Notes under the pieces: model-generated
Databases searched by the model: none
What the model saw: the letters and a program-made list of their open reading frames with translations, nothing else
What the model was told of the DNA's origin: nothing
Program-made: the position numbers and the translations under genes
In this document: positions 1-64,000 of the stretch, one piece after another
How positions within the stretch are numbered: position 1 is the stretch's first letter
Layout of the letters: each line of letters starts with the position of its first letter
UHGV virus genome: UHGV-0041314
Origin: a virus
Direction: 5' to 3' (one strand)
Length of the DNA stretch: 64,000 bases

Positions 1-684
1 GTTTCAATTCTAGCAGAAGATGGTAACAAGCTGTTTAAAGAGTTTACTAAGTCTAAGAAAAACCCAGAAGGTTGGGATAAAGTTACTACTGAAGCGGTTG
101 ATGCAGATGACTTCGAAGAGAAGTTTGGTTGCAAACCACCATTTGAAGCAGACACTTACTACATCTTGAAAGTAAGTCGTGCAGCAGCTTATAAAGATGG
201 TGCTGTGTGGACAGCTAAACAGTCATTCCCTGTAATGCTGATTGAAGAAGTAAATGGTAAGCGTGTAGCTGTTAAACAGCCGATGAAGAAAATCAAAGCT
301 CAAGCATCTGACAAACATGAAGATGACAAGAACTACGATGTAATTCATCCAGATATTGCAGTTGGTAACGGTTCTTTTGGTAGCGTGATTCTTTCTACTC
401 ACTTCTACACTTTTGAGAACAATGTTTTGACAAAACCTATTCAGGAACAGTTTATCATTGACACCCTTGTACCTTACACTGGCGGTAACGGCGCTAACGG
501 TGAACCTGAACTGGATGAAGACGAACTGGCCATGCTTGGTCTTGACGGTGTTGAAGATAACGGTGAAATCACTGAAGAAGACGCAAAAGACCACAAACCT
601 TCGAATGATTCTGATGACGGTGACGATGAAGACTTGCCAGACCCAGATGACGAAGGAGATGAAGACTTCGATACAGAAGACTAA
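1..684 (+). CDS. hypothetical protein, 5'-partial; extremely acidic C-terminal tail (possible ssDNA-binding-type protein)
   Basis: reading frame open from window start into track ORF 166..684; C-terminus DDGDDEDLPDPDDEGDEDFDTED; hairpin+T-run terminator follows. Confidence 0.5.
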   Translation, partial: VSILAEDGNKLFKEFTKSKKNPEGWDKVTTEAVDADDFEEKFGCKPPFEADTYYILKVSRAAAYKDGAVWTAKQSFPVMLIEEVNGKRVAVKQPMKKIKAQASDKHEDDKNYDVIHPDIAVGNGSFGSVILSTHFYTFENNVLTKPIQEQFIIDTLVPYTGGNGANGEPELDEDELAMLGLDGVEDNGEITEEDAKDHKPSNDSDDGDDEDLPDPDDEGDEDFDTED

Positions 685-702
685 TCTCTAAAAGTTACTT
701 TA

Positions 703-730
703 AAGCCCTGTACTTAGTATGGGGCTTTTT
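703..730 (+). terminator. rho-independent terminator
   Basis: AAGCCC...GGGGCTT hairpin followed by TTTTT. Confidence 0.5.
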
Positions 731-746
731 CATATGGAGAGTCATA

Positions 747-1787
747 ATGGAGCAGTATACGCTAACAAAACTTCCAGATTCAGTTACACATGTCTTTATT
801 GACTCTGACAGTATTGCCTATAAAGGTGCTTGTGTAGTTGAGAAAGCAAAATATAAGTATGTCAATAAACTCACAGCAGAAGAATCTGAACCATTTGATA
901 ATGCAAAAGATGCGGCAAGATGGTTAGCAGACCAGAGAATCCTTGTGGAAGAACTTGGCCTGACATTTGATGAAGATGAATGGGAAAGACAGACTTGGAA
1001 AGAAGCTAAGAGTGAAAAAGAAGCTATCATGGCTACTCAGCAGGTTCTTCAGGAATGGCTTAAAGTTGTTGGTAAAGAAAGAACTTGGGTAGGTTATCTA
1101 ACAGAGAAGGGTGTACATAAACATAAAGACATTAAAGGGCTTGAGCACCAATATCAAGGTAACCGTAAAGATGCTGTCACACCAACACACTTAGTCGCTT
1201 GTCGTGAATATCTTCTGTCAAGACCAGAGTTCAAACTCTTAAAGGGTGGCTTCGAAGCAGATTCCATCGTAATTGCTAAAGCTGAAAAGATGGGTAAGAA
1301 GGCTGCTCTTATGAGTATTGACAAAGACCTTCGACAAGCTGAAGGGACTTATTGTATTGACATGACTTATGAAAAGTCACCACTAATTTTTATTGCTGAT
1401 AATAATGTTGGTGATATCTGGGATTGCCCTATCAAATCAAAACCAAAAGCTGCAAAAACAGTTGGTGTAGGTTTTAAATTTTTGTGTTATCAGGCTGTTG
1501 CTGGAGATAATGCAGACAACTACTTCGGCCTTAAAGGTGCTGGAAAAGTAGCTGTGATGAATGCTTTAGATGGTAAAGAGACCTATAAAGAGTGTCTTGA
1601 CGCTATCTATGAACTCTATGCTAAAAAAGAGTCTTACACCTATGTGTCATGGGATGGACAGACTGTTACCAAAACACCATTAGAGTTAATGGAGCAACAT
1701 TTCTGGATAGCATATCAAGAGAGAAATCCAAAAGATAATTTCTCTTTTAAGAAATATAATTGGGAGCCGTGTATGAATGAAGATTAA
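747..1787 (+). CDS. 5'-3' exonuclease / flap endonuclease (FEN-like, RNase H-type)
   Basis: ATG with GGAGA RBS; N-terminal HVFIDSDSIAYKG resembles the FEN LxDGxxxAYR motif; GLKGAGKVA resembles the H3TH loop. Confidence 0.5.
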   Translation: MEQYTLTKLPDSVTHVFIDSDSIAYKGACVVEKAKYKYVNKLTAEESEPFDNAKDAARWLADQRILVEELGLTFDEDEWERQTWKEAKSEKEAIMATQQVLQEWLKVVGKERTWVGYLTEKGVHKHKDIKGLEHQYQGNRKDAVTPTHLVACREYLLSRPEFKLLKGGFEADSIVIAKAEKMGKKAALMSIDKDLRQAEGTYCIDMTYEKSPLIFIADNNVGDIWDCPIKSKPKAAKTVGVGFKFLCYQAVAGDNADNYFGLKGAGKVAVMNALDGKETYKECLDAIYELYAKKESYTYVSWDGQTVTKTPLELMEQHFWIAYQERNPKDNFSFKKYNWEPCMNED

Positions 1788-2274
1788 AGGATTTGGCAAT
1801 TGTCCCACCTATGGTCATTGGGTATCTTTGTGTGGGGAAGTTGACCCCACTAAACATTTTGGTTTTGTCTATTTAGTATACTGTAAGAAGACCGGACAAT
1901 ACTATATCGGAAAGAAACAGCTTAATAGTGTGACCAAAAGAAAAGTTGCTGGCAAGACTCGGAAGAAGGTAGTCACTAAGGAAAGTGATTGGATGACTTA
2001 TGAGACTTCTTCTGAGTATATCAAAAAAGATATTGAGAGCTTTGGAAAAGAATTTTTTGACTTTTACATTATTCAAACCTACTACACAAAAGGTGGTCTA
2101 GTTTATGGTGAAGCAAACCTTCAACATAAATTCGATGTAATGACAAAAAGGATTGACTCTAAGCTCAGACTCTTCTACAATGCCAATATTGCAGCAATTA
2201 AGTTTATTACTAAAGAAACTTATGAAGATGCTGAAAAAAGAATCCATAAGGTAATGAAAGCAAATTGTGCTTGA
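1777..2274 (+). CDS. GIY-YIG family nuclease (homing-endonuclease-like)
   Basis: FGFVYLVYCKKTGQYYIGKK matches the GIY-x10-YIG spacing; overlaps upstream stop. Confidence 0.55.
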   Translation: MKIKGFGNCPTYGHWVSLCGEVDPTKHFGFVYLVYCKKTGQYYIGKKQLNSVTKRKVAGKTRKKVVTKESDWMTYETSSEYIKKDIESFGKEFFDFYIIQTYYTKGGLVYGEANLQHKFDVMTKRIDSKLRLFYNANIAAIKFITKETYEDAEKRIHKVMKANCA

Positions 2275-2295
2275 TAACTATTGAGAGAGAATAAA

Positions 2296-2544
2296 ATGTT
2301 TAACAAAAGTAAAGCTGTGAGTCATGTAGCAAAAGTTGACAGCAAGATTGAAGAACTTGAGCGCATTCTTGCAAATGCCAGAGAGTCAATAATTAAAGAG
2401 GTTGAAGCTGTTGAATCTCAAATGCAGCACCTAATGCTTAAACGTCAAGAACTACGTGAGCATCTGGAATATATTGAAACACGAGAGCTAAAGGTTAACA
2501 GATATTTTAAGGAGTCCAAATGTTTAACTCAAGAGAATCAGTAA
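2296..2544 (+). CDS. hypothetical protein (coiled-coil)
   Basis: track ORF 2281..2544 starts at TTG; in-frame ATG at 2296. Confidence 0.4.
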   Translation: MFNKSKAVSHVAKVDSKIEELERILANARESIIKEVEAVESQMQHLMLKRQELREHLEYIETRELKVNRYFKESKCLTQENQ

Positions 2545-3275
2545 AAAACTGGAATCTTCGTTGTGGAAACACGCAAAAGCGACCTTACAGTGATGAGTAT
2601 TGGGAATCTTTGAAATCTCAATCTCTATGTATGCTTGAAGAAGCAAAAGAGCTTGTAAAAGCAATTGAAGAGAAAGACCCCATTGAGACACTGGATGCTC
2701 AGGCAGATTTGCAATATGTTCTTGACGGTTTGATTTATCTGTCACAACATGACCATAATGGTGCTATGGAAGCTGTTTGCCATAATAATGACCTGAAGTA
2801 CACAGACGACTATGAAGACGCTTTAAAGCGTCTTGCAGATATTGAGAAGCGTACTGGTCAAGAGTGTATCATCAGAATGTCAGTAGTTGATGGTAAAGAG
2901 TGGTATGCGATTGTTCGTGCAGCCGATGGGAAGATTATGAAGCAATCAAATCTCCCTAAAGTTCAGCTTGGTGAATACATTGTAGAACTTGAAAGCCAAG
3001 AACTTTTTGTGGTAGTATCTGACACATGCGTTATCTGCAAAGGTATTGTATGTAGCTTAAAGGATTTGGGTGTAGATGGTTTTGTAGAAGTTAATCCAAT
3101 TACCTCTAAAGCAGATAAAGATTTCTGTAAAGAGAATGGACTATGGATTGCAGATATTGTCTACTATGATGGTGAGCAGTTCCATGTAACCTCATACCCG
3201 AAACTGAATTATGATGCTAATAACCTGAAGTGCTGGTTAAAAGGGGTTGGTTATAATGGATTCACAGAACATTAA
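2520..3275 (+). CDS. hypothetical protein; weak resemblance to all-alpha NTP pyrophosphohydrolase (MazG-like)
   Basis: strong RBS AAGGAG upstream of ATG 2520; EEAKELVKAIEEKD...LDAQADLQYVLDGL pattern. Confidence 0.3.
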   Translation: MFNSRESVKNWNLRCGNTQKRPYSDEYWESLKSQSLCMLEEAKELVKAIEEKDPIETLDAQADLQYVLDGLIYLSQHDHNGAMEAVCHNNDLKYTDDYEDALKRLADIEKRTGQECIIRMSVVDGKEWYAIVRAADGKIMKQSNLPKVQLGEYIVELESQELFVVVSDTCVICKGIVCSLKDLGVDGFVEVNPITSKADKDFCKENGLWIADIVYYDGEQFHVTSYPKLNYDANNLKCWLKGVGYNGFTEH

Positions 3276-3579
3276 TAAAGAAGGTGTGGCTCAGAAGAGC
3301 CACTTCTCAAACTACAATATCTCTATGACGGTGTTTATGAATGACCCGTTACTTGAGAAGTATGGTGAGACTCCAGATACACTTCTGGATAATGAACAAG
3401 TTTTAAAAGCAGTCCTGTACAAATACGGGATTGATATTGAGAAAGAGTATTCTTTTGAAATCTGTCAACACAGGAATACTTTTGGTAAAGTTGTAATGGC
3501 TCCACTCTTCATGGGTGTAGAAAGAACTGACTATGGTTGGTTATATCTAAAAAGAAACTTGGAGAAATACCGTGTCTAA
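3256..3579 (+). CDS. hypothetical protein
   Basis: track ORF from TTG 3247; ATG at 3256. Confidence 0.4.
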   Translation: MDSQNINKEGVAQKSHFSNYNISMTVFMNDPLLEKYGETPDTLLDNEQVLKAVLYKYGIDIEKEYSFEICQHRNTFGKVVMAPLFMGVERTDYGWLYLKRNLEKYRV

Positions 3580-3904
3580 AGCAAAAAAGCTATCTTATGA
3601 TGACATTATCTCAGGTGCTAAATTAGGTGTTGATAGTATCGGGCAAGATGTTAAGCACGGGGACACAGTTATGTACTGTGACGACCGAAGAGGCAGAAGT
3701 GCAATCTTGTTTGGAAGAGTTGTTTGCAAGATGCGAGGTAACTATGTTGTTGAAGACATGAATGTGGATGTCACAAAACAGCTTGAAATAATTATGAATA
3801 GTAATATATCATGGTTCGTCAATTGTATGCACACTTCGTCAGTCACAAAGGTAAGTGATAAGTTTTACGATATGTGGCAGAATGAGCAAATTTTCAAGAT
3901 TTAA
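3572..3904 (+). CDS. hypothetical protein
   Basis: GTG start with GGAG 8 nt upstream; terminator-like hairpin after stop. Confidence 0.35.
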   Translation: MSKAKKLSYDDIISGAKLGVDSIGQDVKHGDTVMYCDDRRGRSAILFGRVVCKMRGNYVVEDMNVDVTKQLEIIMNSNISWFVNCMHTSSVTKVSDKFYDMWQNEQIFKI

Positions 3905-3908
3905 ACTA

Positions 3909-3935
3909 GGGAGCCTCTTCGGAGGCTCTTCTCAT
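3909..3935 (+). terminator. terminator-like hairpin (weak U-tract)
   Basis: GGAGCCTC-TTCG-GAGGCTC tetraloop hairpin then TTCTCATC. Confidence 0.35.
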
Positions 3936-3950
3936 CTGTAGGATTCAAAA

Positions 3951-6185
3951 ATGATTAAGACAATTAAAAAATCAAACGGCACAGTAGTAAGTTTTGACCC
4001 AGAAAGACTGAATAAGTGGGCATCATGGGCAGATAAGCGTGGAATTATCTGGTCAGAAGTCACTATGGAAGCCATGAAGCGTGTCTATGAGGGTTGCACT
4101 ACAAAAGAGATGCACCAAGCCATGATTGATGTTTGTGTTGATAAACAAACTCAAGAGTACTCAGATATGGCTGGACGGCTACTTCTGGGGATTATCTACA
4201 AAGAAGCCTTTGGAGGCTTTACTAAGGTTCCTACGCTGGTTACCTTCGTTAAAAATATGGAGAGAGCAGGACTTTGGGAGAAGATGGACTATTCTCAGGA
4301 AGAGCTTGAATATCTGCAAGGATACATTGTGCACTCAAAAGATATCTCTTACGGCTATGCAGTGTTGAAACAGTTCAGAGATAAATATGGTATCCGTGAT
4401 ATTAAAACTGGAAGACTTTTTGAGTCACCACAATTTATGTTTATGGGTATGGCTATGAAAGCCTTTGAGAAGCAACCAAAGCACCGTAGACTGCAAGATG
4501 TTATTAAGCTGTACACTTACCTATCTGACCTGAAGATTAATGCTCCTACACCTTATCTGAATGGTTTACGTGCTACTAAGTCAGGCTATGCGTCATGCTG
4601 TTTGATTAAGGCAAATGATACTGCTGAGTCACTTGGTATTGCTGCAAAGGTTGCTTATGATATGACTACGAAGCAAGCTGGTATTGGTATGCTGATGGAG
4701 ACTCGTACTATTGGTGATGGTATCCGTCAAAACACTATCGAACACATGGGTAAACTACCTTATTACAAGCTTGTACGTTCATCTGTAGAGGCAAATAAAC
4801 AGAAGAGTCGTGGTGGTTCAGCTAACAACTTCTACACCGCTCTAGACCCGCAGATTGAAGATTTACTACGTTTGAAGCACCCTACAACGGTCCCTTCTAA
4901 ACGTATTAATGAGATGGACTACTCATTTGGTACAAATGATTATTTCTGGCAGTGTGTTCAATATGATACAGATTGGTTGCTATTCTCTTACAAGGATGCA
5001 CCAAAACTTTATGATATGTTCTACACCGCATCTGCTGATGAGTTTGCTATGGCAGTTGGTCACGCAGTACATTCTGGTGTTAAACACAGACGAGTAAAGG
5101 CTCGTGAAATTGCTAAACTGTTTATTCAGCAGCGTTATGCAACAGGTCGTGTGTACCCATTCTTCACAAATAATGCAAACACTCATACACCATTTAAAGA
5201 GCCTTTGAAGATGTCAAATCTTTGCATGGAAATTGTGTTGCCAGTGTACGGCTTTGAGAAAGAGACAGACCTTTACAGAGACGATGCTGTGAAGGAGGAT
5301 GGTGAGGTAGCTCTTTGCTTCCTAGCTAGTTTGGTTGCAGGGAGAATTTCAGAAGATGAATACGCTGACGTTGCTTATTATGCTCTTGCAATGGTTGACT
5401 CCGTTATTGACCTTATGGATTATCCGTATCCGTCGATGCGTAACCATGTTCAGAAGCGTCGCTCTGTTGGCATTGGCCTTACAAATGTGGCTCATTACCT
5501 TGCGAAGAACTACGTGAACTACTCTTCAAGGGCTGGTAAGACAAAGCTTCACGAACTTGCAGAGATGCACTCTTACTATCTGCATGAAGCTTCTCTAAGA
5601 CTTGCTAAAGAGCGTGGTGTACCTGAATACATGAAGTTCACTAAGTACCCTGAAGGATGGGTTCCTCCGAAGACAGCTAACAAGAAGATTGATGAGAAGC
5701 ATGATGCAAAACTAAGATATGATTGGGATGACTTAGCACAACGTATCAAAGAAAATGGTGGCATCCGAAACTCTGTACTTGAGGCTTATATGCCTAATGA
5801 GAGTTCTTCACTGGCAACTAATACGACAAACGGCTTGTACCCAATTCGTGACTTTATTTTAACTAAAAAGTCTGCAACTGGTAACGTACTGTTTATTGTT
5901 CCAGATTATGAAGAGTTGAAGTATGTCTATGAAATTGCTTGGGATATTGACACCTTTGACCTGATTGATTGTTATGCAATTGTTCAAAAGTTCACTGGTC
6001 AAGCTATCTCTTCAGATTTCTATGTTGACTACGCAAAAGCTAAGAAGGTATCATTGGCTCAAGCTTTGAAGTATATGATTTATGCCAACTCGGTAGGTAT
6101 GAAAACCATGTACTACCTTAACAGTCGCATCGGTGTAGGTAAGTCTGCACTGCAAGATGCTTATTGCGAGGGCTGTGGTGTTTAG
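3951..6185 (+). CDS. nrdA: ribonucleoside-diphosphate reductase large subunit (class Ia)
   Basis: 744 aa; ATP-cone-like N-terminus; followed by small-subunit gene. Confidence 0.9.
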   Translation: MIKTIKKSNGTVVSFDPERLNKWASWADKRGIIWSEVTMEAMKRVYEGCTTKEMHQAMIDVCVDKQTQEYSDMAGRLLLGIIYKEAFGGFTKVPTLVTFVKNMERAGLWEKMDYSQEELEYLQGYIVHSKDISYGYAVLKQFRDKYGIRDIKTGRLFESPQFMFMGMAMKAFEKQPKHRRLQDVIKLYTYLSDLKINAPTPYLNGLRATKSGYASCCLIKANDTAESLGIAAKVAYDMTTKQAGIGMLMETRTIGDGIRQNTIEHMGKLPYYKLVRSSVEANKQKSRGGSANNFYTALDPQIEDLLRLKHPTTVPSKRINEMDYSFGTNDYFWQCVQYDTDWLLFSYKDAPKLYDMFYTASADEFAMAVGHAVHSGVKHRRVKAREIAKLFIQQRYATGRVYPFFTNNANTHTPFKEPLKMSNLCMEIVLPVYGFEKETDLYRDDAVKEDGEVALCFLASLVAGRISEDEYADVAYYALAMVDSVIDLMDYPYPSMRNHVQKRRSVGIGLTNVAHYLAKNYVNYSSRAGKTKLHELAEMHSYYLHEASLRLAKERGVPEYMKFTKYPEGWVPPKTANKKIDEKHDAKLRYDWDDLAQRIKENGGIRNSVLEAYMPNESSSLATNTTNGLYPIRDFILTKKSATGNVLFIVPDYEELKYVYEIAWDIDTFDLIDCYAIVQKFTGQAISSDFYVDYAKAKKVSLAQALKYMIYANSVGMKTMYYLNSRIGVGKSALQDAYCEGCGV

Positions 6186-6240
6186 TTTTAATAACTATGA
6201 GGGTCGTAAAAGACCCTCTAAAAATAACTTTGGAGAAACT

Positions 6241-6498
6241 ATGAAAGATTTGATAGCAAATCACGAGTGGCCTATATACTTGCTCCACAAACCTCGAAAA
6301 ACGCTGTACTATGTGAGTAGCACAGACATGATGATAAAACAAAATGATGACTCATGGGTCGATGGCGTCTCTTACATCTCTACAGCAGATGGTAAAATCT
6401 ATGCAAGACCTTATGACATGTTTAATAAAGAAAATTGGGAAGTTTTAGACAGAAAACAAGCCTTAGAGATGATAAAGAAAGGAGAAATCACATTATGA
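6241..6498 (+). CDS. hypothetical protein
   Basis: track ORF 6157 begins inside nrdA; ATG 6241 has GGAGA RBS; stop overlaps nrdB start. Confidence 0.4.
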   Translation: MKDLIANHEWPIYLLHKPRKTLYYVSSTDMMIKQNDDSWVDGVSYISTADGKIYARPYDMFNKENWEVLDRKQALEMIKKGEITL

Positions 6499-7568
6499 TT
6501 AACCAACACCCAATCTTTTTAGGTGGTGAGAGAAAGACATTTGACTCACTTAACAAGCACTACCCAAAAATCTTTGAGCTATATAAACAACAAAAAGCGC
6601 AAGACTGGTCAGAAGATGAGTTCCCTTTTGAACAATCACGTCTTGATTTTGAAAGTGTGCCAGCATCAATGTCAGGTGTAATGCTTGAGATTCTTAAGTG
6701 GCAGTGGGAAGCAGATACCCAAGTTGCTAAAAGTTTAGCGTTTGCTTTTGCACCATTCATCTCTGATGACATTTATGCAACTGCAATTATGAAGCAGTCT
6801 GAGATTGAAAACCTACACGCCCTGACTTACTCGGAGATTGTAAGGCAATGTATTAAAAATCCTGAAACAATCTTAGATGAGATTAACCAGAACATTGCTG
6901 TACAAGACCGATTAAAAACTGTGAATCGTGTTCTTGAAGAATTGCTGGATGAAGGTATAAACTATCGACTGAGTTATGTCCGTGACTCACTTCTGGACAA
7001 AGACCCTTTACACTTCCATAAAGTGATTCTGAAAGGTCTATTTGCAGTGACTGCACTGGAAGGTATATCTTTTATGGCATCCTTTGCATGTACTTTTGCA
7101 CTTGATGCTCAAGATAAATTTCAGGGTATTGCTCAAGCTGTCCAGAAAATTATGCTTGATGAAATCCTTCACACTAAAATTGATATTGAAGTTTTAAAAG
7201 AAACTTTAAGAGATGATGAGTGGCAAAAAGCTTTCCAACAAATTCTTCCAGAGATTAAAGTAATCTTAGATGAAGTAGTTGAAAGTGAAGAAAAATGGTC
7301 GTATTATATCTTCTCCGAAGGACGTGCTGTAGTTGGTTTAAATACAAAGCTTCTTCATGAGTGGGTTTACTATAATGCTGCCCCACTGTATGATATGTTT
7401 GGCATTCCCAGAGATTTTGTAGCTCCTAAAGAACCACCTTTGAAGTATATGATTAAGAAGATGGAAATTGATAAAGAGCAGAATGCTAATCAGGAGCAAC
7501 AGAACGGTGCGTACTTATTGAATACTGTTGTAGATGATTTGAATAGTGGATTTTTAGAGGTTCCTTAA
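6495..7568 (+). CDS. nrdB: ribonucleoside-diphosphate reductase small subunit
   Basis: track ORF from TTG 6435; ATG 6495 with GGAGA RBS; ferritin-like diiron protein downstream of nrdA. Confidence 0.85.
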   Translation: MINQHPIFLGGERKTFDSLNKHYPKIFELYKQQKAQDWSEDEFPFEQSRLDFESVPASMSGVMLEILKWQWEADTQVAKSLAFAFAPFISDDIYATAIMKQSEIENLHALTYSEIVRQCIKNPETILDEINQNIAVQDRLKTVNRVLEELLDEGINYRLSYVRDSLLDKDPLHFHKVILKGLFAVTALEGISFMASFACTFALDAQDKFQGIAQAVQKIMLDEILHTKIDIEVLKETLRDDEWQKAFQQILPEIKVILDEVVESEEKWSYYIFSEGRAVVGLNTKLLHEWVYYNAAPLYDMFGIPRDFVAPKEPPLKYMIKKMEIDKEQNANQEQQNGAYLLNTVVDDLNSGFLEVP

Positions 7569-7810
7569 TGACTTATGTAATTTACTCCAAAACTGGATGC
7601 CCTCAGTGTGAGACTGCAAAGAATTTTGCAAAAGCTCGTGGTATTGACCATGTTGTGAGAATGTTAGGGCAGGATTATGAACTGTCAGACCTGATGGATA
7701 TTGCACAGATGCCAGTTCGTCAGATGCCATTCATCATGAAGACTGATGGTCAAAATCTAAAACCTGTTGGGACGCTACAGAATTTTATGGCAGAGGTGAA
7801 TAATGCTTAA
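7568..7810 (+). CDS. glutaredoxin/NrdH-like redoxin
   Basis: 80 aa; CPQC active-site motif near N-terminus; sits in the nrd operon. Confidence 0.75.
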   Translation: MTYVIYSKTGCPQCETAKNFAKARGIDHVVRMLGQDYELSDLMDIAQMPVRQMPFIMKTDGQNLKPVGTLQNFMAEVNNA

Positions 7811-8009
7811 ACGCCTTTGGGAAGGTTTGGTTGTTGATGCACCAGCCATTGTGATTGGTATGCTTGTTGTTAACCTATTTACTGATTTTGAACAAGGTTC
7901 ATTGTTTGGAGCCATGCTATTATGGGTTATCTTTGAAATATTAGAGATACAGCTAGGCATCACTGAAAAACTAAGAAAACTCGTTTCAAAGTTTTCTAAA
8001 AAGATTTAA
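7803..8009 (+). CDS. small membrane protein (2 predicted TM helices, charged C-terminus)
   Basis: hydrophobic segments then KLRKLVSKFSKKI; terminator follows. Confidence 0.4.
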   Translation: MLKRLWEGLVVDAPAIVIGMLVVNLFTDFEQGSLFGAMLLWVIFEILEIQLGITEKLRKLVSKFSKKI

Positions 8010-8016
8010 AATGAAA

Positions 8017-8039
8017 GGGTCTCTTCGGAGACCTTTTTA
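8017..8039 (+). terminator. rho-independent terminator
   Basis: GGGTCTC-TTCG-GAGACC then TTTTT. Confidence 0.6.
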
Positions 8040-8057
8040 GCATGTAAAGGGGCAATA

Positions 8058-10202
8058 ATGAACAAAGTACAGATTATTAAAAAGAATGGCTCACTTGAAG
8101 AACCGGATATCAAAAAAGTTTTAGCAGCAGTAACTAAGTCAGCTAACAGGGTTGGGTATAAAGAACTCCCACCAGATGTTACCCAAGCTCTTGAGTCAGC
8201 ATTTATGAGGATTCTGGTGAAGTCCACTAAGCAGAATAATTTGCTCATCTCGGTAAATGACATTCACAGTATTGTTGAGGGTGCTTTGGCAGAAGTCAAT
8301 CACGAGATTTACGAGTCTTACTCAACATATAGAAATTACCGTAAAGAGGTTGCTCAAAATTGGGATGAGCTTTACCAAAAGACTAGAGACACACTCTTCT
8401 TAGGTGACCGTGAAAATGCCAACTTTGACAGCAGTTTAATTTCTACAAAAGGTTCAATTATTCGTGGTTATCTGACTAAAGAAATCTTTAAACAATACCA
8501 TTTAACACCAGAGGAACTCGAAGCCATTGAACAAGGGTTTATCTACATCCATGACTTAAGAGACCTAATTTTTGGTGGTATTAACTGTTGCTTGTTTGAC
8601 ATTGGTAAAGTACTGAAAGGTGGCTTTGAAATGTCTGGCATCGAATACTGTGAACCGAAGTCTGTACTGTCAGCCTTACAAGTTATCGGTGATGTAGTTC
8701 TTTCAGCAACTGCACAGCAATTTGGTGGATTTACTTTAGCAGAGATTGATAAGGTACTTGTACCGTATGCTAAGAAGTCTCTACGCTATCATGCTGAGAA
8801 AGCAGCATCTTACGGTATTCCTAAAGAGCATTACCATAACTATGTCATGGAGCAGCTACAGATTGAATTAACTCAAGGCTTCCAGTCACTAGAGATGAAA
8901 CTAAACACCGTACCTTGCAGCCGTGGTGATTTTGCATTCACAACTTTAACATTTGGGTTGCTCGACTCAGATATGTCTAATGAAGACAACAGACTGCAAT
9001 ACATGATTGCAAGTACTCTCCTAGATGTTCGTATGAATGGGCAAGGTAAGAGCAAAAAACCTGTTGTATTCCCTAAACTGGTTTATATCTACGACCAGAA
9101 GAGACATGATGAAAATATCTGTCAAGGTCACCTGTACAGTAAAGCTATCGAGTGTTGCTCTAAAGCAATGTATCCAGATTTCTTAAGTGTATCTGGTCAC
9201 GGTGCTGTAGCAGAAGCTTTTGAGCGTTCTGGTAAGGTAATTTCACCGATGGGTTGCAGAGCTTTCTTGTCTCCATATCTTAACGATGATGGGGAAGAGT
9301 TCTACGTTGGTCGTGCTAACATTGGTGCTGTGTCTTTGAACTTGCCAATGATTTACCAGTATTCTAAAGAGAATGGTTTAGATTTCTGGAAAGAGCTTGA
9401 TAAGTACCTAGAGATGATTCGCAGCTTCCACAAGAAACGCTACGAAATGATTGCTAATATGCCAGCAAGTTCTAACCCTCTTGCATTCACACAAGGTGGT
9501 CTGTACAAAGGTACTAAGAAATCTACTGACAAGGTTGGCTGGGATATCGTGAAGTCCTTCACAGCTTCTTTTGGGGTTACCGCACTGGATGAGTTATCTG
9601 TTCTTGCTGAAGGTAAACGACTTCATGAAGTTGGAAGCTATAGTTTTGCATACGATGTTCTGGCATACATCAACATGAAAACTGAAGAGTTTAAAAATGA
9701 AGATGGCTTCTTATATGCTGTCTATGGTACTCCAGCAGAATCACTTTGTGGAACTCAGCTAAAACAGTTCAGAGAAATGTTTGGTGTTATCAAAGGTGTT
9801 TCTGACAAGGAATACTTTACAAACAGTTTCCATATGAATGTTGCAGCAGATATCTCACCATTTGAGAAGCAGGACTTAGAAGAGCCATTCTTCCATATCT
9901 GTAGAGGTGGTAGAATCCAGTATGTCAGAGTAGCTAACCCAGAAAACTTAACAGCACTTAAAAGCTGTATTACAAGAGGCATGTTGAAAGGTTTTTATCA
10001 GGGACTTAACTTTGACTTAGCAATCTGTGAGCATTGTGGTAACAGACCAAAGGCTGATGTTGAAGAATGTGAGGTTTGCCATTCACATGATATCTCTGTG
10101 ATTAACAGGGTGTGTGGGTATCTTGGATGGACTAAGATTAAAGGCGAATCCCGAATGAACGATGCAAAAATTGCTGAGATTCGTGACAGAGTTTCTATGT
10201 AA
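8058..10202 (+). CDS. nrdD: anaerobic ribonucleoside-triphosphate reductase (class III)
   Basis: 714 aa; C-terminal glycyl-radical motif RVCGYLGW and Cys-rich zinc-ribbon CEHCGN...CEVCHSHD. Confidence 0.9.
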   Translation: MNKVQIIKKNGSLEEPDIKKVLAAVTKSANRVGYKELPPDVTQALESAFMRILVKSTKQNNLLISVNDIHSIVEGALAEVNHEIYESYSTYRNYRKEVAQNWDELYQKTRDTLFLGDRENANFDSSLISTKGSIIRGYLTKEIFKQYHLTPEELEAIEQGFIYIHDLRDLIFGGINCCLFDIGKVLKGGFEMSGIEYCEPKSVLSALQVIGDVVLSATAQQFGGFTLAEIDKVLVPYAKKSLRYHAEKAASYGIPKEHYHNYVMEQLQIELTQGFQSLEMKLNTVPCSRGDFAFTTLTFGLLDSDMSNEDNRLQYMIASTLLDVRMNGQGKSKKPVVFPKLVYIYDQKRHDENICQGHLYSKAIECCSKAMYPDFLSVSGHGAVAEAFERSGKVISPMGCRAFLSPYLNDDGEEFYVGRANIGAVSLNLPMIYQYSKENGLDFWKELDKYLEMIRSFHKKRYEMIANMPASSNPLAFTQGGLYKGTKKSTDKVGWDIVKSFTASFGVTALDELSVLAEGKRLHEVGSYSFAYDVLAYINMKTEEFKNEDGFLYAVYGTPAESLCGTQLKQFREMFGVIKGVSDKEYFTNSFHMNVAADISPFEKQDLEEPFFHICRGGRIQYVRVANPENLTALKSCITRGMLKGFYQGLNFDLAICEHCGNRPKADVEECEVCHSHDISVINRVCGYLGWTKIKGESRMNDAKIAEIRDRVSM

Positions 10203-10212
10203 AACTTGACAA

Positions 10213-10250
10213 GGTGATGTGGGTCTTGATAGGCTTACATCACCTTTTTT
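10213..10250 (+). terminator. rho-independent terminator after nrdD
   Basis: GGTGATGT...ACATCACC 8-bp stem then TTTTTT. Confidence 0.55.
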
Positions 10251-10356
10251 ATTGGATGTTAGACATGGCAGAGAGTATTATTGGGTTGTTCATAGGTTCT
10301 GTCTTACTAGGGTTCTTTTTAGGACTCTCTTATTGTGAATTGAGAGATAAGTTAAA

Positions 10357-10557
10357 ATGTTTAAAATACCAAAAACGTTGATATACATACTCCATATTCT
10401 AATCTTCTTCTTTGGGGTTAGTGTTATGGTATGGGGTTTTTCAGACCCACAATGGGGTTTCTCATATCATGGTCAGATGGATTTATGGTCATGCTTCAAA
10501 CCATTTTTAGGGTTAGCTATAGCATTCAGCGCATTGCCAACTAAGGTGAAATTATGA
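10357..10557 (+). CDS. small membrane protein
   Basis: 66 aa, two hydrophobic helices. Confidence 0.35.
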   Translation: MFKIPKTLIYILHILIFFFGVSVMVWGFSDPQWGFSYHGQMDLWSCFKPFLGLAIAFSALPTKVKL

Positions 10558-10949
10558 TTAAGTTGAACCAAAAACAGTTAGAGTGGATTAAAGATTACGC
10601 TTCAGAGTGTGGCTCTTGTGAAAAGAATCACGTAAGATACTCAACATTCCGCACGACCTTTACATTGTACATCAGTGACAACGTTCTAAGTGATTCCGTA
10701 GAAGATGGTGCAGCGTTGCCTAATAAGTTGCTTGACAAATTAGTTGTAGTCACTGGAACTTGGTCTGAAGAAGACGGTCACGAATTATCTAACGATGTTG
10801 TCTTCTACAGTATTGAAAACATTATGAATCCAGAGTACATTATGTTAATGACTTGTGCACAAGACTGTGTGCCATTGCAAAACTTCATTAAAGAGCACTG
10901 TGAAGAGTTTATTACTAAACTGGTTCCTTATCAGGTGGTGTTTGAATGA
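10554..10949 (+). CDS. hypothetical protein
   Basis: track ORF, ATG start overlapping upstream stop. Confidence 0.4.
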   Translation: MIKLNQKQLEWIKDYASECGSCEKNHVRYSTFRTTFTLYISDNVLSDSVEDGAALPNKLLDKLVVVTGTWSEEDGHELSNDVVFYSIENIMNPEYIMLMTCAQDCVPLQNFIKEHCEEFITKLVPYQVVFE

Positions 10950-11008
10950 GTAAAACAATTCGAAGAAAAGGTTTAAATAATATTTATATGTATTGGTGAG
11001 GTGACTAG

Positions 11009-11494
11009 ATGAATTACATGGAGATTAGACCATTTGACACAACCAATGGCGAAGGGGTTCGTGTAAGCCTCTTTGTAGCTGGTTGTAAGCATCACTGTGA
11101 AGGCTGCTTTAACAGGGAGTCTTGGAAGTTTAATGCTGGTAAAGTGTTTACTTATGCAAACCTCTACGGCATTATTAAGTTAATGGATGATGAGGCCATC
11201 AGTGGGTTGTCAATACTTGGTGGAGAACCTCTGGATGATAGAAATATTCAAGAGGTTACCAACATATGCAAACGTATTAAAACTGTTTACCCAGAAAAAT
11301 CTATCTGGCTCTGGACAGGTTTTCAGTTACACGAAAAAATCCACCTAGATGTGATGAAATATGTTGACGTGGTGGTTGATGGTAAGTATGATTCATCTAA
11401 ACCAACAGTTAAACCATATCGTGGTTCTGATAACCAAAACCTCTGGAGAAAAGAGTATGGGTGGCAAGGCGATTGTCAATGGCGAGCAGAATAA
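11009..11494 (+). CDS. nrdG: anaerobic RNR activating enzyme (radical SAM)
   Basis: CKHHCEGC (CxxxCxxC) cluster near N-terminus; follows nrdD. Confidence 0.8.
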   Translation: MNYMEIRPFDTTNGEGVRVSLFVAGCKHHCEGCFNRESWKFNAGKVFTYANLYGIIKLMDDEAISGLSILGGEPLDDRNIQEVTNICKRIKTVYPEKSIWLWTGFQLHEKIHLDVMKYVDVVVDGKYDSSKPTVKPYRGSDNQNLWRKEYGWQGDCQWRAE

Positions 11495-11531
11495 ATCTCG
11501 CCGTAAAATTGGCTACGGAAAAGGTGAGATA

Positions 11532-11831
11532 ATGATTATCTCTTTCAACAGTGCCCTATTAGGCACTTATAAGGTTAAGACCGAACTCCTTGATGAGTGG
11601 AAAAAGTATACAAACTCACTCTTCGGTAATGTTGGAATGGAAGCCTTAGCAGAGATTGAGAAGGCTGGAACATTTGAAGTGATTGGTAAAGGCCACTTTA
11701 CAATGTTCTATAGAACAAATTTAAACGTTGGTGACAGTGTTGTTGGTGTCACTGAAGAAGAGCTTAAAACATTTTGTGAAAAGATTGAGAGAGAGAGAGA
11801 GATAAGAAATGGGAATCTGGAACAGTTTTAA
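11532..11831 (+). CDS. hypothetical protein
   Basis: track ORF 11361 overlaps nrdG; ATG 11532 with AAGGTGAG RBS. Confidence 0.35.
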   Translation: MIISFNSALLGTYKVKTELLDEWKKYTNSLFGNVGMEALAEIEKAGTFEVIGKGHFTMFYRTNLNVGDSVVGVTEEELKTFCEKIEREREIRNGNLEQF

Positions 11832-12066
11832 ATCAAAAGTAAAAGCAGCACTGGCATCACTAGGTATGCTCACTGGTGTTGATGTGACTCATCTCATGCA
11901 GAACTTCAAGATGGATGAGAAGTTGGCTAATGAGATTATGAAAAGTATCTATGTAGGCCGTGGTAAAGGTGGTAAGAAACAAGCACATCGACCAACTGGT
12001 GCAGCAGCTATTAAACGGGCAGCTAAGAAAGCTCGTAACCGTAAACGTAATAAGAAGGCTAAATAA
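11809..12066 (+). CDS. hypothetical protein with basic C-terminal tail
   Basis: track ORF; C-terminus KKARNRKRNKKAK. Confidence 0.35.
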   Translation: MGIWNSFKSKVKAALASLGMLTGVDVTHLMQNFKMDEKLANEIMKSIYVGRGKGGKKQAHRPTGAAAIKRAAKKARNRKRNKKAK

Positions 12067-12068
12067 TC

Positions 12069-12389
12069 ATGAGCAAAGTTTATAACACTCGTAAATTACA
12101 AATTTTCGTACTGTGCCAGTTTATGGCTAAAGAGTATAACTACTACTACTGTGGTACAGGGTTCATTAGTGACAATGACGGCTCATATCTACCGTTCAAA
12201 GAGGCTGTAAAACTCTTCAATGAAGAAGTAAGCTCTAAGAAAGATATCGAAAAGGTTAAGCTAACCTACAGTAAGAAAGATAAGAAGATTATCTGCCTAG
12301 ATAACTTTGTAAAAGTTACTGGAGAAGCAAAAGAGTTTATGGATGAGAGTGAGATTTCATTCACAAGCATCTTGAAAGTAGCTCAGTAA
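12069..12389 (+). CDS. hypothetical protein
   Basis: track ORF; terminator follows. Confidence 0.4.
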   Translation: MSKVYNTRKLQIFVLCQFMAKEYNYYYCGTGFISDNDGSYLPFKEAVKLFNEEVSSKKDIEKVKLTYSKKDKKIICLDNFVKVTGEAKEFMDESEISFTSILKVAQ

Positions 12390-12401
12390 ACAGATACTAT
12401 A

Positions 12402-12426
12402 AGGGAACTGTAAAGGTTCCCTTTTT
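12402..12426 (+). terminator. rho-independent terminator
   Basis: GGGAAC-TGTAAAG-GTTCCC then TTTTT. Confidence 0.6.
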
Positions 12427-12440
12427 ATTTTGGAGATAAC

Positions 12441-12956
12441 ATGTATCTGTCAAATCTGAAACGTTCGGCTGCAATGTCAGTGCTAAGACTCAGCTTTGAG
12501 GAACGTCAAGAGTTCATTGACTCCCACCAATACGACCCTTCTAACTCCAATCACATGATTCTCTGGAATCGTGATAGTACTCGTGAAAGAGCACTATTCC
12601 GCTATTACCCACACTACACCATAGACAACCTGTATGAATGTTTTGTTGTGAAGAACACCATTACAGTGCTCAATAAACTTTGTAGATACACAGGTAACCA
12701 GTCCTTCACATTAGGTCACCACAAACCTGTTACAAAAGGTGGCGAACATCACTGCGCAAACTGGTTTATCCAGACTAAACTTGATAACCAGAAGCAAGGC
12801 GATAGTCTTCTAAGTACTCCTAAGATGACCTATGAAGAGCAAGAGAGATATATCAAAAATAATATGCCAGATGTGCTTGACAACAACTATACAGATTTGG
12901 CAATATCTCTCCTGTTGAAGTTCGAGACAGTTTATAGGGCAACTTACAATGGCTAA
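12441..12956 (+). CDS. HNH endonuclease-like protein
   Basis: GHHKPVTKGGEHHCANW...NQKQGD resembles the HNH core (HH-x-P-x4-GG ... N ... N-x-K). Confidence 0.5.
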   Translation: MYLSNLKRSAAMSVLRLSFEERQEFIDSHQYDPSNSNHMILWNRDSTRERALFRYYPHYTIDNLYECFVVKNTITVLNKLCRYTGNQSFTLGHHKPVTKGGEHHCANWFIQTKLDNQKQGDSLLSTPKMTYEEQERYIKNNMPDVLDNNYTDLAISLLLKFETVYRATYNG

Positions 12957-13227
12957 AGAGAAGTGGGAGATTTTACCACTAGTCAGTGAGGGTGGTAATG
13001 GTTGTGAAATGTACATGATACGTGGTCATGTCCCAGAACCAATTGCACTTGAGATGGTGAACAATTTTACAGATGGCTCTTACAAAGACTTAGGAGAACC
13101 AACTGTCAAGCAACAATGGGTTAAACCTGTACCAGACAGCACAGGTAACTGTAGTGTACTTTATCACGTTGTAGACCCTGCAAAATGCAAATCTGCAATG
13201 GCAGTAACAAACGTAACTTTTGATTGA
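12949..13227 (+). CDS. hypothetical protein
   Basis: track ORF. Confidence 0.35.
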   Translation: MAKEKWEILPLVSEGGNGCEMYMIRGHVPEPIALEMVNNFTDGSYKDLGEPTVKQQWVKPVPDSTGNCSVLYHVVDPAKCKSAMAVTNVTFD

Positions 13228-13238
13228 GAGAGAAAATT

Positions 13239-14120
13239 ATGAAAACTATTATTGAAGCCGTTGTCACCGCACAAGAGAAATTCTTCCACACAGAAAAATT
13301 TAATATCATCCAATTTCCATCTGGAGAAATTGGTGGAAACTTCTCTGAAGACTTTGTTAAGTTTACTGAGCGTAATGCTGGTAAGGTTGACAATGTTATA
13401 TTGACTGTGCAGGGATATGATAAAGATACACTGTTTGCATTAGCTTTGGCTAAGGATGCCGTTGACAGTCTTGTTCCATACAAATCAGCGATGAAAACCG
13501 TTGTTTTCGGGTTCTTACCAAATGCTCGATATGACCGACATATGTTCAAAGGTGATTCAGCAGCACTGAAAGCTTTTGCCAACCTCGTTAAGGCAATGGG
13601 CTTTGATGCAGTGTGTGCTCTTGACCCTCACAGTAATGTGGCAGAAAACTTATTCAAGTGCTTTCAGAGCATGAAGCAAAAAGATGTAGCAGCACACTTT
13701 GCAAGTGACCCACGCATTGATTTCTTGGTAGCCCCAGATGCAGGTGCAGCTAAGAAGACTGAAGAGACTGCTAAAGAGGTAGATAAGCCATACATCACAA
13801 TGTCTAAAGTACGTAACCTTAAGACTGGTGAAATTACCGGTATGCGAATCCTTGATGATGTTGATTTGACAGATAAAACCGTCATGATTCTTGATGATAT
13901 TTGCGATGGGGGCCGAACCTTCATAGAAGCAGCTAAACATCTTCGTGAAGCAGGTGCAAAACGTGTGGAACTCTATGTAACTCATGGTATTTTCTCTAAA
14001 GGTGTTGAAAACTTACTTGACAATGGTATTGACCATATCTACACTACAAACACTTTAGGTGAAGCTAAAGACCGTGGCTTAACACATTATGGTCAGGTTA
14101 CTGTAGCAACAATTGATTAA
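13239..14120 (+). CDS. ribose-phosphate pyrophosphokinase (PRPP synthetase)-like; candidate ADPR-pyrophosphate synthetase (Adps-like)
   Basis: track ORF from TTG 13224; ATG 13239; PRPP-binding-type motif VMILDDICDGGRT; immediately upstream of Nampt-like gene. Confidence 0.8.
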   Translation: MKTIIEAVVTAQEKFFHTEKFNIIQFPSGEIGGNFSEDFVKFTERNAGKVDNVILTVQGYDKDTLFALALAKDAVDSLVPYKSAMKTVVFGFLPNARYDRHMFKGDSAALKAFANLVKAMGFDAVCALDPHSNVAENLFKCFQSMKQKDVAAHFASDPRIDFLVAPDAGAAKKTEETAKEVDKPYITMSKVRNLKTGEITGMRILDDVDLTDKTVMILDDICDGGRTFIEAAKHLREAGAKRVELYVTHGIFSKGVENLLDNGIDHIYTTNTLGEAKDRGLTHYGQVTVATID

Positions 14121-14129
14121 AACTTTATA

Positions 14130-14150
14130 GGGGCTTGTAAGCCCCATTTT
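14130..14150 (+). terminator. terminator-like hairpin after PRPP-synthetase-like gene
   Basis: GGGGCT-TGTA-AGCCCC then ATTTT. Confidence 0.4.
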
Positions 14151-14165
14151 GAGAGAGATTAAAAG

Positions 14166-15947
14166 ATGACTAAATCACTTTATGCAGTACCAGCAGGTTT
14201 AAACGCAGATGCTTACAAATCTGGTCACATCTACCAGTATCCTAGCGCAACAGAGTACTTGATGTTCAACCTGACACCACGTAGTGACAAATGGTTTAAC
14301 AGCCCCTTAGCAATTGATGGTGTAGTTGCTTTCGGTATTCAACGTTTTGTTAAAGATTACCTGATAGACCACTGGAACGCCACCTTCTTCGAACGTGACA
14401 AAAAAGAAGCAATTGATGAAATCTTAGAAGTCATGAACGGTGTTCTGGGTAAAGATGCTATTGGTCGAGAACATTGGGAAGCACTCCACGACTTAGGTTA
14501 TCTACCAGTTGAAGTATACGCTGTAGAAGAAGGCACAGTTGTCCCTATGCGTGTACCAATGATTGTCTTCCAGAACACTGTTTCAGGTTTCCATTGGGTA
14601 GCGGGGTATCTGGAAGATGCTTTCTCTGCTGAGATTTGGAAGGCTTGTACCATTGCAACTATTGCATTGCACTACAAACGTATCTGTAAGAAGTGGGCTG
14701 ACCTTACTTGTGACAACGACTTGCATTTACCTTATCAGTGCCATGACTTTGCTATGCGTGGTATGTCTGGCTTTACTGATGACGCATTTAACGCTGTAGG
14801 TCACTTAACCAGCTTTAAAGGAACTGATAGCTTCCCTGCTGTATACACGGCTAAACGCATCTATGGACAGTCCTACCCAATCTCTGATATTGGTAGTTCT
14901 GTACCAGCCACTGAACATTCTGTAATGTGTGCAAACATTGCTTGGGAAGGTGGTAACGAGTTGATTGAAGAAGAAAGACGCTTTAAAGGTGAGTTACAAA
15001 CCTTCCGTCGTTTCTTAACAGAAACTTACCCAACTGGTATTGCAAGTGTTGTTTCAGATACTTATAACTTCTGGAGAACTGTATCAGTCATATTGCCAGA
15101 ACTCCGTAAAGAGATTATGGAACGTGATGGCAAACTGGTAATTCGTCCTGATTCTGGAGACCCTGTACATATTGTCACAGGATACAAAGCAATCCATTTA
15201 GAGTGTGCTAAAAAGGCTTATTACGAACACCTAAGTAAGCTGGAAGCCAGCGACACAATGCTGAATGCTGTTCTGAACATGAAGCTTGAAAACATCAATT
15301 ATGGTATTGCTGGATGGCTACTGTCAGAAGGTTACGAAATGGTTGTTGACAGAGAAGACTTTGAAGTTGCTGATACAGTGCTGTTGAAAAATGCTTATAT
15401 GGTTGGTTCTGCAAACGTTGTAACACGTCCTGTAGCGGAGATTGATGGAGCTATCAAGACACTGTATAACATCTTTGGAGGAACTATCAACTCTAAAGGT
15501 TTTAAGGTACTGGATGAGCACATTGGCCTTATCTATGGTGACTCTATCACGTTGGAACGTGCAAACGAAATCCTGAAGCGTTTGTATGAAATGGGTTTTG
15601 CAAGTTCTAACGTAGTGTTTGGTGTAGGTTCTTACACTTACCAGTACATGACTCGTGACACCTTTGCATTTGCTGTCAAAGCAACTCTTGCAAGCATTGG
15701 TGGTAAAGAGATTATGCTTGCAAAAGACCCTAAAACAGACAGTGGTATTAAGAAGTCTGCTTTTGGTGGTGTAGCCCCTATGTGGGATGGTGAGAATCTG
15801 AAAGCTGTAGATGGCTATGGATTCCAGAGTTTTGCAGATGCACTTGAGCATCCAGCTTGTGCTTTACGTCTAGTCTTTAGCGACTCTGAGCAGTTCGGTT
15901 ACACAACTCTTGGTGATATTCGAAATAATATTGACAAGCAGCTTTAA
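14166..15947 (+). CDS. nicotinamide phosphoribosyltransferase (Nampt/NadV)-like; candidate Namat
   Basis: 593 aa; N-terminal DAYKSGHIYQYP resembles the Nampt N-terminal motif; operon partner of PRPP-synthetase-like gene. Confidence 0.8.
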   Translation: MTKSLYAVPAGLNADAYKSGHIYQYPSATEYLMFNLTPRSDKWFNSPLAIDGVVAFGIQRFVKDYLIDHWNATFFERDKKEAIDEILEVMNGVLGKDAIGREHWEALHDLGYLPVEVYAVEEGTVVPMRVPMIVFQNTVSGFHWVAGYLEDAFSAEIWKACTIATIALHYKRICKKWADLTCDNDLHLPYQCHDFAMRGMSGFTDDAFNAVGHLTSFKGTDSFPAVYTAKRIYGQSYPISDIGSSVPATEHSVMCANIAWEGGNELIEEERRFKGELQTFRRFLTETYPTGIASVVSDTYNFWRTVSVILPELRKEIMERDGKLVIRPDSGDPVHIVTGYKAIHLECAKKAYYEHLSKLEASDTMLNAVLNMKLENINYGIAGWLLSEGYEMVVDREDFEVADTVLLKNAYMVGSANVVTRPVAEIDGAIKTLYNIFGGTINSKGFKVLDEHIGLIYGDSITLERANEILKRLYEMGFASSNVVFGVGSYTYQYMTRDTFAFAVKATLASIGGKEIMLAKDPKTDSGIKKSAFGGVAPMWDGENLKAVDGYGFQSFADALEHPACALRLVFSDSEQFGYTTLGDIRNNIDKQL

Positions 15948-15961
15948 AAGTATATGATAAG

Positions 15962-15984
15962 AGGCTCCTACGGGAGCCTTTTTA
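15962..15984 (+). terminator. rho-independent terminator after Nampt-like gene
   Basis: GGCTCC-TACG-GGAGCC then TTTTT. Confidence 0.6.
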
Positions 15985-16000
15985 ATTTCTGGAGAAGATT

Positions 16001-16336
16001 ATGAAAATCAAAGAGATGAACATCAACATTGTCTTAGAAGAGCGTTGGGAGAACATCAAGAAGCCTGAAAATGGTCATAAGTTCCTCAATAAAATCTTAG
16101 TAGCAGCTAAAGAAGAACTGACTGGCAAGATTGCAGCAGCAATCACAATAAAAGTTTGTGTAAAAGGTCTTCCAGACCATCACCAATTTGCACTTGACGA
16201 GTTTAAAGAGAGCTTCTACAATCCAAACAAACAGATGCTTGAAAGTAACTTTGCAGTATCTACAAGTATCGTACATGACAGAAGCTTTATCCTTTACAAG
16301 AATATGAGAGGTGAGTCATGCAAGCATATTGGATAG
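16001..16336 (+). CDS. hypothetical protein
   Basis: track ORF with GGAGA RBS. Confidence 0.4.
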   Translation: MKIKEMNINIVLEERWENIKKPENGHKFLNKILVAAKEELTGKIAAAITIKVCVKGLPDHHQFALDEFKESFYNPNKQMLESNFAVSTSIVHDRSFILYKNMRGESCKHIG

Positions 16337-16491
16337 AAATTTTACTGTCACTTGGTAGTGTAGCAGTTCTTGTTTACCTTCTTTGTAAGTACTTTGCAGA
16401 ACACAAAAAATGTGACTACTGTAATGGAGAAGGCTATACAAGAGCAGGTTGTTGCCCTATGTGTGGTGGTTCTGGTAAAATGTTTAATAAG
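16318..16491 (+). CDS. small membrane-anchored zinc-ribbon protein (57 aa), not in ORF track
   Basis: my translation: MQAYWIEILLSLGSVAVLVYLLCKYFAEHKKCDYCNGEGYTRAGCCPMCGGSGKMFNK; TM helix plus CxxC-x10-CxxC. Confidence 0.3.
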
Positions 16492-16522
16492 TAATTTAAC
16501 AGTAAACTAAGAGGAAAGTATT

Positions 16523-18889
16523 ATGCGCATGGTAAACGACCACGCAGAAGTGATTAAGAGTTCAACTTCTTTAGAGACGTCTCAGGCACAGATTACAATG
16601 ACACCTGAAATGTTCAGCCTTCTGAGTTCTGGTGTATATACCTTTAAAGAAAGGGCAGTGATTCGTGAACTGTCATGCAACGCAGTAGATGCTCAGAAAG
16701 AAGCTGGAAAAGAGAACATCCCGTTCCATGTGCATTTACCTACTCGTTTTGAGCCTTACTTTGAAGTTCGTGATTTTGGAACTGGTTTGACTCATGATAA
16801 AGTTATGAGTTTGTATCTAAACTACGGGGCTTCTACGAAGAATGACTCCAATGACTACATTGGTGCAATGGGTATCGGTTCAAAATCTCCATTTGCAATT
16901 GCTCAGTCATTCACAGTATCTAGCTATGTTGATGGTGTTGTTAATAAGTACTCTGTTTACCTTGAGAATGGTATCCCTCAAGTAACTAAGCTGACCACCA
17001 ACCCAACAAAAGAGCCTAATGGTTTAGCTGTACGTGTAGCAGTTGCTGACCATCGTATTTCAAAGTTCTTTGAAGAGGCTGGTCACGTATACTCATACTT
17101 TGCTGTAAAGCCAGAAAGTAATATTGTATATGATGACGTGTTAGCAGATATGAATGTCATTGCTCGTGAAGAAGGTGTTTATGACGCTATGATTCATAAG
17201 CAAAGCTGGCGTTCTAGTGGTAACAGGACAGAGTTTAATGTGGTGATGGGTAACATTGCCTACCCTGTTAACATGGAAGCACTGCTTGGTGATGATTTCT
17301 TCAAAGTCTTGCCAGAGTTTTTCCGTAGGAGCGTAGACCTTGTAAACATCTATATGCCTATTGGTTCAGTTGCTATTGCAGCTTCTCGTGAAGCATTGCA
17401 GATGAATGATACAACAAAAAATGTTATCATTGAGGCTACTAAAAAGATAACTGAAGCAATCACAAAGGATGTTATCAAGAAAGTTAATAGTCAACCTACA
17501 CTCATGGATGCTGCACAGGCTTATGCTGAGTTACGTTTGAACTCACGAGAGATGTTTAATGCTGTGTGTCCAAAGCTAGAGTGGGGTGGTGTTAAGCTTG
17601 ATTCTCTGGAAGAAGAATTACTAAACATTCGTCGTGGAATTATCTACGCAGAAGACGGCTCAGTCATTTACGAACGTGACGGTAAAGGTAATATTAAGGT
17701 TGATAGGAACGGGAACAATATCCCTAAAGTAGATTATCTTTATGACCCAGTTGCTTATGTCAAGTTCAACTCTTTAGAGAGTAAGATTCGTGCAACATCG
17801 CTTTCCTACACTCAAGAGGCAAGCATGTTCAATATCTTTGGCGCAATGCGTAAAAGTCAAATTGAACAGTTTTTGTTTGTTATAAATGACCGTCGAAATA
17901 AAAACGGTACTGAGAAGACTGTAGGACGCAACCAAATCTTGCGTGGTGCATGTCGAGACTATGCCAGTGAGTCAAGTCTGTTTCACAGATACAATGGTAT
18001 TGTCTTTGTATTCTCTACAGAGAAAGAGCTAGACGACTTAATCAATCTGCACAAACTTGATAAAAGCTTGTTAAAGACTGTGAAGATGTCTGATAAGGAA
18101 CATCATTATCAGCGTAAAGAAGCTGTAAGAGGTGTTGTAAAACTCTGGAAAGCTGTTCCAGCAGAAGGTGTAGCTTCCTATAAAGAGGTGTCAGAAGACT
18201 TAGATACAATTGAAGAGCCTCAGCTTTATATTAAGGCAGTAGGCGACACAGTTGATGGCGAATGTTTTTGCTCATCTCCAGAAGATGTAGCTAAGTCAGT
18301 TGCCAATGTCATTGGAAAGACAGTATATGTTTTCCGAAAAGCAAATTGGAAAAAGATACCAGAAGACTGGATTGAAGTAGATGAGAAGCTCTTGAATGAC
18401 AGCTTAACTGATGTTCACTGGATTAACCATAACAGGTATATGACACGTATCTATATGAATGGTGTCCTTGACCTTACAAGCAGTTGGATTATTGCCAGAA
18501 ACTTTACGTTCAATAACAGGAAGATTTCTCGTGGCTATTGTTATTCGCGGGATACAAACAAAACTATCTTCTTAGAAGGTAATGAAGATGCTGTAGAGGC
18601 AATGTTTGGTAAAATCCAATACGTTGCTGCACCGTTTGCATACACTTACACTATTAGCGTGTTGCAAGATTTGAAAAGTTGTCTTGATAATGATACAAAG
18701 CTTTACAAGAAAATTAAGAAAGCTGGTGACCGCATGGTCATTAAGGTGACAAACTACCTTTCAAAAAGAAAACAAGAAAACTTCTTGCTTTCTCATTTAG
18801 ATTGGAATAAAGTGTCACCCATCGAAGTGAGTAAGTTCTTAGGCTTTGATGTGAAGTGTGTTCCAGAAGGGACTACAATTTACGATTAA
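16523..18889 (+). CDS. rIIA: rIIA-like protein (GHKL ATPase fold)
   Basis: 788 aa; N-terminal RAVIRELSCNAVDA, RDFGTG and DYIGAMGIGSKSPF motifs as I recall them from T4 rIIA; followed by rIIB-like gene. Confidence 0.75.
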   Translation: MRMVNDHAEVIKSSTSLETSQAQITMTPEMFSLLSSGVYTFKERAVIRELSCNAVDAQKEAGKENIPFHVHLPTRFEPYFEVRDFGTGLTHDKVMSLYLNYGASTKNDSNDYIGAMGIGSKSPFAIAQSFTVSSYVDGVVNKYSVYLENGIPQVTKLTTNPTKEPNGLAVRVAVADHRISKFFEEAGHVYSYFAVKPESNIVYDDVLADMNVIAREEGVYDAMIHKQSWRSSGNRTEFNVVMGNIAYPVNMEALLGDDFFKVLPEFFRRSVDLVNIYMPIGSVAIAASREALQMNDTTKNVIIEATKKITEAITKDVIKKVNSQPTLMDAAQAYAELRLNSREMFNAVCPKLEWGGVKLDSLEEELLNIRRGIIYAEDGSVIYERDGKGNIKVDRNGNNIPKVDYLYDPVAYVKFNSLESKIRATSLSYTQEASMFNIFGAMRKSQIEQFLFVINDRRNKNGTEKTVGRNQILRGACRDYASESSLFHRYNGIVFVFSTEKELDDLINLHKLDKSLLKTVKMSDKEHHYQRKEAVRGVVKLWKAVPAEGVASYKEVSEDLDTIEEPQLYIKAVGDTVDGECFCSSPEDVAKSVANVIGKTVYVFRKANWKKIPEDWIEVDEKLLNDSLTDVHWINHNRYMTRIYMNGVLDLTSSWIIARNFTFNNRKISRGYCYSRDTNKTIFLEGNEDAVEAMFGKIQYVAAPFAYTYTISVLQDLKSCLDNDTKLYKKIKKAGDRMVIKVTNYLSKRKQENFLLSHLDWNKVSPIEVSKFLGFDVKCVPEGTTIYD

Positions 18890-18968
18890 AGTGTTTGACA
18901 AGGGGCTTTGAAGCCCCTTAGAATAGCCTTACAAAATGATTTATTAACTAACAAGAGAGAGTAATAAG

Positions 18969-20078
18969 ATGACTACTAAGACTAAAGCACAGATTGACGC
19001 AGAAATTTACGAACTGGTTAAAGAAGGTAAGCTGACTAAAACAGCTATTGCACAGAAGTTCAATACTTCAACCCGTTCAGTTGGTCGTGCTGTAGAGCGT
19101 CATGAAGCAACCTTAAAAGGTAAGAAGAAGGTGACTTCTACACCAGCTAAGAAGACCCTAAAGCAAGTTGCTAAGTCAGTTAAAAAGAAAGCTGGCAAAC
19201 CAGTTGAAAAGGCCGTTAAAGATGCTGTACAGAAAGCTCCAGTAAATAAACTGCATGAAGCTATGCAGAAAGATGATAAGATTGAGTACATGATTACTGG
19301 TGACTCTGTAATTATGACTTACGGTTCAGAATCTGAAATTGTTGAGTCTACTCATCCGAACTATCAAGAAATTGTAGTTCATGTTGTGAAAGGTGAGTTC
19401 AAGAAAGCATTTGAACTAATGAACATTCGTAAGTCTATCGAAAACTTCACTCAGGGTGCTATCACAATCAAAGGCGATAAGCTCTTCTACGGTGCTGTTG
19501 AGATGCGTTCTACTCTGGTTGACCGTATTCTTCATATGATGAAAACTGGTGATAAAGGTTTTGAACGACTTGTAATGTTCTTCGAAAAACTGATGGAAAA
19601 CCCATCTAAAGATTCTGTAGAACAACTTTGGGGATTTGTATCACACCTTGATGTTGAAATTGATGAAGAAGGCTACATCATTGGTTGGAAGAAAGTCTCT
19701 ACTCGTGAAGGCAAGCTGGTTGACTCTCACACCTACAAAGTGCCTAATGATTTGGGTAACATTGTAGAGATGCCACGTTGGATGGTTGATAACAACCGTA
19801 ACGTAACTTGCTCTCAAGGTCTTCATGTTGGTGCTTGGGATTATGTTCGTTGCTTCTCAGGTGATACCATCCTGAAGGTTCGTGTCCATCCACGAGATGT
19901 TGTATCTGTTCCAACTGATTACAACGATATGAAGATGCGTTCCTCTCGTTATGAAGTTGCAGCAATCGTTGATAATCAACGTAAAGTGCTGAAAGCATGG
20001 GATGGTAAGACTGAAGCTTTGCATGTCATCGTTGGTACTGCTGGTGAACTTATCTCTCAACGTAAACGTGAAATCTAA
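18969..20078 (+). CDS. rIIB: rIIB-like protein
   Basis: 369 aa; C-terminal RVHPRDVVSVPTDYNDMKMR resembles the T4 rIIB segment as I recall it; adjacent to rIIA. Confidence 0.75.
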   Translation: MTTKTKAQIDAEIYELVKEGKLTKTAIAQKFNTSTRSVGRAVERHEATLKGKKKVTSTPAKKTLKQVAKSVKKKAGKPVEKAVKDAVQKAPVNKLHEAMQKDDKIEYMITGDSVIMTYGSESEIVESTHPNYQEIVVHVVKGEFKKAFELMNIRKSIENFTQGAITIKGDKLFYGAVEMRSTLVDRILHMMKTGDKGFERLVMFFEKLMENPSKDSVEQLWGFVSHLDVEIDEEGYIIGWKKVSTREGKLVDSHTYKVPNDLGNIVEMPRWMVDNNRNVTCSQGLHVGAWDYVRCFSGDTILKVRVHPRDVVSVPTDYNDMKMRSSRYEVAAIVDNQRKVLKAWDGKTEALHVIVGTAGELISQRKREI

Positions 20079-20095
20079 TAAGTAATTTCTTAAAA

Positions 20096-20117
20096 GGCTG
20101 CTTCGGCGGCCTTTTTT
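20096..20117 (+). terminator. rho-independent terminator after rIIB
   Basis: GGCTGC-TTCG-GCGGCC then TTTTTT. Confidence 0.6.
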
Positions 20118-20178
20118 ATGTGTATTTTGTGCAGAGTGCTGTATAATTGTTGTCACGATAAACTAAACAGGAGAACCA

Positions 20179-20727
20179 ATGAAGAAATTGATTCTAGGAT
20201 TGTGCTTAATGTTTACAGCACATTTATCTTATGCAGTTGACTGCCCAGAGCTATCAATTAGCCAAAAAGTTAACATGTTAAAAGCTTACCAGTATGGTGA
20301 GAACAACATGGGGAAAGGCTGGGGTATTACTCTAGCAGCTATAGCCTTACAAGAGTCAGAGTTAGGTCTGAAGGTAGAGAATAAAAAGACCCATGACTAT
20401 GGTATTTTCCAGAATCACTTGAAGACTGTTGTAAAGCGTAACAAAATTAGTCCTAATGTGGCTAAAAAGAAACTCTTAAAAGATTTTGACTATGCAGCAA
20501 AAGAGACACATAAAGAGCTTGAGTTTTGGACTAAGGTACATGGTCACCCGAAGTCAAAGAAGACTTTACAAAAAGTTTTAGCATCATATAATGCTGGGTA
20601 TTCGTACAAAATCCCTAAAGCTAAGAAATACTCTCAAGATGTCTATAACAATATGAAAGTTATTGCTCAATGTGAATTTGCAACAAACATTTCTAAGGTA
20701 AATCATGAAAAAATTAAGAAAGTCTGA
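20179..20727 (+). CDS. secreted protein with SLT-like (lytic transglycosylase) motif
   Basis: N-terminal signal peptide; AIALQESELG...YGIFQ resembles the SLT ES/GLMQ motifs. Confidence 0.4.
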   Translation: MKKLILGLCLMFTAHLSYAVDCPELSISQKVNMLKAYQYGENNMGKGWGITLAAIALQESELGLKVENKKTHDYGIFQNHLKTVVKRNKISPNVAKKKLLKDFDYAAKETHKELEFWTKVHGHPKSKKTLQKVLASYNAGYSYKIPKAKKYSQDVYNNMKVIAQCEFATNISKVNHEKIKKV

Positions 20728-21400
20728 TGAAGTCCTGTGCCACGCTTATGACTTGCATCCTCATGAGTTAGGTCTTGATTCCTGTGTATGGACTCCAGAA
20801 CAGTGCAGGGATTTTGAAGACACTGCAAGAGAAGTTGTATGTTCACTTGAAGAGTTCCACACATCAGAACCAATTGTAAACGTTGTGGATAAAGAAACTG
20901 GACAAGCTATAGGTGTAAGTCGTGATAGTTTAGTCATAGTCAATAAAGACCTTGTAGAAAAAGGCAACCTCATCTTAGCAGATATTGATGGTGTTCTTAC
21001 AAATTTTAATCACGAAGATTGCTCAACGGAATTGACTGATGGGTCATTCTCACAATACACTAATCTTCTTGACTCTGTAAGAGCAAAACCAACATATGTT
21101 TTTAGTATTATTGATGCAATTGCTAATCATGCTGCCATTGGACTCTTGACAGCGAGAGGTGAATCTCAGAGAATACCTACTGAGATGTTCTTAAGGCATA
21201 ACATAGAGCATGACTACATGCTTTTTATGCGTGGTTTTGGAACTAACTCTATAAGTGCAGAAAGTTTGAAAGTGAGGATGATTCAGTCTTGCATTCTTCC
21301 TTATTTTAATATAGTATGCTTTATAGAAGATACAGAGAAGAATGTTCAGAAGGTTAACAGAATCCTTCCACACATTAAAACCATGTTAGTTAAACATTGA
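20705..21400 (+). CDS. HAD-superfamily phosphatase-like protein (possible nucleotidase)
   Basis: C-terminal half contains ILADIDGVLTN (HAD motif I, DxDG[TV]). Confidence 0.4.
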   Translation: MKKLRKSDEVLCHAYDLHPHELGLDSCVWTPEQCRDFEDTAREVVCSLEEFHTSEPIVNVVDKETGQAIGVSRDSLVIVNKDLVEKGNLILADIDGVLTNFNHEDCSTELTDGSFSQYTNLLDSVRAKPTYVFSIIDAIANHAAIGLLTARGESQRIPTEMFLRHNIEHDYMLFMRGFGTNSISAESLKVRMIQSCILPYFNIVCFIEDTEKNVQKVNRILPHIKTMLVKH

Positions 21401-21411
21401 GAGAAAAACTT

Positions 21412-21876
21412 ATGAACAATATCATTACGGTAGCACTGGACGATACGGCAAACAAATCTGAAGTAGTTCGTAAAATGATTCAAGGTAACTTTGAAGGTAA
21501 AATTTTCCGTGCTGTTAATGTAAAAGCTGATGGCAGTATTCGTGAATACCGTGCATTGTTGAATGTTAAAAAGCACGTAAAAGGTGCTGGTTCAACGACT
21601 GCACACAAAGAAAACCTGATGACTATCTACGATATGGGTAAGGCTTCAGAGTTAGGTGCTGAAGGTATCGTTAAAGAAGGTGCTCCGTATCGCTCTTTCA
21701 ATCTGGAAACTACTCTTATGCTTTCCTTTACAAGTGGTTCTAAAACAATCACTTATCTCTTTACTGATGCTGCAACGGTATCTGCTATTAAGGATAGCAC
21801 TGTCAAAGCTGGCGTAGTTGCTGCTGCAAAAGCTTCTTCGATGGCTGCGAATATCCTTGCTAAAGTCCTCGGTTAA
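21412..21876 (+). CDS. hypothetical protein
   Basis: track ORF from TTG 21397; ATG 21412; terminator follows. Confidence 0.4.
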   Translation: MNNIITVALDDTANKSEVVRKMIQGNFEGKIFRAVNVKADGSIREYRALLNVKKHVKGAGSTTAHKENLMTIYDMGKASELGAEGIVKEGAPYRSFNLETTLMLSFTSGSKTITYLFTDAATVSAIKDSTVKAGVVAAAKASSMAANILAKVLG

Positions 21877-21888
21877 GGTTAAGATACA

Positions 21889-21909
21889 GGCTCCTTCGGG
21901 AGCCTTTTT
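21889..21909 (+). terminator. rho-independent terminator
   Basis: GGCTCC-TTCG-GGAGCC then TTTTT. Confidence 0.6.
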
Positions 21910-21928
21910 CATTTCAGGAGATTGTTAA

Positions 21929-22276
21929 ATGACATTTAAAGAGTTCTGTCAAGCTACTTTCATAATTGTTTTCTTAGTTGGGGCAGGTGTCTGGGGAGGA
22001 TACTCTTACAGAGACTACCAAGTTGCTGAAGCTGAGTTAAGCAATGAGAAACTAATAAGTGTTGCTAAAGATGCTTATCAGGAAGGTTTAGCCACACTCA
22101 GCACCAATTACAAAAATGATTTGAAAGATGTGCTTGCTAAGAATAAGCATACAAAAGAGGTACTAACATATGAAAAGACTAAGCCAGAGTTTTATAATGT
22201 TTGTGTTACTGATAATTATGTCAGGGTGTTCAACGAACAAAGCGAACAGTACATTCAAAAACTACCAAGTAAGTGA
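21929..22276 (+). CDS. i-spanin-like protein (N-terminal TM + coiled coil)
   Basis: AGGAGA RBS; N-terminal TM helix FIIVFLVGAGVWGGY; next gene starts inside it in another frame. Confidence 0.35.
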   Translation: MTFKEFCQATFIIVFLVGAGVWGGYSYRDYQVAEAELSNEKLISVAKDAYQEGLATLSTNYKNDLKDVLAKNKHTKEVLTYEKTKPEFYNVCVTDNYVRVFNEQSEQYIQKLPSK

Positions 22277-22439
22277 GAGTGACAAGTACACTCAAGAAGA
22301 ATCAAGATTCACTGTCAAAGGTAATACTGGTAGTGATGTGGCAGCAGCCCTTGAATTTTATCGTGATGGTTTTTACCAGTGCACAATAAAAGCTAATAAC
22401 CTTATTGATATGATTTTATTAGGGAACAAACAGCAATGA
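22170..22439 (+). CDS. lipoprotein, o-spanin-like, overlapping the i-spanin-like gene
   Basis: AAGAGG RBS; signal peptide ending in lipobox-like IIMSGC; 107-nt out-of-frame overlap with 21929..22276. Confidence 0.3.
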   Translation: MKRLSQSFIMFVLLIIMSGCSTNKANSTFKNYQVSESDKYTQEESRFTVKGNTGSDVAAALEFYRDGFYQCTIKANNLIDMILLGNKQQ

Positions 22440-22705
22440 CAGAGAATGAAGATACTTTCTATGTAGAAGGGTACTTACTGCTACCACGACCAAAAGAAAC
22501 TTATATGCGGGTTGATTTCTCACCAACCATTATGGATAACGTGATGTGTCATATCTTTATGCAAGGTGTCACAGCACAGCTTAAGCATGTTGGTAAAGAG
22601 TGCAAAATAAAGGTTGACACTCATCCAGAAATCAAAGAGAATCACTACACATGGTTCTTACCAGACTCTAAAGAAATCTTAGCAGTTCTTAAAACGAGGA
22701 AATGA
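22436..22705 (+). CDS. hypothetical protein
   Basis: track ORF. Confidence 0.4.
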   Translation: MTENEDTFYVEGYLLLPRPKETYMRVDFSPTIMDNVMCHIFMQGVTAQLKHVGKECKIKVDTHPEIKENHYTWFLPDSKEILAVLKTRK

Positions 22706-23016
22706 TTATGCAATTCCAGCCAACCAATCGTGGATTTTCTTATGCAGAATTTAAAGATGCTAAAGGGGAAATTTGTACTTTACAAGATAGTTCATCATAT
22801 GAACCATGTATCTGGTTAGGTGCTAAAGAGGTCTCTGTTCAGTATCTAGATGGTGGCTGGAAAACACTTGATATCCCAGCATTAGTAGGCAAAGATTTTG
22901 TAGGTAACCAAAGAATGAAACTCAACCGAGAACAGGTGAAAGAGTTATTGCCATACCTTCAGTACTTTGCTGAAAATGGTGAATTACCAACAGAGGAACT
23001 TACAAATGCAGATTAA
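22702..23016 (+). CDS. hypothetical protein
   Basis: track ORF. Confidence 0.4.
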   Translation: MIMQFQPTNRGFSYAEFKDAKGEICTLQDSSSYEPCIWLGAKEVSVQYLDGGWKTLDIPALVGKDFVGNQRMKLNREQVKELLPYLQYFAENGELPTEELTNAD

Positions 23017-23332
23017 TGGAAGAGACTTTGTAGCCGTTTACTACGAGAAAGATAAAGAAGTTGGCGTAGCACAAGTATCTTATGGTAATGGTAAGTGGTT
23101 ATATGGCACAATCGCAGTAGTAGGAACAAGAAGTGATACAAAAACTTTTAAAGACTGTGTTGACCTTCTTGAAGAATCCATCCACAATCATTGGTGTCTG
23201 ATATGGATGACTGACAACGAAGTGATAGAACGCTTCAAAAAGATTGGTATCAACATTGATAGCATTGAGCATGTTGACTTGTATGAGCTAACTGAGAAGG
23301 TAAATTATGAAAGTAATACTAGCCAGAGATAA
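23006..23332 (+). CDS. hypothetical protein
   Basis: track ORF from TTG 22967; ATG 23006 with GAGGA RBS. Confidence 0.4.
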   Translation: MQINGRDFVAVYYEKDKEVGVAQVSYGNGKWLYGTIAVVGTRSDTKTFKDCVDLLEESIHNHWCLIWMTDNEVIERFKKIGINIDSIEHVDLYELTEKVNYESNTSQR

Positions 23333-23534
23333 AAAGACACGGAAAATTACCCGGTCAGCAGTATTCATTGGAAGAAATAGAGTGATTCCATTTACAGCAA
23401 ATGATGTGATAGCCTACAGGGAAAAATTAGCATTTAGTTATTGCTTGCGTGGCTTCATCTCACAACCATTGGAAGACTTCAAAAGTCGTTGTGGCAAAGG
23501 TATCATCATTCAAGAGGCAATTATTCATGGCTGA
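23307..23534 (+). CDS. hypothetical protein
   Basis: track ORF. Confidence 0.3.
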   Translation: MKVILARDKKTRKITRSAVFIGRNRVIPFTANDVIAYREKLAFSYCLRGFISQPLEDFKSRCGKGIIIQEAIIHG

Positions 23535-23727
23535 CTTCTGCAAAGATTGTGCTATCGAAATGTTCGGGCGTGATACAGGAGACTTAAAAGGTCTTATCAC
23601 TGAAGATGACTTTAAAGCTGGCTATGCAATGCCAGTAATCTGTGAAGGTTGTGGATGTATCTGGGTAGACCACGAAGGACAACGTGTAAAACCTTCAGAA
23701 GATAAAGAATCTTGGGAGAGATGTTAA
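23527..23727 (+). CDS. small zinc-ribbon protein
   Basis: track ORF 23449 trimmed to ATG 23527; CKDC...CEGCGC motifs. Confidence 0.35.
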   Translation: MADFCKDCAIEMFGRDTGDLKGLITEDDFKAGYAMPVICEGCGCIWVDHEGQRVKPSEDKESWERC

Positions 23728-24513
23728 ATGGGTATTGTAAAAATCATCAATGGCGATATCTTTGCAGCATTTGATAAAGGTAAGTTTGACGTCATCGGTC
23801 ACGGTTGCAACTGTATGAACTTAATGGGTGCAGGTATCGCTGACAAGATTTCTAAACTTTACCCAAAAGCATATGAGACTGATACAGAAGTTTATCTGTA
23901 TGCAGGTGGAATAGGCCACAAGCCCTGTGAGAATTTACTAGGCAATTTCTCTGTAGCACGTTTAAAACAAGGCCGTATAGCTAACCTTTACACTCAGCTT
24001 AAGACTGGTAAAGATGCCCGATACAGTGCTTTAGAGTCATCTTTGAAACAGCTTAACAGATACTGTGAAGTCAATCAGTTGAAGAAAGTCGGGTTACCTA
24101 TGATTGGTGCAGGTATCGGTGGGCTAGACCCTCAAGCCGTCACAGTTATCATTAATCAGGTGATGAAGAGTGTAGATGTTTATCTGTATGTCTACGAAGG
24201 AGAGATGTACCACAAGTTACGCTCAGGTTGGAAGAACTACTGTGAGCCAGAATACTTTGCAGGTGTAGTAACGTTCACAGATGATGCAGTTACCCTCTTC
24301 AGACGAAGAAAAGGTAAGATACATCAAAGTAACCCTCCGGTTGAGAAGATGTCTCTAAGTAACGCTCTAGTTACCCACCTGTCGAAGGGCAATCACAGGA
24401 TAGCCGTAACATTTGGCAGTGATGCAGATACATATATCTATGCAAGAACTGATGAGGATATCGAGACGGTCTTCTCTTCATCGGAAGTTACCTTCTTAGA
24501 CGCAAAGAACTAA
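23728..24513 (+). CDS. macro-domain (ADP-ribose binding/processing) protein
   Basis: GDIF...DVIGHGCNCMNLMGAGIADKI and LPMIGAGIGGL resemble the macro-domain Gly-rich motifs. Confidence 0.5.
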   Translation: MGIVKIINGDIFAAFDKGKFDVIGHGCNCMNLMGAGIADKISKLYPKAYETDTEVYLYAGGIGHKPCENLLGNFSVARLKQGRIANLYTQLKTGKDARYSALESSLKQLNRYCEVNQLKKVGLPMIGAGIGGLDPQAVTVIINQVMKSVDVYLYVYEGEMYHKLRSGWKNYCEPEYFAGVVTFTDDAVTLFRRRKGKIHQSNPPVEKMSLSNALVTHLSKGNHRIAVTFGSDADTYIYARTDEDIETVFSSSEVTFLDAKN

Positions 24514-24590
24514 GAAACTCTGTATAATATTCACAATATACTAAGCCTTTCTTATCTGGTAAATTTTTCAGGTAAGGAGGGCTTTTTTAT

Positions 24591-24780
24591 TTCAGGATTG
24601 TGCAGGTAGAGTTCCGGACAGAAATCTGTAGAGAAAATTTTGAACTCCAAAGAGAAAATTCATTTTCAAACTGTGCAGGTAATCTCCAAAGAGCTTTTTC
24701 ATTTTCAAAACGTGCAGACCCCGCTCAGGTCGGGCAAGAAAAATCATTTTAGAATTGTGCAGGTAGGTGGGTGCAGGTGG
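24591..24780 (+). repeat. direct-repeat cluster (TGTGCAGGT core with CATTTTCAAA companion), iteron-like
   Basis: GTGCAGGT-type core at ~24599, 24672, 24712 (CGTGCAGAC variant), 24756 and 24770; CATTTTCAAA-like at ~24661, 24699, 24745. Confidence 0.45.
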
Positions 24781-24941
24781 GGATGTCGCCATTTCTCACA
24801 AGGCTACCACATCTGGAAATAAAAGTCAACAGAAAAATTTGTAGCGGATTGAAAAATAATTCTTGATTGTAGTTCTGTTTTGTGGTAGTCGCGTGCGCCC
24901 GTTTCATTACAGTTTTTGCAAAAATATTTTTAAAATTCCTA

Positions 24942-24970
24942 TTGACTCCTCGGCTATGGTTATTTAATAT
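24942..24970 (+). promoter_or_regulatory. sigma70-like promoter for the small-gene array
   Basis: TTGACT - 17 bp - TAATAT, about 50 bp upstream of ATG 25021. Confidence 0.5.
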
Positions 24971-25020
24971 TTGCATCAGACGGGCAAGCCAGCCCACTTC
25001 CTAAACTGGAGAACTGAAAA

Positions 25021-25227
25021 ATGACTTACTACCGTGAATTAATGGTTACAACTAACGTTAACACAAAGGTAAAACGTTTTTACATGAAAATCTGTGGCGT
25101 ATGGTCCAGAATATCAGAAGCCGACTATTGCAACTATGTAGAAACGGCTATTAATTCTAATTGCTACCTTACAAGAAACACTAAGAAATTTACAAGGCAG
25201 ACAGCGATTTACTACTACGACAAATAA
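25021..25227 (+). CDS. small hypothetical protein (68 aa), cassette-flanked array gene 1
   Basis: ATG directly after conserved leader CCTAAACTGGAGAACTGAAAA; sigma70-like promoter upstream. Confidence 0.5.
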   Translation: MTYYRELMVTTNVNTKVKRFYMKICGVWSRISEADYCNYVETAINSNCYLTRNTKKFTRQTAIYYYDK

Positions 25228-25315
25228 AGTACTTTACAGGGGGCTTAAAAGCTGATATCTTAAGCCCCAGATAAAGAGCTTTACTAAATTAACCCTTAAA
25301 CTAGGAGATTCAAAA
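25228..25315 (+). repeat. type-A intergenic cassette (PeSL-like)
   Basis: AGTACTTTACA-GGGGCTTA...TAAGCCCC-AGATAAAGAGCTTTAC...CTTAAACTAGGAGATTCAAAA-ATG; TTTACA - 17 bp - TAAAGT spans the stem-loop. Confidence 0.6.
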
Positions 25316-25696
25316 ATGGCTTATCGTGCACCGAAATTCATCAACAAAGACAACTTCCGCAACGCACTGGAGAAGTCACTTGATGAAAAATTTAACGGCA
25401 AATTGATTGTTGTTCACGCATTCAATTTTAAGTATGATATTAACGGGAATAAAATCAACCATTACACGGCAACCATGTTAGATGGTACGCTATCAAGTGA
25501 AAAAGCCGTACTGAATGCACTTGCAGGACGTGGTAAAAACCTGATAAGATGCGATAAGAGACGTTATCAGGGTGGCGCATATGGTTACGACGATGCTGTT
25601 TACCATCTTGAAAATATGGGCTATCATGTAGAAAAAGCTGGAGTGTCTCAAATAATCGGTAGTGATGGTTATGTGACAATCTTCAAAATTAAATAA
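25316..25696 (+). CDS. small hypothetical protein (126 aa), array gene 2
   Basis: type-A cassette and leader CTTAAACTAGGAGATTCAAAA before ATG. Confidence 0.5.
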   Translation: MAYRAPKFINKDNFRNALEKSLDEKFNGKLIVVHAFNFKYDINGNKINHYTATMLDGTLSSEKAVLNALAGRGKNLIRCDKRRYQGGAYGYDDAVYHLENMGYHVEKAGVSQIIGSDGYVTIFKIK

Positions 25697-25781
25697 AGTA
25701 CTTTACAAGGGGCTTATAGTTCGATAGAGTAAGCCCCAGATAAAGAGCTTTACCACTCAATCCTAAATTGGAGATTCTAAA
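25697..25781 (+). repeat. type-A intergenic cassette
   Basis: near-identical copy with loop variant. Confidence 0.6.
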
Positions 25782-26072
25782 ATGGCTATTATCAAAAACG
25801 TTGTAATTCCTGCAAAAACTCGTGATGACGCTCGCATCATGGCGAAAAAGTTAGGCGGGAAAGTTGTTGACAACGGAAAACAATCTACTGTAAGATGGGG
25901 CGTGAAGACTGATAGACAGTTGAAGTTAAAAAATTCACCAATAAACCTTTTTACATGTGTAAACACTATTGGGAAGACAAATGTATACACGAAAAAGGCA
26001 TATATTAGACGCGTAGCCTTAACATCCCCCATTCGTACAATGAGAGGTTATGCAAAACTGAAAATTAACTGA
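25782..26072 (+). CDS. small basic hypothetical protein (96 aa), array gene 3
   Basis: type-A cassette upstream. Confidence 0.5.
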   Translation: MAIIKNVVIPAKTRDDARIMAKKLGGKVVDNGKQSTVRWGVKTDRQLKLKNSPINLFTCVNTIGKTNVYTKKAYIRRVALTSPIRTMRGYAKLKIN

Positions 26073-26160
26073 TAAAGTACTTTACAGGGGGCTTAAAAGC
26101 TGATATCTTAAGCCCCAGATAAAGAGCTTTACCACTAAATCCTAAACTGGAGATTCAAAA
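26073..26160 (+). repeat. type-A intergenic cassette
   Basis: near-identical copy of 25228 cassette. Confidence 0.6.
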
Positions 26161-26673
26161 ATGAAAACTGTAGACGCTACCTTTGAAGTTGTAAAAGAAA
26201 AATTCACCATTATCTATGAAGCTGTTAATTGCTTTGAAGCAAGCCATAATCTTGATAATTGGGAATTTACAGATGACCATCAAGGCGGTGTGACTGTTAA
26301 AAATCCTAACTGCCAGCATAATGGATTTAAATATGCAATCCCTTTACATTACAGCCTTAAACAGCTTTCAAGTGACTATGCAAAACAAGGACGGGAAAAT
26401 CCATCAAAAGAGGCTTACACTAGCTTACAGAAAGAACTAGAAAGAGATTTAGAGGCTTCAGAGTATAACATTGCCGCGAAAGTTGTAGATGCAAATGGCA
26501 ACACGGTTTTAGATAGCTTTTATATTGGTTATGCTTTCGACTGGTGCTATAGTGACGTCGACGATTTAGATGACAGACTTAAAGAGGAAGTGAACAACGC
26601 AGACGCAGAATCTGAAGTATTAGAACGCTTGGAATCATTAAAAGATTCAGTGATGAATATCTTTAAGGACTAA
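26161..26673 (+). CDS. hypothetical protein (170 aa), array gene 4
   Basis: type-A cassette upstream. Confidence 0.5.
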   Translation: MKTVDATFEVVKEKFTIIYEAVNCFEASHNLDNWEFTDDHQGGVTVKNPNCQHNGFKYAIPLHYSLKQLSSDYAKQGRENPSKEAYTSLQKELERDLEASEYNIAAKVVDANGNTVLDSFYIGYAFDWCYSDVDDLDDRLKEEVNNADAESEVLERLESLKDSVMNIFKD

Positions 26674-26760
26674 ATAGACCTCTTTACACGGGGCTATCAA
26701 GCTGATAAGATAGCCCCAGATAAAGAGATTTATCAACTATCCTAAACTGGAGATTCAAAA
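26674..26760 (+). repeat. type-A intergenic cassette (variant stem GGGGCTATC/GATAGCCCC)
   Basis: same architecture, compensatory stem changes. Confidence 0.55.
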
Positions 26761-27057
26761 ATGAAATTATCAAATAAAGTCCGTGAAAATCTAAGCAAGT
26801 TACTTAATAAAATTGATTTCATTGAAACATCAAGGAATAGTCATGATGTTATGGAATGGTTACACGGAAAAATCAAAGGCCGTCGTGTAGTGATTTGCTT
26901 ATGGAATAGTTGCAGGGAATATAAAAAACCTGTATTACAAGTCAATATCTATGATGATACTTTCAAAAGCCCTGTAAAGTCTAAAAGCGATTTATTAGAA
27001 TCCTATGAGATAACTGTAAATGGCAAAGTATCACGTAAAGAGGAAACACCATGTTAA
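26761..27057 (+). CDS. small hypothetical protein (98 aa), array gene 5
   Basis: type-A cassette variant upstream. Confidence 0.5.
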   Translation: MKLSNKVRENLSKLLNKIDFIETSRNSHDVMEWLHGKIKGRRVVICLWNSCREYKKPVLQVNIYDDTFKSPVKSKSDLLESYEITVNGKVSRKEETPC

Positions 27058-27383
27058 TGACTGGTATCACTGCAATCATTGCCATTTTAGCGCTATATAA
27101 GGCATATAAAGCCTATAATCTAGCAAATAAGGCAATCACACAGCAGGTTAGCAATAACCTTGTAGAGAGCTTTCTAGGGCGTCTCAGTGATGAGCAAATA
27201 AAGCGGCTAGAGATGAGCTTCAGATTCAAAGCGAAAACCTATCAGATAAGTGACATCTTCAAGGATGATTTCCAGTTAGTCGATGATTATAATTCTCTGA
27301 TAAATGCTTTAAATATCAGTGACTTAAAAGACTACTACGCTGTAATTGTTCAAGAATTGAGCAAACGAAAACAAAACTGTTGA
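27051..27383 (+). CDS. small membrane protein (110 aa, N-terminal TM), array gene 6
   Basis: no cassette; start overlaps upstream stop; AAAGAGG RBS. Confidence 0.45.
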   Translation: MLMTGITAIIAILALYKAYKAYNLANKAITQQVSNNLVESFLGRLSDEQIKRLEMSFRFKAKTYQISDIFKDDFQLVDDYNSLINALNISDLKDYYAVIVQELSKRKQNC

Positions 27384-27473
27384 CACTGGTTTTTAGATAG
27401 ACTAAATTACACATCAACGGGGAGGGAATAACCTTCCCCACTAAGTAAAGTCCTTAAACTAGGAGATTCAAAA
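27384..27473 (+). repeat. type-B intergenic cassette (PeSL-like)
   Basis: TTGACA - 17 bp - TAAATT, then ACATCAACGGGGAGGGAATAACCTTCCCCACTAAGTAAAGTCCTTAAACTAGGAGATTCAAAA-ATG. Confidence 0.6.
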
Positions 27474-27632
27474 ATGTTTTGTGCAGGTGATAAAGTTGTC
27501 TGGAATGATATAGATGACGGTTTATGTACGAAAGTTGTTGTTATCTTAGAAATTGATTATATCACTGGTGTTGCAACTGTAGCAGATAATGATATAATCT
27601 TTGATGTCTTAATTAGTGAACTGTCAAAATAA
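27474..27632 (+). CDS. small hypothetical protein (52 aa), array gene 7, not in ORF track
   Basis: type-B cassette and leader precede ATG; my translation MFCAGDKVVWNDIDDGLCTKVVVILEIDYITGVATVADNDIIFDVLISELSK. Confidence 0.4.
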   Translation: MFCAGDKVVWNDIDDGLCTKVVVILEIDYITGVATVADNDIIFDVLISELSK

Positions 27633-27657
27633 AATCCTTAAACTAGGAGCTTTTAAA

Positions 27658-27930
27658 ATGTACACTACTAACAACGGTCGCAATCTAAACGTAACCCTAC
27701 GCCACTATGTGAACGGTGTAATGCACTTCGAGGATTTACAGGCTGAACAACACATCTTAGATTGGCAAGTAGCAGGACTCCAAAAAACTGCCACAGGATA
27801 CGGGAAAAAGATTCCAACTAGCTGGAAAGTATACTACGAAGGACGTTTGCGCAGAATTTATCAGGATGTATGTAGCAATAGCGCAACAAGTTACATCATG
27901 GTAAAAGGTAAAAAATTGCACTTAGTATAA
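27658..27930 (+). CDS. small hypothetical protein (90 aa), array gene 8
   Basis: track ORF 27616 starts at GTG inside upstream ORF; ATG 27658 follows conserved leader. Confidence 0.5.
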   Translation: MYTTNNGRNLNVTLRHYVNGVMHFEDLQAEQHILDWQVAGLQKTATGYGKKIPTSWKVYYEGRLRRIYQDVCSNSATSYIMVKGKKLHLV

Positions 27931-28015
27931 AGTACTTTACAAGGGGCTTATAGTTCGATAAAGTAAGCCCCAGATAAAGAGCTTTACCACTAAATCCTAA
28001 ATTGGAGATTCAAAA
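27931..28015 (+). repeat. type-A intergenic cassette
   Basis: near-identical copy. Confidence 0.6.
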
Positions 28016-28420
28016 ATGGCTATTAATAATCGTGAGTTGTCAATCTTAAAAGCACGTTTGACCGTTAACCGGATTAATGTTATTACATCATCAGCACCTG
28101 ATGAGACATTGCACAATATTATCGGGAAGATTCAAAGTGTTATCTTAGACGTTGAAAGCGTAAAAAACTCACTAGCTGACGTTGCAGCAGGTATCACGCT
28201 AGACGGTGCACAATATGAAATGGCTGACATGTTAGGCAAATCAAAGGTAATGAATAAAGAGCTTGATTTAAAAATGTTTCGTTTTGCCGTGAAAGTGTGG
28301 CTATCTGTCGAGTATGACGCAAATTTTGCAATCGCTGATTTTTTTGCAACATGGTTGCAACGTAATTTAACAAATCATGATTTTCGTGATATCTGTGACG
28401 CAATTTACGCAGAACTATAA
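28016..28420 (+). CDS. hypothetical protein (134 aa), array gene 9
   Basis: type-A cassette upstream. Confidence 0.5.
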   Translation: MAINNRELSILKARLTVNRINVITSSAPDETLHNIIGKIQSVILDVESVKNSLADVAAGITLDGAQYEMADMLGKSKVMNKELDLKMFRFAVKVWLSVEYDANFAIADFFATWLQRNLTNHDFRDICDAIYAEL

Positions 28421-28523
28421 AAATTCCTCTTGATTTTGGTTTTTAAAACAAGTAAATTACTAATCAACGGGGAGGGAATGACCTTCCCCACTAAGTAAAG
28501 TCCTTAAACTAGGAGATTCTAGA
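28421..28523 (+). repeat. type-B intergenic cassette
   Basis: TTGATT - 17 bp - TAAATT then GGGGAGGGAATGACCTTCCCC hairpin and conserved leader. Confidence 0.6.
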
Positions 28524-28727
28524 ATGGCTATCATTAACGGCTTAAACATTGAAACTACTCACATCAAAGATATTAAAGTTGGGGATACAGTTCTTTTCCA
28601 CGGCGTAGAGAAAACTGTTACTGCAAAGGATATTAAAGAGGATTCTTTCATGGGTAGAACTCTCTTCGGCGATTCTTATTGCTTAGGTTATCTTGCAGTT
28701 TTAAAAGTTGTCAAAAATAATCGTTAA
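28524..28727 (+). CDS. small hypothetical protein (67 aa), array gene 10
   Basis: type-B cassette upstream. Confidence 0.5.
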   Translation: MAIINGLNIETTHIKDIKVGDTVLFHGVEKTVTAKDIKEDSFMGRTLFGDSYCLGYLAVLKVVKNNR

Positions 28728-28812
28728 AGTACTTTACAAGGGGCTTATAGTTCGATAAAGTAAGCCCCAGATAAAGAGCTTTACCACTAAATCCTAAACT
28801 GGAGATTCAAAA
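28728..28812 (+). repeat. type-A intergenic cassette
   Basis: near-identical copy. Confidence 0.6.
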
Positions 28813-29376
28813 ATGAAATGCTATCACGGAACTACCCTCAAAAACTTTGTAAACCTGCTGAATGGTGGCGACAAGCCGGAAGGAATCTGGAACTGCTCCT
28901 ACATGGACGATTGTTTCTACGTTTACCCAATGAACAAGGTTATCAAAACGGAATGTCTGGAAGATGAGGAAGATTCTTATATCCGTGAACGCTGCATTCA
29001 AAACGCTTTAGAGTCTGGACTTATTACGGCAGCTTTCCAAATGGAAACGCAGGACGTGATTGTCATTGAAATGGATATCCCAGAGGAAGAGCTAGAGGAC
29101 GATTATTCTTGTGACAATATGAGCGATATCGCCAGTTTTACCGGATACTTTGATAAGGATTGGATTGTTGGCCTTCACTCGACGAAATTTAGTGCAATAT
29201 ATGCGCCTTTCTTTGTACCTGATACAACTAACCGTAATTTAGGAGATATTGACGAAGATTTGTTAAGTATGGCGAAAATTGTGCAGAATAGCGGGGATTG
29301 CTCTGTGTATTGTGACCTACTGGATAAAATCACGGCAAACCTCACAGAACGCAATTTAAAAGACTTTTTAGGTTAA
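28813..29376 (+). CDS. hypothetical protein (187 aa) with ADP-ribosyltransferase-like N-terminal HGT motif, array gene 11
   Basis: type-A cassette upstream; MKCYHGTTLKNFVNLLNGG resembles the YHGT motif of diphtheria-toxin-class ARTs as I recall it; FYVY about 30 aa downstream; acidic IEMDIPEEE further on. Confidence 0.35.
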   Translation: MKCYHGTTLKNFVNLLNGGDKPEGIWNCSYMDDCFYVYPMNKVIKTECLEDEEDSYIRERCIQNALESGLITAAFQMETQDVIVIEMDIPEEELEDDYSCDNMSDIASFTGYFDKDWIVGLHSTKFSAIYAPFFVPDTTNRNLGDIDEDLLSMAKIVQNSGDCSVYCDLLDKITANLTERNLKDFLG

Positions 29377-29439
29377 TCAGTACAAAGACACCAACTTCCA
29401 ACTTAAGGCCCGTACAGGGCCATTTAGAGGGCTTAAACC

Positions 29440-29673
29440 ATGTTGACAACCATTTATCTCATCCTTTCTATTTGTAACGGTCATTCATGCGATTTTAAAG
29501 GGCTTGAGGAGTTTACAGGGAGTAAAGAAAATGCTATTCAAGTTTGCCAGATAGCAAGACAAGACTATCCCGCCAGTGATGACATTCAATGCTACTTTAA
29601 GACAGAAGATGAAGACGGTATCTATTTTGACAGTGTCGATGGTCAATATGAAATAATTATAGAAAAAGACTAG
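29440..29673 (+). CDS. small Cys-containing hypothetical protein (77 aa), array gene 12
   Basis: own short leader with hairpin GGCCCGTACAGGGCC and AGAGGG RBS. Confidence 0.45.
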   Translation: MLTTIYLILSICNGHSCDFKGLEEFTGSKENAIQVCQIARQDYPASDDIQCYFKTEDEDGIYFDSVDGQYEIIIEKD

Positions 29674-29764
29674 ACAAGCCTGATAAAAGTCTGTAAATTG
29701 TCAATCAACGGGGAGGGAATGACCTTCCCCACTAAGTAAAGTCCTTAAACTAGGAGATTCTAAA
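29674..29764 (+). repeat. type-B intergenic cassette
   Basis: TAAATTGTCAATCAACGGGGAGGGAATGACCTTCCCC hairpin and conserved leader. Confidence 0.55.
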
Positions 29765-30106
29765 ATGGCTTATGTAACTGTAATTACCGATAAAGAGAAT
29801 TCATCTTGGTCAACTCAGGTTAGTGATAAGATGTCACCTATGCAGTGCCTAAAATACTTTGAGCAGTGGAACAAAGGTGAGGATGTAAGCCCCTTTCAGG
29901 TAATGCAAATCATCCATACAGATAACGAAGGGAATAAAACGACACTGAATAGTGAGTACTACGCAAGCCGTTTTGAAACGAGAAGTAAAACAATGAAGAT
30001 TTTACGTGAATCCGGCTATTCTCATATTGCCGCGCTAATCTGGGATGACCTGCTAAAAAGCCAGCGTATCAGCTATGTAAAACCTGAAAAAATATTCATC
30101 AGTTAA
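29765..30106 (+). CDS. hypothetical protein (113 aa), array gene 13
   Basis: type-B cassette upstream. Confidence 0.5.
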   Translation: MAYVTVITDKENSSWSTQVSDKMSPMQCLKYFEQWNKGEDVSPFQVMQIIHTDNEGNKTTLNSEYYASRFETRSKTMKILRESGYSHIAALIWDDLLKSQRISYVKPEKIFIS

Positions 30107-30328
30107 TCAACAACTTACAAAAAACTTTTAAAAAGATGTTGACAATCCCTCTTGACATTGGTAACTTTGTTCGAGGGGGTTTATCTAAAAGGGATTAACT
30201 TAAAAGATTCTTTATAGATAAACTTAAAAAATTGCTTGCAATCAGATATCAAAACAAGTAAATTACTCATCAACGGGGAGGCAATAACCTCCCTACTAAA
30301 TAAAGTCCTTAAACTAGGAGATTCAAAA
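30107..30328 (+). repeat. type-B intergenic cassette with extended upstream region
   Basis: two TTGACA hexamers near 30136-30160; TTGCAA - 17 bp - TAAATT; hairpin GGGGAGGCAATAACCTCCC. Confidence 0.5.
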
Positions 30329-30859
30329 ATGAACAAGTTCAAAGCTATCAACTACATTCGCTCAAATAGTGTCATGTCTAAGCCTGTTAAGGATACCTAC
30401 GAATTTCGTTGCAATGGTGAACACTTTGCTACCATCACCAAATCAAACAACGGGGCTTATTATATCCATCGTCGTAATGTTTCTACGGTTGTAGTTTCTA
30501 ACTTTATGCAAGCTGTAGCGGAACTCCTCCCGCTCTTCTTAGAAAAGTATGCCGTACAGTGTGAAAGTGTTCGTGAATGCACTAAAACAGTGTTAAACGG
30601 TTATCGTATGGCTTATGAGCGCTCTTTAAAGAATCTCAATAAATACTACAAAGCGCCGGAAGGCACTTCATCCACAGCCTACGGGGTAGGGGGCTTCAAT
30701 GTCAGCCTTTACGAAGTGGAAGAAATCGAGCTTTATGACCATCGCCCAAATGGTTACGCTAAGACACTGGGAGAGGGGTTAATGCTGAATATCAAGAACT
30801 TAGAAAAAACTTTAAGAGAAATTGAAAAAGATATTGACGAGACAATCAAAAGTCTGTAA
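30329..30859 (+). CDS. hypothetical protein (176 aa), array gene 14
   Basis: track ORF 30236 begins inside the cassette; ATG 30329 follows conserved leader. Confidence 0.5.
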   Translation: MNKFKAINYIRSNSVMSKPVKDTYEFRCNGEHFATITKSNNGAYYIHRRNVSTVVVSNFMQAVAELLPLFLEKYAVQCESVRECTKTVLNGYRMAYERSLKNLNKYYKAPEGTSSTAYGVGGFNVSLYEVEEIELYDHRPNGYAKTLGEGLMLNIKNLEKTLREIEKDIDETIKSL

Positions 30860-30924
30860 ATTGTCAATCAACGGGGAGGGAATGACCTTCCCCACTAAGT
30901 AAAGTCCTAAACTGGAGATTCAAA
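30860..30924 (+). repeat. type-B intergenic cassette
   Basis: same hairpin and leader. Confidence 0.55.
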
Positions 30925-31188
30925 ATGGAACACGTAGAACTGACCACACTCTTACAAATCGCAACCGACAAGGAAGACGTAGCATTATTTCACCGTATCG
31001 AAAGTGATTTGTTCAATGGTGAAATCATCAAAGAATCTTACGAAGTTGTCGGATTCAAAGATGGTAAAGCATTTGGCTTTTTTGACCTCGACAAAAGCAA
31101 AGCGGTTACAAAGTACGATGTTCTATCTTGTGAGATTCTTACAAAATACAACGAAAAAAGGCTTGCAACATACGCCAACATGCAGTAA
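30925..31188 (+). CDS. small hypothetical protein (87 aa), array gene 15
   Basis: type-B cassette upstream. Confidence 0.5.
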   Translation: MEHVELTTLLQIATDKEDVALFHRIESDLFNGEIIKESYEVVGFKDGKAFGFFDLDKSKAVTKYDVLSCEILTKYNEKRLATYANMQ

Positions 31189-31253
31189 ATTACTAATCAA
31201 CGGGGAGGGATGACCTCCCTACTAAATAAAACCTTAAACTAGGAGATTCTAAA
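31189..31253 (+). repeat. type-B intergenic cassette
   Basis: hairpin GGGGAGGGATGACCTCCC and conserved leader. Confidence 0.55.
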
Positions 31254-31502
31254 ATGGCTACTATCCGCGCAACTGTTAACGAATTCGGCTTTTGCTCTCT
31301 GGATGTTAAATTTGACCTTGTAGGTACTGATAACGCCTTTGAGATGGTGAAAGGTCTTATCAGTCAGACCATCAAAGACTATAACCCTTCTGATGAGTTC
31401 TGGAAAGAAACAAAACAGGAAGTTCTCAAAGATGGTTATTCTTATCACTATTGGGGTGAAAAAATTGTCTCCCTGTACTACGACAAAGAAGGCACTAACT
31501 AA
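31254..31502 (+). CDS. small hypothetical protein (82 aa), array gene 16
   Basis: type-B cassette upstream; two hairpins then T-run downstream. Confidence 0.5.
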   Translation: MATIRATVNEFGFCSLDVKFDLVGTDNAFEMVKGLISQTIKDYNPSDEFWKETKQEVLKDGYSYHYWGEKIVSLYYDKEGTN

Positions 31503-31540
31503 ACGCCGCAACGGGGCTAAATAGCCCCAGATACCTTTAC

Positions 31541-31562
31541 AGCCCCTTAAATGGGGCTTTTT
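31541..31562 (+). terminator. rho-independent terminator ending the small-gene array
   Basis: AGCCCC-TTAAAT-GGGGCT then TTTTT; preceded by second hairpin GGGGCTAAATAGCCCC. Confidence 0.6.
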
Positions 31563-31929
31563 ACGTCTTATCAAATCTCTATACAATCCCTTTCCTTCCC
31601 TTTCCAGAATCTATCCCACTGATTCGATAGAATCTATCTCGTACCTTAAAAGCAATAACTCTATAGTCTACTCTATAACCTCTTATCAAATCAACTTAAA
31701 TAAAAGCCAATAACCCCAGAAAGGGGATGGCCCATTTAAACGCTCTATAAAGCCCTATAACAGCCTTATCAACCTAACTTAAGGGATTGCATTAACCCAC
31801 TCTAAAAAGCCCTTTATAAAGCTTCCTATAGCCTCAAAAGAATCTTATAAGGGTGTAAGCTTTATCATCTCGTTAGTTATCTTGTGAATAACTCAATAGC
31901 CCTTGATAGTCTCTAAAAAGTATGTTATA

Positions 31930-33070
31930 GGGGCTGTTAAGTTACTTTGAAGTTACGTAAAAGAGGCTATAAAGTTACGTAAATGCTAGCCCCCTTAACA
32001 TTTTCTTAACAATTTCTTAACAATCCCTACATAGTTATGCTTTTAAGGCACTTGTTAGCAACTTGTTAGCCCCTTGTTAAATCTCTGTTAAGACCACGTA
32101 AAAGCCTTGTAAGAGTCTTTAGCATAGCCTTTAAAGCCTCTGTAAAGCCCTATAAATAGGTGTCTGTATAGCTGGGGTGTAATTACTAGGAAGAGACTTA
32201 AAAGAGCTTATAAGGAGCTATAGAGAGCTTTTAAGAGGGCTATTTAGAGAATCACTAAGAGAGAGAGGGAACGATAAGAAAAGAGATAGTGACCATGTTA
32301 ATAGCTTGTTAAAAAGATTAAACACTTGTTAGGAACTTGTTAATTATCTTAACAAAATAACTCTTAAAAATTAACTTGTTAGCTCTTGTTAGTCATCTGT
32401 TAAGACTCTGTAAAGCCTATGTATCAACTGTTAAGAACTTGTTACACCCTTGTTAGTTCTGTTAAGAATCTGTTAAGACCTCTGAAGAGATGTTAAGAGG
32501 ATGTAGTAGCTGTTAAGAGATTGTTAAGGATATTTTAAAATTCTGCAAAGGGATGGTAAGGGAGCTGTTAAGGGCTACCAAGCAGATATACATCTTCTAC
32601 AGATATTTTTCAGTTCCTTCAAAGACCCTAAAAAATGACTTGATAGTCCTATTTTATAAAAATTTTAAAATTCTGAATAATTACCTAGACAGTCTTTTAA
32701 AAATACAGGCATAAACAGGCTTATAAGATACCTTGTTAGTACCGTGTTAGACCTTGTGAGATAAGGTCTGTAAAGATATTCCTGTTAAGTTTGTTAAAAC
32801 AGTCTATATAGAGGCTTAGTATTTCCTAGTGAACACCTATAGATGGTATCATAGCTGACATAGAGATTAAGAGGTGTATAGGAGCTTCTAAGAGGGTATA
32901 GAGAGATGGTTAATGTGATTGTATAGGTTGTTAAGAAGGCTTGTTAGAAGAGTGTTTAGAAGGGCTATACAGAGGGGCTATTAAGACCACTAGATAGATA
33001 CTAAGATACTATATAGTACTATATAACTATATATAGAGAGTAAGCTTAAGAAGGTTGTTAAGAAGGGTAG
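31930..33070 (+). repeat. dense array of degenerate short direct repeats (core TGTTA[AG]G / CTTGTTAG) in a non-coding region
   Basis: about 28 forward-orientation copies counted by eye across ~1.1 kb; no ORF of 60 aa or more in the surrounding ~1.6 kb except a shadow ORF. Confidence 0.6.
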
Positions 33071-33169
33071 ATATTTTATTCACATATGATGGTGACCCAG
33101 AGGTTGGGACAACCGATAAAATTTTATAAAAATTAAAAAGCCCCCAATTAAGGAGGCTCTTAAGATATT

Positions 33170-33763
33170 TTAAATCAGTGTTTCCAGAACTGTTTTTAAT
33201 GATGACTTGGTTGTCTGATAAAAATGAGTAAATCCATTGTTGTTATCAAATACCTGCATCATGATATCATCTCCCTTGATTGGGTAAACTCGGATATCGT
33301 AGTGAAAACCATTAAAGACACAAGAACCATTACAGAATAAACTAAAGTCATCCACTGAGATATACTCTTCATGACCTGTGATTTTTATACAAACACCTTT
33401 ACTCGGTCTCTTAGGGTTGATATCTTCCATCACAGACATACTCTGTCCACCAAGAGAGACCATAGTGACTACTTTACGGTTCTTCTGCCTAAAGTACATC
33501 TTAACTTTCTGCAAAGTGTCTTCATAGAACGGATAAGACCTTTCTACAAAGATTCCTTCAAGTGGCTCTTTACCATTTTCAACTTCTCTATTATGCCGTA
33601 CTGCAAAGATAATTTGTTCGAACCAGTCAAGATTTTCTTCGGAGAGTGCTTCCCGAATATCACCCCAATCAAGGACTAGGTAGTTGCCTTCAACATCTTT
33701 TAAGTTATCTTTTTCCATATCTATTATACCATTATCGTAAAACTTGGTAATCTGGGACTGCAA
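33170..33763 (-). CDS. hypothetical protein
   Basis: track ORF starts at TTG; alternative in-frame ATG at 33718; no clear RBS for either. Confidence 0.3.
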   Translation of the reverse strand: MQSQITKFYDNGIIDMEKDNLKDVEGNYLVLDWGDIREALSEENLDWFEQIIFAVRHNREVENGKEPLEGIFVERSYPFYEDTLQKVKMYFRQKNRKVVTMVSLGGQSMSVMEDINPKRPSKGVCIKITGHEEYISVDDFSLFCNGSCVFNGFHYDIRVYPIKGDDIMMQVFDNNNGFTHFYQTTKSSLKTVLETLI

Positions 33764-34196
33764 ACTTGTTGTCTTTGTTTTTAATGAGGTCTTCTTTTGT
33801 TACAAAGAATGTAAGCCCACATAAGTGTGTATAGTGGCTATCATACTCAAATACTTTAAGTAAGTATTCACCATCATCATAAACATGCTCTACTACACCT
33901 TTTGCAACAATCTTTCCAGTCTTGAAATCTTTAAGAGGGTATACATTACCAACTTTAGGAACTGTTTTCATCTCAGGTTCTTTTAGCTTCTCACTAACTT
34001 CTACATCACCTAGTAAGTGAGAACTCTCAAACGCTACGTACTGCATATAAGCTTCTGAGCATTCCCAGATAAAACAATGTACAAGAACCTTAGCAGCATG
34101 TCTTGAGCAATTCAACTTATCACAAATTTCTTTGTACATTTCATCTTTAGTTGAGTTGTCAAGCATTGCTTTTCGAACTATTTCTTTAACTTTCAT
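33732..34196 (-). CDS. hypothetical protein
   Basis: track ORF, ATG start. Confidence 0.4.
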   Translation of the reverse strand: MKVKEIVRKAMLDNSTKDEMYKEICDKLNCSRHAAKVLVHCFIWECSEAYMQYVAFESSHLLGDVEVSEKLKEPEMKTVPKVGNVYPLKDFKTGKIVAKGVVEHVYDDGEYLLKVFEYDSHYTHLCGLTFFVTKEDLIKNKDNKFAVPDYQVLR

Positions 34197-34608
34197 AAGC
34201 TCTCCGAATAACCCTATTAAGCATCTCTAAAGTCAGCTTTCCAGATTCTAAATGTGGCATAATGAGCTTTAAAGCTTCTTCAACATCATGCACAACATCT
34301 ATTATACCTTCTTCATAGGCTTCTACAAGGATATCTTTTACACCGATATAGCCTTCATTGATAAGTATTTGCATATCAAAATCTTTTGATTGCTTATTTA
34401 ACTTACCTCTCCAATACCCATCAGCATTAAAAGATATCACTTCACATTCTTTAAAATCCATATCATCTGCGTTGAATGGAGTAATTATTGTGCATTGGAT
34501 TGGATACTCTACACCAGTGTCATCAACATCAAAGACCTTCACAGAAGTGAGTGGTGTCTTTGTTTTAGAGCAGTAAACTGTCAATCTTTTACCAATAAGC
34601 TCTTTCAT
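34186..34608 (-). CDS. hypothetical protein
   Basis: track ORF; AGAGGG RBS. Confidence 0.4.
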   Translation of the reverse strand: MKELIGKRLTVYCSKTKTPLTSVKVFDVDDTGVEYPIQCTIITPFNADDMDFKECEVISFNADGYWRGKLNKQSKDFDMQILINEGYIGVKDILVEAYEEGIIDVVHDVEEALKLIMPHLESGKLTLEMLNRVIRRAYES

Positions 34609-34661
34609 TTCGCTACCCTCTAAGTTTCTACAAAGGGGCTATCAAGTAACCCCTCAAGTTA

Positions 34662-34886
34662 CTACTCAGACTTTTCAGTCTTCTTATCGGATTTCTTACT
34701 AGTCTTCTTCTCAGCTTTCTGCTCAGGTTCCTTCTCAGAAGTTGCCTTGATAACCATATCAAGAAGCTCTGATAAGTCACTCTTCAGCAAAGTAACAGGC
34801 TGCTCATTGTAGAAGTTTTTGTCAAGATAAACTTTGAACTCTTCTATAGAAGGAAATCCAAAAATTGGTACAGGTGTCTTAATCAT
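34662..34886 (-). CDS. hypothetical protein with Lys/Glu-rich C-terminal tail
   Basis: track ORF; GGAGAG RBS. Confidence 0.4.
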   Translation of the reverse strand: MIKTPVPIFGFPSIEEFKVYLDKNFYNEQPVTLLKSDLSELLDMVIKATSEKEPEQKAEKKTSKKSDKKTEKSE

Positions 34887-34962
34887 TACTTAGTCTCTCC
34901 ATAGGCATCTTTCAAGATTGCCTTGTTAATCATTTCAGCGATTGCAAAACGAACACATACAG

Positions 34963-35466
34963 CTATAATTGTAGGTTGCATTCTTTACTTACCTCTTCAA
35001 GTTTAACCTCAGAATCCTTAAGTCGTTTCTTATGAACTCTGAATCTTATTAGTGAGATGATGATACCAACTAAAGGAGCAGCATACAAGTACCAAACATC
35101 ATATACCTTTGCAGTAATCTGTGTAATGGTCAAGTCTTGAGCTATGTAGCTGATTGCTGAGACGGCTAGTAATGTTGCTAAGAAGAAAACCAGTATCATA
35201 ACAATATTCAGACAACCTCTGGCATGGTATTCATGCTTAATGCACTTATTCTTCTCTTCAACAACCCTGTTGTAGTCATTTGTAAAGTCTCTGTAGAAAG
35301 CTTTCAAGTATTCTTGACTGTAGCCTTCAAAGCAACCTGTACCGTACCAATAATCACCACCGAAATGTGCTATGATACCAGTATCTCCATTTGGTTTGGT
35401 TACTTTCAAAGAAGTATGATGGCGAGTGTCCTGATAATCTATCTTATATCTTTCTTCGTAAATCAT
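34963..35466 (-). CDS. membrane protein (two TM helices in C-terminal half)
   Basis: track ORF; GAGAGGG RBS; hydrophobic segments LNIVMILVFFLATLLAVSAI and LYAAPLVGIIISLI. Confidence 0.4.
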   Translation of the reverse strand: MIYEERYKIDYQDTRHHTSLKVTKPNGDTGIIAHFGGDYWYGTGCFEGYSQEYLKAFYRDFTNDYNRVVEEKNKCIKHEYHARGCLNIVMILVFFLATLLAVSAISYIAQDLTITQITAKVYDVWYLYAAPLVGIIISLIRFRVHKKRLKDSEVKLEEVSKECNLQL

Positions 35467-35681
35467 TTTTCAATCCCTCTCAATCGTTTGTTCCACTCAA
35501 GGTCAACAAGTCTTTGCAGGACTTTCCCTCTAGGTGTTACACCTTTTAAATCTGCATCATAGCAATGGTAAAAGTCACCTTCAGCGTGTTTACCGTAGCA
35601 TTTTCTGATGTTCTGACTCCTACGATACTGCTCTAATAGGGACAGTTTGTAGTAATCTTCAACTGTAGTTAGTTTTTTCAT
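35463..35681 (-). CDS. hypothetical protein
   Basis: track ORF. Confidence 0.35.
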   Translation of the reverse strand: MKKLTTVEDYYKLSLLEQYRRSQNIRKCYGKHAEGDFYHCYDADLKGVTPRGKVLQRLVDLEWNKRLRGIEK

Positions 35682-35764
35682 TCTTTCACCACGTATCTTC
35701 TCAAGAAACTAAAAAGGGAACTACCTCTCGATAGCTCCCATCATAGTTAATGTTGTATATTCGG

Positions 35765-36346
35765 TCAAGAGTATTTTTTAGGCAGTAATGCACTGCGCTT
35801 GTTGCTCTCTTCACTCAATAGTGCGATAAACTCATCACCTTTCCCTTTCCACGGGCTGAATGTAGGGATGTGCTCCCTGATAGCATCAATCACTGTTTTC
35901 AGGGCGTTGTTCTTTAACCACCAATCAGACACTGCCGAAGCTACAATGTAATAAGCACCATCATCTGTGAAGATTGGCTCGGAGATACATGGTGAAATCA
36001 TGGTAGTAATGATAGAACCATTATTCATGTAGTATGTTCTTTTTTCAACCTTGTCAAGAAGCTTATGAAGGTCTGCAAAGAGACTCACCACCTCTTTATG
36101 GTCAATATCTTTTTCAAGATTTGCTCTGTATTTTAATAGTGCAGCATCAACCTCTTTATCATTGAATTTGAAGTATTGGACTTCTTCATTCACACATACG
36201 CTGATGTTGTTGGTGTTTATCGTCAATTTGCACAGTTTGACTGGAGAGTTGATGTTGGTCTGAAAAAGTGCTACACAGCCTTCTACATTCCCGAAATGCT
36301 TGACTAATGTAACTTCTGGTTGAATGTGTTCATGCTCTTCTGACAT
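35765..36346 (-). CDS. hypothetical protein
   Basis: track ORF; GAGGA RBS. Confidence 0.4.
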   Translation of the reverse strand: MSEEHEHIQPEVTLVKHFGNVEGCVALFQTNINSPVKLCKLTINTNNISVCVNEEVQYFKFNDKEVDAALLKYRANLEKDIDHKEVVSLFADLHKLLDKVEKRTYYMNNGSIITTMISPCISEPIFTDDGAYYIVASAVSDWWLKNNALKTVIDAIREHIPTFSPWKGKGDEFIALLSEESNKRSALLPKKYS

Positions 36347-36690
36347 TATAGTTTCCTCATTAAATACTTTTTAAGTTGTGTGTTAGGTTTCTCAAAAACT
36401 TCTATAGAAGATATCTTGACAGACTCACCACGCATACCTGTATGTTTGAATATATAGTACTCTAACATCCCTATATACTTTGCTGGTAAGTCATGTTTGA
36501 CATACACCGTTACAGAATCTTCAAATTCAACAACCTTTGTACCATCCTTGTAGTTAAACTCTCTAGGGTGGTTGTAGTTATCAATGTCATACATTAAAAA
36601 GAGTCTTTTCCGTTGCATGTCAAGCTTATTGGTTAAAGACTCTTTGATATCTGAGAAGTTTTTGTACACTGTGACATGGAGCTTATTCAT
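36346..36690 (-). CDS. hypothetical protein
   Basis: track ORF. Confidence 0.4.
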   Translation of the reverse strand: MNKLHVTVYKNFSDIKESLTNKLDMQRKRLFLMYDIDNYNHPREFNYKDGTKVVEFEDSVTVYVKHDLPAKYIGMLEYYIFKHTGMRGESVKISSIEVFEKPNTQLKKYLMRKL

Positions 36691-36976
36691 CGTTAAACTC
36701 TCTGACGAAGAAATAGTTGACTTTATTATTACCTACCATAAGGTCAAAGCAGGTATTCTCAAAAGGTTTGTTGTAGGCATCGTATGAAGTGTACGTATCA
36801 GCTACTTGTTTAGTATTGAGCTTTTTACTTGATGGGTTTAAGAGGCCACCATATAGTTTCTTGATAGCCTCTTCTACAACAGACCAGATGATTTCGTCAG
36901 TAATTTCTTCGTACAGGTCAAGTTCACGCTCTAGTGAGAAGTCACAAATAGGGAAGATAACCTGTACTTTGCTCAT
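36683..36976 (-). CDS. hypothetical protein
   Basis: track ORF. Confidence 0.4.
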   Translation of the reverse strand: MSKVQVIFPICDFSLERELDLYEEITDEIIWSVVEEAIKKLYGGLLNPSSKKLNTKQVADTYTSYDAYNKPFENTCFDLMVGNNKVNYFFVREFNDE

Positions 36977-37374
36977 TAACGAATAACCTGTGAGACTTGT
37001 ATTGCTTCAGTTACAGACAAATCACCAACTTTCTCTTCTTTGATGAAAGTAAAGGTGAGTTCAACAGGTTCTTGCTCTTCTTGCTCAACTGGAATACCGT
37101 TAAGCTCATCAAAGATTGATTGGGTAGTCCAGTCTTCTCCACCATCTGGATAGTGGATGGCATAAAGAGGGAACTCTTTATCAAACCAACCAAATACAGG
37201 GCATCCATCTTCATCATCTCGCACTCGATGAAGGGTGCTTCCAGACCCTGTAAAACGAAGGAATAAATCTCCGTTGCACTTGAATATTACTGCGTCGGCA
37301 AAACCAATGTCTTCTCGACAATCATGACCAAATGTGTCCACCTTTACTTGAATATCTCGAACATCTTTATTCAT
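36976..37374 (-). CDS. hypothetical protein
   Basis: track ORF; GAGAGAGG RBS. Confidence 0.4.
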   Translation of the reverse strand: MNKDVRDIQVKVDTFGHDCREDIGFADAVIFKCNGDLFLRFTGSGSTLHRVRDDEDGCPVFGWFDKEFPLYAIHYPDGGEDWTTQSIFDELNGIPVEQEEQEPVELTFTFIKEEKVGDLSVTEAIQVSQVIR

Positions 37375-37765
37375 AAAAACCTCTCTCTGCTTGTTCGATT
37401 TTTGCTCTTAAAGTTTCGCAATGCTGTAAATGGTAGTTAGCTTCTTGTTCATGTGTTGCTAACTGCCTTTCCAGAACAGTTTTATAGTAACCTGCAAGTT
37501 GCTCTTTTGTCAATGGGTGCTCTGAAATAATATCAAGTCCACTTTCACCAAGAGGATTGAATTGTCCATGCTCATTGACATTGTAAGTCTCAAACTTGAA
37601 CATACCATTGTTCACAGACTCAATAGGTGACAGTTCAACAAGCTCTACAGTAAACCGTGTATACACCTTGTCGCCTCTTGAAACTACATTGTTTCCAATG
37701 ATGCGTACAAGTGAACCGTTACGAGTGTACTTAAAAGTCCCAAAGTCACTAGCCCAAAGTTTCAT
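37367..37765 (-). CDS. hypothetical protein
   Basis: track ORF; strong TAAGGAG RBS. Confidence 0.4.
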   Translation of the reverse strand: MKLWASDFGTFKYTRNGSLVRIIGNNVVSRGDKVYTRFTVELVELSPIESVNNGMFKFETYNVNEHGQFNPLGESGLDIISEHPLTKEQLAGYYKTVLERQLATHEQEANYHLQHCETLRAKIEQAERGFYE

Positions 37766-37783
37766 AGTTTTCTCCTTAGAAAA

Positions 37784-37806
37784 TAAAAAGGCTCCCGAAG
37801 GAGCCT
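37784..37806 (-). terminator. rho-independent terminator (minus strand) downstream of lysozyme gene
   Basis: minus-strand GGCTCC-TTCG-GGAGCC then TTTTT; same hairpin sequence as 21889. Confidence 0.55.
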
Positions 37807-37815
37807 ATGAAGATA

Positions 37816-38280
37816 TTACTTTGGATATACACTGTCAAGATAAATGTCAGCTTCCATTCTACGTCTGTTTTTCAAGCCGTTTGAAGTGACCTTCTTACCT
37901 TTGACTGTAATCTTGTTCCACCACTGCATAGCTTCTGCACAACCTACCTTATTACCAGCATTGTGGCGCTTGATAAATGTAGAATCCTGCATAGCTGTGA
38001 TACCGATGTTGTATGTTTCACTTACAAGTGCATCGAACTCATTCTGAGAAGTTGGAACCTTGATAGCTTTGTTCACTGCTGCAACAAACTTTTCAACATC
38101 TGCGAGAAGATACTGTTCGGCTTGTTCAGCAGTAATTTTCATACCCATCTTAACAGGTTTACCAGAAATACTGGTTGTCCCATACCCAATTGTAGGGATT
38201 CCAGCAGAGTCTTCGTAAGCCTCTAACTTCAGACCTTCAAAGAACTTAATAGCTTCTAAACCTTTTCTTGAGAGTTGCAT
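37816..38280 (-). CDS. lysozyme / endolysin (glycoside hydrolase family 24, T4-lysozyme type)
   Basis: N-terminal FFEGLKLEAYEDSAGIPTIGYGTT matches the GH24 catalytic-region pattern; strong AGGAGG RBS. Confidence 0.8.
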   Translation of the reverse strand: MQLSRKGLEAIKFFEGLKLEAYEDSAGIPTIGYGTTSISGKPVKMGMKITAEQAEQYLLADVEKFVAAVNKAIKVPTSQNEFDALVSETYNIGITAMQDSTFIKRHNAGNKVGCAEAMQWWNKITVKGKKVTSNGLKNRRRMEADIYLDSVYPK

Positions 38281-39665
38281 TATTCCCCTCCTGCTGGGTT
38301 AACTGTAACTGTTGCTGCATTAGATGTTACAGAACCACCTGCACCAGTTACTACGCAAGTGTAGCTTCCTGCATCAGCAGTAGTTGCACCTTCTTTGGTG
38401 TAAGTTGCAGTCGTTGCGTCTGGGATGTCTTCCTCACCCTTCTTCCACTGATAACCTGTTGCACCTGTTGCTACAACGTTGAGTGTCAATGTCTCACCTT
38501 CGGTGATTTCCTGATTGGTTGGCTGTTGAGTGATTACCGGAAGTGCTTTAACAGTAACTGTTGCAGCATTAGACGTGACTGTTGTACCACCTGCGCCAGT
38601 AACTACACAGGTATATGCACCAGCGTCAGCAGGGGCTGCTTTAGCTTTCGTGTAAGTTGCACCAGTTGCGCTAGGGATGTTCACATTGTCTTTCTTCCAC
38701 TGGTAACCTGTTGCACCTGTAGCCTCAACACTCAGCGTCAAACTACTACCTTCATTGACTGCTTGGTTGGTTGGCTGCTTGGTAATCACTGGTAGAGAGT
38801 TTACTACAACAGTCGCAGGGCTAGAAGTAACAGAACCACCTGCACCAGTTACTACGCAAGTGTATGAGCCTGCATCTGTTGGCAGTGCGCCAGACTTGCT
38901 ATAGGTGGCTTCTGTAGCTGAAGGGATGTCAGAACCATCTTTCTTCCACTGGTAACCTGTTGCACCTGTTGCAGTTACTTCCAAGTTGATGTTTCCACCC
39001 TCATTAATGGTCTGGCTAGAAGGTTGCTTGGTAATCACTGGTAGTGCATTAACAGTAACTGTTGCCGCATCTGAAGTAACACTTGTTCCAGCCTCTCCAG
39101 ACACAACACAAGTGTATGAACCAGCATCAGAAGGTGCTACGGATTGTTTTGTGTAAGTTGCAGAGGTAGCACTGGAGATGTCCTCACCACCCTTCTTCCA
39201 CTGATATCCAGTGGCGTTAGTTGCAATAACACTTAGGGTAAGTGTTCCACCCTCATTGACCGTTTGGTTTGTTGGTTGTTGAGTAATTGCTGGTGGCTTA
39301 ATAGCATCCTTCAGCTTAGCATTCAACATTGAGAAAGGTTTAACTCTTGCCAGCCATTCACAGTAAATTGTGTCAACATCTTTACCGTTGATGATTGCAT
39401 ACTGTAAATCCATGAAGAAATCAGCAGTCCTCATCTGTGCACCAACACTGTAAAGGAGTTCATCACTAAAAGGGACTTTGTAGTCTGGTTTGTAGTCAAA
39501 CTTCTCAACCTCTGCAATATCAGCTTCAGGCCAATATGAGCTATAGGTGAGTGGTAAAATAGCTTCTTGATATGTTCTAAAATCATATCTCTTACCAGCC
39601 TTTACATTTGCGATGAAGCCCTTCACAAATTCTTTGAAGTCTGGGTAAGTCTTTGCTTTAATCAT
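38280..39665 (-). CDS. protein with conserved N-terminal domain plus four tandem Ig-like repeats
   Basis: four ~85-aa repeats, each with PxITxQPTNQ...ATGATGYQWKK...DAGSYTCVVTGAGG...ATVTV; N-terminal ~125 aa paralogous to next gene. Confidence 0.6.
   Translation of the reverse strand: MIKAKTYPDFKEFVKGFIANVKAGKRYDFRTYQEAILPLTYSSYWPEADIAEVEKFDYKPDYKVPFSDELLYSVGAQMRTADFFMDLQYAIINGKDVDTIYCEWLARVKPFSMLNAKLKDAIKPPAITQQPTNQTVNEGGTLTLSVIATNATGYQWKKGGEDISSATSATYTKQSVAPSDAGSYTCVVSGEAGTSVTSDAATVTVNALPVITKQPSSQTINEGGNINLEVTATGATGYQWKKDGSDIPSATEATYSKSGALPTDAGSYTCVVTGAGGSVTSSPATVVVNSLPVITKQPTNQAVNEGSSLTLSVEATGATGYQWKKDNVNIPSATGATYTKAKAAPADAGAYTCVVTGAGGTTVTSNAATVTVKALPVITQQPTNQEITEGETLTLNVVATGATGYQWKKGEEDIPDATTATYTKEGATTADAGSYTCVVTGAGGSVTSNAATVTVNPAGGE
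38290..39300 (-). repeat. four tandem ~255-bp DNA repeats encoding Ig-like domains
   Basis: repeating nucleotide blocks matching the four protein-level repeats of 38280..39665. Confidence 0.55.
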
Positions 39666-40033
39666 TTCTTTTTAGCCTCTAAACGTGCGTTTAATCTGAA
39701 ATAGCCTTTGTGTTGTGGAGACACATCACTAACAACAATACCTTCAACTTTATAACCCTTACCAATTACATACTGGATATCCATAAGAAACGTACCAAGC
39801 CCAACAATGTGGAACATTGGGTATAGTAACTTATCTGAATCTGGAAGTTTGATGTCTGGGTTATAGGTAGGTTGCTCGGCAGTTGGTGTAATATCCTCTT
39901 CAGGCCATCTACTCATTCTCCATGTTAAAGGTGATGAAATAACATCGTTAAGATTGTATTTTTCACCATTCTCCACGGAGCGGATATAGGATTGTAGGAA
40001 GCAATAAAAGTCTTTTGCACTCTTAGCCTTCAT
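39662..40033 (-). CDS. paralog of the N-terminal domain of the Ig-like repeat protein
   Basis: shared pattern MxKAK...WPExDI...YxPDxKxPxSDxLLY...FxMDxQYxIxxGK with 38280..39665. Confidence 0.45.
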   Translation of the reverse strand: MKAKSAKDFYCFLQSYIRSVENGEKYNLNDVISSPLTWRMSRWPEEDITPTAEQPTYNPDIKLPDSDKLLYPMFHIVGLGTFLMDIQYVIGKGYKVEGIVVSDVSPQHKGYFRLNARLEAKKK

Positions 40034-40080
40034 TAAATATCCTTATAAATAGATAAAGGGGCGTTAGCCCCTGTTTATAC

Positions 40081-40671
40081 TTAAGCTTTGGTCTTAAGTA
40101 GGTTCTTAAGCTTTTTGAGATTCATGCTCTCGTCAAACTTAAAACCAAATCCATTGACATAATCAATGAACTCGGATTTCTTACTAAGTGATAGTGCGTA
40201 ACTCATATCAAAGTTATTACTTGTTTCTGCGTCTGGACTAGAGTTCACATCAAATGAAATTTCTGTAGGTTCTTGTTTGCTGCTTCTCATATTATCAATC
40301 AATAGACAGGTATAGTTTGCTGGATAGAAGTTAACACTCCCGTCAACATACCCATACTTATTATTGTGAATGAGGCTGGAAAATACCTTAAGAAATGTTT
40401 CTGCGTCGTGGCATACAAGTTTGAATTGACTACATTCACCAAGAGCCACTAAAGAGTAAGGACTTTCACTATCAATGTCATAATTCGGATTTGATGTTGT
40501 AACCGTCACACGCATCAGGTTATTGGCGATAGTCTTCTGCTTAAAAGAATTTGGAACATAGTGAAGACCTCTGTCACATTGATTAACTAACTCTTTCAAT
40601 AGGTCGTTTGCATATGGTGAATTAATTGATACAGAGCCATCACTATTGTAATTAAAACTTACTGTTAACAT
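40081..40671 (-). CDS. hypothetical protein
   Basis: track ORF; AGGAGA RBS. Confidence 0.4.
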   Translation of the reverse strand: MLTVSFNYNSDGSVSINSPYANDLLKELVNQCDRGLHYVPNSFKQKTIANNLMRVTVTTSNPNYDIDSESPYSLVALGECSQFKLVCHDAETFLKVFSSLIHNNKYGYVDGSVNFYPANYTCLLIDNMRSSKQEPTEISFDVNSSPDAETSNNFDMSYALSLSKKSEFIDYVNGFGFKFDESMNLKKLKNLLKTKA

Positions 40672-40898
40672 TTTTCAGTTCTCCTGCGATTTATAATTTT
40701 GCTGCAATAGAGAAACGAAGTAAACTCACTGGAAGAAACCATTAAGTGTTGTTCACTAGATTGAGCCATTGCCCTGAAATACATTCCAGTCAAAGCATCA
40801 TAGTGACTATTCTTTCCAATTGAGGTTATATAGCCATGACTCTTTGCAGTTTGATATAAATCTATAATATCTGCGATTTCTAATTGGGAACTACACAT
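40665..40898 (-). CDS. hypothetical protein
   Basis: track ORF; AAGAGGA RBS. Confidence 0.4.
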   Translation of the reverse strand: MCSSQLEIADIIDLYQTAKSHGYITSIGKNSHYDALTGMYFRAMAQSSEQHLMVSSSEFTSFLYCSKIINRRRTEKC

Positions 40899-41041
40899 AG
40901 ATAATCCTCTTGTCTTCTGTAATTTTGAAAGAACAGGTACAGACCAATTTCAGAGGATGAATAGTAGAGTAACTCTACCCTTTTTGATTCCTTACAGTGA
41001 TTGGTATTTTTACCTTTCTTCGGGTTATTTGATTTTCTCAT
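40880..41041 (-). CDS. small basic hypothetical protein (53 aa)
   Basis: track ORF 40880..41062 starts at TTG; ATG 41041 with AAGGAGA RBS; first gene of minus-strand block. Confidence 0.35.
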   Translation of the reverse strand: MRKSNNPKKGKNTNHCKESKRVELLYYSSSEIGLYLFFQNYRRQEDYLCVVPN

Positions 41042-41062
41042 TAAGTCTCCTTTGTAGAACAA

Positions 41063-41290
41063 GGCAGACCTACAGCTTTAAGTAAGATGGTACAGTAATC
41101 CATACAACAAGTCAAGAACTATTGCAAGTTAAAAAAGTTGTTGACAAAGTACTTGACAAGGTGTAGGCTTATAAATACTTAGAAGATAACTTAAAAGGTT
41201 CCTCTAAAAAGGCTATTTAAACAGATATCTTTCTGGATATCTATCTTTTATCTTAAAAGCCTTTTAAGAGGTCTTATAAGAGGCATACCA
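41063..41290. promoter_or_regulatory. divergent promoter region between minus- and plus-strand blocks
   Basis: 228-bp gap between divergent genes; two TTGACA hexamers (41141-41146, 41153-41158); TTAAGAG/CTTATAAG motifs shared with the 31.6-33.2 kb repeat region. Confidence 0.45.
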
Positions 41291-41662
41291 ATGAAAAACA
41301 GAACAAACAAAGGCCAGTTTAAAAAAGGCCAATCTGGAAACCCATCTGGAAGACCAAAAGGCTCTCGTAACAAAAGCTCACTTGTAAAAGCTCAACTGAC
41401 CATTGATAATTCTGCTGAGTTCGCTGCAAAGCTGTTTGAGGCGATTGTTACAAGGGACGCTGCTAAGCTTGCAGAGTTCGGGTTAAACACAGACGATGTA
41501 ACCATCAAGAGCATGATTGAGGTCGGTAAAACCATCTTTACTCACTCAGCAGGTGAGATGAAAGCACTTGCAGCAGACACTAAGAAAACCCCTGATAATG
41601 GCGGTCAGCCACAGACAGATAACAAACCAACGTTCTCTGCTGTAGCGACTCTCAAAAAATAA
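41291..41662 (+). CDS. hypothetical protein with N-terminal GNPSGRPKG motif
   Basis: FKKGQSGNPSGRPKGSRNK; AAGAGG RBS; first plus-strand gene after divergent region. Confidence 0.35.
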   Translation: MKNRTNKGQFKKGQSGNPSGRPKGSRNKSSLVKAQLTIDNSAEFAAKLFEAIVTRDAAKLAEFGLNTDDVTIKSMIEVGKTIFTHSAGEMKALAADTKKTPDNGGQPQTDNKPTFSAVATLKK

Positions 41663-41743
41663 TTTTAAAAGGTGTTGACAGACTCTACAGAGTTGCTCTA
41701 AAGTCTGTCACATCAAACAACAAATGAGAGAAGAGAGTAAAAT

Positions 41744-43159
41744 ATGAGCGAATTATTTAAACATGCGCACCTTCATGCAGGTCGAACTGAAAATGGTGCT
41801 GTAAACCATACTTCATCAATGTCTGCTCTTGTGGACTTTTACAAAGCTGCTGGTTCCAGCCGTAGCAATGTAGAAATCTTACCAGACTTGTTCTACAAAG
41901 CTTTGCGTGAGGATGTTGATGTTGCAGTTCGTATTTTGCTTCACATGCGAGATGTACGAGAAGGTATGGGCGAGCGTAAAGCCTTCAGAACTGTTTTACT
42001 TCAAGCAATCGAAGATAAAGTTTTAGAGCCTACGCAGGTTCTTCGTATTATGGATAAGATTGCAGAACTTGGTCGTTTTGATGACTTCAAAATCTTCGTA
42101 GGTACTCGTTTTGAGACAGATGCCTTCAAACATTTAGAAGCAGCATTACTAGACCCTGCAACAGCAGGTTTAGCAGCCAAGTGGTTACCACGAGTAAAAC
42201 CACGACACAAACAGTTTGTAAAACGTTTCTGCAAGTTTGCTAACTTAAGTGAGAAAGAGTACCGCACACTGTTGTCTGCACTGTCTGATACGGTTGAGCA
42301 AAAAATCTCTGCTAATGAGTTTGGTAAGATTGACTACAGCAAGATTCCTTCACTCGCTGCTGCACGTTACCAAAAACTCTTTAACCGTAAAGATGGGGAA
42401 CGTTACAAAGCTTACATTGAGTCACTCTCAAAGGGTGAGGCTAAGATTAACGCTGGTGCTGTTTACCCATATGATGTGATTAAATCTATTAAGTATGGTA
42501 ATGCAGATGTTGCGAATGAGCAGTGGAAAGCACTGCCAAACTGGATGGCAGAGGGTGAAAACATCTTGTGTATGACTGATGTTTCATGTTCAATGTCTTG
42601 GGTGAATCTTGGCTCAATCACTGCCCTTGATATTGGTGTATCCCTTGCCTTGTATGTAGCAGAACGCAATACGGGTTGCTTTAAGAATGAGTTAATGGTT
42701 TATTCAACAAACCCTCATTTTATCGAACTGAGTGGTGATTTACGAAACCGTCATCGTCAGGTAATGCGTCATGTTGAATATGGCTCAACTAACTTACAAG
42801 CAGCTTTTGACCGCATTCTTGAGGTAGGTAAGCGAAACAACTTGACTCAGAAAGATATGCCAAGTAAGCTTATTATCTTCTCTGATATGGAGTTCAATCA
42901 GGTTGATGGAGCTAACGGTCGTACAAACTTTGAAGCAATTCAGAGTAAGTACAAAAAAGCTGGATACGAAATGCCACAACTAGTATTCTGGTACTTAGCA
43001 AACCGTAATGGTACTTGCGAAGTATCTGTTAAGGATAATGGTGTAGCAATGGTATCAGGGTTCTCTCCAGCCACTTTAAAAGCTCTGCTTGGTGGTGAGA
43101 AGTTTGACCCAATCAGCGTAATGCTCAAAGCAGTAATGATTGACCGTTACATCTGGTAA
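41744..43159 (+). CDS. vWA-domain protein with MIDAS motif; possible Ro60/Rsr (TROVE+vWA)-like RNA-binding protein
   Basis: 471 aa; MIDAS-like TDVSCSMS near residue 280 after ~270-aa N-terminal region; immediately upstream of the tRNA/structured-RNA cluster. Confidence 0.3.
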   Translation: MSELFKHAHLHAGRTENGAVNHTSSMSALVDFYKAAGSSRSNVEILPDLFYKALREDVDVAVRILLHMRDVREGMGERKAFRTVLLQAIEDKVLEPTQVLRIMDKIAELGRFDDFKIFVGTRFETDAFKHLEAALLDPATAGLAAKWLPRVKPRHKQFVKRFCKFANLSEKEYRTLLSALSDTVEQKISANEFGKIDYSKIPSLAAARYQKLFNRKDGERYKAYIESLSKGEAKINAGAVYPYDVIKSIKYGNADVANEQWKALPNWMAEGENILCMTDVSCSMSWVNLGSITALDIGVSLALYVAERNTGCFKNELMVYSTNPHFIELSGDLRNRHRQVMRHVEYGSTNLQAAFDRILEVGKRNNLTQKDMPSKLIIFSDMEFNQVDGANGRTNFEAIQSKYKKAGYEMPQLVFWYLANRNGTCEVSVKDNGVAMVSGFSPATLKALLGGEKFDPISVMLKAVMIDRYIW

Positions 43160-43177
43160 AAAGTTTTAAAAAGGGTA

Positions 43178-43206
43178 TTGACAATGTGTTTGATACCCTT
43201 TAATAT
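43178..43206 (+). promoter_or_regulatory. sigma70-like promoter at the head of the tRNA cluster
   Basis: TTGACA - 17 bp - TAATAT. Confidence 0.55.
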
Positions 43207-43429
43207 GTTCTACATAGAAACGAAATGAGAGCTTTTCTAAGATACTGAAAAATATTTTAAAAAAGTTCTTGACAACCACTAAAAAATAATGTTAAAGTGG
43301 TTACATAGAGTTTGAAAATGACAGTACTGACCGGAACATCGAAAGATGGGTACTGCGCCGGGGTTTTACACCCTCCCAGCCTGAGAGCGGGATAACCAAA
43401 GGAAAGACCGAATTTATTAAGAAGTTTAT

Positions 43430-43506
43430 CTCTGTTTAGCTCAGCTTGGTAGAGCGTTCCGTTTGGGGCGGTAAGGCCGGAGGTTCAAGTCCTCCAACAG
43501 AGACCA
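43430..43506 (+). tRNA. tRNA-Pro (anticodon UGG)
   Basis: cloverleaf by eye: acceptor CTCTGTT/AACAGAG, anticodon loop TTTGGGG, T-arm GGAGG-TTCAAGT-CCTCC, CCA encoded. Confidence 0.65.
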
Positions 43507-43513
43507 AATTAAT

Positions 43514-43591
43514 GTTCCAGTAGACAAAATGGTAAAGTCACCACTCTTTCAAAGTGGATATTTGAGGGTTCAAATCCCTTCTGGAACGCCA
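43514..43591 (+). tRNA. tRNA-Glu (anticodon UUC)
   Basis: acceptor GTTCCAG/CTGGAAC, anticodon arm CCACT-CTTTCAA-AGTGG, CCA encoded. Confidence 0.7.
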
Positions 43592-43596
43592 GTTTT

Positions 43597-43672
43597 GACA
43601 GAAGACCAATTGCAGCAAACTTAATCTTATTCATCTGAAGGTAAATCGGACAAAGAAGAGATTTGGTCTGGT
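43597..43672 (+). ncRNA. structured RNA element, bulged-helix family member 1
   Basis: CAGAAGACCAA...TTGGTCTGG long-range pairing with 2-nt bulge enclosing ~55 nt A/U-rich sequence containing CAGCAA. Confidence 0.3.
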
Positions 43673-43682
43673 CATTAAGAAT

Positions 43683-43759
43683 TGCGGGTATAGAGAAAGG
43701 GCGTCTCACATGTCTCATTAGCATGGTATCGGCAGGTTCGACTCCTGCACCCGCCTCCA
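43683..43759 (+). tRNA. tRNA with CAU anticodon (Met or Ile2), irregular 5' half
   Basis: T-arm GCAGG-TTCGACT-CCTGC and CCA clear; anticodon arm CATGT-CTCATTA-GCATG; 1-72 mismatch; extra nt before D-stem. Confidence 0.45.
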
Positions 43760-43763
43760 AATT

Positions 43764-43832
43764 TACAGAAGACCGTTTACAGCAATATTTATTAAATTTT
43801 TAGCGGAAAAATTGAAAGATACGGTCTGGTAA
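43764..43832 (+). ncRNA. structured RNA element, bulged-helix family member 2
   Basis: CAGAAGACCGT...ACGGTCTGG pairing; conserved TTTACAGCAA after 5' strand. Confidence 0.3.
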
Positions 43833-43842
43833 TACTAAACAT

Positions 43843-43919
43843 GGTTAGGAAGCACATAAGGTATGTGCGGTCGCCTGTTAAGCGAATGGCACAGGGTTCG
43901 AATCCCTGACTAACCGCCA
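43843..43919 (+). tRNA. tRNA-Asn (anticodon GUU)
   Basis: acceptor GGTTAGG/ACTAACC, anticodon loop CTGTTAA, T-arm CAGGG-TTCGAAT-CCCTG, CCA. Confidence 0.7.
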
Positions 43920-43988
43920 AATTTAGGAGAGAAGCGATTGCTCACCGATTTGTAAGGTGCAAGTCCTTAGCCTGAATAGAAATTAAAT

Positions 43989-44076
43989 GTGTCGTTATCC
44001 CGTAGATGGTAGCGGTGGGGACTGTAAATCCCTTGTCATTGAGACTCGGTAGGTTCGACTCCTACACGGCACACCA
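43989..44076 (+). tRNA. tRNA-Tyr (anticodon GUA), long variable arm
   Basis: 88 nt; anticodon arm GGGGA-CTGTAAA-TCCCT; variable arm GTC/GAC; T-arm GTAGG-TTCGACT-CCTAC; CCA. Confidence 0.65.
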
Positions 44077-44082
44077 AATAAA

Positions 44083-44160
44083 GGTTATGTAGTTTAATCT
44101 GGTTAAAATACTCCCCTGTCACGGGAGATGATGAGGGTTCGAATCCCTTCGTAACCGCCA
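44083..44160 (+). tRNA. tRNA-Asp (anticodon GUC)
   Basis: acceptor GGTTATG/CGTAACC, anticodon arm CTCCC-CTGTCAC-GGGAG, CCA. Confidence 0.75.
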
Positions 44161-44245
44161 AATTATAATAAGTATTTCAAAATGATGTTTTGAGAGGGCT
44201 ATTTAGCCCCTCCCTTAAAGAGTTCTTACGAGTATTCTTTAAAGG

Positions 44246-44322
44246 AGCAGAAGACCAAATTCAGCAAGTTACTTAAAATTTCAAGCCAATTTAATTTTGA
44301 AAAATTTAAAACTTGGTCTGGC
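44246..44322 (+). ncRNA. structured RNA element, bulged-helix family member 3
   Basis: CAGAAGACCAA...TTGGTCTGG pairing; AATTCAGCAA after 5' strand. Confidence 0.3.
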
Positions 44323-44332
44323 TCAACAAATT

Positions 44333-44468
44333 TACAGAAGACCGTTTACAGCAAACTTTAAACAATCTATTTCTCCGGTAAAGAAAAGGCGAAGGTTCGA
44401 TTCCTTCACTCGGCAGATGTCGAGTTGGTGTAATGGTAGCACTTAAGATGATAAACAACGGTCTGGTA
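44333..44468 (+). ncRNA. structured RNA with circularly permuted tRNA-like module inside a long bulged helix (Y-RNA/YrlA-like candidate)
   Basis: outer helix CAGAAGACCG (44335-44344) / CGGTCTGG (44459-44466); inside, T-arm GAAGG-TTCGATT-CCTTC then acceptor 3' strand ACTCGGC, 4-nt turn, acceptor 5' strand GTCGAGT and D-arm-like TGGTGTAATGGTAGCAC. Confidence 0.4.
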
Positions 44469-44475
44469 ATTATCT

Positions 44476-44604
44476 TTGTAGATAAGTTATTAAGCTTACC
44501 TGTGAGTATGCGACCACAAAGGGTGAAAGGGTAAATTCTAGATTTAAACCCAACAAGGCACATCGCTACAGACCTTAAGCAAGTCTGGGTAGCTTATCTA
44601 CAAA
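44476..44604 (+). ncRNA. structured RNA candidate enclosed by a 10-bp long-range helix
   Basis: TGTAGATAAG (44477-44486) pairs with CTTATCTACA (44595-44604); internal CAGACC...GTCTGG hairpin. Confidence 0.25.
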
Positions 44605-44615
44605 GATGATTTAAT

Positions 44616-44691
44616 GGAAGTGTAGCAGAATGGTGATGCGGCAGACTTTTAATCTGACAGGCGATGGGTTCGAATCCCTCCACTTCTACCA
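44616..44691 (+). tRNA. tRNA-Lys (anticodon UUU)
   Basis: acceptor GGAAGTG/CACTTCT, anticodon loop CTTTTAA; weak T-stem; CCA. Confidence 0.55.
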
Positions 44692-44695
44692 ATAT

Positions 44696-44772
44696 GGTTC
44701 AGTCGCAGATAAGGTAATGCAGGGGTTTCATAAGCCCTATGAATGTGGGTTCGATTCCCATCTGAACCTCCA
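44696..44772 (+). tRNA. tRNA with CAU anticodon (Met/fMet/Ile2)
   Basis: acceptor GGTTCAG/CTGAACC perfect; anticodon arm GGGGT-TTCATAA-GCCCT (G-C rich); T-arm GTGGG-TTCGATT-CCCAT; CCA. Confidence 0.65.
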
Positions 44773-44773
44773 A

Positions 44774-44849
44774 GCTGGTATAGTTAAGAAGGTTATAACA
44801 CTCCCCTGATAAGGGAACATCGGTGGTTCGATTCCACCTACCAGTACCA
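44774..44849 (+). tRNA. tRNA-Ile (anticodon GAU)
   Basis: anticodon loop CTGATAA; T-arm GGTGG-TTCGATT-CCACC; CCA. Confidence 0.7.
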
Positions 44850-44864
44850 ATTTCAATAAAGTTG

Positions 44865-44893
44865 TTGACATTGAGATGTGACGACTTTATAGT
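44865..44893 (+). promoter_or_regulatory. sigma70-like promoter inside the tRNA cluster
   Basis: TTGACA - 17 bp - TATAGT. Confidence 0.55.
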
Positions 44894-45187
44894 AACTGAA
44901 AATGATTCAGTATATGTATAATTCAAACACCAATACATGAGCGTTAGACGTAACACAATGTGGGGAAATTTGTTGTACATATTCTGAATAGTTTTCGTTG
45001 CGTAGCGTCTATTTTGCAAATTTAAAATAAATGCAAACGACAATGTTTTTCTGGCAGTAGCTTGATAGGCTAAACACCAGTGAGGTCTTCCAATCCCTCA
45101 TCAAAGAATTTGGCGTACTAGCCCACGGTATGATTAATAAGGTGGGCATCTTTAAGGGCTTTCTAAGAGAGTCTTTAAAGATAATTA

Positions 45188-45269
45188 CGGGGCGTATCTC
45201 AGCGGTCTTCTAAACCGCCGTTAACCGAGTAAGTGGAGTATGCGGGTTCGAGTCCTGCCGCCTCGACCA
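45188..45269 (+). tRNA. tRNA-like gene with irregular 5' half; anticodon undetermined (possibly UCU)
   Basis: canonical T-arm GCGGG-TTCGAGT-CCTGC, acceptor 3' strand and CCA; D/anticodon region does not fold as a standard cloverleaf by eye. Confidence 0.35.
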
Positions 45270-45412
45270 ATTTAGTTAGCAGATTGCTTAGACGACCTTA
45301 TCGGGTCTCCGTGTAAGGAGGTGGTCTGTATCTCATGTTTTCCAGAACATGTAAATAATCTGAGAAGGGGCTTTACAGTGTTGCGAAAATACGGTAAGCT
45401 TCGAATTACAGT

Positions 45413-45495
45413 ATGGGACGATGTTAAGACTCTAAGGCATGAGCAACGGCCTCCAAAACCGTTTCAAAGGGGTTCAACTCCTCCGTCCCATGCCA
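45413..45495 (+). tRNA. tRNA-Trp-like (anticodon CCA) with ~7 extra nt between acceptor and D-arm
   Basis: 3' two-thirds canonical (ACGGC-CTCCAAA-ACCGT, T-arm, GTCCCAT, CCA); 5' acceptor strand ATGGGAC displaced upstream. Confidence 0.4.
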
Positions 45496-45508
45496 AAGTC
45501 TTATTAGG

Positions 45509-45596
45509 GGTAGGTAGCGGCTAATGGTAGCCAAACTGTCTTGAAAACAGTTGCCACTGTAGAGATACGGTGAGGGTTCGACTCCTTTACTTACCG
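45509..45596 (+). tRNA. tRNA-Ser (anticodon UGA), long variable arm
   Basis: anticodon arm ACTGT-CTTGAAA-ACAGT; T-arm GAGGG-TTCGACT-CCTTT; 3' end encodes CC only. Confidence 0.6.
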
Positions 45597-45754
45597 CCTA
45601 ATAAGATTTACACCGTCCATGCTTGCTCGCATTTTCGGTTTATCCCTCGTGTATTGGTTGTACACACTGATAAAGCACCTAGTAGGTGTCACGGAGAAGA
45701 GATAATATCAAGCTCTCCAAAGGTTCTAGTCACCGGATTAAACAAGACTATGCA

Positions 45755-45776
45755 AAGACCTAAATAGGTCTTTTTA
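45755..45776 (+). terminator. rho-independent terminator inside tRNA cluster
   Basis: AAGACC-TAAATA-GGTCTT then TTTT. Confidence 0.5.
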
Positions 45777-45854
45777 GAGGGCTTCTAAGGTTATTACAGC
45801 TTGTTGTGGAACCTTGTTGCTTAGGTTCTTAGAAGTTCTCTAAAAAGATTTAAT

Positions 45855-45932
45855 GGGAGATTGACGGTAATTGGTAAACCTACCATCCTTAGAAGTTGGT
45901 GTTTGAGGGTTCGAATCCCTTGTCTCCTACCA
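45855..45932 (+). tRNA. tRNA-Leu-like (anticodon UAG), short variable loop
   Basis: acceptor GGGAGAT/GTCTCCT, anticodon loop CTTAGAA, T-arm GAGGG-TTCGAAT-CCCTT, CCA; D region irregular. Confidence 0.45.
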
Positions 45933-45939
45933 AATTAAT

Positions 45940-46015
45940 GCAGGTGTAGCAAAATGGTTATGCGGCTGACTCTTAATCAGTAAGACGATGGGTTCAATTC
46001 CCTCCACCTGTACCA
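45940..46015 (+). tRNA. tRNA-Lys (anticodon CUU)
   Basis: acceptor GCAGGTG/CACCTGT, anticodon arm GCTGA-CTCTTAA-TCAGT, CCA. Confidence 0.55.
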
Positions 46016-46021
46016 AACATT

Positions 46022-46097
46022 GGGGTCATAGTTTATATGGTTAAAATTCGAGTTTTGCAAACTTGGGAACTGAGTTCAACTCTCAGTGACTCCACCA
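46022..46097 (+). tRNA. tRNA-Ala (anticodon UGC)
   Basis: acceptor GGGGTCA/TGACTCC, anticodon loop TTTGCAA, T-arm CTGAG-TTCAACT-CTCAG, CCA. Confidence 0.7.
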
Positions 46098-46103
46098 ATT
46101 AGT

Positions 46104-46178
46104 GCATCCATAGTTTAAACGGGAAAATTACAGTCTTCCAAACTGAGGTTGAGGGTTCGATTCCCTCTGGATGCTCCA
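46104..46178 (+). tRNA. tRNA-Gly (anticodon UCC)
   Basis: acceptor GCATCCA/TGGATGC perfect, anticodon loop CTTCCAA, T-arm GAGGG-TTCGATT-CCCTC, CCA. Confidence 0.75.
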
Positions 46179-46185
46179 AATTAAT

Positions 46186-46262
46186 GCTGCTTTCGTATAA
46201 TTGGCTATTACACATCCCTTGTAAGGATGGAAATGCAGGTTCGAGTCCTGTGAGCAGCACCA
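46186..46262 (+). tRNA. tRNA-Thr (anticodon UGU)
   Basis: anticodon arm CATCC-CTTGTAA-GGATG, T-arm GCAGG-TTCGAGT-CCTGT, CCA. Confidence 0.75.
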
Positions 46263-46263
46263 A

Positions 46264-46356
46264 TTCAGAGGTCAAGTGAAAGACCGCTTTGAGTCAACTG
46301 AAGACCGTAACAAATCCCACGGAGTTGAGTTAGCGGCACAACTTCAGACCTCTTTC
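46264..46356 (+). ncRNA. structured non-tRNA RNA between tRNA-Thr and tRNA-Val
   Basis: nested helices AGAGGTC/GACCTCT, CTGAAG/CTTCAG, TCAACT/AGTTGA; contains CTGAAGACCGTAACAA resembling the CAGAAGACC motif. Confidence 0.3.
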
Positions 46357-46358
46357 AT

Positions 46359-46433
46359 GCTCGCTTAGTTTATATGGTAAAACATCACCCTTACAAGATG
46401 AAGAAAAAGGTTCAAGTCCTTTAGTGAGTACCA
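46359..46433 (+). tRNA. tRNA-Val (anticodon UAC)
   Basis: acceptor GCTCGCT/AGTGAGT, anticodon loop CTTACAA, T-arm AAAGG-TTCAAGT-CCTTT, CCA. Confidence 0.65.
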
Positions 46434-46434
46434 T

Positions 46435-46512
46435 GTTCCAGTATCCCAATTGGCAGAGGATGCAAGCTCAAACCTTGTATTAGTGACGGTTCGAATCCGT
46501 CTTGGAACACCA
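46435..46512 (+). tRNA. tRNA-Leu-like (anticodon CAA), short variable loop
   Basis: anticodon arm GCAAG-CTCAAAC-CTTGT, T-arm GACGG-TTCGAAT-CCGTC, CCA; weak D-stem. Confidence 0.5.
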
Positions 46513-46626
46513 ATTTTAGGAGAACACTATGAGTAATAAATCAATTGCAAAAAAGTTTATAGCGTCATTCAAAAACAGGCGTAAAAACAACTCTTGTGAA
46601 AAACTGTATGGTGTTCTTGTAGGTAA

Positions 46627-46702
46627 GCAGGATTAGTTCAAATGGATAGAGCAACAGTCTACGAAGCTGTTAATAGGGGTTCGAATCCCTTATCCTGCAC
46701 CA
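46627..46702 (+). tRNA. tRNA-Arg (anticodon ACG)
   Basis: acceptor GCAGGAT/ATCCTGC perfect, D-arm GTTC/GAGC, anticodon arm ACAGT-CTACGAA-GCTGT, CCA. Confidence 0.75.
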
Positions 46703-46721
46703 ATTTAAAGAGGCTATTTAG

Positions 46722-47279
46722 ATGAGATATTTGAAGTATGCTTCATGGATTGTCTTAGCTTTGTTAGAGCCATTTGCAGCAATCTTAGCAGTTATCTTAG
46801 CACCTTTCGTAGTCCCATTCTACAGTGAGAAGAAAGGACACTTACCTTTCGGCTTCAGATGGATGGAGACATATGACAACCCAATTGATGGTGATAAAGG
46901 GCATGTCGAACGATGGGCTAAGATTAGAAAGATTGGCAAGCTTGGTGTCTATATGCAGAGAGTCGGTTGGCTCTGGAGAAACAAAGCTTATAACTTCTCT
47001 TACCATGTATTAGGAAGAGATGTAAAAGATGTTACTAAGTGGAAAGGTAATATCAACGTAAGTTCTAACCCTGAAGATAATCAGACAGGTTATCTCCTAA
47101 TGTGGAACAGTAATGCTTGGGGATTATTCGCTTTTATCCCATCAATTAAAGTCTTTGGTAAACAATTCTACTGGAGAATTTATGTTGGATGGAAGCTAAA
47201 AAGTGTTGTCCCAGAAGAAAGAGCATTCTCAAGGGAAAGAGTTATGTTGGCATTCTTTATTCATCCACTAAGAAAGTAA
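46722..47279 (+). CDS. hypothetical membrane protein embedded in tRNA cluster
   Basis: AAAGAGG RBS; N-terminal hydrophobic segment; between tRNA-Arg and tRNA-Gln. Confidence 0.45.
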   Translation: MRYLKYASWIVLALLEPFAAILAVILAPFVVPFYSEKKGHLPFGFRWMETYDNPIDGDKGHVERWAKIRKIGKLGVYMQRVGWLWRNKAYNFSYHVLGRDVKDVTKWKGNINVSSNPEDNQTGYLLMWNSNAWGLFAFIPSIKVFGKQFYWRIYVGWKLKSVVPEERAFSRERVMLAFFIHPLRK

Positions 47280-47287
47280 AGATTTAA

Positions 47288-47363
47288 AGGGGATTAGTTT
47301 ACAAGGTTAAAACCTCGGTCTTTGAAATCGAAGAAGTTGGTTCAATTCCAACATCCCCCGCCA
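47288..47363 (+). tRNA. tRNA-Gln (anticodon UUG)
   Basis: anticodon arm TCGGT-CTTTGAA-ATCGA, T-arm GTTGG-TTCAATT-CCAAC, CCA; A1-C72 mismatch. Confidence 0.65.
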
Positions 47364-47365
47364 AT

Positions 47366-47444
47366 GCTCCATTACTCCAATTGGTAGAGAGGCCAGACTT
47401 AAAATCTGTGTTATGTATCGGTTCGAATCCGATATGGAGTACCA
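47366..47444 (+). tRNA. tRNA-Leu-like (anticodon UAA), short variable loop
   Basis: anticodon loop CTTAAAA, T-arm ATCGG-TTCGAAT-CCGAT, CCA. Confidence 0.5.
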
Positions 47445-47449
47445 AATTT

Positions 47450-47525
47450 AGCGGTATAGCATAACTGGCAATGCAGCAGTCTCTGAAGCTGTCTTATTAA
47501 GGTTCAAATCCTTATGCCGCTGCCA
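47450..47525 (+). tRNA. tRNA-Gln (anticodon CUG)
   Basis: standard numbering fits: D-arm GCAT/ATGC, anticodon arm GCAGT-CTCTGAA-GCTGT, T-arm TAAGG-TTCAAAT-CCTTA, CCA. Confidence 0.7.
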
Positions 47526-47556
47526 CTTCTAAGGGTTCTTACGAGAGTCCTTAAAT

Positions 47557-47632
47557 GTGGCCTTATCATAAATGGTAATGACCCATGCTGTGAACATGGT
47601 CTATACGGGTTCAAATCCCGTAGGTCACCCCA
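47557..47632 (+). tRNA. tRNA-His (anticodon GUG)
   Basis: D-arm TCAT/ATGA, anticodon arm CCATG-CTGTGAA-CATGG, T-arm ACGGG-TTCAAAT-CCCGT, CCA. Confidence 0.75.
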
Positions 47633-47638
47633 ATTTAT

Positions 47639-47714
47639 AGTCCAAGTAGCTTATATGGTTAAAGCGCGTGTCTGAAAAACATGAGAAGAGGGTTCAAATC
47701 CCACTGGACTACCA
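47639..47714 (+). tRNA. tRNA-Phe (anticodon GAA)
   Basis: anticodon arm CGTGT-CTGAAAA-ACATG, D-arm GCTT/AAGC, CCA; acceptor/T-stem register ambiguous by 1 nt. Confidence 0.6.
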
Positions 47715-47730
47715 ATTCCAAAGGTGCTTA

Positions 47731-48465
47731 ATGAAAGAGATGACAGAACAAGGTAAGGAGATTTTTAATCTCTTAAAAACCGGTAGAGGGTTTTCTAATC
47801 CCCTTATTACTGGTGCAGCAGTTCTCGGTGGAACCGTAGCTGCCTCTACATCACTTGTAAGCTCTATTAGCTCTGTAACAGACCCTACAATAAAAGATAA
47901 ACTTGTTGCTGCTGGACTTACAACAGTTCTGCTTAACAGCTTTACAACGAGCCTGACAAGCACTACATCAACTACTAAGACACTGACAGATTACGGTCAA
48001 AAGTCCATTGATGAGTTTTCCTCACGTATGCAGGTAGCAAAAGGCTATTCTAATGTTATGGGTGCAGCAGGTGAACAAGTTGGCTGTACACCATTTAGTG
48101 GTATTATGGGTGTTGCTACAGAGTATGGTCAAAAAGCTATGGATACGATTAACAGTGCACTAGACGGTGTTAATGATGTATTAAGTGACTTACAGGATGC
48201 TATTGATAAAGGTCTTGATACTATTTCTGATTTAGCTAACCAAGCTGTTAGTAAGATTAATGAAGGTATCTCGAAGATTACAGCTTATGCAGATGAAGTT
48301 GTGCAGATGATTGAAGAAGAAGCTGCCCTTATTGCAGAGTACCTTAAAACGAATATCAATGGGTTCTTAGCAGGTATCTTACCAGACTGGTTCGACGATG
48401 CTTGTAAAACTGGTGTAATTGACACTATTGCAACACCAGAAATGAAGAACGCATTACAGAAATAA
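47731..48465 (+). CDS. hypothetical Ser/Thr-rich protein embedded in tRNA cluster
   Basis: track ORF 47668 starts at GTG inside tRNA-Phe; ATG 47731 with AAGGTG RBS lies after the tRNA. Confidence 0.4.
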   Translation: MKEMTEQGKEIFNLLKTGRGFSNPLITGAAVLGGTVAASTSLVSSISSVTDPTIKDKLVAAGLTTVLLNSFTTSLTSTTSTTKTLTDYGQKSIDEFSSRMQVAKGYSNVMGAAGEQVGCTPFSGIMGVATEYGQKAMDTINSALDGVNDVLSDLQDAIDKGLDTISDLANQAVSKINEGISKITAYADEVVQMIEEEAALIAEYLKTNINGFLAGILPDWFDDACKTGVIDTIATPEMKNALQK

Positions 48466-48467
48466 AT

Positions 48468-48560
48468 GGAAGATTAACCCTAAAAGGTAAGGGAGCAGTT
48501 TGCTAAACTGCCAGTAGCTGAGAAATCGGTGTACCAGTTCAAGTCTGGTATCTTCCTCCA
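48468..48560 (+). tRNA. tRNA-Ser (anticodon GCU), long variable arm
   Basis: 93 nt; acceptor GGAAGAT/ATCTTCC perfect, anticodon arm GCAGT-TTGCTAA-ACTGC, T-arm ACCAG-TTCAAGT-CTGGT, CCA. Confidence 0.7.
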
Positions 48561-48564
48561 ATTT

Positions 48565-48640
48565 GAATCCGTGACAGAAATGGCTATGTGCCTGTCTGCA
48601 AAACAGGTTTATAAGGGTTCGAGTCCCTTCGGATTCTCCA
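48565..48640 (+). tRNA. tRNA-Cys (anticodon GCA)
   Basis: standard numbering fits: acceptor GAATCCG/CGGATTC, anticodon arm CCTGT-CTGCAAA-ACAGG, T-arm AAGGG-TTCGAGT-CCCTT, CCA. Confidence 0.8.
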
Positions 48641-48675
48641 AGTTAATTTACTCTCTCTCAATTAAAATAATAATA

Positions 48676-48738
48676 ACGCCCTGCTATAAGTATTCTTCCT
48701 TTCGCTACCGAAGAGTATTTTTAGACAGGGCTTTTTTA
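48676..48738 (+). terminator. terminator-like long hairpin after tRNA-Cys
   Basis: GCCCTG ... CAGGGC then TTTTTT. Confidence 0.4.
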
Positions 48739-48802
48739 CAGAGTTATACTTTATAAGAAGCCTTATACAGTATGTCTCTGACGTACATTGTGGTTTCTCC
48801 TT

Positions 48803-48826
48803 GACGGTCTCTGTACCGTCTTTTTT
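48803..48826 (+). terminator. rho-independent terminator before structural module
   Basis: GACGGT-CTCTGT-ACCGTC then TTTTTT. Confidence 0.6.
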
Positions 48827-48862
48827 AAGGGGAAACATGGTTAACTATTTGGAGAAAACATA

Positions 48863-49063
48863 ATGAGCGAGACCGTTTATAAAGAACTTTACGAAGCTAA
48901 CAAGAAGCTAGAATTTATGCAGAATACTATCATGGCAATTGCAGACAGATTATCTGTAGCAACAGGTATTGATATTAAAGAAGCATCTATGGATGCACTT
49001 CTTGATGCTGTTGATGCAAAGTTCGAAGTTAAGAAAGAAGAGACTGCTACAGACTCTGAATAA
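48863..49063 (+). CDS. small hypothetical protein upstream of large terminase
   Basis: GGAGAAAACA RBS; first gene after two terminators. Confidence 0.4.
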   Translation: MSETVYKELYEANKKLEFMQNTIMAIADRLSVATGIDIKEASMDALLDAVDAKFEVKKEETATDSE

Positions 49064-49084
49064 TTCTATTTGCGGAGGTGCTTA

Positions 49085-50686
49085 ATGGACTTAAATGCTG
49101 TTAAGCAGAAGCGAGTGGAAGATGTTAGGAAAGTCCTAGCTGGAGAGTTGGGGCTTTCTGATGAAGTAAAAGAAATTATCAAATCATTCGGTAAAGACCC
49201 CTCTAAATTCCTTCCAACTCAAATTCTGACTTTATTAAGATACACCCCAGACCAAGTTAGACTTATCTTCAAATTAATGACTGATAAGAACTATGTAGCC
49301 CCTCAGCCGGGTTCTCAAGAGGTCTTTTTAAATACTAATGCTGACTTGGTTCTCTATGGTGGTGCTGCTGGTGCTGGTAAGACTGCTGCATTATTAATGG
49401 ACTCTTTAAGGTTTATTGATGACCCTAATTATAATGCTGTATATTTCCGTCGAAACACAACACAGTTACAAGGTGGTTTGTGGCCTGCTGCAAAGAAACT
49501 ATTTGGTAAGTTTGGTGGGGTTCCTCACGAGCAGAAGATGACTATCACATTCCCTTCTGGGGCAACTATCAAGTTTACCTACCTAGAACTTGAAAAGCAC
49601 GCTGAAGGTCATCAGGGTATTGAGTATTCAGCTATTTACTTTGACGAAGGTACTCACTTCTCTGCTTCACAGATTTCATACCTACAGACTCGTCTACGTT
49701 CTGGGGCTGAAGGTGATTCATACATGAAGATTTCTATGAACCCAGACAGAGACCACTTTATTTACGATTGGGTAGAACCATTCTTAGATGAAGAAGGTTA
49801 CCCAGACCCTGAAAAGTGTGGTCGTATTCGTTGGTATGTAATGAATGATGGTGTTATGGTTTCTGATTGGGAGAGAGACAAGATTCTTGAAATGTTTCCT
49901 CTTGAGATTCCTCAAACATATACATTCATCTCTGGTACGATTGATGATAACCCAATTCTTGACTTCCTAGAACCTAAATATCGTGGTAAGTTGGAAAACA
50001 ACACCCCTGTAAACGTTGCAAGACTTCGTTTCGGTAACTGGAAGGCTCGTGCAGAAGGTTCAAACTATTGGCAAAGACAATGGTGTGAAATTGTTGATTC
50101 ACTCCCAGAAGATGTATTCGATGTCAGAGCATGGGACTTAGCAGCAACTTTACCATCTGAGATTAACCCTAATCCAGACTGGACAGCAGGTGTTAAGATG
50201 GGTAAATCTAAAAAAGACGGTTGCTATTATATCATTGATGTAGTAAGATTTAGAGATAGACCCTCTGGAGTCGAAACACAAATTAATTTGACTGCTGAAA
50301 GTGACGGTAAGCGAACTGGTATTTTTATCCCTCAAGACCCAGGCGCTGCTGGTAAATCCTACGCAACATCCCTCATCAGGAAACTTGCCGAGAAAGGTTA
50401 TCGAGCAAGGGCTAAACCAACAAATAAAGATAAAGTTACCCGATTTGCGGGGTTTTCTGCTGCTTCTGAAGCTGGACTTGTAAAAGTCTTGAGAGGTAGT
50501 TGGAACGAAGCTTACTTCCAAGAACTTGAAGGTTTTTGTGGTGATGGTAAAACTAAAGATGACCAAGTGGATGCTACCAGTGATGCTTTCAACAGTCTTA
50601 ATGAAGTTAAATTATTCAAGCCACCATCAATGGGTGCTCACACAGACTTAGTGAGAGGAAACCCATATGAGGGGCTTAGACGTTGA
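49085..50686 (+). CDS. terminase large subunit
   Basis: track ORF from TTG 49070; ATG 49085 with GGAGG RBS; Walker A LYGGAAGAGKTAALL. Confidence 0.8.
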   Translation: MDLNAVKQKRVEDVRKVLAGELGLSDEVKEIIKSFGKDPSKFLPTQILTLLRYTPDQVRLIFKLMTDKNYVAPQPGSQEVFLNTNADLVLYGGAAGAGKTAALLMDSLRFIDDPNYNAVYFRRNTTQLQGGLWPAAKKLFGKFGGVPHEQKMTITFPSGATIKFTYLELEKHAEGHQGIEYSAIYFDEGTHFSASQISYLQTRLRSGAEGDSYMKISMNPDRDHFIYDWVEPFLDEEGYPDPEKCGRIRWYVMNDGVMVSDWERDKILEMFPLEIPQTYTFISGTIDDNPILDFLEPKYRGKLENNTPVNVARLRFGNWKARAEGSNYWQRQWCEIVDSLPEDVFDVRAWDLAATLPSEINPNPDWTAGVKMGKSKKDGCYYIIDVVRFRDRPSGVETQINLTAESDGKRTGIFIPQDPGAAGKSYATSLIRKLAEKGYRARAKPTNKDKVTRFAGFSAASEAGLVKVLRGSWNEAYFQELEGFCGDGKTKDDQVDATSDAFNSLNEVKLFKPPSMGAHTDLVRGNPYEGLRR

Positions 50687-50702
50687 TAGCTAGGTGAGAA
50701 GA

Positions 50703-52169
50703 ATGGCAGATATTACAGAAACACAAGAAAGCTTACCACCATTTAGAATGGGTGAAGTAGGTTCTTTGGGTCTGAAGGTTAAGAATGGAAGAATCTATGA
50801 AGAACCTCGTCAGGCACTAAGGTTCCCTGAAAGTATTAAAACTTTCCAATTAATGATGCGTGACCCTGCTGTAGCAGCATCTGTAAATATTATTAAGATG
50901 TTTGTCAGAAAAGTCAACTGGAGATTCGTACCTCCAAAGGGAAAAGAGCAAGACCCTAAAATGCTTGAAAGAGCAGACTTCTTTAATTCTTTAATGGATG
51001 ACATGGAGCATGATTGGGCAGATTTTATTAACTCTGTAATGTCATTCTGCACTTATGGGTTCTGTGTTAACGAAAAGGTTTATAAGAAACGTCAGGGTAA
51101 AAAAGGAAAGTACCAGTCGAAATTTGATGATGGTCTAATTGGGTGGGCTAAATTACCAATCAGAAACCAGTCAACACTTGATAAGTGGTATTTTGACGAA
51201 GATTTTAGAAAAGTTACTGGTGTTAGACAGAATCTGAGAAATGTTTCACATATTGCTGGAGCAATTAATCTTGGAGAAAGACCTCTAACAAGAAAACTTC
51301 CACGAGCTAAATTCATGCTATTTAAGTATGATGATGAGTATGGTAACCCAGAAGGTCGTTCACCATTACTTAACGCTTATGTACCGTGGAAATATAAAGT
51401 ACAGATTGAAGAGTATGAAGCTGTTGGTGTTTCAAGAGACTTAGTAGGTATGCCAAAGATTGGTTTACCACCAGACTATCTGGATGAAAATGCAGAACCT
51501 GAAAAGAAAGCTTTCGTGCAATACTGCAAAACTGTTGTTAATGACATGATTGCTAATGACAGAGCAGGTTTAATCTGGCCTAGATATATCGACCCAGATA
51601 CTAAAGAGGATATCTTCGAGTTCTCATTAGTTTCTAGACAGGGTGCTAAAGCATACGATACAGGTTCTATCATTGACAGATATTCCAAGCAAATTATGAT
51701 GGCATTTATGTCAGATGTTCTTGCTATGGGTCAGTCAAAATATGGTTCATTCTCTCTTGCAGATTCTAAGACAAGCCTATTAGCAATGTCAGTAGATATT
51801 CTGCTGAAGCAAATTAAGAACGTAATTAACCGTGATTTAGTTGCACAAACTTATGCTCTTAATATGTGGGATGATGAAGAACATGTACAAATCACATATG
51901 ATGATATCGAAACTCCAGACCTTGAAGCAATTGGTTCTTATATTCAGAAGACTGTTGCAGTAGGTGCTTTGGAAGTTGACAAAGAGCTATCTAACAAACT
52001 TAGAGAGCATATTGGTCTTCCTCCTGCTGATGAGTCTCAGCCAGTATCTGAAAAACTTTCTCCAAATAGCCAAAGCCGTTCAGGAGATGGTTATAAGACC
52101 GCTGGAGAAGGTACTGCAAAGACACCTTCAGCGAAAGACCCAAGCACAGCAAATAAGGCAAATAAATAA
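50703..52169 (+). CDS. portal protein
   Basis: track ORF from GTG 50694; ATG 50703; ~490 aa directly after terminase. Confidence 0.65.
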   Translation: MADITETQESLPPFRMGEVGSLGLKVKNGRIYEEPRQALRFPESIKTFQLMMRDPAVAASVNIIKMFVRKVNWRFVPPKGKEQDPKMLERADFFNSLMDDMEHDWADFINSVMSFCTYGFCVNEKVYKKRQGKKGKYQSKFDDGLIGWAKLPIRNQSTLDKWYFDEDFRKVTGVRQNLRNVSHIAGAINLGERPLTRKLPRAKFMLFKYDDEYGNPEGRSPLLNAYVPWKYKVQIEEYEAVGVSRDLVGMPKIGLPPDYLDENAEPEKKAFVQYCKTVVNDMIANDRAGLIWPRYIDPDTKEDIFEFSLVSRQGAKAYDTGSIIDRYSKQIMMAFMSDVLAMGQSKYGSFSLADSKTSLLAMSVDILLKQIKNVINRDLVAQTYALNMWDDEEHVQITYDDIETPDLEAIGSYIQKTVAVGALEVDKELSNKLREHIGLPPADESQPVSEKLSPNSQSRSGDGYKTAGEGTAKTPSAKDPSTANKANK

Positions 52170-52669
52170 TGGCTGAAGTTATCTCTATTTCAAATGCTAC
52201 ACGAGTGCATTCGTATAGGGGTGTCCTTATCATTACTGATAAGCTATCTGTAGAGGCTGGCTCAAGGGTCAGCCTTTCAGGTTATGTTAGTGATGGTGGA
52301 GTCTCTGACGTTTTCACTATTTGCAGGTTACTTGATGCACCAATGAGTGGTAAACCGTTTATTTCAGGAAATTGTAGTGAAATTGTTAAAATTCCATTTG
52401 ACAGTTCATGCCTTTTGGGTGTAAAGTTATATAACTGCGAGAATAAACGTATCAATGTTAATAGCATTGAAGCCGCTTTCATTACCCTCGATACTGCATT
52501 TCAATCCCCAATGACAGTTAACAAAGAAACAAACAGACTTGAATACATTTTTTCACAAAATGATTACAAAGTACTTGTCAAAGGTAAAGTATATGATATG
52601 ATTGTAAATGTGGTAGATGAATCTGGTAACCATTCAACAGTCCTTAAACAAAAAGTAAGGTTTAATTAA
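52169..52669 (+). CDS. hypothetical structural-module protein
   Basis: track ORF. Confidence 0.4.
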   Translation: MAEVISISNATRVHSYRGVLIITDKLSVEAGSRVSLSGYVSDGGVSDVFTICRLLDAPMSGKPFISGNCSEIVKIPFDSSCLLGVKLYNCENKRINVNSIEAAFITLDTAFQSPMTVNKETNRLEYIFSQNDYKVLVKGKVYDMIVNVVDESGNHSTVLKQKVRFN

Positions 52670-53001
52670 TGGGAACATTAACTATTGATGGTAAGAATAA
52701 AATCCTCGCCACGCTAACCCCAACGACTATTATTTTACACAATGTAGACCCAACGGCAGACCCTACAGCAAATAAGGTTACTCAGCCAGTGGCTATTTAT
52801 TTTTCTGAACCGGATAATGGCTTAATTGCCTCAGAAGACACAGTTAATATTACTGTTCCAGCTTCTGCAACGGTCTCACACTATAGCTTGTGGGATGCTA
52901 ACGATAAATGCGTGGCAACTGGTGCTCTTAGCAAACCTCAATTCTTTGCTGAAGAAGGTATCTATGTTATCTCTTCAGTCTCTGTAGATTTAAACAAATA
53001 G
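52669..53001 (+). CDS. hypothetical structural-module protein
   Basis: track ORF. Confidence 0.4.
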   Translation: MGTLTIDGKNKILATLTPTTIILHNVDPTADPTANKVTQPVAIYFSEPDNGLIASEDTVNITVPASATVSHYSLWDANDKCVATGALSKPQFFAEEGIYVISSVSVDLNK

Positions 53002-53012
53002 GGTGAGTAAAA

Positions 53013-54359
53013 ATGAGTTCGAATATCTTCAGACTTGCTGATAGATTATTCAACCAACCTTTACTAGCCACTGAATCATTAGCTCACTCAGCAGCAACTT
53101 ATGTGAATAACAGATTGCTGGGTGATGTCCAAGCAGCAGTAAACTTTGATAACCCAAAAGGTGATGCAAGAAGTCTTTTAAAAGTAAAAGATGATATTGC
53201 TATTATCCCTATTATGGGTGGCTTAACCCATCGTATGACATTCATTGATGCAATGTGCACAGGTGGTTTAAGTTCTTATGAAGGTTTACGCAGAGGCTTT
53301 GACGAAGCTTTAGCAGATGAGTCAATTAAGACTATTGTTCTGCACATTGATTCTGGTGGTGGTGAAGCTTCAGGTTGCTTTGAATTAGCACGTCACATTA
53401 TGGCTTCAAGAGGCCAAAAGAAAATTATTGCTTATGTAGATGAGTTCGCTTGTTCCGCTGCATATGCTCTTGCATCTTCTGCTGAAGAAATTATTGCATC
53501 ACCAGATGCAGATGTTGGTTCTATCGGTGTAATCATGGTTCATCAGGAATTAACTAAGGCATTTGAAAAGAATGGCGTAACAATTAACGTCATCAAAGCT
53601 GGTGAGTTTAAAGGTATGGGTTCACCATTCCAAGCACTTTCAGAAGAAAGCAAAGAAAGACTTCAAAAGAGAATTAATGATACCTACGCAACCTTCACAG
53701 GTTTTGTAGCTGAATCACGTAATATCTCTGAAGAAGCTGTAAAGAATACTGAGGCGAATGTTTATTCTGCTCAGGAAGCTCTTGAACTTGGTTTAATTAA
53801 CTCAATCATGTCTCAAGATGATTTCTTAAATTACTTACAAGGTTCTGAAGAGGCTCCTGTAAGTTTAAACGTTAACAATTCAGGTGAAGAAATGACTGAA
53901 CAAGAAAAGCAAGAACTAGAAGCTTTGCGTCTTCAGGTTGCTCAAATGAAAGCTAAAGAACAGGAAGCTGCTTTGTCAGATTTGACTAATAAGATTTCTG
54001 CTTCTGCTGAAGCTTTTGGATTTGATGCAAAAGAAGCTGCAACGACTATTTTAGGTGCTGGTCTTGATAACCCTCTGAGTGTTCTGTTTATGAATGCTAT
54101 GGAAGGTGCTAACCAGAAACTTAATGAAACTATCGCGTCCCATGCTTCTGCAATGGAAGAAAAAGAATCAGAAATTACCAAGCTGAAAGAAACTGCTGGT
54201 GCTGTTCTTGAACATTCCAACGCTATGGAAGAAGTGGGTAATGACGGCGAAGCTGATTTAGTTGAAGAAGAAAAAGAACCAGCTAAGAATGCTTCCGAAG
54301 ACACCGCTGAACAACGCAAACTGGCTCTCCAGAATGCTCTAAAATCTCTTATCAAATAA
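53013..54359 (+). CDS. prohead protease (S49/ClpP-like) with C-terminal scaffold-like coiled-coil region
   Basis: IPIMGGLTH...IVLHIDSGGGEASG...IGVIMVHQE resembles S49 peptidase motifs; C-terminal third Glu/Ala/Lys-rich. Confidence 0.65.
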   Translation: MSSNIFRLADRLFNQPLLATESLAHSAATYVNNRLLGDVQAAVNFDNPKGDARSLLKVKDDIAIIPIMGGLTHRMTFIDAMCTGGLSSYEGLRRGFDEALADESIKTIVLHIDSGGGEASGCFELARHIMASRGQKKIIAYVDEFACSAAYALASSAEEIIASPDADVGSIGVIMVHQELTKAFEKNGVTINVIKAGEFKGMGSPFQALSEESKERLQKRINDTYATFTGFVAESRNISEEAVKNTEANVYSAQEALELGLINSIMSQDDFLNYLQGSEEAPVSLNVNNSGEEMTEQEKQELEALRLQVAQMKAKEQEAALSDLTNKISASAEAFGFDAKEAATTILGAGLDNPLSVLFMNAMEGANQKLNETIASHASAMEEKESEITKLKETAGAVLEHSNAMEEVGNDGEADLVEEEKEPAKNASEDTAEQRKLALQNALKSLIK

Positions 54360-54370
54360 GGAACACAATA

Positions 54371-54748
54371 ATGGCATATCAAGGTTTTACTAAGTTAGGT
54401 AAAAGAGAACCTCTGAATGATATCATTCTTTGGGAACAGGTTACCCCAACAGGCCACTCTCGTAAAGAGTACACCCCACAGGCATCTACAGAATATCGTG
54501 TAGGTGAAGTTCTGAAAGCAGATGGTACTAAAGTTGCAGCAGGGGAAGAAGCTCAGGCTGATTCTGTATGTATCGTTAACTTTTATGCAGACCTGCAACT
54601 GTCTTACCACGGTCAGTTGAAAGTTGTTGGTATTTACCGTGACGCAGAACTGAAAGACATGCTGACTCTTGAGTCTGGTGTTAATGCCGAGAGCGTCAAG
54701 ACAGCTCTGGCTGCTAAAGGTATCGATTTCGTACCAACTGGCCTGTAA
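54371..54748 (+). CDS. head decoration-like protein
   Basis: 125 aa between protease and major capsid genes (lambda D-like position); AAGGA RBS. Confidence 0.4.
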   Translation: MAYQGFTKLGKREPLNDIILWEQVTPTGHSRKEYTPQASTEYRVGEVLKADGTKVAAGEEAQADSVCIVNFYADLQLSYHGQLKVVGIYRDAELKDMLTLESGVNAESVKTALAAKGIDFVPTGL

Positions 54749-54781
54749 TAACAATAATAAGACATTCTGGAGAATTTTACA

Positions 54782-55888
54782 ATGTTGACTAATTCTGAAA
54801 AAAGCAGATTTTTCCTTGCTGACCTGACTGGTGAAGTCCAGTCTATCCCAAATACTTATGGGTATATTTCCAACTTAGGTCTGTTCCGTTCAGCACCAAT
54901 CACCCAAACTACTTTCCTTATGGACTTGACTGATTGGGATGTTAGCTTGCTTGATGCGGTAGACCGTGATAGCCGTAAAGCAGAGACTAGCGCACCTGAG
55001 CGTGTTCGTCAAATCAGCTTCCCAATGATGTACTTCAAAGAAGTTGAAAGCATTACTCCTGATGAAATTCAGGGTGTACGTCAGCCAGGCACTGCAAACG
55101 AACTGACTACTGAAGCTGTAGTACGTGCTAAGAAGCTGATGAAGATTCGTACCAAGTTCGATATTACTCGTGAGTTCCTGTTTATGCAAGCTCTGAAGGG
55201 TAAAGTTGTTGATGCTCGTGGTACTCTGTATGCTGACCTGTACAAGCAGTTCGACGTTGAGAAGAAGACTGTTTACTTCGACCTTGACAACCCTAATGCT
55301 GACATCGACGCTTCTATTGAAGAACTGCGTATGCACATGGAAGACGAAGCTAAGACTGGCACTGTAATCAACGGTGAAGAAATTCACGTAGTTGTTGACC
55401 GTGTATTCTTCAGCAAGCTGACTAAACACCCTAAGATTCGTGATGCCTATCTTGCACAGCAGACCCCACTGGCTTGGCAACAGATTACTGGTTCTCTGAG
55501 AACTGGTGGTACTGACGGCGTTCAGGCTCACATGAACACCTTCTACTACGGTGGTGTTAAGTTTGTCCAGTACAACGGTAAGTTCAAAGACAAGCGTGGT
55601 AAGGTTCATACTCTGGTGAGCATTGATGGTGCTGGTGCAGAGGTTGGTGTAGGACACGCTTTCCCTAACGTTTCTATGCTTGGTGAAGCAAACAACATCT
55701 TCGAAGTGGCTTATGGCCCATGTCCTAAGATGGGTTACGCAAATACACTTGGTCAGGAACTGTACGTATTCGAATACGAAAAAGACCGTGACGAAGGTAT
55801 TGACTTTGAAGCTCACTCTTACATGCTGCCATACTGTACTCGTCCTCAGTTGCTGGTAGACGTTCGTTCTGACGCTAAAGACGAATAA
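54782..55888 (+). CDS. major capsid protein
   Basis: 368 aa after protease/decoration genes; GGAG RBS. Confidence 0.65.
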   Translation: MLTNSEKSRFFLADLTGEVQSIPNTYGYISNLGLFRSAPITQTTFLMDLTDWDVSLLDAVDRDSRKAETSAPERVRQISFPMMYFKEVESITPDEIQGVRQPGTANELTTEAVVRAKKLMKIRTKFDITREFLFMQALKGKVVDARGTLYADLYKQFDVEKKTVYFDLDNPNADIDASIEELRMHMEDEAKTGTVINGEEIHVVVDRVFFSKLTKHPKIRDAYLAQQTPLAWQQITGSLRTGGTDGVQAHMNTFYYGGVKFVQYNGKFKDKRGKVHTLVSIDGAGAEVGVGHAFPNVSMLGEANNIFEVAYGPCPKMGYANTLGQELYVFEYEKDRDEGIDFEAHSYMLPYCTRPQLLVDVRSDAKDE

Positions 55889-55909
55889 TATTCTTAAGGA
55901 GGGTTATGA

Positions 55910-56359
55910 ATGTGTTATACAGGCGACCCAGCCAATAACCCTCTTGATAGAGTAAGAATCCTCTGCACAGACACCAATAATGATGAAATTCTTATTGAAC
56001 AGTCTGTGCTAGAGTGGTTCTATCTAGAATCTGGAAAGGATGAAAAGAAAGCAGCCATCAAAGCTCTTAAATATTTACTCTTTCAAGTAGCCAAGATGGG
56101 AGATGAGAAGGTTGGTGGTGTTTATTTACGTAACTCTTCCAGATTCAAATCTCTGAAAGCTGTTTATGATGACCTTGTTAAAAGCTCTGTTTCAGGACTA
56201 CCCTATGCAGGTGGTATTAACCAGTGCGATATTGATATGCGTCGTCAGAATCCTTGCTCTGTCAAGAAATACACAGAATATGGTGATGCTGCCAGATACG
56301 AAGGCAGAGATTACTGCAACCGTGTTAATGGCGTATTTATTATCGAGCGAGATGAATAA
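55910..56359 (+). CDS. hypothetical head-completion/connector protein
   Basis: AAGGAGGG RBS; ATG 55910. Confidence 0.4.
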   Translation: MCYTGDPANNPLDRVRILCTDTNNDEILIEQSVLEWFYLESGKDEKKAAIKALKYLLFQVAKMGDEKVGGVYLRNSSRFKSLKAVYDDLVKSSVSGLPYAGGINQCDIDMRRQNPCSVKKYTEYGDAARYEGRDYCNRVNGVFIIERDE

Positions 56360-56841
56360 TGGTTAAAAGGGTTATTCACCCCGCTAGAGCAAAATTAGTC
56401 GGGGCTATGAAGAACTTGCAAACGGCTAATGCTCAAGTTGGGTATTTTCAAGAACAAGGTCAACATAGCTCTGGTTTTTCTTATCCTGCTTTAATGTATT
56501 TGCAAGAAGTTATTGGGGTTCCCTCAGCTTCTGGTAAAGTATATCGTAGGTTGTTTGAAATCACTATGATGCTAAACAAACAGACCTTGTTAGAGCAGAC
56601 TAAGAAGAATCTATATAAGCAACTTAGCAGTCTCAACACAGACCCTTCAAATACCTTAGAAGCATTTGCAAAGAATGCTCAAAAGGCAATTAAAAGAGGT
56701 TTTGGTAATTCTGCTATCCTCCCTCCTAACGCACCTTCCACAGTCAAGAAAAAAGGCTTTAATGCACCTCTTGTTGAGACAGGTGACTTAAGGGATAACC
56801 TTGCTTATAAAATTTCTACTAAGAAGGGTATTAAAAAATGA
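56359..56841 (+). CDS. hypothetical head-tail joining protein
   Basis: track ORF, translationally coupled. Confidence 0.35.
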   Translation: MVKRVIHPARAKLVGAMKNLQTANAQVGYFQEQGQHSSGFSYPALMYLQEVIGVPSASGKVYRRLFEITMMLNKQTLLEQTKKNLYKQLSSLNTDPSNTLEAFAKNAQKAIKRGFGNSAILPPNAPSTVKKKGFNAPLVETGDLRDNLAYKISTKKGIKK

Positions 56842-57239
56842 GACTCTTAAACAGACACAGCTTTGTAGTAAAGCGCAAAGCCTCTGAAGATGGTTATTAC
56901 AATGATGATGGTGATTGGGTAGCTTCACAAGATATTGTAGAGGTTAACTGTAAAGGTAATATCCAGCCATATATCAAAGGTTCTGTAAAGAATGGTACAC
57001 AGATTGCTTTACCGGAAGGTATCAGACTTACCGATACAAGAATCCTGTATACCACATATAAACTTAGAACTTCAGATGATGTAGAGTGGAATGAGTCTGA
57101 CATTGTTATGCTTGATGGTCATGAGTATGAAGTATTTATGACTATGGATTGGTCACAGCAATTAGCCCATACATCCCATTATGAATATATCATTATTAGA
57201 AGGGATAAAATGAATGCAGTTAGAAACAGCAGAACTTGA
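56838..57239 (+). CDS. hypothetical head-tail joining protein
   Basis: track ORF. Confidence 0.35.
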   Translation: MRLLNRHSFVVKRKASEDGYYNDDGDWVASQDIVEVNCKGNIQPYIKGSVKNGTQIALPEGIRLTDTRILYTTYKLRTSDDVEWNESDIVMLDGHEYEVFMTMDWSQQLAHTSHYEYIIIRRDKMNAVRNSRT

Positions 57240-57813
57240 AAAAGGTCTAGTTAGAACCTTAGTGGATGTTATTGGTCACAGACTAGCTCGTGATAAAAAT
57301 AATAGACCAAATGTAATTAGAGCTTACCCTTCTGATAACTCAAATGACAAAGGTTTAAAACCTGACCAGCCATTTATTACCGTATATTGTCAAGATGCTG
57401 CAACACCTTATGGTTGGGTTCTTGATAAGTTTGTTGAGGATGATGTAGTTTGCTACAGAATTGCTTTTCAGATTCCAGTATTAATTACGGTAAATGGTAA
57501 AGGTGCTCACAGTATTATGCTTGAGCTTAAACAACGATTAGAGATGAGTTCAGTCAGAGATTTAATTCTTGAAGAGACAGGAGCTACAGTTTTAGACACT
57601 GGAGCTATCCCAAATGACTACACTTATCTTAATACAGATTTCGAAAATTCTGCACCTCTTGTTGTAACTCTTGTAAAAAATTCAGTCCTGAAAGATGAAC
57701 GTGGAAGTATTATTGAGCGTGTCATTGTTGATGGTGAATTAGTTTACGAAGAAGGACAAGAGCCACCAGAATATACTATCCATCTAGATGTAGACTCCAA
57801 AGGGGTAAAATAA
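57214..57813 (+). CDS. hypothetical tail-completion protein
   Basis: track ORF. Confidence 0.35.
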   Translation: MQLETAELEKGLVRTLVDVIGHRLARDKNNRPNVIRAYPSDNSNDKGLKPDQPFITVYCQDAATPYGWVLDKFVEDDVVCYRIAFQIPVLITVNGKGAHSIMLELKQRLEMSSVRDLILEETGATVLDTGAIPNDYTYLNTDFENSAPLVVTLVKNSVLKDERGSIIERVIVDGELVYEEGQEPPEYTIHLDVDSKGVK

Positions 57814-59166
57814 ATGTGGAATCCAATTGTTAATGTAGATATTACATTGAACACCGCAGGAACTACAAGAGAAGGTTTTGGGCTGCCACTATTTTTAGCT
57901 TCAACAGATAACTTTGAAGAAAGAGTCCGTGGTTACACTTCCTTAACTGAAGTTGCTGAAGATTTCGATGAAAATTCTGCTGCATATAAGGCTGCTAAAC
58001 AACTTTGGAGTCAGACTCCTAAAGTAACTCAGCTTTATATTGGTAGACGTGCTATGCAGTACACTGTATCAATTCCTGATGAGGTTACTGAGAGCACCGA
58101 CTATTCTTTAACTGTAGCTGTGAGCGGTGGAGTTTCTCAGCCATTCCAGTACACTTCACAGTCAGAAGATACTGCTGAGAAGGTGCTACAGCAGCTTAAA
58201 ACACAAATTGAAGCAGAACCTTCTGTAAAAGACCTTGTTACTGTCAATGTAACTGGTGCTGGCGGTTCAGCAACAATGGTAATCACCAAAGCTGGCGACA
58301 ATGACTTCGTGAAGGTTACTACTACAGCACAAACAGTGTCAATTGCAAGCACAACTGCTGACACAGCATCGACTGCTCTGGCAGCTATTGAAGCGTATTC
58401 AACTGACTGGTATTTCATTGCAGCAGAAGACAGAACTCAACAGTTTGTCTTAGCAATGGCTTCTGAGATTCAAGCTCGTAAGAAGATTTTCTTTACAGCT
58501 AACTCTGATGTAGCAGCACTGCAAGGTACAGAATTAGCCAGTGCAAATGACGTTCCAGCACAACTTGCTAAGAATAAGTACACTCGTACAGTTTGCTTGT
58601 GGCATCACACAGCAGCAGAAGATTATCCAGAAATGGCATACATTGCTTATGGTGCTCCATATGATGCAGGTTCAATTGCTTGGGGTAACGCACAGTTAAC
58701 TGGTGTAGCTGCTTCTCTACAGCCATCTAATCAGAGACCTCTGACAAGTATTCAGAAGTCAGCTTTAGATGCACGTCACTGTAACTTTATTGACCTTGAT
58801 GGTGGTGTTCCAGTGGTTCGTAGAGGGATTACTTCTGGTGGGGAATGGATTGATATCATCCGTGGTGTTGACTGGTTAGAATCAGACCTGAAAACTTCTC
58901 TGAGAGACTTGCTAATTAACCAGAAGGGTGGTAAGATTACTTATGATGATACTGGTATTACCCGTATTCGTCAAGTCATTGAAACCTCTCTGCAAAGAGC
59001 AGTCAACAGAAACTTCCTGTCATCTTACACAGTTAATGTTCCTAAAGCCTCTCAAGTTGCTTTGGCAGACAAGAAAGCTCGTATCCTGAAAGATGTTACC
59101 TTCTCAGGTATCTTAGCAGGGGCTATCTTGGATGTTGACTTGAAAGGTACAGTGGCTTACGAATAA
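57814..59166 (+). CDS. major tail (tube) protein candidate
   Basis: 450 aa, upstream of chaperone-like pair and tape measure; AAAGGGG RBS. Confidence 0.45.
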   Translation: MWNPIVNVDITLNTAGTTREGFGLPLFLASTDNFEERVRGYTSLTEVAEDFDENSAAYKAAKQLWSQTPKVTQLYIGRRAMQYTVSIPDEVTESTDYSLTVAVSGGVSQPFQYTSQSEDTAEKVLQQLKTQIEAEPSVKDLVTVNVTGAGGSATMVITKAGDNDFVKVTTTAQTVSIASTTADTASTALAAIEAYSTDWYFIAAEDRTQQFVLAMASEIQARKKIFFTANSDVAALQGTELASANDVPAQLAKNKYTRTVCLWHHTAAEDYPEMAYIAYGAPYDAGSIAWGNAQLTGVAASLQPSNQRPLTSIQKSALDARHCNFIDLDGGVPVVRRGITSGGEWIDIIRGVDWLESDLKTSLRDLLINQKGGKITYDDTGITRIRQVIETSLQRAVNRNFLSSYTVNVPKASQVALADKKARILKDVTFSGILAGAILDVDLKGTVAYE

Positions 59167-59181
59167 TAGAGGTAAATTGGA

Positions 59182-59628
59182 ATGGCTATGTATCAGCAAT
59201 ATTCCCCTAAAGACGTTGTGTGTAGCTGGAATGGTATTGCCATTGAAGGCTTTGCCCCAGATTCATTCTTACGTCTACAGAGAACATCACCACTTGTGAC
59301 ACCAGTTGTAGGTGCAGGTGGTCAGGTTGCTCTGACAAGAAATGCAGATAAGACAGGTACTATTGAGATTGAGTTAATGCAGACTTCTCTCTCTAATCAG
59401 ATGCTTTCTGCAATTCAAGCTAAACAAGACAATATGGAACTTGAAGAAGATATCTCTTCTAACTTCGTAATCTACGACCCATCAGGCTCTGTTCTGGCAA
59501 CTGGTATTAATGCTTGGTTGCAGGAACTACCACAGATTGAACTTGGTCGTGACCAGAACTCTAAAACTTGGATTTTTGGTTGTGAGAAGCTAGACTACAC
59601 TTCTACAATTCCAGCGTCAAGTGTTTAA
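59182..59628 (+). CDS. hypothetical tail protein
   Basis: track ORF; AGAGG RBS. Confidence 0.35.
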   Translation: MAMYQQYSPKDVVCSWNGIAIEGFAPDSFLRLQRTSPLVTPVVGAGGQVALTRNADKTGTIEIELMQTSLSNQMLSAIQAKQDNMELEEDISSNFVIYDPSGSVLATGINAWLQELPQIELGRDQNSKTWIFGCEKLDYTSTIPASSV

Positions 59629-59701
59629 TAAATCCTATAAGGGGGAGACTTTAAAAGGTCTTCCCCTTTTTTGTTTCTTTTAAAAGTATTAAGGAATCAC
59701 A

Positions 59702-60100
59702 ATGAAAACAGAATCTAGAGTAATTAATGGTAAGAAAGTAAATATCGTTCTGCTTGGGGCAAGAGATGGTATTAAGATGTCTATGAAGTTGGGTAAAATT
59801 GTTGTTCCAACATTTGCACAGATGCTGTCAAGCCTGACTGATAAAGATAAGAAAGAAGCTCCAATGGTTCCATTTAAAGAACTTGTTGAAGCTTGTTTTG
59901 ACAGAATTGAGGAAATTAACCTTGAAGAAATGGCTACCCTGTTATTTCAAGGGGCAACTGTTGATGACTTCCCACTTAATATTGATACATACTTCCAAGC
60001 AAACTATGGTGAATTTATTGATTACTTAGCATTTGCGCTGGAGGCAAACTTCGGAAGTTTTTTCGAAGCAAGCATTTTCAAAAGCCTAACTTCTCAGTAA
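59702..60100 (+). CDS. tail assembly chaperone candidate
   Basis: 132 aa directly upstream of tape measure; AAGGA RBS. Confidence 0.4.
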   Translation: MKTESRVINGKKVNIVLLGARDGIKMSMKLGKIVVPTFAQMLSSLTDKDKKEAPMVPFKELVEACFDRIEEINLEEMATLLFQGATVDDFPLNIDTYFQANYGEFIDYLAFALEANFGSFFEASIFKSLTSQ

Positions 60101-60102
60101 AC

Positions 60103-60341
60103 ATGGGTAACACTCTACAGACACCACTAACTGATGCTGCTGTAGAGGCAACCTATGAAGAAGCAGACGAGATGAAATTTGTGCTTGCTATTTATGGTAT
60201 GGAAGGGTGTAAAGAAACACTTGACCAACTCTTTGCTATGACATTCTCTGATTTATTATCATTGAGACAATTTCTTGAAATTCAGAGGTCGTATAAAGAG
60301 GAAATTGCTTACAACGAACTTAGAAGAGCAGGAAAAATGTA

Positions 60342-60342
<1 letters not shown>
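60103..60342 (+). CDS. tail assembly chaperone candidate (second small ORF)
   Basis: 79 aa, overlaps tape measure start. Confidence 0.35.

Positions 60343-64000
<3,658 letters not shown>

Follow-up and report, generated by a model that had tools for sequence, protein, structure and literature searches.

Repeated expression cassettes in a putative accessory early-gene array of a Felix-O1-like phage

PeSL elements are known from T4-like phages, where the hairpin lies upstream of the promoter and the GGGG...CCCC stem-loop has been shown to terminate transcription (PMC2839356). In Felix-O1-like phages, parts of the repeats described here were noticed in two earlier publications, the 2010 paper on Felix O1 and the 2015 announcement of Mordin, whose annotators likened a 26-bp leader to the SAS/ESAS of cluster K mycobacteriophages (PMC4611695); the present interpretation is absent from both.

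The window, i.e., the whole 64,000-nt stretch of virus genome UHGV-0041314 that was analysed, comes from a Felixounavirus, a Felix-O1-like myovirus (assigned by megablast and taxonomy), and not from a T4-type phage. Unlike in PeSLs, the hairpin of its cassettes is nested in the promoter in type A and follows the promoter in type B, and the hairpins have no terminator U-tract. Because of these differences in host family, hairpin position and U-tract, the array is PeSL-like by analogy rather than a member of the PeSL class; the analogy, drawn in the original prediction of a PeSL-like hyperplastic array, is supported by relatives among which individual genes are exchanged, lost or acquired at the cassettes. 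We consider it probable (about 0.8) that the block is an accessory early-gene array of an Ounavirinae (Felix-O1-like) phage, in which cassettes of ~90 bp act both as expression signals and as homology patches.

The locus and its sixteen genes

By megablast, Escherichia phage MET-P1-301 matches the entire block at 92.9% identity, and 256 Felix-O1-like records match. The 16-gene array predicted at 24940-31565 was confirmed by ORF listing, a direct-repeat search and fuzzy motif scans. All genes (w1 to w16) lie on the plus strand between 25021 and 31502, and the array holds six type A cassettes, six type B cassettes, one variant type B (the first promoter) and one bare leader, all on that strand. 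The left boundary is an intrinsic terminator (24543-24584, plus strand; a 17-pair stem and a T-run), which closes the upstream operon after a macro-domain gene (23728-24513), is the counterpart of Felix O1 t13 and is kept as an anchor in 18 related loci. The right boundary (31513-31563, plus strand; dG -24.2, z -3.1) consists of the hairpin GGGGCTAAATAGCCCC and then an intrinsic terminator, AGCCCCTTAAATGGGGCT plus TTTTT, the counterpart of Felix O1 t23.

The block was compared among 19 Felixounavirus, Mooglevirus and Suspvirus genomes. Present in every one are w8 (27658-27930, 90 aa), w9 (28016-28420, 134 aa), the very acidic w11 (28813-29376, 187 aa, net -22), the acidic w12 (29440-29673, 77 aa), w13 (29765-30106, 113 aa), and the pair w5 (26761-27057, 98 aa) and w6 (27051-27383, 110 aa, with an N-terminal hydrophobic helix), which overlap by 7 nt with no cassette in between. 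The gene w16 (31254-31502, 82 aa) occurs in 17 of the 19. Accessory genes are w14 (30329-30859, 176 aa; 16/19), the acidic w4 (26161-26673, 170 aa, net -17; 13/19), w10 (28524-28727, 67 aa; 12/19), w1 (25021-25227, 68 aa; 11/19; PHROG 5293, no function assigned), w15 (30925-31188, 87 aa; 11/19) and the rare w7 (27474-27632, 52 aa), found at 3 of 19 loci and in 26 GenBank phage records. The remaining two are w2 (25316-25696, 126 aa) and the basic w3 (25782-26072, 96 aa, pI 11), which has a sub-threshold Pfam BRCT match and is in tandem duplicate in Citrobacter phage Michonne. The w4 family is found also in Erwinia, Providencia and PVP-SE1-like phages. Four genes occur in two allele classes: w3 (about 94% versus about 60% amino acid identity among close relatives), w11 (about 93% versus about 53%), w14 (99% versus about 75%) and w16 (90–98% versus 55–63%).

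The proteins had been judged mutually dissimilar by eye, and all-vs-all BLASTP of the 16 indeed shows no paralogs. The only functional lead among them is a weak resemblance of w11 to the ADP-ribosyltransferase fold. Three mis-started genes and a missed 52-aa gene had also been claimed; mis-starts are seen for w8 and w14, which a longest-ORF listing begins at GTG 27616 and TTG 30236, bypassing the leader-associated ATGs, and w7 is listed only with an ORF cut-off below 60 aa.

Leader, hairpins and promoters

A translation leader, CCT(T)AAACT(A)GGAG, is common to all cassettes and closes each of them; about 8 nt and the ATG follow. The direct-repeat search and fuzzy motif scans found 14 copies. 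CCT and AAACT of the leader are nearly invariant, i.e., conservation extends well past the Shine-Dalgarno core. Nearly every gene was expected to have a leader and a cassette; the exceptions for the leader are w6, which overlaps w5, and w12, whose own spacer is unrelated, so that the leader precedes 14 of the 16 genes and a promoter-carrying cassette 13, w8 having the bare leader CCTTAAACTAGGAGCTTTTAAA (27633-27657) with neither promoter nor hairpin. The bare leader and the w7 leader form a direct repeat that brackets the w7 indel. The w11-w12 spacer (29377-29439, plus strand) contains neither an A/B cassette nor a leader; it has its own ribosome site and a hairpin, GGCCC-GTACA-GGGCC (29407-29421), not significant on its own (z -1.4).

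Type A cassettes lie 5' of w2, w3, w4, w5, w9 and w11, and type B cassettes 5' of w7, w10, w13, w14, w15 and w16. Dinucleotide shuffles of the window give an expectation of 0 matches to the long motifs, and all A, B and leader motifs are confined to 25000-31250 of the window. In the complete 89.6-kb genome of MET-P1-301, the motifs occur in the homologous block only. A pattern scan of IMG/VR for type A hit contigs of 54–94 kb only, most of them 81–94 kb, and 29 of these carry the Felix-O1-type anchor gene, mostly at 92–97% identity.

The type A cassettes are located at 25228-25315 (leader variant CCTTAAACTAGGAG), 25697-25781, 26073-26160, 28728-28812, 27931-28015 (dG -20.7, z -2.98) and 26674-26760, the last a divergent sub-variant (GGGGCTAT/ATAGCCCC, GAGATTTATCAA) whose stem has changed in a compensatory way (dG -27.6, z -5.35). 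The putative promoter with 17-bp spacing that had been proposed for them is supported, whereas the hairpin is not just GGGGCTTA/TAAGCCCC but a 19-bp interrupted stem-loop enclosing TTTACA-17-TAnnnT, in which the CTTTA of the -35 element is paired to the TAAAG in AGATAAAGAG, and (T)AAAGT to GCTTT(A). Fold energies range from -20.7 to -27.6 kcal/mol (z -3.0 to -5.4). Among 92 unique copies, CTTTACA, GGGG, the T and A of the -10 element, CAGATAAA and GGAG are invariant and the loop between them varies. The pairing is kept in 97.2% of cells in 83 copies, versus 31–57% in slid controls, and in 96.7% once four Erwinia phage phiEa104 copies are included. With phiEa104, five pairs are changed on both sides, e.g., G-C to U-A in GGTG/CACC, a count reached by only 1 of 500 shuffles, and the compensatory changes span three genera; in Felixounavirus alone, two pairs are changed on both sides, no more than in shuffles. 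The stem sequence is highly conserved, and the covariation comes from few positions in related sequences. G.U pairs occur in 35 of the 83 copies at one pair and in 77 at another, and the stem is therefore specific to the sense strand.

In type B, the predicted arrangement of a putative promoter followed by a hairpin is supported, and it extends to the first promoter as a variant. The variant (24942-25020) comprises TTGACT (24942-24947), 17 nt, TAATAT (24965-24970), ATCAGAC, the hairpin GGGC-AAGCCA-GCCC (24982-24995) and, as leader, the divergent CCTAAACTGGAG (25000-25011). It is preceded by an A/T-rich, UP-like tract, and most relatives have a canonical type B cassette at this position. Several type B promoters extend into the 3' end or the stop codon of the preceding gene. 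In the first canonical cassette (27377-27473), TTGACA (27380-27385) overlaps the w6 stop and is followed by TAAATT (27403-27408), ATCAAC, the hairpin GGGGAGGG-AATAA-CCTTCCCC and the leader; the promoter matches the sigma-70 consensus at 10/12 positions. The second (28421-28523) has TTGATT-17-TAAATT, and the GenBank entry for phage AYO145A labels the site homologous to it 'promoter'. The -35 element TAGACA of the third (29668-29764) overlaps the w12 stop codon. The fourth (TTGCAA-17-TAAATT from 30236, hairpin GGGGAGG/CCTCCCT) lies in a long spacer (30107-30328), in which some 125 nt of additional conserved non-coding DNA, with TTGACAATCCCTCTTGACATTGG at 30139-30161, come before it. In the fifth (30831-30924), the -35 element TTGACG is inside the 3' end of w14, whose stop TAA is inside the -10 element TAAATT; likewise, the w15 stop TAA sits inside the -10 element of the sixth (31163-31253; TTGCAA at 31163-31168, TAAATT at 31186-31191, hairpin GGGGAGG-GATGA-CCTCCCT).

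Among 88 unique type B promoter segments, TAnnnT is present in 83 and TTG in 74 at exactly 17-nt spacing; conservation is only 32–74% in the spacer and 92–100% in ATCAAC. Each of the 63 unique downstream segments forms a hairpin, always at one offset (mean z -4.2), beginning 2–4 nt past the predicted start. This 5' hairpin covaries, with 37 GC, 10 AU, 7 CG and 7 GU pairs at depth 4 and 35 AU, 7 GC and 5 CG pairs at depth 5; GU pairs occur at depths 4 and 6. The stem sequence is swapped wholesale (GGGGAGGG, GGGGC, GGGA, GGGC) with its position unchanged. Since the spacing between the conserved -35 element and the conserved TA...T of the -10 element stays at 17 nt while spacer or loop varies, we infer that type B is a host sigma-70-type promoter (TTGnnn, 17 nt, TAnnnT) and type A a promoter of the form TTTACA, 17 nt, TAnnnT, with -10 hexamers that match the consensus poorly at the middle positions (3–5/6).

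It is possible, at a tentative level, that the leader and inverted repeats are instead binding sites for a phage-encoded or host regulator, acting as operators or translational-repressor sites to turn the entire array on or off at once, the hairpins mattering as DNA or protein-binding palindromes and not as RNA structures. The SAS/ESAS parallel of the Mordin annotators points this way, as do the conservation of the leader beyond the Shine-Dalgarno core on array genes only and the lineage-specific consensus sequences likewise shown by ESAS inverted repeats. The G.U tolerance and compensatory substitution, however, are more in keeping with an RNA helix of the sense strand than with a DNA palindrome read by a protein, and the wholesale replacement of the type B stem at a kept position also argues against it. 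We note that such regulator sites could coexist with the expression-and-homology role.

That the stem-loops are terminators or attenuators, as in true PeSLs, making each gene an insulated monocistronic unit, is doubtful. The stems are stable, GC-rich and directly 3' of stop codons, and the PeSL stem-loop does terminate, but neither stem has a U-run after it (the next bases are AGAUAAAG in type A and ACUAAGUAAAG in type B), a terminator scan flags only 24543, 29192 and 31541 on the array strand, and the type B hairpin, located 3' of its own promoter, would abort its own transcript.

Gene turnover among relatives

The locus comparison, in which invariant synteny would have counted against an array of exchangeable genes, gives a distinct gene content in each of the 19 genomes, with collinear gene order and a block length between conserved anchors of 5.3 to 8.1 kb. 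Coverage by other genomes is 83% for the block versus 96% for the adjacent 10 kb. Sequence comparison places the indels, the allele replacements and the chimeric cassettes at the cassettes, and the overlap between flanking HSPs is one cassette long. The junction cassettes of w4-less genomes are chimeric, and their crossovers fall at three or more distinct points; there are also A/B hybrid cassettes, in which the two types meet at the ACTAAAT/leader segment that they share. Mosaics of single-gene alleles between conserved neighbours occur, e.g., in one relative with 97%, 53% and 100% identity to the window in w9, w11 and w12. Clade-specific variants are common to nearly all paralogous copies (C in 61 of 64 in one clade, T in 39 of 41 in the other), and therefore point to concerted evolution, i.e., exchange between copies.

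Homology breakpoints among 12 close relatives number 66, of which 65 fall in cassettes or no more than 12 nt from a gene end (25.5% expected), a statistic that cannot part event location from event survival. Survivorship, with only clean events viable, could be part of the cause of breakpoints at gene ends, rather than the site of recombination. Taken further, the cassettes would be expression signals kept alike by selection, with no causal part in turnover, and the indels would be illegitimate events filtered by survival. Michonne and Mordin, 99.5–100% identical, differ by the tandem w3 unit, itself an instance of gene turnover in the block; the junction of this recent duplication, which joins ATG straight to CTTTACA without cassette homology, favours that account. 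We regard it as unlikely: the w4-less junctions are clean chimeras of two parental cassettes, the A/B hybrids meet at a shared segment, two leader copies bracket the w7 indel exactly, paralogous copies have clade-specific substitutions in common, and divergent single-gene alleles sit between near-identical flanks.

An integron-like array, in which attC-like folded imperfect palindromes bound gene cassettes moved by a site-specific recombinase, is very improbable. The unit gained or lost is indeed an ORF plus one imperfect palindrome of roughly 60 nt, in one orientation at one locus, and the Michonne junction is precise and without homology. Yet crossover points vary between events and lie in ordinary homology, the complete relative, where most genes are labelled hypothetical proteins, has no annotated integrase or recombinase, and the G.U-containing stems favour RNA over folded single-stranded DNA; moreover, integron cassettes lack a promoter of their own, whereas the array cassettes each carry one.

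Proposed expression and exchange

By RT-PCR, Felix O1 genes 13, 16, 20, 21 and 22 of this region were detected at 5 min and genes 14, 17, 19 and 23 at 25 min (PMC3185647). A literature search returned no data on transcription starts, processing or termination in any Felix-O1-like phage. Early in infection, host RNA polymerase would initiate at every cassette. Type B transcripts would start 2–4 nt ahead of the hairpin, which, like the 5'-terminal stem-loop that protects ompA mRNA, may shield the mRNA from 5'-end-dependent decay. Type A transcripts would start just past the stem, near CCCC|AGAT, so that only RNA reading through from the preceding gene would contain the long stem, which may act there as a 3' stabiliser or RNase III-type processing site, not as a terminator.

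Exchange between cassettes would be ordinary homologous recombination on 20–90 bp of identity, which may also homogenise the copies within a lineage. Through the cassettes, related phages would lose, acquire, duplicate and exchange genes one at a time. The array genes may represent dispensable or adaptive early functions, putatively in host takeover or counter-defence.

The array and its boundaries

Megablast of positions 24900–31600 against GenBank phages matched 256 records of Felix-O1-like myoviruses (phages of Escherichia, Salmonella, Shigella and Citrobacter), the top match being Escherichia phage MET-P1-301 (record taxonomy Andersonviridae; Ounavirinae; Felixounavirus), which is 92.9% identical across the whole block. 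The window also carries 25 tRNA genes in an array on the + strand (43430–48640), a feature typical of Felix-O1-like phages; Felix O1 itself has 22 (PMC3185647). Taken together, the block matches and the tRNA array identify the phage as virulent and Felix-O1-like, with a genome of ~88 kb, rather than T4-type.

The block (24940–31565) contains 16 genes of 52–187 aa, here called w1 to w16 in order, all on the + strand between 25021 and 31502 according to the sequence, the ORF list and the gene calls. On the left, the array is bounded by an intrinsic terminator with a GC-rich stem and a U-run (24543–24584), and on the right by a hairpin plus terminator (31513–31563), with a terminator-type U-run at 31541–31563. 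The repeat finder returned two families of 99–100 nt with five copies each, and the shorter families are shared parts of these. In fuzzy scans, the block holds six type A cores (promoter inside a 19-bp stem-loop), six type B cores (promoter followed by a 5′ hairpin) and 14 copies of the leader, the ribosome-site segment that ends each ~90-bp cassette; all matches are on the + strand and within the block, and zero matches to the long motifs are expected in shuffled sequence. The 14 leaders, found on the + strand only, lie solely upstream of starts, and in 13 of 13 cassettes GGAG is followed, after ~8 nt, by ATG. The original prediction, two cassette families in a 16-gene array, was right in substance. 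Its further claim, that leader and cassette precede nearly every gene, stands for the 14 leaders and fails for three genes: w6, which overlaps w5, and w12, which sits behind an unrelated spacer, have neither, and w8 has a bare leader. The first promoter (TTGACT-17-TAATAT at 24942) belongs to a variant type B cassette with the hairpin GGGC-AAGCCA-GCCC, at a position occupied by a canonical type B element in most relatives. As first noticed by eye, the encoded proteins share no similarity: all-vs-all BLASTP found no paralogs among the 16.

Non-coding sequence lies on both sides of the array. The ~350-nt gap from the upstream terminator to the first cassette promoter is occupied by three to four phased repeats of ~37–45 nt each (24589–24766) with the core TTCATTTTCAAA(A/C)nGTGCAGGTA, and these are kept in both position and sequence in another genus, in phage phiEa104 (locus L079:3457–3601, TTTTTCATTTTCAATTTGTGCATAG, four copies). 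The repeats may be operator-like or protein-binding sites controlling entry into the array. On the right, a 1.6-kb non-coding region (31565–33170) between the array and a convergent gene set is dense in the short repeats CTTGTTAG, CTGTTAAGA and TCTTAACAA, in both orientations and frequently at 11-nt intervals. The region may serve as an origin, for packaging or as a genome terminus, and it contains the point at which the GenBank record of the closest relative begins.

Anatomy of the cassettes

Type A was compared in 101 spacers, 93 of them unique, drawn from the window and from 18 related loci. In the 92 aligned unique copies, CTTTACA, GGGG, the first two bases (TA) of the -10 hexamer, CAGATAAA and GGAG are invariant, the last T of the -10 hexamer is at least 90% conserved, and the remaining loop is variable. 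The -10 hexamers (TATCTT, TAAAGT, TAAGAT, TAGTAT, TACAGT and TATGAT) are found without exception 17 nt from the -35 element, in the form TTTACA-17-TAnnnT. The key -10 positions for sigma-70 are -12T, -11A and -7T, and their conservation at a fixed 17-nt spacing is the in silico pattern expected of a host sigma-70 promoter.

The predicted fold of type A pairs (T)AAAGT with GCTTT(A), CTTTA of the -35 element with TAAAG of AGATAAAGAG, and GGGGCTTA with TAAGCCCC. The stem that had been noted is thus present but bigger than described, with 19 pairs in three segments (dG -20.7 to -27.6 kcal/mol; z -3.0 to -5.4). Among 83 unique copies, 97.2% of cells are paired, compared with 31–57% when the partner is slid, and one pair switches between G-C and U-A. 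In an initial test on the inner stem alone, shuffles matched the observed values because that stem barely varies; covariation became informative only once the structure was extended and copies were added from Erwinia phage phiEa104 (Kolesnikvirus), which has homologous cassettes, with stems GGTGTTTAT/ATAAGCACC, at the homologous locus. With its four copies included, both-side changes occur at five pairs, a number attained by 1 of 500 shuffles, and 96.7% of cells are paired (32–56% in slid controls). U-G pairs are present in 35 of 83 copies at one pair and in 77 of 83 at another; since these would be A·C mismatches on the opposite strand, the helix belongs to the sense strand, most simply as RNA. 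We infer that CTTTACA and AGATAAAGAG are frozen because the -35 region would serve both the promoter and one arm of the stem.

In type B, 83 of 88 unique segments have a TAnnnT hexamer ending 4 nt before the sequence ATCAAC (TAAATT 43, TAAAGT 19, TAGTAT 11 and TAATAT 7), and in 74 of 88 a hexamer opening with TTG (TTGCAA, TTGACA, TTGACT, TTGACG or TTGATT) lies 17 nt further upstream. Across the same 88 segments, the spacer is 32–74% conserved, versus 92–100% for ATCAAC. A hairpin folds in all 63 unique downstream segments (mean z -4.2), nearly always starting at a fixed offset, 6 nt past the start of the ATCAAC anchor, and its sequence is replaced between copies (GGGGAGGG/CCTTCCCC, GGGAGG/CCTCCC, GGGGC/GCCCC, GGGA/TCCC and GGGC/GCCC). 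RNAalifold on a MAFFT alignment of these hairpins recovered only three pairs, as the stems are of unequal length and structure plays no part in the alignment. Pairs were instead counted by per-sequence folding aligned from the outermost pair inward: at depth 4 they are G-C in 37 copies, A-U in 10, C-G in 7 and G-U in 7, and at depth 5 A-U in 35, G-C in 7, C-G in 5 and U-G in 1. The usual distance from the -10 element to the start site is 6–8 nt. By this geometry, type B transcripts would begin within ATCAAC, 2–4 nt ahead of the stem, which would make it a protective 5′-terminal stem-loop.

Both hairpins have structural counterparts. RNase III processing hairpins separate the early genes of phage T7, and 5′-terminal stem-loops of the ompA type stabilise mRNA. 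Like the T7 sites, type A provides an interrupted hairpin of ~20 bp with internal loops, placed directly after a stop codon in a multi-gene early transcript; the modelled geometry of 19 bp in three helical segments with internal loops fits an RNase III site, whereas the T7 sites, unlike type A, are without promoters. Type B, like the ompA leader, places its stem-loop a few nucleotides from the predicted 5′ end. In both cases the likeness is structural. A search of Rfam over 24400–33200 (E ≤ 1) found no known RNA family over the cassettes, the sole match being a chance sRNA hit on the upstream terminator. The cassette hairpins could also be read as terminators closing each upstream gene, a reading that we rejected and regard as improbable: the stems lack a U-run, and the terminator scan, which identifies the boundary elements, does not flag them.

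Two spacers contain additional elements. The spacer between w11 and w12 (29377–29439) has its own conserved hairpin, here GGCCC-GTACA-GGGCC followed by ATTT and in most relatives GCCCC-ttgta-GGGGC followed by TTTT, possibly the array's sole internal attenuator. Across this spacer, w11 and w12 exchange alleles independently of each other; in the related locus L002, w11 is 53% and w12 100% identical to the window. Between w13 and the type B cassette of w14 (30107–30235) lies further conserved non-coding sequence, including two overlapping TTGACA boxes (TTGACAATCCCTCTTGACATTGG, 30139–30161), and three genomes of the Mooglevirus/Suspvirus clade have a 46-aa ORF (x7) inserted between w13 and w14.

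The A and B cassettes share their 3′ end, CCT(T)AAACT(A)GGAG, followed by ~8 nt and ATG, in which CCT and GGAG are (nearly) invariant. Predicted leader folds pair (U)CCU with AGGA, and in phiEa104 the leader is CCTTAnAAAGGAAT, whose CCUU is able to pair with AAGG, so that a weak leader hairpin masking the Shine-Dalgarno sequence is possible from these models. The 26-bp leader of Citrobacter phage Mordin has previously been likened to the start-associated sequences (SAS) of cluster K mycobacteriophages (PMC4611695). Like SAS and their extended form, ESAS (Pope et al. 2011, PMC3203893), the leader is a short asymmetric ribosome-site motif just upstream of starts, serves a subset of genes in a single orientation with a lineage-specific consensus, and is preceded by stem-forming sequence, as imperfect inverted repeats with a variable spacer precede the SAS motif in about half of cases. 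However, the consensus differs (5′-GGGATAGGAGCCC for SAS, CCTAAACTGGAG for the array leader), and SAS sites are scattered over the genomes of temperate siphoviruses of an actinobacterial host, whereas the array leaders are all gathered in a single 6.6-kb block. No sigma-70 promoter accompanies the SAS sites, and no link has been made between them and gene shuffling. RNA hairpins found little support from the ESAS authors (PMC3203893), in contrast to the compensatory changes in the array cassettes. We consider it doubtful that the cassettes are sites for a SAS-like regulator.

Gene exchange at the cassettes

The comparison set comprised 18 loci with both flanking anchors, or 19 genomes with the window. 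Block length varies from 5.3 to 8.1 kb among the loci, and the order of shared genes is kept. An invariant, syntenic block would have spoken against a shuffled array; the order is indeed collinear, but gene content is different in each of the 19 genomes. Genes w5–w6, w8, w9, w11, w12 and w13 are present in 19 of 19, whereas w1 occurs in 11, w3 in 17, w4 in 13, w7 in 3, w10 in 12, w14 in 16 and w15 in 11. Other genomes add up to 14 ORF families (x1–x14), several of which are probably gene-calling artefacts. The window block is covered to 83% by the other genomes, compared with 96% for the 10 kb upstream. Among GenBank phage records, w7 is found in 26; the w4 family in 273, Erwinia, Providencia and PVP-SE1-like phages included; and the w11 family in 373, with Pseudomonas, Vibrio and Erwinia phages among them.

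The boundaries of these differences fall at the cassettes. When the window was compared with 12 close relatives, homology broke off internally at 66 points, of which 65 are in a spacer or no more than 12 nt from a gene end, against an expectation of 25.5% (binomial p ~1e-37, for events that are not independent), and the flanking HSPs overlap by one cassette in the subject. In genomes without w4, the junction cassettes are chimeric and the switch point differs: L009 changes after TTTACCAC and L023 after AGATAAAGAG, L018 has a w2>w3-type cassette, and L004 and L028 keep the complete w3>w4 cassette, placing the crossover in the leader. A hybrid of the two families is seen in L007 and L011, where the w10>w11 cassette has an A head and a B tail joined at ACTAAAT. 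These differing crossovers within cassettes indicate that the same gene was lost or gained several times. The predicted cassette-bounded gain and loss is borne out by the breakpoints and the chimeric junctions. The same concentration of breakpoints might arise by survivorship alone if the cassettes served purely in regulation, which strikes us as distinctly unlikely.

Copies within a lineage also resemble each other. At stem position 5, 61 of 64 copies of the close clade have C and 39 of 41 of the far clade have T, and the four bases after GGAG are ATTC in one clade but in the other mostly AATC; such lineage-specific bases, common to copies, point to exchange among the copies. Single genes have divergent alleles amid near-identical neighbours: w3 (~94% versus ~60%), w11 (~93% versus ~53%), w14 (99% versus ~75%) and w16 (98% versus ~55%). 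The far clade contains Citrobacter phage Michonne (Mooglevirus), to which locus L022 is 100% identical. Michonne and Mordin are 99.5–100% identical, yet they differ by one tandem unit, which opens at CTTTACA in one cassette, takes in w3 and closes with the ATG of the cassette that follows. Michonne has at this point a double cassette of 175 nt (L022:7349–7523; block 1531–1705), a full type A to ATG and then CTTTACA, and no cassette homology is present at the ATG|CTTTACA junction. The double cassette marks a very recent tandem duplication of w3 relative to Mordin.

In the complete 89.6-kb genome of MET-P1-301, all A, B and leader matches lie inside the homologous block, and a scan of IMG/VR (2.9 million contigs) with the type A pattern matched only Felix-O1-like contigs of ~54–94 kb (most 81–94 kb), which also carry a Felix-O1-type anchor gene. 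The cassettes are absent from L029 and L030, distant relatives of the macro-domain gene (40% identity). The cassette system spans at least Felixounavirus, Mooglevirus and Kolesnikvirus, and probably Suspvirus. On solid comparative evidence, the feature is real and its interpretation as a cassette-bounded array holds.

Relation to known systems and proposed working

PeSLs, the promoter-early stem-loop elements of T4-like phages to which the array had been likened, are characterised by a strong sigma-70 promoter with a terminator stem-loop ahead of it, a Shine-Dalgarno sequence with ATG, and an association with indels in hyperplastic regions (PMC2839356, PMC4122927); mini-circles and promoter/terminator activity have been shown for them experimentally (Arbiol et al. 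2010, PMC2839356; Comeau et al. 2014, PMC4122927). In both systems, repeated intergenic composites combine a sigma-70-like promoter (here in silico) and a GGGG...CCCC stem-loop with a Shine-Dalgarno sequence and start codon; they cluster where small genes of unknown function form a hyperplastic region, and in both the insertions, deletions and replacements between close relatives map to the elements, with a consensus that differs between sub-lineages. In contrast, PeSL phages are T4-like myoviruses with many hyperplastic regions, whereas the array is the one such locus in an Ounavirinae genome of ~88 kb and has no sequence relationship to PeSLs. The PeSL stem-loop is upstream of the promoter, whereas the type A promoter is nested inside the 19-bp stem-loop and the type B hairpin belongs to the 5′ UTR; the array cassettes, unlike PeSLs, have no terminator U-tract and form two families with one leader. 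The shared logic of the PeSL comparison thus stands, and stem-loop position, terminator structure and taxon fail; by analogy, the array would work like a PeSL array without being one.

Parts of the cassettes have been seen before. The Felix O1 genome paper reports direct repeats between genes 15/16, 19/20, 18/19 and 20/21 (Whichard et al. 2010, PMC3185647), of which the 57-bp repeat CTTTACATGGGGCTTAAAAGTCTGTAAAGTAAGCCCCAGATAAAGAGCTTTACCACT is type A and the 39-bp repeat TTGACACTGGTTTTTAGATAGATTAAATTACACATCAAC is the type B promoter. That paper leaves the repeats uninterpreted as promoter, hairpin or recombination site, with none in its promoter list (PMC3185647), and one type B promoter is annotated by consensus in the GenBank record of phage AYO145A. 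The wV8 and VpaE1 genome papers contain nothing on the array repeats. In the searchable literature, outside of which many subscription journals fall, the cassette families, the nested promoter and stem, the covariation and cassette-bounded shuffling in Ounavirinae are undescribed.

PHROG assigns 15 of the 16 proteins, all but w7, to families of unknown function. Pfam gave no match for the 16 proteins, barring a sub-threshold BRCT match (20.3 bits, cut-off 21.3; residues 6–61) for w3 (25782–26072), a small and strongly basic protein (pI 11); w4, w11 and w12 are strongly acidic. Searches of PDB sequences with w11, w4 and a w11 profile returned nothing meaningful, and a protein-database search confined w11 homologs to Felix-O1-like phages. 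The gene just upstream of the array (23728–24513) encodes a macro domain, and w11, a candidate ADP-ribosyltransferase, lies ~4.3 kb downstream of it; as a lead, the two hint at host modification.

We propose that host RNA polymerase would initiate at the 13 cassette promoters early in infection. In Felix O1, RT-PCR signals reach their maxima at 5 min for genes 13, 16, 20, 21 and 22 and at 25 min for genes 14, 17, 19 and 23 (PMC3185647), a timing consistent with such initiation. Type B messages would bear a protective 5′ stem-loop. Type A messages would start past their stem, and, because the start lies after it, the long stem would form on read-through RNA only, serving the upstream message. 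Homologous exchange on 20–90 bp of identity, in the shared 3′ part (ACTAAAT plus leader) or in the A or B bodies, would account for the deletions, insertions, replacements, hybrids and homogenisation. Integron cassettes, by comparison, undergo site-specific recombination by an integrase at a fixed point, whereas array crossovers vary between events; an attC-like, site-specific mechanism was rejected on this ground and seems very remote, and no integrase is annotated in the complete relative MET-P1-301, a weak argument since it draws only on annotation.

We give a probability of roughly 30% to the fullest form of this proposal, in which ~60 nt of type A are dual-coded, as the promoter of the downstream gene and the read-through stem of the upstream gene, and in which type A, together with the B and leader sockets, makes the array an analogue of the integron. 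Dual coding would have frozen the -35 element because it is also a stem arm, and would have been kept long, across at least three Ounavirinae genera, with the read-through stem processing or stabilising the message. A gene that landed between a pair of cassettes would at once be transcribed, stabilised and translated, such that the socket array would be the homologous-recombination counterpart of an integron for early counter-defence and host-takeover genes, possibly including w11.

Felix O1 and its relatives are widely used in typing, biocontrol and therapy, and their early transcription is unexplained in the literature searched (PMC3185647, PMC4690856). The locus offers a concrete map of 13 predicted promoters for the early accessory region, shows where strain-specific, probably host-interaction genes sit in the 256 matching relatives, and provides natural ‘sockets’ for gene insertion into therapeutic phages, as well as a short list of 16 or more small proteins, w11 among them, whose toxicity and host-takeover or anti-defence activity could be screened. 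Cassette-mediated modular shuffling, so far described from T4-like phages, is here extended to an unrelated subfamily of myoviruses whose elements are built differently, which suggests that the strategy is convergent and more general. Such an array is in principle unsurprising; as a case it is clean, open to testing and of practical use, and addresses an acknowledged gap in the early transcription of Felix-O1-like phages.

Follow-up and report, generated by a model that had tools for sequence, protein, structure and literature searches.

Genome ends, terminal repeat and a phased TGTTA array in the gene-free interval of a Felix O1-like phage genome

The gene-free interval at positions 31566–33169 of the window (the whole 64-kb stretch of viral DNA analysed here) is best explained as the concatemer junction of the phage, which would act as a cis-acting substrate for end formation and carry a cooperative protein-binding platform made of TGTTA repeats; taken as a whole, we hold this explanation with considerable confidence. 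Judged by its sequence, the window is a Felixounavirus (Felix O1-like) genome, and 257 phage records match it at 80–95% identity. Homology to relatives with mapped ends shows that the virion DNA is linear and not permuted, that it begins at about position 31989 and ends at about 32579, and that the 591 bp between these points form a direct terminal repeat (DTR) present at both ends. A gene-free stretch serving as genome end with a DTR is already known for close relatives; the published reports of these DTRs give length and position only, and in the papers and annotations consulted we found the internal TGTTA array, the inverted boundary elements and their conservation nowhere described. The original prediction had noted a gene-free, repeat-dense interval at this place, and that observation is confirmed.

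Genome ends and the terminal repeat

Published DTRs of the Felixounavirus type, determined by run-off sequencing or PhageTerm, are 570–618 bp long (PMC4837284, PMC8303462, PMC6454146). That of UAB_Phi87, whose TerL falls in the Felix O1-like DTR cluster, was measured as 608 bp by Bal31 digestion and run-off sequencing (PMC4837284), and those of Pr103Blw and Ro111lw were determined by PhageTerm (PMC8303462, PMC6454146). In these three relatives, fixed ends of the T7 type have been demonstrated physically or by read starts. The presence of the same sequence at both ends is given by homology to the records of ZX4221 and SeKF_63, which carry exact 591- and 613-bp copies, respectively, at both record ends, mapping to 31989 and 32579 of the window. 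Pr103Blw, Ro111lw (613 bp), I14.1 and Citrobacter phage HP1 share the start base at 31989, and for Pr103Blw (581 bp) and HP1 (570 bp) the terminal-repeat annotation agrees in both its first and its last homologous base. The DTR annotated in UAB_69 maps to 31987–32581, and the termini, being carried over from relatives, have an uncertainty of about 2 nt between the ZX4221-type boundaries and the UAB_69 annotation. The UAB_Phi87 record (87,603 bp) was rejected as a direct map of the ends because it does not begin at the termini, and other records were therefore used. Across 27 relatives the homologous interval measures 567–658 bp, in agreement with the reported DTR sizes.

The DTR sequence is present in the window as a single copy, as expected for a collapsed assembly. 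Because the assembler collapses the two copies, the right-end spacer, one DTR and the left-end spacer stand side by side, and all three lie between two converging, terminated gene blocks. The parts of the region, together with the large terminase gene, are as follows.

About 31510–31530: second hairpin, upstream of the plus-strand terminator
31541–31565, plus strand: Rho-independent terminator (hairpin 31541–31558) at the end of the plus-strand gene array, from a terminator scan and the sequence
31566–31988, no strand: unique right-end spacer, 423 bp, running up to the right-hand DTR copy in virion DNA
31950–31983, plus strand: two copies of AAGTTACGTAAA (at 31950 and 31972), just outside the left DTR boundary
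31989–32579, no strand: DTR, 591 bp, a single copy in this assembly and, judging from relatives with mapped ends, one at each end of the virion DNA
31992–32023, minus strand: three inverted units, 11 bp apart and 3 nt from the left physical end, reading TTGTTAAGAAATTGTTAAGAAAATGTTAAGGGGGC
32051–32118, plus strand: six phased units, with TGTTA at 32053, 32064, 32075 and 32086, then CGTAA and TGTAA
32119–32290, plus strand: central DTR, degenerate 10–11-bp units (GCYTWTAARG and CTATAGAG types) without the TGTTA core
32295–32575, plus strand: main array, with one inverted TGTTA (32350) among 18 direct ones (32296 to 32566)
32580–32606, plus strand: boundary box AAGCAGATATACA...CAGATAT, just outside the right DTR boundary
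32580–33135, no strand: unique left-end spacer, 556 bp, following directly on the left-hand DTR copy
33136–33161, minus strand: Rho-independent terminator at the end of the minus-strand gene block, from a terminator scan
49070–50686: large terminase gene

The right-end spacer is gene-free, indel-prone and about 79% conserved, and contains degenerate 10–11-bp units of CTATAA type (lags 10 and 11, z about 3.6); the AAGTTACGTAAA pair at its end is kept in Felixounavirus and Suspvirus and is recognisable in Kolesnikvirus. The left-end spacer, also gene-free, is about 96% conserved, rising to 97–99% at 32580–32800, and holds seven further TGTTA units (32734, 32745, 32783, 32792, 32929, 32942 and 33056). 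We note that the very high conservation of 32580–32800 is unexplained by TGTTA units, few of which lie there. The first 13 nt of the boundary box are identical across four genera. Phage heid and its relatives have anonymous 'repeat_region' features recorded at this locus.

The interval had been predicted to be non-coding, and comparison with relatives bears this out: no open reading frame of at least 30 aa is kept across 27 related Felixounavirus sequences, none occurs at all in the homologous interval of wV8, and conserved coding potential, which would have spoken against the prediction, was not found in the 27. Several database records annotate short hypothetical reading frames here, and the identification of the region as a genome end explains the short spurious calls in many such records. 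These annotations and a 53-aa reading frame at 32553–32714 could be taken to mean that the interval encodes a small protein or, as had also been suggested, small RNAs, but we regard either as very improbable. The 53-aa frame is intact in few relatives only. Rfam returns a single match below threshold (Phe_leader, 26 bits against a gathering score of 55), and this match lies on the minus-strand terminator, at 33131–33191; the folding energies of 32580–32830 are ordinary on both strands (z = −0.5 and −1.3), and sigma-70 promoter-like sites in the interval are at background level (10 against 6.4±2.3). Chi sites and GATC are both absent from the interval. A packaging or DNA-injection site had been proposed as well; both cleavage points and the 591-bp repeat do lie here, so that suggestion holds in essence, albeit that it was too vague in its wording.

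The TGTTA array and its conservation

Within 31566–33169 there are 29 plus-strand copies of TGTTA, compared with 2.73±1.61 (maximum nine) in 1000 dinucleotide shuffles, and the other 62.4 kb of the window contains 100. The longer forms are likewise far above expectation, with 24 YTGTTAR against 0.95 and 14 strict TGTTA[AG]G against 0.44. The original count of about 28 copies between 31934 and 33065 fits the relaxed core TGTTA, of which there are 27, although the two strict patterns from which it was made jointly give only 21. A few inverted copies had also been seen, and five are present: three in tandem at 31996, 32007 and 32018, and one each at 32350 and 31758. The DTR holds 24 of the 34 units. 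A second enriched family, CTATA/TATAG (15 and 12 copies where about one is expected), corresponds to the related CTATAA-type motifs noted earlier. The supposed recurrence of the motifs at 41063–41290 did not survive the count: TGTTA is absent from that segment, TTAAGAG and CTTATAAG occur once each, and the segment resembles a sigma-70 promoter with a ribosome-binding region.

The units are strongly phased. Eleven of the 28 gaps between successive TGTTA copies are exactly 11 bp and the remainder are mostly 20, 31 or 44 bp, and at lag 11 the autocorrelation reaches z = 10.3 over the region and 9.1 within the DTR, against 1.6–1.7 in two coding controls. Pairs of TGTTA 9–12 bp apart occur nowhere else in the 64 kb. 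In the main array the units are mostly 11 or 20–22 bp apart, and the array closes with TGTTAAGGGCTACC at the right DTR boundary.

The DTR and the left spacer are among the best-conserved stretches of the 5.8-kb neighbourhood (0.87–0.98), and the two still align with Mooglevirus at 78% over 1.1 kb while the adjacent protein is only about 50% identical. The architecture of the array is kept in Mooglevirus, Suspvirus and Kolesnikvirus, giving four Ounavirinae genera in all. Conservation bears directly on the possibility that the repeats have no binding partner, being products of slippage or a bent or flexible DNA retained for the length and homology of the terminal repeat. The whole region does resemble diverged copies of one unit of about 11 bp, and relatives carry anywhere from two to six copies of the 11-bp unit at the left end; part of the array evidently tolerates change and may partly reflect replication slippage. 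However, columns of the TGTTA core are 98.1% conserved, compared with 87.8% for other DTR columns (p about 1e-9), and the core survives in a genus whose surrounding sequence no longer aligns. Preservation of both core and phase disfavours neutral slippage, and we consider an array without a partner unlikely.

We judge it similarly improbable that the region is a replication origin with the repeats as initiator iterons, a role included in the original prediction. Dense, phased, directional repeats in a gene-free, A/T-rich stretch (GC 0.34) would suit an origin, and two 9-mers resembling DnaA boxes (TTATTCACA) flank the array at 31883 (minus strand) and 33076 (plus strand). These 9-mers looked significant but were rejected as DnaA boxes, since they are kept in only about 5 and 19 of 28 Felixounavirus sequences, and in none of the other genera. 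Iterons are typically 17–22 bp, whereas the units here are 11 bp; there is no adjacent initiator gene; and GC skew, which had been proposed as an origin marker, mirrors gene orientation only. Moreover, the array coincides exactly with the terminal repeat, which is not a requirement of an origin.

Boundary elements and candidate binders of the array

TGTTAAGGG stands at both edges of the DTR, inverted at its start and direct at its end, such that both boundaries display the same outward-pointing element, TGTTAAGGG(GG)CTA. Repeats thus adjoin the cleavage positions, with TGTTAAGGG lying 3–7 nt inside each boundary, and the outward arrangement is kept in Felixounavirus, Mooglevirus and Suspvirus. 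This symmetry would fit a single recognition module acting in opposite orientations on opposite strands, although the distance from cut to TGTTAAGGG is unequal (3–5 nt at one boundary and 5–7 nt at the other) and a symmetric model fits imperfectly.

A multi-site binding array for a phage regulator had been suggested, and this is plausible: core conservation and helical phasing lend it indirect support, although the best sequence match is to the host regulator ArcA rather than to any identified phage regulator. We have weighed two kinds of binder. The first is a protein of the phage itself, whether a small terminase that has escaped recognition or a DNA-binder of some other sort, and this seems to us quite possible, if somewhat short of probable. 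Bound to the array, such a protein would flag the concatemer junction to the large terminase, the part played by TerS-binding repeats at lambda cosB, SPP1 pacL/pacR and P1 pac. The array is located exactly where the terminase must act, with both cut sites adjoining TGTTAAGGG; the motif is conserved along the phage lineage through four genera; and the units have a flank preference of their own (cTGTTAAGa) that is missing from ArcA sites. Candidate proteins include a 123-aa DUF5681 protein with a basic GNPSGRPKG N-terminus (41291–41662), a 66-aa reading frame (48863–49063) immediately upstream of the large terminase gene, and a Cro/C1-type helix-turn-helix (HTH) protein found in relatives. Against this, none of the proteins can be assigned as a small terminase or a binder of direct repeats. 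Pfam and PHROGs recognised no small terminase among the reading frames near the large terminase gene or the 85 hypothetical proteins of a relative, the Pfam matches listed for those 85 including one Cro/C1-type HTH and one DUF5681 candidate DNA-binder, and sequence searches against PHROGs and the PDB returned no function. A Cro-type HTH protein would be expected on palindromes, and known TerS sites have three to seven repeats, far fewer than the approximately 34 here.

The second kind of binder is the host response regulator ArcA-P, in which case the array would consist of candidate ArcA-P sites and a head-to-tail ArcA-P polymer would form over the terminal repeat at low oxygen; we regard this as a tentative proposal, more doubtful than a phage protein. 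An ArcA site is defined by direct repeats of the core TGTTA whose centres are 11 bp apart, and further repeats may follow at 11 or 22 bp (PMC4173790, PMC3798270). The phage array agrees exactly in both core and spacing and, where at least two direct repeats are called for, has 29 direct and five inverted units. With a matrix built from 115 ChIP-derived E. coli ArcA boxes (18-bp box) and a cut-off of at least 11.6 bits, such that the boxes counted reach at least the 10th percentile of the 115 real sites, the 1.6 kb yields 12 boxes where shuffles yield 0.63±0.81, and the remaining 62.4 kb of the window yields 10. The highest scores in the window belong to the inverted units at the left DTR end, whose two boxes, at 22.7 and 22.5 bits, surpass the top E. 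coli site (21.5). Between 12 and 16 boxes are likewise present in the DTR region of each of the genera Mooglevirus, Suspvirus and Kolesnikvirus. In Kolesnikvirus, record ends place the DTR at homologous boundaries with all 15 boxes inside it, and although its sequence is unalignable, the units vary as real ArcA sites do (TGTAA, TGTTG, CGTTA). The known hosts all belong to the Enterobacterales, genes for aerobic as well as anaerobic ribonucleotide reductases occur in a close relative, and no OmpR-type winged-helix protein is present among the Pfam matches listed (25 of 30 matched families) for the relative's 85 hypothetical proteins. By sequence, the candidate binder that fits the array best is host ArcA-P.

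Other features are less favourable to ArcA. The flanking bases are unlike those of real sites, with G after TGTTAA in 53% of phage units compared with 8% of ArcA repeats, and TGTTAG in 26% compared with 3%; the 10-bp repeat flanks of ArcA sites (ATGTTAAAAA, with an A/T-rich spacer) are not reproduced, the phage spacers not being A/T-rich. The box scores lie within the ChIP-defined range, but the matrix is A/T-rich and a C/G-swapped version still finds nine boxes, which indicates that specificity comes mainly from one G per repeat; that relabelling was accordingly rejected as a clean control. A single-repeat 10-bp ArcA matrix was also set aside, its 7.8 bits being too little to discriminate in an A/T-rich genome. 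When 2.9 million viral contigs were scanned for four TGTTA units at exact 11-bp spacing, more than 120 loci came back, most of them perfect tandem repeats from unrelated environmental contigs, and the result was uninformative as a test of ArcA. ArcA cannot be essential to Felix O1-type phages, which thrive in aerated culture despite the scarcity of ArcA-P there. A literature search found no paper tying ArcA to Felix O1-like phages, and we found no earlier report of the apparent close resemblance of the TGTTA repeats to ArcA sites.

Proposed end formation and comparison with known systems

The region is probably a cis-acting substrate for end formation in a manner resembling that of T7, in which the terminase would cut at both DTR boundaries of the junction and strand-displacement synthesis would duplicate the repeat. 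The approximately 34 TGTTA units, 11 bp apart on one helix face, may constitute a cooperative platform for a sequence-specific binder assembling head to tail, and this putative binder would coat the repeat and organise the cutting, duplication, annealing or protection of the ends. It is possible, though we would put it below an even chance by some way, that in four Ounavirinae genera the terminal repeat is filled with an ArcA-P super-array of about 34 repeats, with its best sites 3 nt from the left end. ArcA-P would then coat phage ends in the anaerobic gut, where, as an architectural protein or a protector of the ends, it could aid packaging and concatemer formation, or couple packaging or replication to redox state; alternatively, hundreds of phage genome copies could act as a titrating sponge, soaking up ArcA-P and de-repressing host respiratory metabolism. 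If ArcA truly binds, this would be an unusual virulent phage that wires its genome ends to host oxygen sensing.

Identification of the physical genome end sets the correct start for annotation, and it marks DNA that any engineering of Felix O1-type phages, whether for diagnostics or for therapy, has to leave untouched. The recognition and duplication of ends in myoviruses with short terminal repeats is essentially unstudied, and the symmetric boundary element and the conserved phased array provide concrete targets for mutagenesis.

The closest known systems are the DTRs of Felixounavirus and other Ounavirinae (UAB_Phi87, UAB_69, Pr103Blw, Ro111lw and HP1), which are 570–618 bp, lie at the same locus with homologous boundaries and share 78–95% nucleotide identity. 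T7 offers parallels, in that its linear genome is likewise not permuted and carries a short exact terminal repeat, the one repeat per concatemer junction has to be cut at either side and then duplicated, and its ends are accompanied by short degenerate repeats in arrays. The T7 terminal repeat is 160 bp with the short-repeat arrays outside it; these arrays, SRL and SRR, are said to have been described next to the terminal repeats by Dunn and Studier in 1983. Repeats at T7 termini are also noted in the PhageMaP preprint. The phage here differs in that most units lie inside the 591-bp repeat, in strict 11-bp phase and one orientation, and in being a myovirus without its own RNA polymerase. E. 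coli ArcA-P sites have in common with the array the TGTTA core, direct orientation, 11-bp spacing (with extra repeats at 22 bp) and matrix scores, those of the phage boxes lying within or above the range of ChIP-defined sites, although host sites have two to five repeats overlapping promoters and in the phage about 34 units crowd into 1.6 kb of a genome end.

P1 pac hexamers, the R sites of lambda cosB and SPP1 pacL/pacR likewise have short repeats on both sides of cleavage positions, which plausibly assemble a nucleoprotein complex, as plausibly occurs here. Those sites have three to seven elements and a known small terminase, whereas the array has many more units, no recognisable small terminase goes with it, and not one cut but two, 591 bp apart, are needed. 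The p6 protein of phi29 forms a multimeric, helically phased array over the terminal few hundred bp of a linear phage genome. It differs in reading bendability, with a 24-bp repeat, rather than a sequence motif, and phi29 has terminal proteins but lacks a terminal repeat; the putative complex on the TGTTA array would resemble it in being multimeric, helically phased and spread over the genome ends.

Genome ends map by homology within the gene-free interval

Comparison of positions 31500-33200 with sequence databases by megablast matched 257 phage records, with identities of 80-95%. Almost all of these are Felixounavirus or other Ounavirinae with Escherichia, Salmonella, Shigella and Citrobacter as hosts. 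These matches, together with a plus-strand cluster of 25 tRNA genes typical of these phages (43430-48640, in the stretch from the divergent promoter region to the large terminase gene), identify the genome as Felix O1-like; on sequence comparison the source is a virulent myovirus with a predicted genome of ~88 kb and 39% GC. One matching record, GU169904.1 ('Staphylococcus phage SA1', 147 kb), has a Felix O1-like region at ~135354-137102 at 90% identity; its assembly is probably chimeric or contaminated.

The interval 31566-33169 had been predicted to be non-coding, and we agree: no ORF of at least 30 aa is conserved across 27 related sequences, and phage wV8 lacks any such ORF. In many database records, annotation pipelines call one to five 'hypothetical proteins' of 26-50 aa within the terminal repeat and the spacers beside it, but as these are not conserved they are probably false gene calls.

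Many related GenBank records start or stop inside this interval. Exact copies of 591 bp (ZX4221) and 613 bp (SeKF_63) stand at both record ends and map to 31989 and 32579, the annotated 'DTR' of UAB_69 maps to 31987-32581, and the first base of the Pr103Blw, Ro111lw, I14.1 and Mooglevirus HP1 records is the homologue of 31989. Pr103Blw is annotated with a short direct terminal repeat of 581 bp, and HP1 with a repeat_region (1-570) that stops exactly before AAGCAGATATACA, as does the repeat here. Published termini include a 608-bp repeat of UAB_Phi87 determined by Bal31 digestion and run-off sequencing (PMC4837284), and the ends of Pr103Blw (PMC8303462) and the 613-bp repeat of Ro111lw (PMC6454146), both from PhageTerm. 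The homologous interval is 567-658 bp in 27 relatives, and record ends of related Erwinia phages put the repeat at homologous boundaries (~1467-1906 in L035, the phiEa21-4 locus). Record ends, annotations and published termini thus indicate, by homology, that the region is a collapsed concatemer junction, with one copy of the direct terminal repeat (DTR) between the two end spacers. Its identity is ordinary and documented for close relatives, and what had seemed mysterious is largely explained.

Organization of the interval and its flanks (DTR boundaries transferred by homology from relatives, with ~2 nt uncertainty)
31541-31558 (+), plus-strand terminator, left flank
31566-31988, unique right-end spacer
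31989-32579, terminal repeat (DTR), one copy
32580-33135, unique left-end spacer
33161-33136 (-), minus-strand terminator, right flank

Repeat array and boundaries of the DTR

The core TGTTA occurs 29 times on the plus strand of 31566-33169, against 2.73±1.61 in dinucleotide shuffles and 100 in the remaining 62.4 kb, with five further copies inverted. The original prediction of about 28 copies, far above chance, is thus borne out for this relaxed core, but the strict patterns are fewer (14 for TGTTA[AG]G and eight for CTTGTTAG); the recurrence proposed at 41063-41290 is not seen, with no TGTTA there and the other motifs in single copy. Gaps between successive cores are exactly 11 bp in 11 of 28 cases and otherwise mostly 20, 31 or 44 bp. 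Autocorrelation at lag 11 gives z = 10.3 for the region and 9.1 within the DTR, and harmonics stand at lags 22 and 31-32. A comparable lag-11 signal is missing from the coding controls, and no phased TGTTA pairs occur elsewhere in the 64 kb. CTATA/TATAG-based motifs form a second enriched family.

The DTR starts with G-CCCCCTTAACA, where TGTTAAGGG stands inverted at a distance of 3 nt from the end and is followed by two further inverted units in 11-bp steps, and it finishes with ...CTGTTAAGGGCTACC. Its two ends form an imperfect inverted repeat (I1, 38 nt at 79%; I5), and the element TGTTAAGGG(GG)CTA lies at both boundaries, each copy pointing outward.

Features within and beside the DTR
Directly outside the left boundary, two copies of AAGTTACGTAAA
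32051-32118, six-unit array
32119-32290, central segment whose degenerate units lack the TGTTA core
32295-32575, main array of 18 direct units
Directly outside the right boundary, AAGCAGATATACA...CAGATAT

At the left end (31992-32023), the number of copies of the 11-bp unit TTTTCTTAACA ranges from two (relatives' loci L019 and L020) to six (L031), accounting for part of the spread in DTR length. Three relatives (loci L024, L030 and L034) share an identical 24-bp insertion (ATGAGGTAGATTCTACCGAATCAA) directly after 32594, 15 bp outside the right boundary and within an otherwise invariant box.

Conservation and disfavoured roles

Alignment of the 5.8-kb neighbourhood in 22 genomes places the DTR and left spacer among the best-conserved stretches (0.87-0.98), whereas many flanking coding blocks drop to 0.5-0.8. 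Over 1.1 kb the non-coding DNA still aligns with that of Mooglevirus at 78%, and the adjoining 197-aa protein is only ~50% identical. The DTR architecture also occurs in Mooglevirus, Suspvirus and Kolesnikvirus phiEa21-4, the last alignable only over ~120 bp at the right boundary. Within the DTR, TGTTA core columns are 98.1% conserved compared to 87.8% for other columns (p ~1e-9). The array evolves by slippage with constraint on the core; a neutral slippage product is contradicted by this selective conservation across genera.

The first 220 bp past the DTR (32580-32800) are 97-99% identical across 27 Felixounavirus genomes, exceeding nearly all neighbouring coding sequence. TGTTA units are sparse in this stretch, which has neither a conserved ORF nor a stable RNA fold. 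Its first 13 nt (AAGCAGATATACA) are invariant in four genera. This segment may be the terminase recognition site proper.

Two roles suggested earlier were rejected. For an origin with iterons, DnaA-like 9-mers are unconserved, no initiator gene is adjacent, and GC skew is uninformative. The sequence TTATTCACA, which fits the DnaA-box consensus TTATNCACA, occurs twice in inverted orientation flanking the DTR (31883-31891, minus strand; 33076-33084, plus strand); neither copy is conserved in relatives, and on the opposite strand both are good single ArcA-type repeats (TTGTGAATAA). A source of small RNAs, and likewise of a peptide, is similarly disfavoured: ORFs are not conserved, Rfam gave nothing at threshold, and folding energies are ordinary.

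Candidate binding proteins and formation of the ends

A phage-encoded protein may bind the array, a reading to which we give somewhat less than an even chance. The Pfam matches listed for one relative (25 of 30 matched families; 85 hypothetical proteins) include no OmpR-type winged helix, the only candidates among them being a Cro/C1-type HTH protein and a DUF5681 protein, and neither Pfam nor PHROGs revealed a small terminase. The DUF5681 protein (41291-41662, plus strand, 123 aa) is the first gene past the divergent promoter region and has a basic N-terminus (KGQSGNPSGRPKGSRNK); its SeKF_63 homologue matches the family at E = 2e-14, and PHROGs gives no function and PDB no relative. It may bind DNA or be a candidate small terminase. 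A 66-aa ORF (48863-49063, plus strand; phrog_4397, unknown function) directly upstream of the large terminase gene (49070-50686, plus strand) sits at the expected small-terminase place, although no family names it.

Binding by the phosphorylated host regulator ArcA (ArcA-P) we consider rather doubtful, albeit with a close resemblance. The E. coli ArcA-P site consists of direct 10-bp repeats (ATGTTAAAAA), most conserved in the core TGTTA and 11 bp apart centre to centre, additional repeats lying 11 or 22 bp away (PMC4173790; PMC3798270); the array has the same core and spacing. Using a matrix from 115 ArcA boxes of Table S3 (PMC3798270) and a cut-off of 11.6 bits, which corresponds to the 10th percentile of the real sites, we found 12 boxes at or above it in the 1.6 kb; the remaining 62.4 kb has 10, and shuffles give 0.63±0.81. 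The left DTR end has two inverted boxes scoring 22.7 and 22.5 bits, against 21.5 for the best real site. DTR regions of Mooglevirus, Suspvirus and Kolesnikvirus have 12-16 boxes; in phiEa21-4 all 15 fall within the inferred repeat, inverted in its left half and direct in its right, and its variant cores (TGTAA, TGTTG, CGTTA) are those tolerated in real sites. However, G follows TGTTAA in 53% of phage units but 8% of ArcA sites, TGTTAG occurs in 26% versus 3%, phage spacers are not A/T-rich, and a C/G-swapped matrix still yields nine boxes. Moreover, Felix O1-like phages grow in aerated culture, and the literature searched gave no paper tying ArcA to them. The close relative SeKF_63 (61724-69513; L158) has genes for an aerobic (NrdAB-type) as well as an anaerobic (NrdD/NrdG-type) ribonucleotide reductase, so these phages are equipped to grow without oxygen, a circumstantial point for the ArcA reading. 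If ArcA binding were real, the upside would be clear and testable. Several unrelated environmental viral contigs from IMG/VR (L040, L041, L049, L104, L143, L145, L153 and others) have degenerate arrays in which TGTTA recurs at 11-bp intervals, for example TGTTACAGTTGTGTTAAATCTTTGTTACAG; other phage groups may thus have binding arrays of an analogous kind.

In the available papers and annotations we found no description of how the DTR is organised internally, of the symmetric elements at its boundaries, of a phased 11-bp TGTTA array selectively conserved in four genera, or of the quantitative match of this array to ArcA boxes.

These data show, by homology to mapped relatives, that the region is the DNA on which the genome ends are made. 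In phages with T7-type short terminal repeats, each junction holds one repeat, and cuts at both boundaries are accompanied by duplication through strand-displacement synthesis. By this precedent, both boundaries of the single DTR would be cut and the repeat copied by strand-displacement synthesis. Outward-pointing copies of one boundary element would suit a single recognition module working on opposite strands, although the cut-to-element distance differs by ~2 nt between the two sides and the symmetric fit is inexact. Phased and unidirectional, with cores conserved and spacers variable, the units resemble a platform on which a protein would assemble head-to-tail along one helix face. The Kolesnikvirus right-end spacer (L035 ~1050-1350) contains ~12 copies of another short repeat, (C)TTCTAA, in place of the CTATAA-type units of Felixounavirus, so that distinct repeat families lie on either side of the junction, as reported for the SRL and SRR arrays of T7. 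We place the region with the short terminal repeats that have associated short repeats.

Follow-up and report, generated by a model that had tools for sequence, protein, structure and literature searches.

A Hoc-like head decoration gene in a Felix O1-like phage and a conserved, free-standing copy of its capsid-binding domain

In the 64,000-nucleotide stretch analysed here (hereafter the window; UHGV virus genome UHGV-0041314), which belongs to a Felix O1-like phage (Felixounavirus), we found two adjoining minus-strand genes that share a domain. The longer one encodes, as judged from full-length protein matches, an ortholog of Bas63 Hex-Dec and Sf14 gp20, that is, a Hoc-like head decoration protein. 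The shorter one encodes what homology identifies as a conserved, hitherto undescribed stand-alone copy of the Hex-Dec capsid-binding domain (CapBD). The explanation that we favour for the whole, with a probability of roughly 0.55, is that Hex-Dec decorates the head and that its paralog serves as a transient hexamer-docking factor during maturation. The location of Hex-Dec in the virion and the variation in its number of Ig domains were already published in 2025, and that part is known. Taken alone, the Ig-repeat gene brings no novelty; its proper annotation is Hoc-like head decoration protein, and the label 'tail protein' carried by most of its relatives is wrong. The useful lead is the paralog, a conserved and co-expressed copy of the site-choosing domain in which one of the two arginines that determine selectivity has been replaced.

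Identity and setting of the decoration protein

Both open reading frames listed by the first-pass annotation, of 461 and 123 aa, were confirmed (Table 1). The 461-aa protein matched Bas63 Hex-Dec over its full length (PDB 9ncf_S; phmmer E 4.9e-275), as well as Sf14 gp20 (9c2d_S; phmmer E 4.4e-165) and phrog_3995 (E 1.8e-241). Its residues 1-123 align almost identically to the modelled residues of the two PDB chains, and its gene shares 92-96% DNA identity with close orthologs. R79 and R107 are both present in the translation and are found in 100% and 98%, respectively, of 45 CapBD sequences. In Sf14 gp20 these arginines are salt-bridged to the major capsid protein (MCP) at Asp221 (PMC11821841), and the cognate MCP of the window (54782..55888; E 1.2e-245 to 9ncf_A) likewise has D at position 221.

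Table 1. Features of the decoration locus, with coordinates in the window
Feature	Position	Strand	Basis
Terminator-like hairpin closing the three-gene unit paralog / Hex-Dec / endolysin	37789..37806	-	hairpin in sequence
Endolysin (glycoside hydrolase family 24 lysozyme); 1-nt overlap with Hex-Dec stop	37816..38280	-	Pfam PF00959 Phage_lysozyme, E 1.8e-41
Hex-Dec gene, 461 aa, CapBD and four Ig domains	38280..39665	-	phmmer to PDB chains; phrog_3995
Ig-like repeat 4, aa 376-461, conserved terminal repeat	38283..38540	-	Pfam; repeat comparison
Ig-like repeat 3, aa 292-375; cassette unlike Bas63 third repeat	38541..38792	-	Pfam; repeat comparison
Ig-like repeat 2, aa 209-291	38793..39041	-	Pfam; repeat comparison
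Ig-like repeat 1, aa 125-208	39042..39293	-	Pfam Ig_3/I-set; unit boundaries from repeat comparison
CapBD, aa 1-124, with Arg79 and Arg107	39294..39665	-	alignment to 9ncf_S and 9c2d_S
Free-standing CapBD paralog, 123 aa	39662..40033	-	phrog_4463; orthologs Bas63 gp125, Sf14 gp21, Felix O1 gp37
ATGA stop/start overlap of paralog and Hex-Dec, 4 nt	39662..39665	-	sequence; translational coupling probable
Shine-Dalgarno AAGGA, 6 nt ahead of paralog ATG	40040..40044	-	sequence
GC hairpin with T-run, terminator-like on both strands, closing the upstream gene	40057..40072	-	23 nt ahead of paralog start

As the annotation had noted, the pair lies in a minus-strand block beside the lysozyme gene and outside the structural module: the endolysin gene adjoins it downstream, and the terminase, portal, MCP, sheath and TMP genes are on the plus strand from ~49 kb, past a cluster of 25 tRNAs. 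Its suggestion that the Ig-repeat protein nevertheless decorates virions was borne out by the orthologs. Cryo-EM maps of Bas63 and Sf14, from which the capsid position and contacts of these proteins are known, show them on a T=9 head, where they occupy the centres of its 60 edge hexamers (PMC12609058, PMC11821841), and Felix O1 gp36 and Sf14 gp20 were detected in virions by mass spectrometry (Sf14: PMC11821841). The N-terminal domain, for which an enzymatic fold had been weighed as an argument against decoration, has no such fold and is the capsid-binding domain. Given the 92-96% DNA identity, the window protein probably occupies the same sites. One Hex-Dec monomer would sit at the centre of each edge (pentamer-proximal) hexamer, 60 in the T=9 head, docked through the N-terminal ~122-aa CapBD with Arg79 and Arg107 salt-bridged to MCP Asp221, and its four I-set Ig domains would form an acidic, flexible string pointing outward from the head. 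By analogy with T4 Hoc, this string may let the phage stick weakly to surfaces, to host envelopes or to other particles.

Comparison with known systems placed the protein closest to Bas63 Hex-Dec (bas63_0124; PDB 9NCF chain S) and Sf14 gp20 (PDB 9C2D/9C3A chain S), its direct orthologs among the Ounavirinae decoration proteins, with which it shares a CapBD containing R79 and R107, I-set repeats, the gene order paralog, Hex-Dec, endolysin, and MCP D221. These are the same kind of protein, although the Ig units number four in the window, four in Bas63 and three in Sf14, and the third cassette of the window differs from Bas63 Ig3. T4 Hoc resembles them as a monomer held at the hexamer centre by a small globular domain and carrying an acidic Ig string; it is also non-essential, and its Ig-domain number varies among relatives. 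However, the homologous C-terminal capsid-binding domain that follows the Ig domains in the Hoc family was not found in the window protein. [quoted passage not shown]

Ig repeats and change in their number

Pfam detected four Ig_3/Ig_2/I-set stretches in Hex-Dec (E 3.5e-43 to 7e-33), and the translation contains GYQWKK four times, GSYTCVV three times and GAYTCVV once, in agreement with the four tandem repeats and hallmarks described in the earlier annotation. The underlying DNA repeats, put there at ~255 bp, are also real, with four in-register copies at start-to-start spacings of 252, 249 and 252 nt and 60-72% identity over 174 nt. In tblastn searches within the window the repeat units matched one another (E 1e-29 to 5e-33), and no further copies were found elsewhere in it. 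The ~250-bp repeats are too diverged for Tandem Repeats Finder, which overlooked them.

Variation in repeat number, which had been anticipated from the DNA repeats, was evident among the relatives compared: these carry 1 to 4 Ig repeats, with record spans of 2218, 1966, 1717 and 1465 bp corresponding to four, three, two and one Ig unit, respectively. Repeat 4 of the window has its ortholog in the final repeat of UAB_Phi87 (90% DNA identity), and Bas63 Ig3 is distant from all four window repeats, with only 59-64% DNA identity to each. We identified chimeric repeats in HY02 (Ig3) and Felix O1 (Ig2), and the sole difference between Felix O1 and FO1a is one clean in-frame deletion of a 249-bp repeat. 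At the level of sequence, these comparisons show that unequal recombination, in register and at conserved repeat cores, alters the number of Ig units. What the present analysis adds is that repeats are lost when crossovers occur in register at two cores, GYQWKK and YTCVVTGAGG. Together, the chimeric repeats and the Felix O1/FO1a pair provide a concrete case of Ig-domain number changing on a phage head.

The free-standing copy of the capsid-binding domain

The claim that the shorter gene encodes a diverged copy of the Hex-Dec N-terminal domain was supported by BLASTP against residues 1-120 of Hex-Dec (36% identity over 121 aa, E 2e-18), by phmmer matches to 9ncf_S (6.5e-13) and 9c2d_S (1.5e-11), and by reciprocal PHROG cross-hits between paralog and CapBD (about 3e-16 and 7e-17). 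Structure prediction of the shared domain, which had been proposed as a check, agreed with this, in that an AF2 model of moderate confidence (pLDDT 71; residues 37-43 unreliable) matches the solved CapBD fold. The paralog is a full-length member of phrog_4463 (E 3.8e-77), which has no annotated function and whose annotation holds no record of homology to the Hex-Dec CapBD; Pfam and NCBIfam gave no match for either the paralog or orf196. Word-indexed protein searches with the paralog returned close orthologs only (at least 63% identity), and those with CapBD, which are not a census, returned mostly 210-aa forms with one Ig domain. An exhaustive profile search of 1.84 billion representatives yielded just 12 clusters for the CapBD superfamily as a whole, which leaves no broader family from which a function could be taken over. 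The divergent paralog P0055 gave nothing in an IMG/VR scan, and an exact-sequence look-up did find its contig.

A homologous CapBD is also present in the decoration protein of Kolesnikvirus (phiEa104 gp038/phiEa21-4 type; profile E 2e-8), whose gene is syntenic, flanked by the orf196 homolog on one side and the endolysin gene on the other. This protein differs in carrying one Big_2-type Ig domain rather than I-set repeats, and these phages are without a free-standing CapBD gene. The Kolesnikvirus arrangement is likely the pre-duplication state, and the paralog would have been born by tandem duplication of CapBD after the split from Kolesnikvirus.

Across 53 paralog sequences, the capsid-anchoring arginines of CapBD are mostly replaced: the site of Arg79 is occupied by Gly78 in 98%, and position 107 is Gln in 85%. 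The motifs kept throughout the superfamily are the WPExDI loop, LLY, FxMDxQY, K109 and LNAxL. At least 40 positions are conserved only inside the paralog family, with type-II divergence at Y10, C11, PMFHIVGLG, GKGY and HKGYFR. The pI of the paralog ranges from 5.2 to 9.1 across lineages, as against ~5.4 for CapBD in most lineages.

Felixounavirus, Mooglevirus and Suspvirus all preserve the gene order, and so does a metagenomic lineage with a paralog only 47% identical. The AAGGA Shine-Dalgarno sequence is invariant in seven lineages, a divergent metagenomic contig included, and the upstream GC hairpin, counted among the terminators in Table 2 of the Felix O1 study, keeps its position in seven lineages with stem variants present. 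A sigma-70 scan of the 23 nt between this hairpin and the paralog start revealed no convincing promoter, and an Rfam search of 37-49 kb gave tRNAs only, with no RNA element in the locus. The paralog stop overlaps the Hex-Dec start, and the two are therefore probably translated together. All eight lineages compared retain such an overlap, with a length and frame that differ between them (8 nt in SUSP2, 1 nt in the metagenomic lineage). Just ahead of it, the window has GCT AAA AAG AAA TGA, where a -1 slip would lead into the Hex-Dec frame. We rejected a programmed -1 frameshift joining the two proteins as a conserved feature because Sf14 lacks the A-run and because SUSP2 and the metagenomic lineage have overlaps of other lengths and frames. 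In Felix O1, expression of ORF36 and ORF37, which correspond to Hex-Dec and the paralog, peaks late, at 60 min, and that of the neighbouring ORFs 35 and 38 at 25 min.

Possible roles of the paralog

The two cryo-EM studies do not settle what confines Hex-Dec to edge hexamers (PMC12609058, PMC11821841). The paralog has kept the fold and superfamily motifs, exchanged Arg79 for a near-invariant Gly and acquired many conserved residues of its own. In the maturation-factor explanation, it might still dock on MCP hexamers without being a stable, abundant virion component, and could act in head maturation, for example transiently in hexamer centres that Hex-Dec leaves empty or fills post-expansion, so that it would tune decoration finely rather than being required for it. 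A more specific version, which we put forward only tentatively, is that the paralog is a 'bald' hexamer-centre binder, either in the 20 facet-centre hexamers or as a transient maturation mark, that helps to set the 60-of-80 pattern of Hex-Dec. If so, this would be the first known example of a dedicated paralog shaping where a decoration protein binds. The paralog is easily tested, given a published Bas63 library with knockouts, natural null alleles such as those of phages mio and Tf, and deposited maps and mass-spectrometry data. Among the deposited data are the Sf14 capsid map EMD-45155, the Bas63 capsid data underlying PDB 9NCF and the Sf14 virion mass-spectrometry set MassIVE MSV000096931. 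For phage-display engineering, it offers a putative minimal hexamer-binding module of ~120 aa to set beside the Hex-Dec anchor.

Stable residence in the virion, with the paralog as a second, low-copy decoration of the 20 facet-centre (true 3-fold) hexamers and contact residues suited to a different Asp221 geometry, appears unlikely to us. In its favour, Sf14 gp20 is kept off the true 3-fold hexamers, where two of the three Asp221 residues have moved away from Arg79/Arg107 (PMC11821841), and the paralog has lost Arg79 specifically and Arg107 mostly while retaining fold and motifs; late co-expression and coupled translation with Hex-Dec also fit. However, the Bas63 paper reports the other hexamers to be without density (PMC12609058), and unassigned capsid density is mentioned in neither that study nor the Sf14 one (PMC11821841), although in icosahedrally averaged maps any monomer at a 3-fold position would be blurred. 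Mass spectrometry points the same way: Felix O1 gp37 is absent from the identified virion proteins, even though lower-copy proteins were detected, but this is weak evidence for so small a protein, as the list was cut at ≥25% coverage. We infer that it is also absent from the 22 virion proteins of VpaE1, a list that adds only gp54, gp58 and gp68. For Sf14, the mass-spectrometry table is confined to structural gene products (PMC11821841), the supplements do not mention gp21, and no mention of the paralog was found in the literature searched.

The replacement of Arg79 by Gly and Arg107 by Gln means that capsid binding may have been lost altogether. A paralog with a new partner instead, such as the Hex-Dec CapBD, for which it would be a holding chaperone, or a host or defence protein, is about as improbable as stable residence in the virion. 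The many type-II divergent positions conserved only in the paralog, a net charge that varies between lineages and the lack of any paralog detected in virions are consistent with this idea. On the other hand, the loop and strand motifs shared with the whole superfamily, the distant Kolesnikvirus-type proteins included, are kept, and a shared ligand is the simplest explanation for them. Moreover, one paralog pseudogene allele is common to six phages from four countries, and the pseudogene lineage makes up ~20 of 253 records, which indicates that the paralog is dispensable in nature. Hex-Dec stays intact in this lineage, and the paralog therefore cannot be an obligatory chaperone.

That the paralog is a functionless remnant of a partial tandem duplication, decaying slowly, is very improbable: although it is dispensable, its non-synonymous evolution is ~4x faster than that of CapBD and PhageMaP did not single out g125, the Bas63 paralog, its median dN/dS is 0.13 (CapBD, 0.034; endolysin, 0.095) with synonymous sites near saturation between genera, long residue runs are invariant, and reading frame, start codon, Shine-Dalgarno sequence and stop/start overlap are intact in ~233 genomes and in the 47%-identity lineage.

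The Ig-repeat gene encodes the capsid decoration protein Hex-Dec

Judging by the 2.9-kb region around the gene pair, which matched 251 records, nearly all Felixounavirus, Mooglevirus or Suspvirus, the window phage is a Felix O1-like myophage (Ounavirinae). Over this region, Escherichia phage KEP3 is 95.7% identical and Bas63 (JohannRWettstein) 92% identical. Each element of the first-pass observation on the gene pair was borne out. Both genes were recovered as the same ORFs, and the pair does lie on the minus strand outside the structural module, separated by about 10 kb and a 25-tRNA cluster from the plus-strand terminase-to-tape-measure module.

Coordinates of the genes and other features in the window
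Feature	Position	Strand	Remarks
Endolysin	37816..38280	-	directly after the Hex-Dec gene
Antisense ORF	38268..38795	+	175 aa, Cys-rich; rejected as a gene
Hex-Dec gene	38280..39665	-	461 aa; ORF list
Paralog gene	39662..40033	-	123 aa; ORF list
Hairpin GGGGC-loop-GCCCC and T-run	40057..40072		closes the upstream gene; intrinsic-terminator score on both strands
orf196	40081..40671	-	phrog_4034
471-aa ORF	41744..43159	+	Bas63 gp130 ortholog
tRNA cluster	43430..48640	+	25 tRNA genes
tRNA-Met	43683		ARAGORN call
tRNA-Tyr	43989		ARAGORN call
tRNA match	45188..45266	+	Rfam, 31.7 bits

The four tandem Ig-like repeats said to be mirrored in the DNA were found at both levels: Pfam marked four Ig_3/Ig_2/I-set stretches in the 461-aa protein, and the gene carries four in-register copies at spacings of 252, 249 and 252 nt (identity 60-72%), which are too diverged for a TRF call on the ~250-nt repeats. 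The Ig units match one another at the protein level (E 1e-29 to 5e-33), and a search of the whole window turned up no further Ig units, nor did the N-terminal domain occur a third time. The 175-aa ORF antisense to the repeats was rejected as a gene, being an artefact that mirrors the repeats on the opposite strand.

Against the PDB, the protein matched over its full length chain S of 9NCF, the 'Immunoglobulin-like domain protein' of the Bas63 capsid (E 4.9e-275), and also chain S of 9C2D/9C3A from the Sf14 capsid (E 4.4e-165). Both orthologs were described in papers of 2025. That of Bas63 is named Hex-Dec; its capsid-binding domain (CapBD) precedes four predicted Ig-like domains, too mobile to resolve, and the authors liken it to T4 Hoc, although its domains run in the opposite order and its CapBD has a different topology (PMC12609058). 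[quoted passage not shown] Both arginines are present in the window protein, and the cognate major capsid protein encoded in the window (E 1.2e-245 to 9ncf_A) has Asp at position 221. Mass spectrometry of purified virions detected Felix O1 gp36 and Sf14 gp20, and with the Bas63 and Sf14 capsids this means that, for close orthologs, virion decoration despite a non-structural location, a question raised by the first-pass annotation, was already published. Most relatives' records carry the label 'tail protein', a known mis-annotation. In a Bas63 knockout screen, the ortholog g124 was dispensable on most hosts and more important on strain S17-1. Every testable defining feature of the Hex-Dec/gp20 family is present in the 461-aa protein, which is almost certainly a Hex-Dec decoration protein working as described for Bas63 and Sf14. 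The Ig-repeat gene is already explained by published work on its orthologs.

Variation in the number of Ig units

Among ICTV species, one to four Ig domains have been reported (Bas63 paper, PMC12609058). The comparison of repeat number among relatives suggested in the first pass agreed with this: in an evenly spread sample of the 257 matching records, the endolysin-to-paralog distance was about 2218, 1966, 1717 or 1465 bp, that is 4, 3, 2 or 1 Ig units, with the four-unit form in just three of the sampled rows.

Eight proteins were split into Ig units and compared unit by unit. In HY02 the last unit matches window unit 3 at 93-100% identity over its first ~190 nt and continues as unit 4; in Felix O1 it follows unit 2 for ~100 nt and changes over to unit 4 at the GYQWKK core; in UAB_Phi87 it is the ortholog of unit 4. 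Units 1, 2 and 4 of Bas63 are nearly identical to those of the window phage at the protein level; Bas63 unit 3 (gene 8481..9863 of the Bas63 locus, L001) resembles no window unit and is a different cassette from window 38541..38792 (59-64% DNA identity), which indicates cassette exchange within the repeat array. Taken together, these patterns show how units are lost, and they bear the marks of unequal crossing-over in register and of swapped cassettes.

Felix O1 (AF320576, locus L005) and FO1a (JF461087, locus L016) do not differ at any position of the paralog, endolysin or upstream gene, and their Hex-Dec genes (2869..3753 and 1965..2600, respectively) are identical at 636/636 positions apart from one unit that has been deleted cleanly and in frame (249 bp). 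Either a repeat was lost very recently in a laboratory stock or the assembly collapsed; barring assembly error, it is a change within laboratory time.

A free-standing copy of the capsid-binding domain

The upstream gene, described in the first pass as a diverged copy of the N-terminal domain only, encodes exactly this: its product has no Pfam match and aligns end to end with Hex-Dec residues 2-119 (36% identity, E 2e-18). In phmmer searches of the PDB it matched solely 9ncf_S (E 6.5e-13) and 9c2d_S (1.5e-11), and PHROGs assigns it to phrog_4463 ('unknown function'), which cross-matches the Hex-Dec family. By sequence and fold, the paralog belongs to the CapBD superfamily, for which a profile search run exhaustively over 1.84 billion representatives recovered 12 clusters only. 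With a profile of both families, neither Hoc nor pb10 came up in the PDB at E <= 10, and the CapBD fold is otherwise unique. Hex-Dec resembles T4 Hoc and T5 pb10 in how it works, but falls outside both families because homology of the capsid-binding domains was tested and not found.

Neither cryo-EM paper (Bas63, PMC12609058; Sf14, PMC11821841) mentions the paralog or a duplication, the Bas63 knockout preprint does not discuss g125, its Bas63 ortholog, and a literature text search on related terms returned these two cryo-EM papers only. The paralog, a stand-alone capsid-anchor copy of a decoration protein, conserved beside the full-length gene, is the part of the finding not covered in the literature searched.

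The order orf196, paralog, Hex-Dec, endolysin is kept in Felixounavirus, Mooglevirus and Suspvirus, and on an 87-kb metagenomic contig whose paralog is just 47% identical. Kolesnikvirus (phiEa104) has orf205, a Hex-Dec homolog and the endolysin with no gene between, which places the CapBD duplication after the Kolesnikvirus split. Both copies occur in about 233 of 253 records. The six paralog-less phages examined carry one or two Ig units and come from Denmark, the USA, India and China, with one turkey isolate among them. All have a single dead allele in common, which has lost its start codon, contains frameshifts and lacks ~218 bp internally. The shared allele suggests that the gene was lost once and that the loss persisted; the paralog is therefore dispensable, and Hex-Dec does not absolutely depend on it.

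The paralog has a conserved Shine-Dalgarno sequence (AAGGA). In every lineage compared, its stop codon overlaps the start of Hex-Dec, suggesting that translation of the two genes is coupled. A frameshift fusion of both, prompted by an AAAAAG run before the overlap, was rejected, as both the run and the frame relation differ among lineages. The upstream hairpin, conserved in position across genera, lies 23 nt before the paralog start and so leaves no room for a sigma-70 promoter; a second hairpin/T-run follows the endolysin. By RT-PCR in Felix O1, ORF36 and ORF37 (Hex-Dec and paralog) are grouped with tail and baseplate genes as late (60 min), and the neighbours ORF35 and ORF38 peak at 25 min.

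Possible roles of the paralog and observations on neighbouring genes

Evidence from virions is negative and not decisive. Felix O1 gp37 is missing from the list of identified structural proteins, which used a coverage cut-off that bears on so small a protein, and the 22 virion proteins of VpaE1, where the paralog would be ORF40, differ from that list by gp54, gp58 and gp68 alone. In the Bas63 map the non-edge hexamers lack density, although a monomer on the 3-fold axis would be blurred by icosahedral averaging, and neither cryo-EM paper reports unassigned density.

Our preferred reading, tentative at a probability of roughly 35%, is that the paralog is a dispensable accessory that would still recognise major capsid protein hexamers and may act during head maturation alongside Hex-Dec, probably not as a stable, abundant virion component. 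Low-copy decoration of the 20 facet-centre hexamers, the position affected by such blurring, seems unlikely alongside these virion lists. We consider it just as doubtful that the protein has neofunctionalised towards a partner other than the capsid. The anchoring arginines are indeed gone, with Arg79 changed to Gly in 98% and Arg107 to Gln in 85% of paralogs (Hex-Dec CapBDs: 100% and 98% retained), and 53 distinct paralog sequences share invariant runs of their own (FYCFLQ, LLYPMFHIVGLG, GKGY and HKGYFRLNA); the same sequences retain the superfamily-wide motifs [W/F/M]PxxD[I/L/M], LLY, FxMDxQ, K109 and LNAxL, also found in distant Kolesnikvirus-type proteins. A decaying relic is very improbable, as the selection data argue against it (median dN/dS in seven phages of three genera: paralog 0.13, CapBD 0.034, endolysin 0.095, upstream gene 0.055). 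The paralog offers a clean lead, cheap to test, on the question of why only 60 of 80 hexamers carry Hex-Dec.

Among the neighbours, g123, the Bas63 ortholog of the endolysin, is reported as a trigger of Ec67 retron defence (PhageMaP preprint). orf196, of unknown function and without a Pfam or NCBIfam match, adjoins the decoration gene upstream in all Ounavirinae examined, Kolesnikvirus included, under strong purifying selection (dN/dS about 0.055). In the tRNA cluster, one Rfam match is barely over threshold and has no ARAGORN call, and tRNA-Met and tRNA-Tyr are missing from the Rfam gathering list. The 471-aa ORF directly precedes this cluster and is labelled 'RNA-binding protein' in relatives, with DUF2828/vWFA; gp130 has been proposed to counter the ppl defence system, and some 'tRNAs' might be Y-RNA-like partners (preprint PMC11482910).
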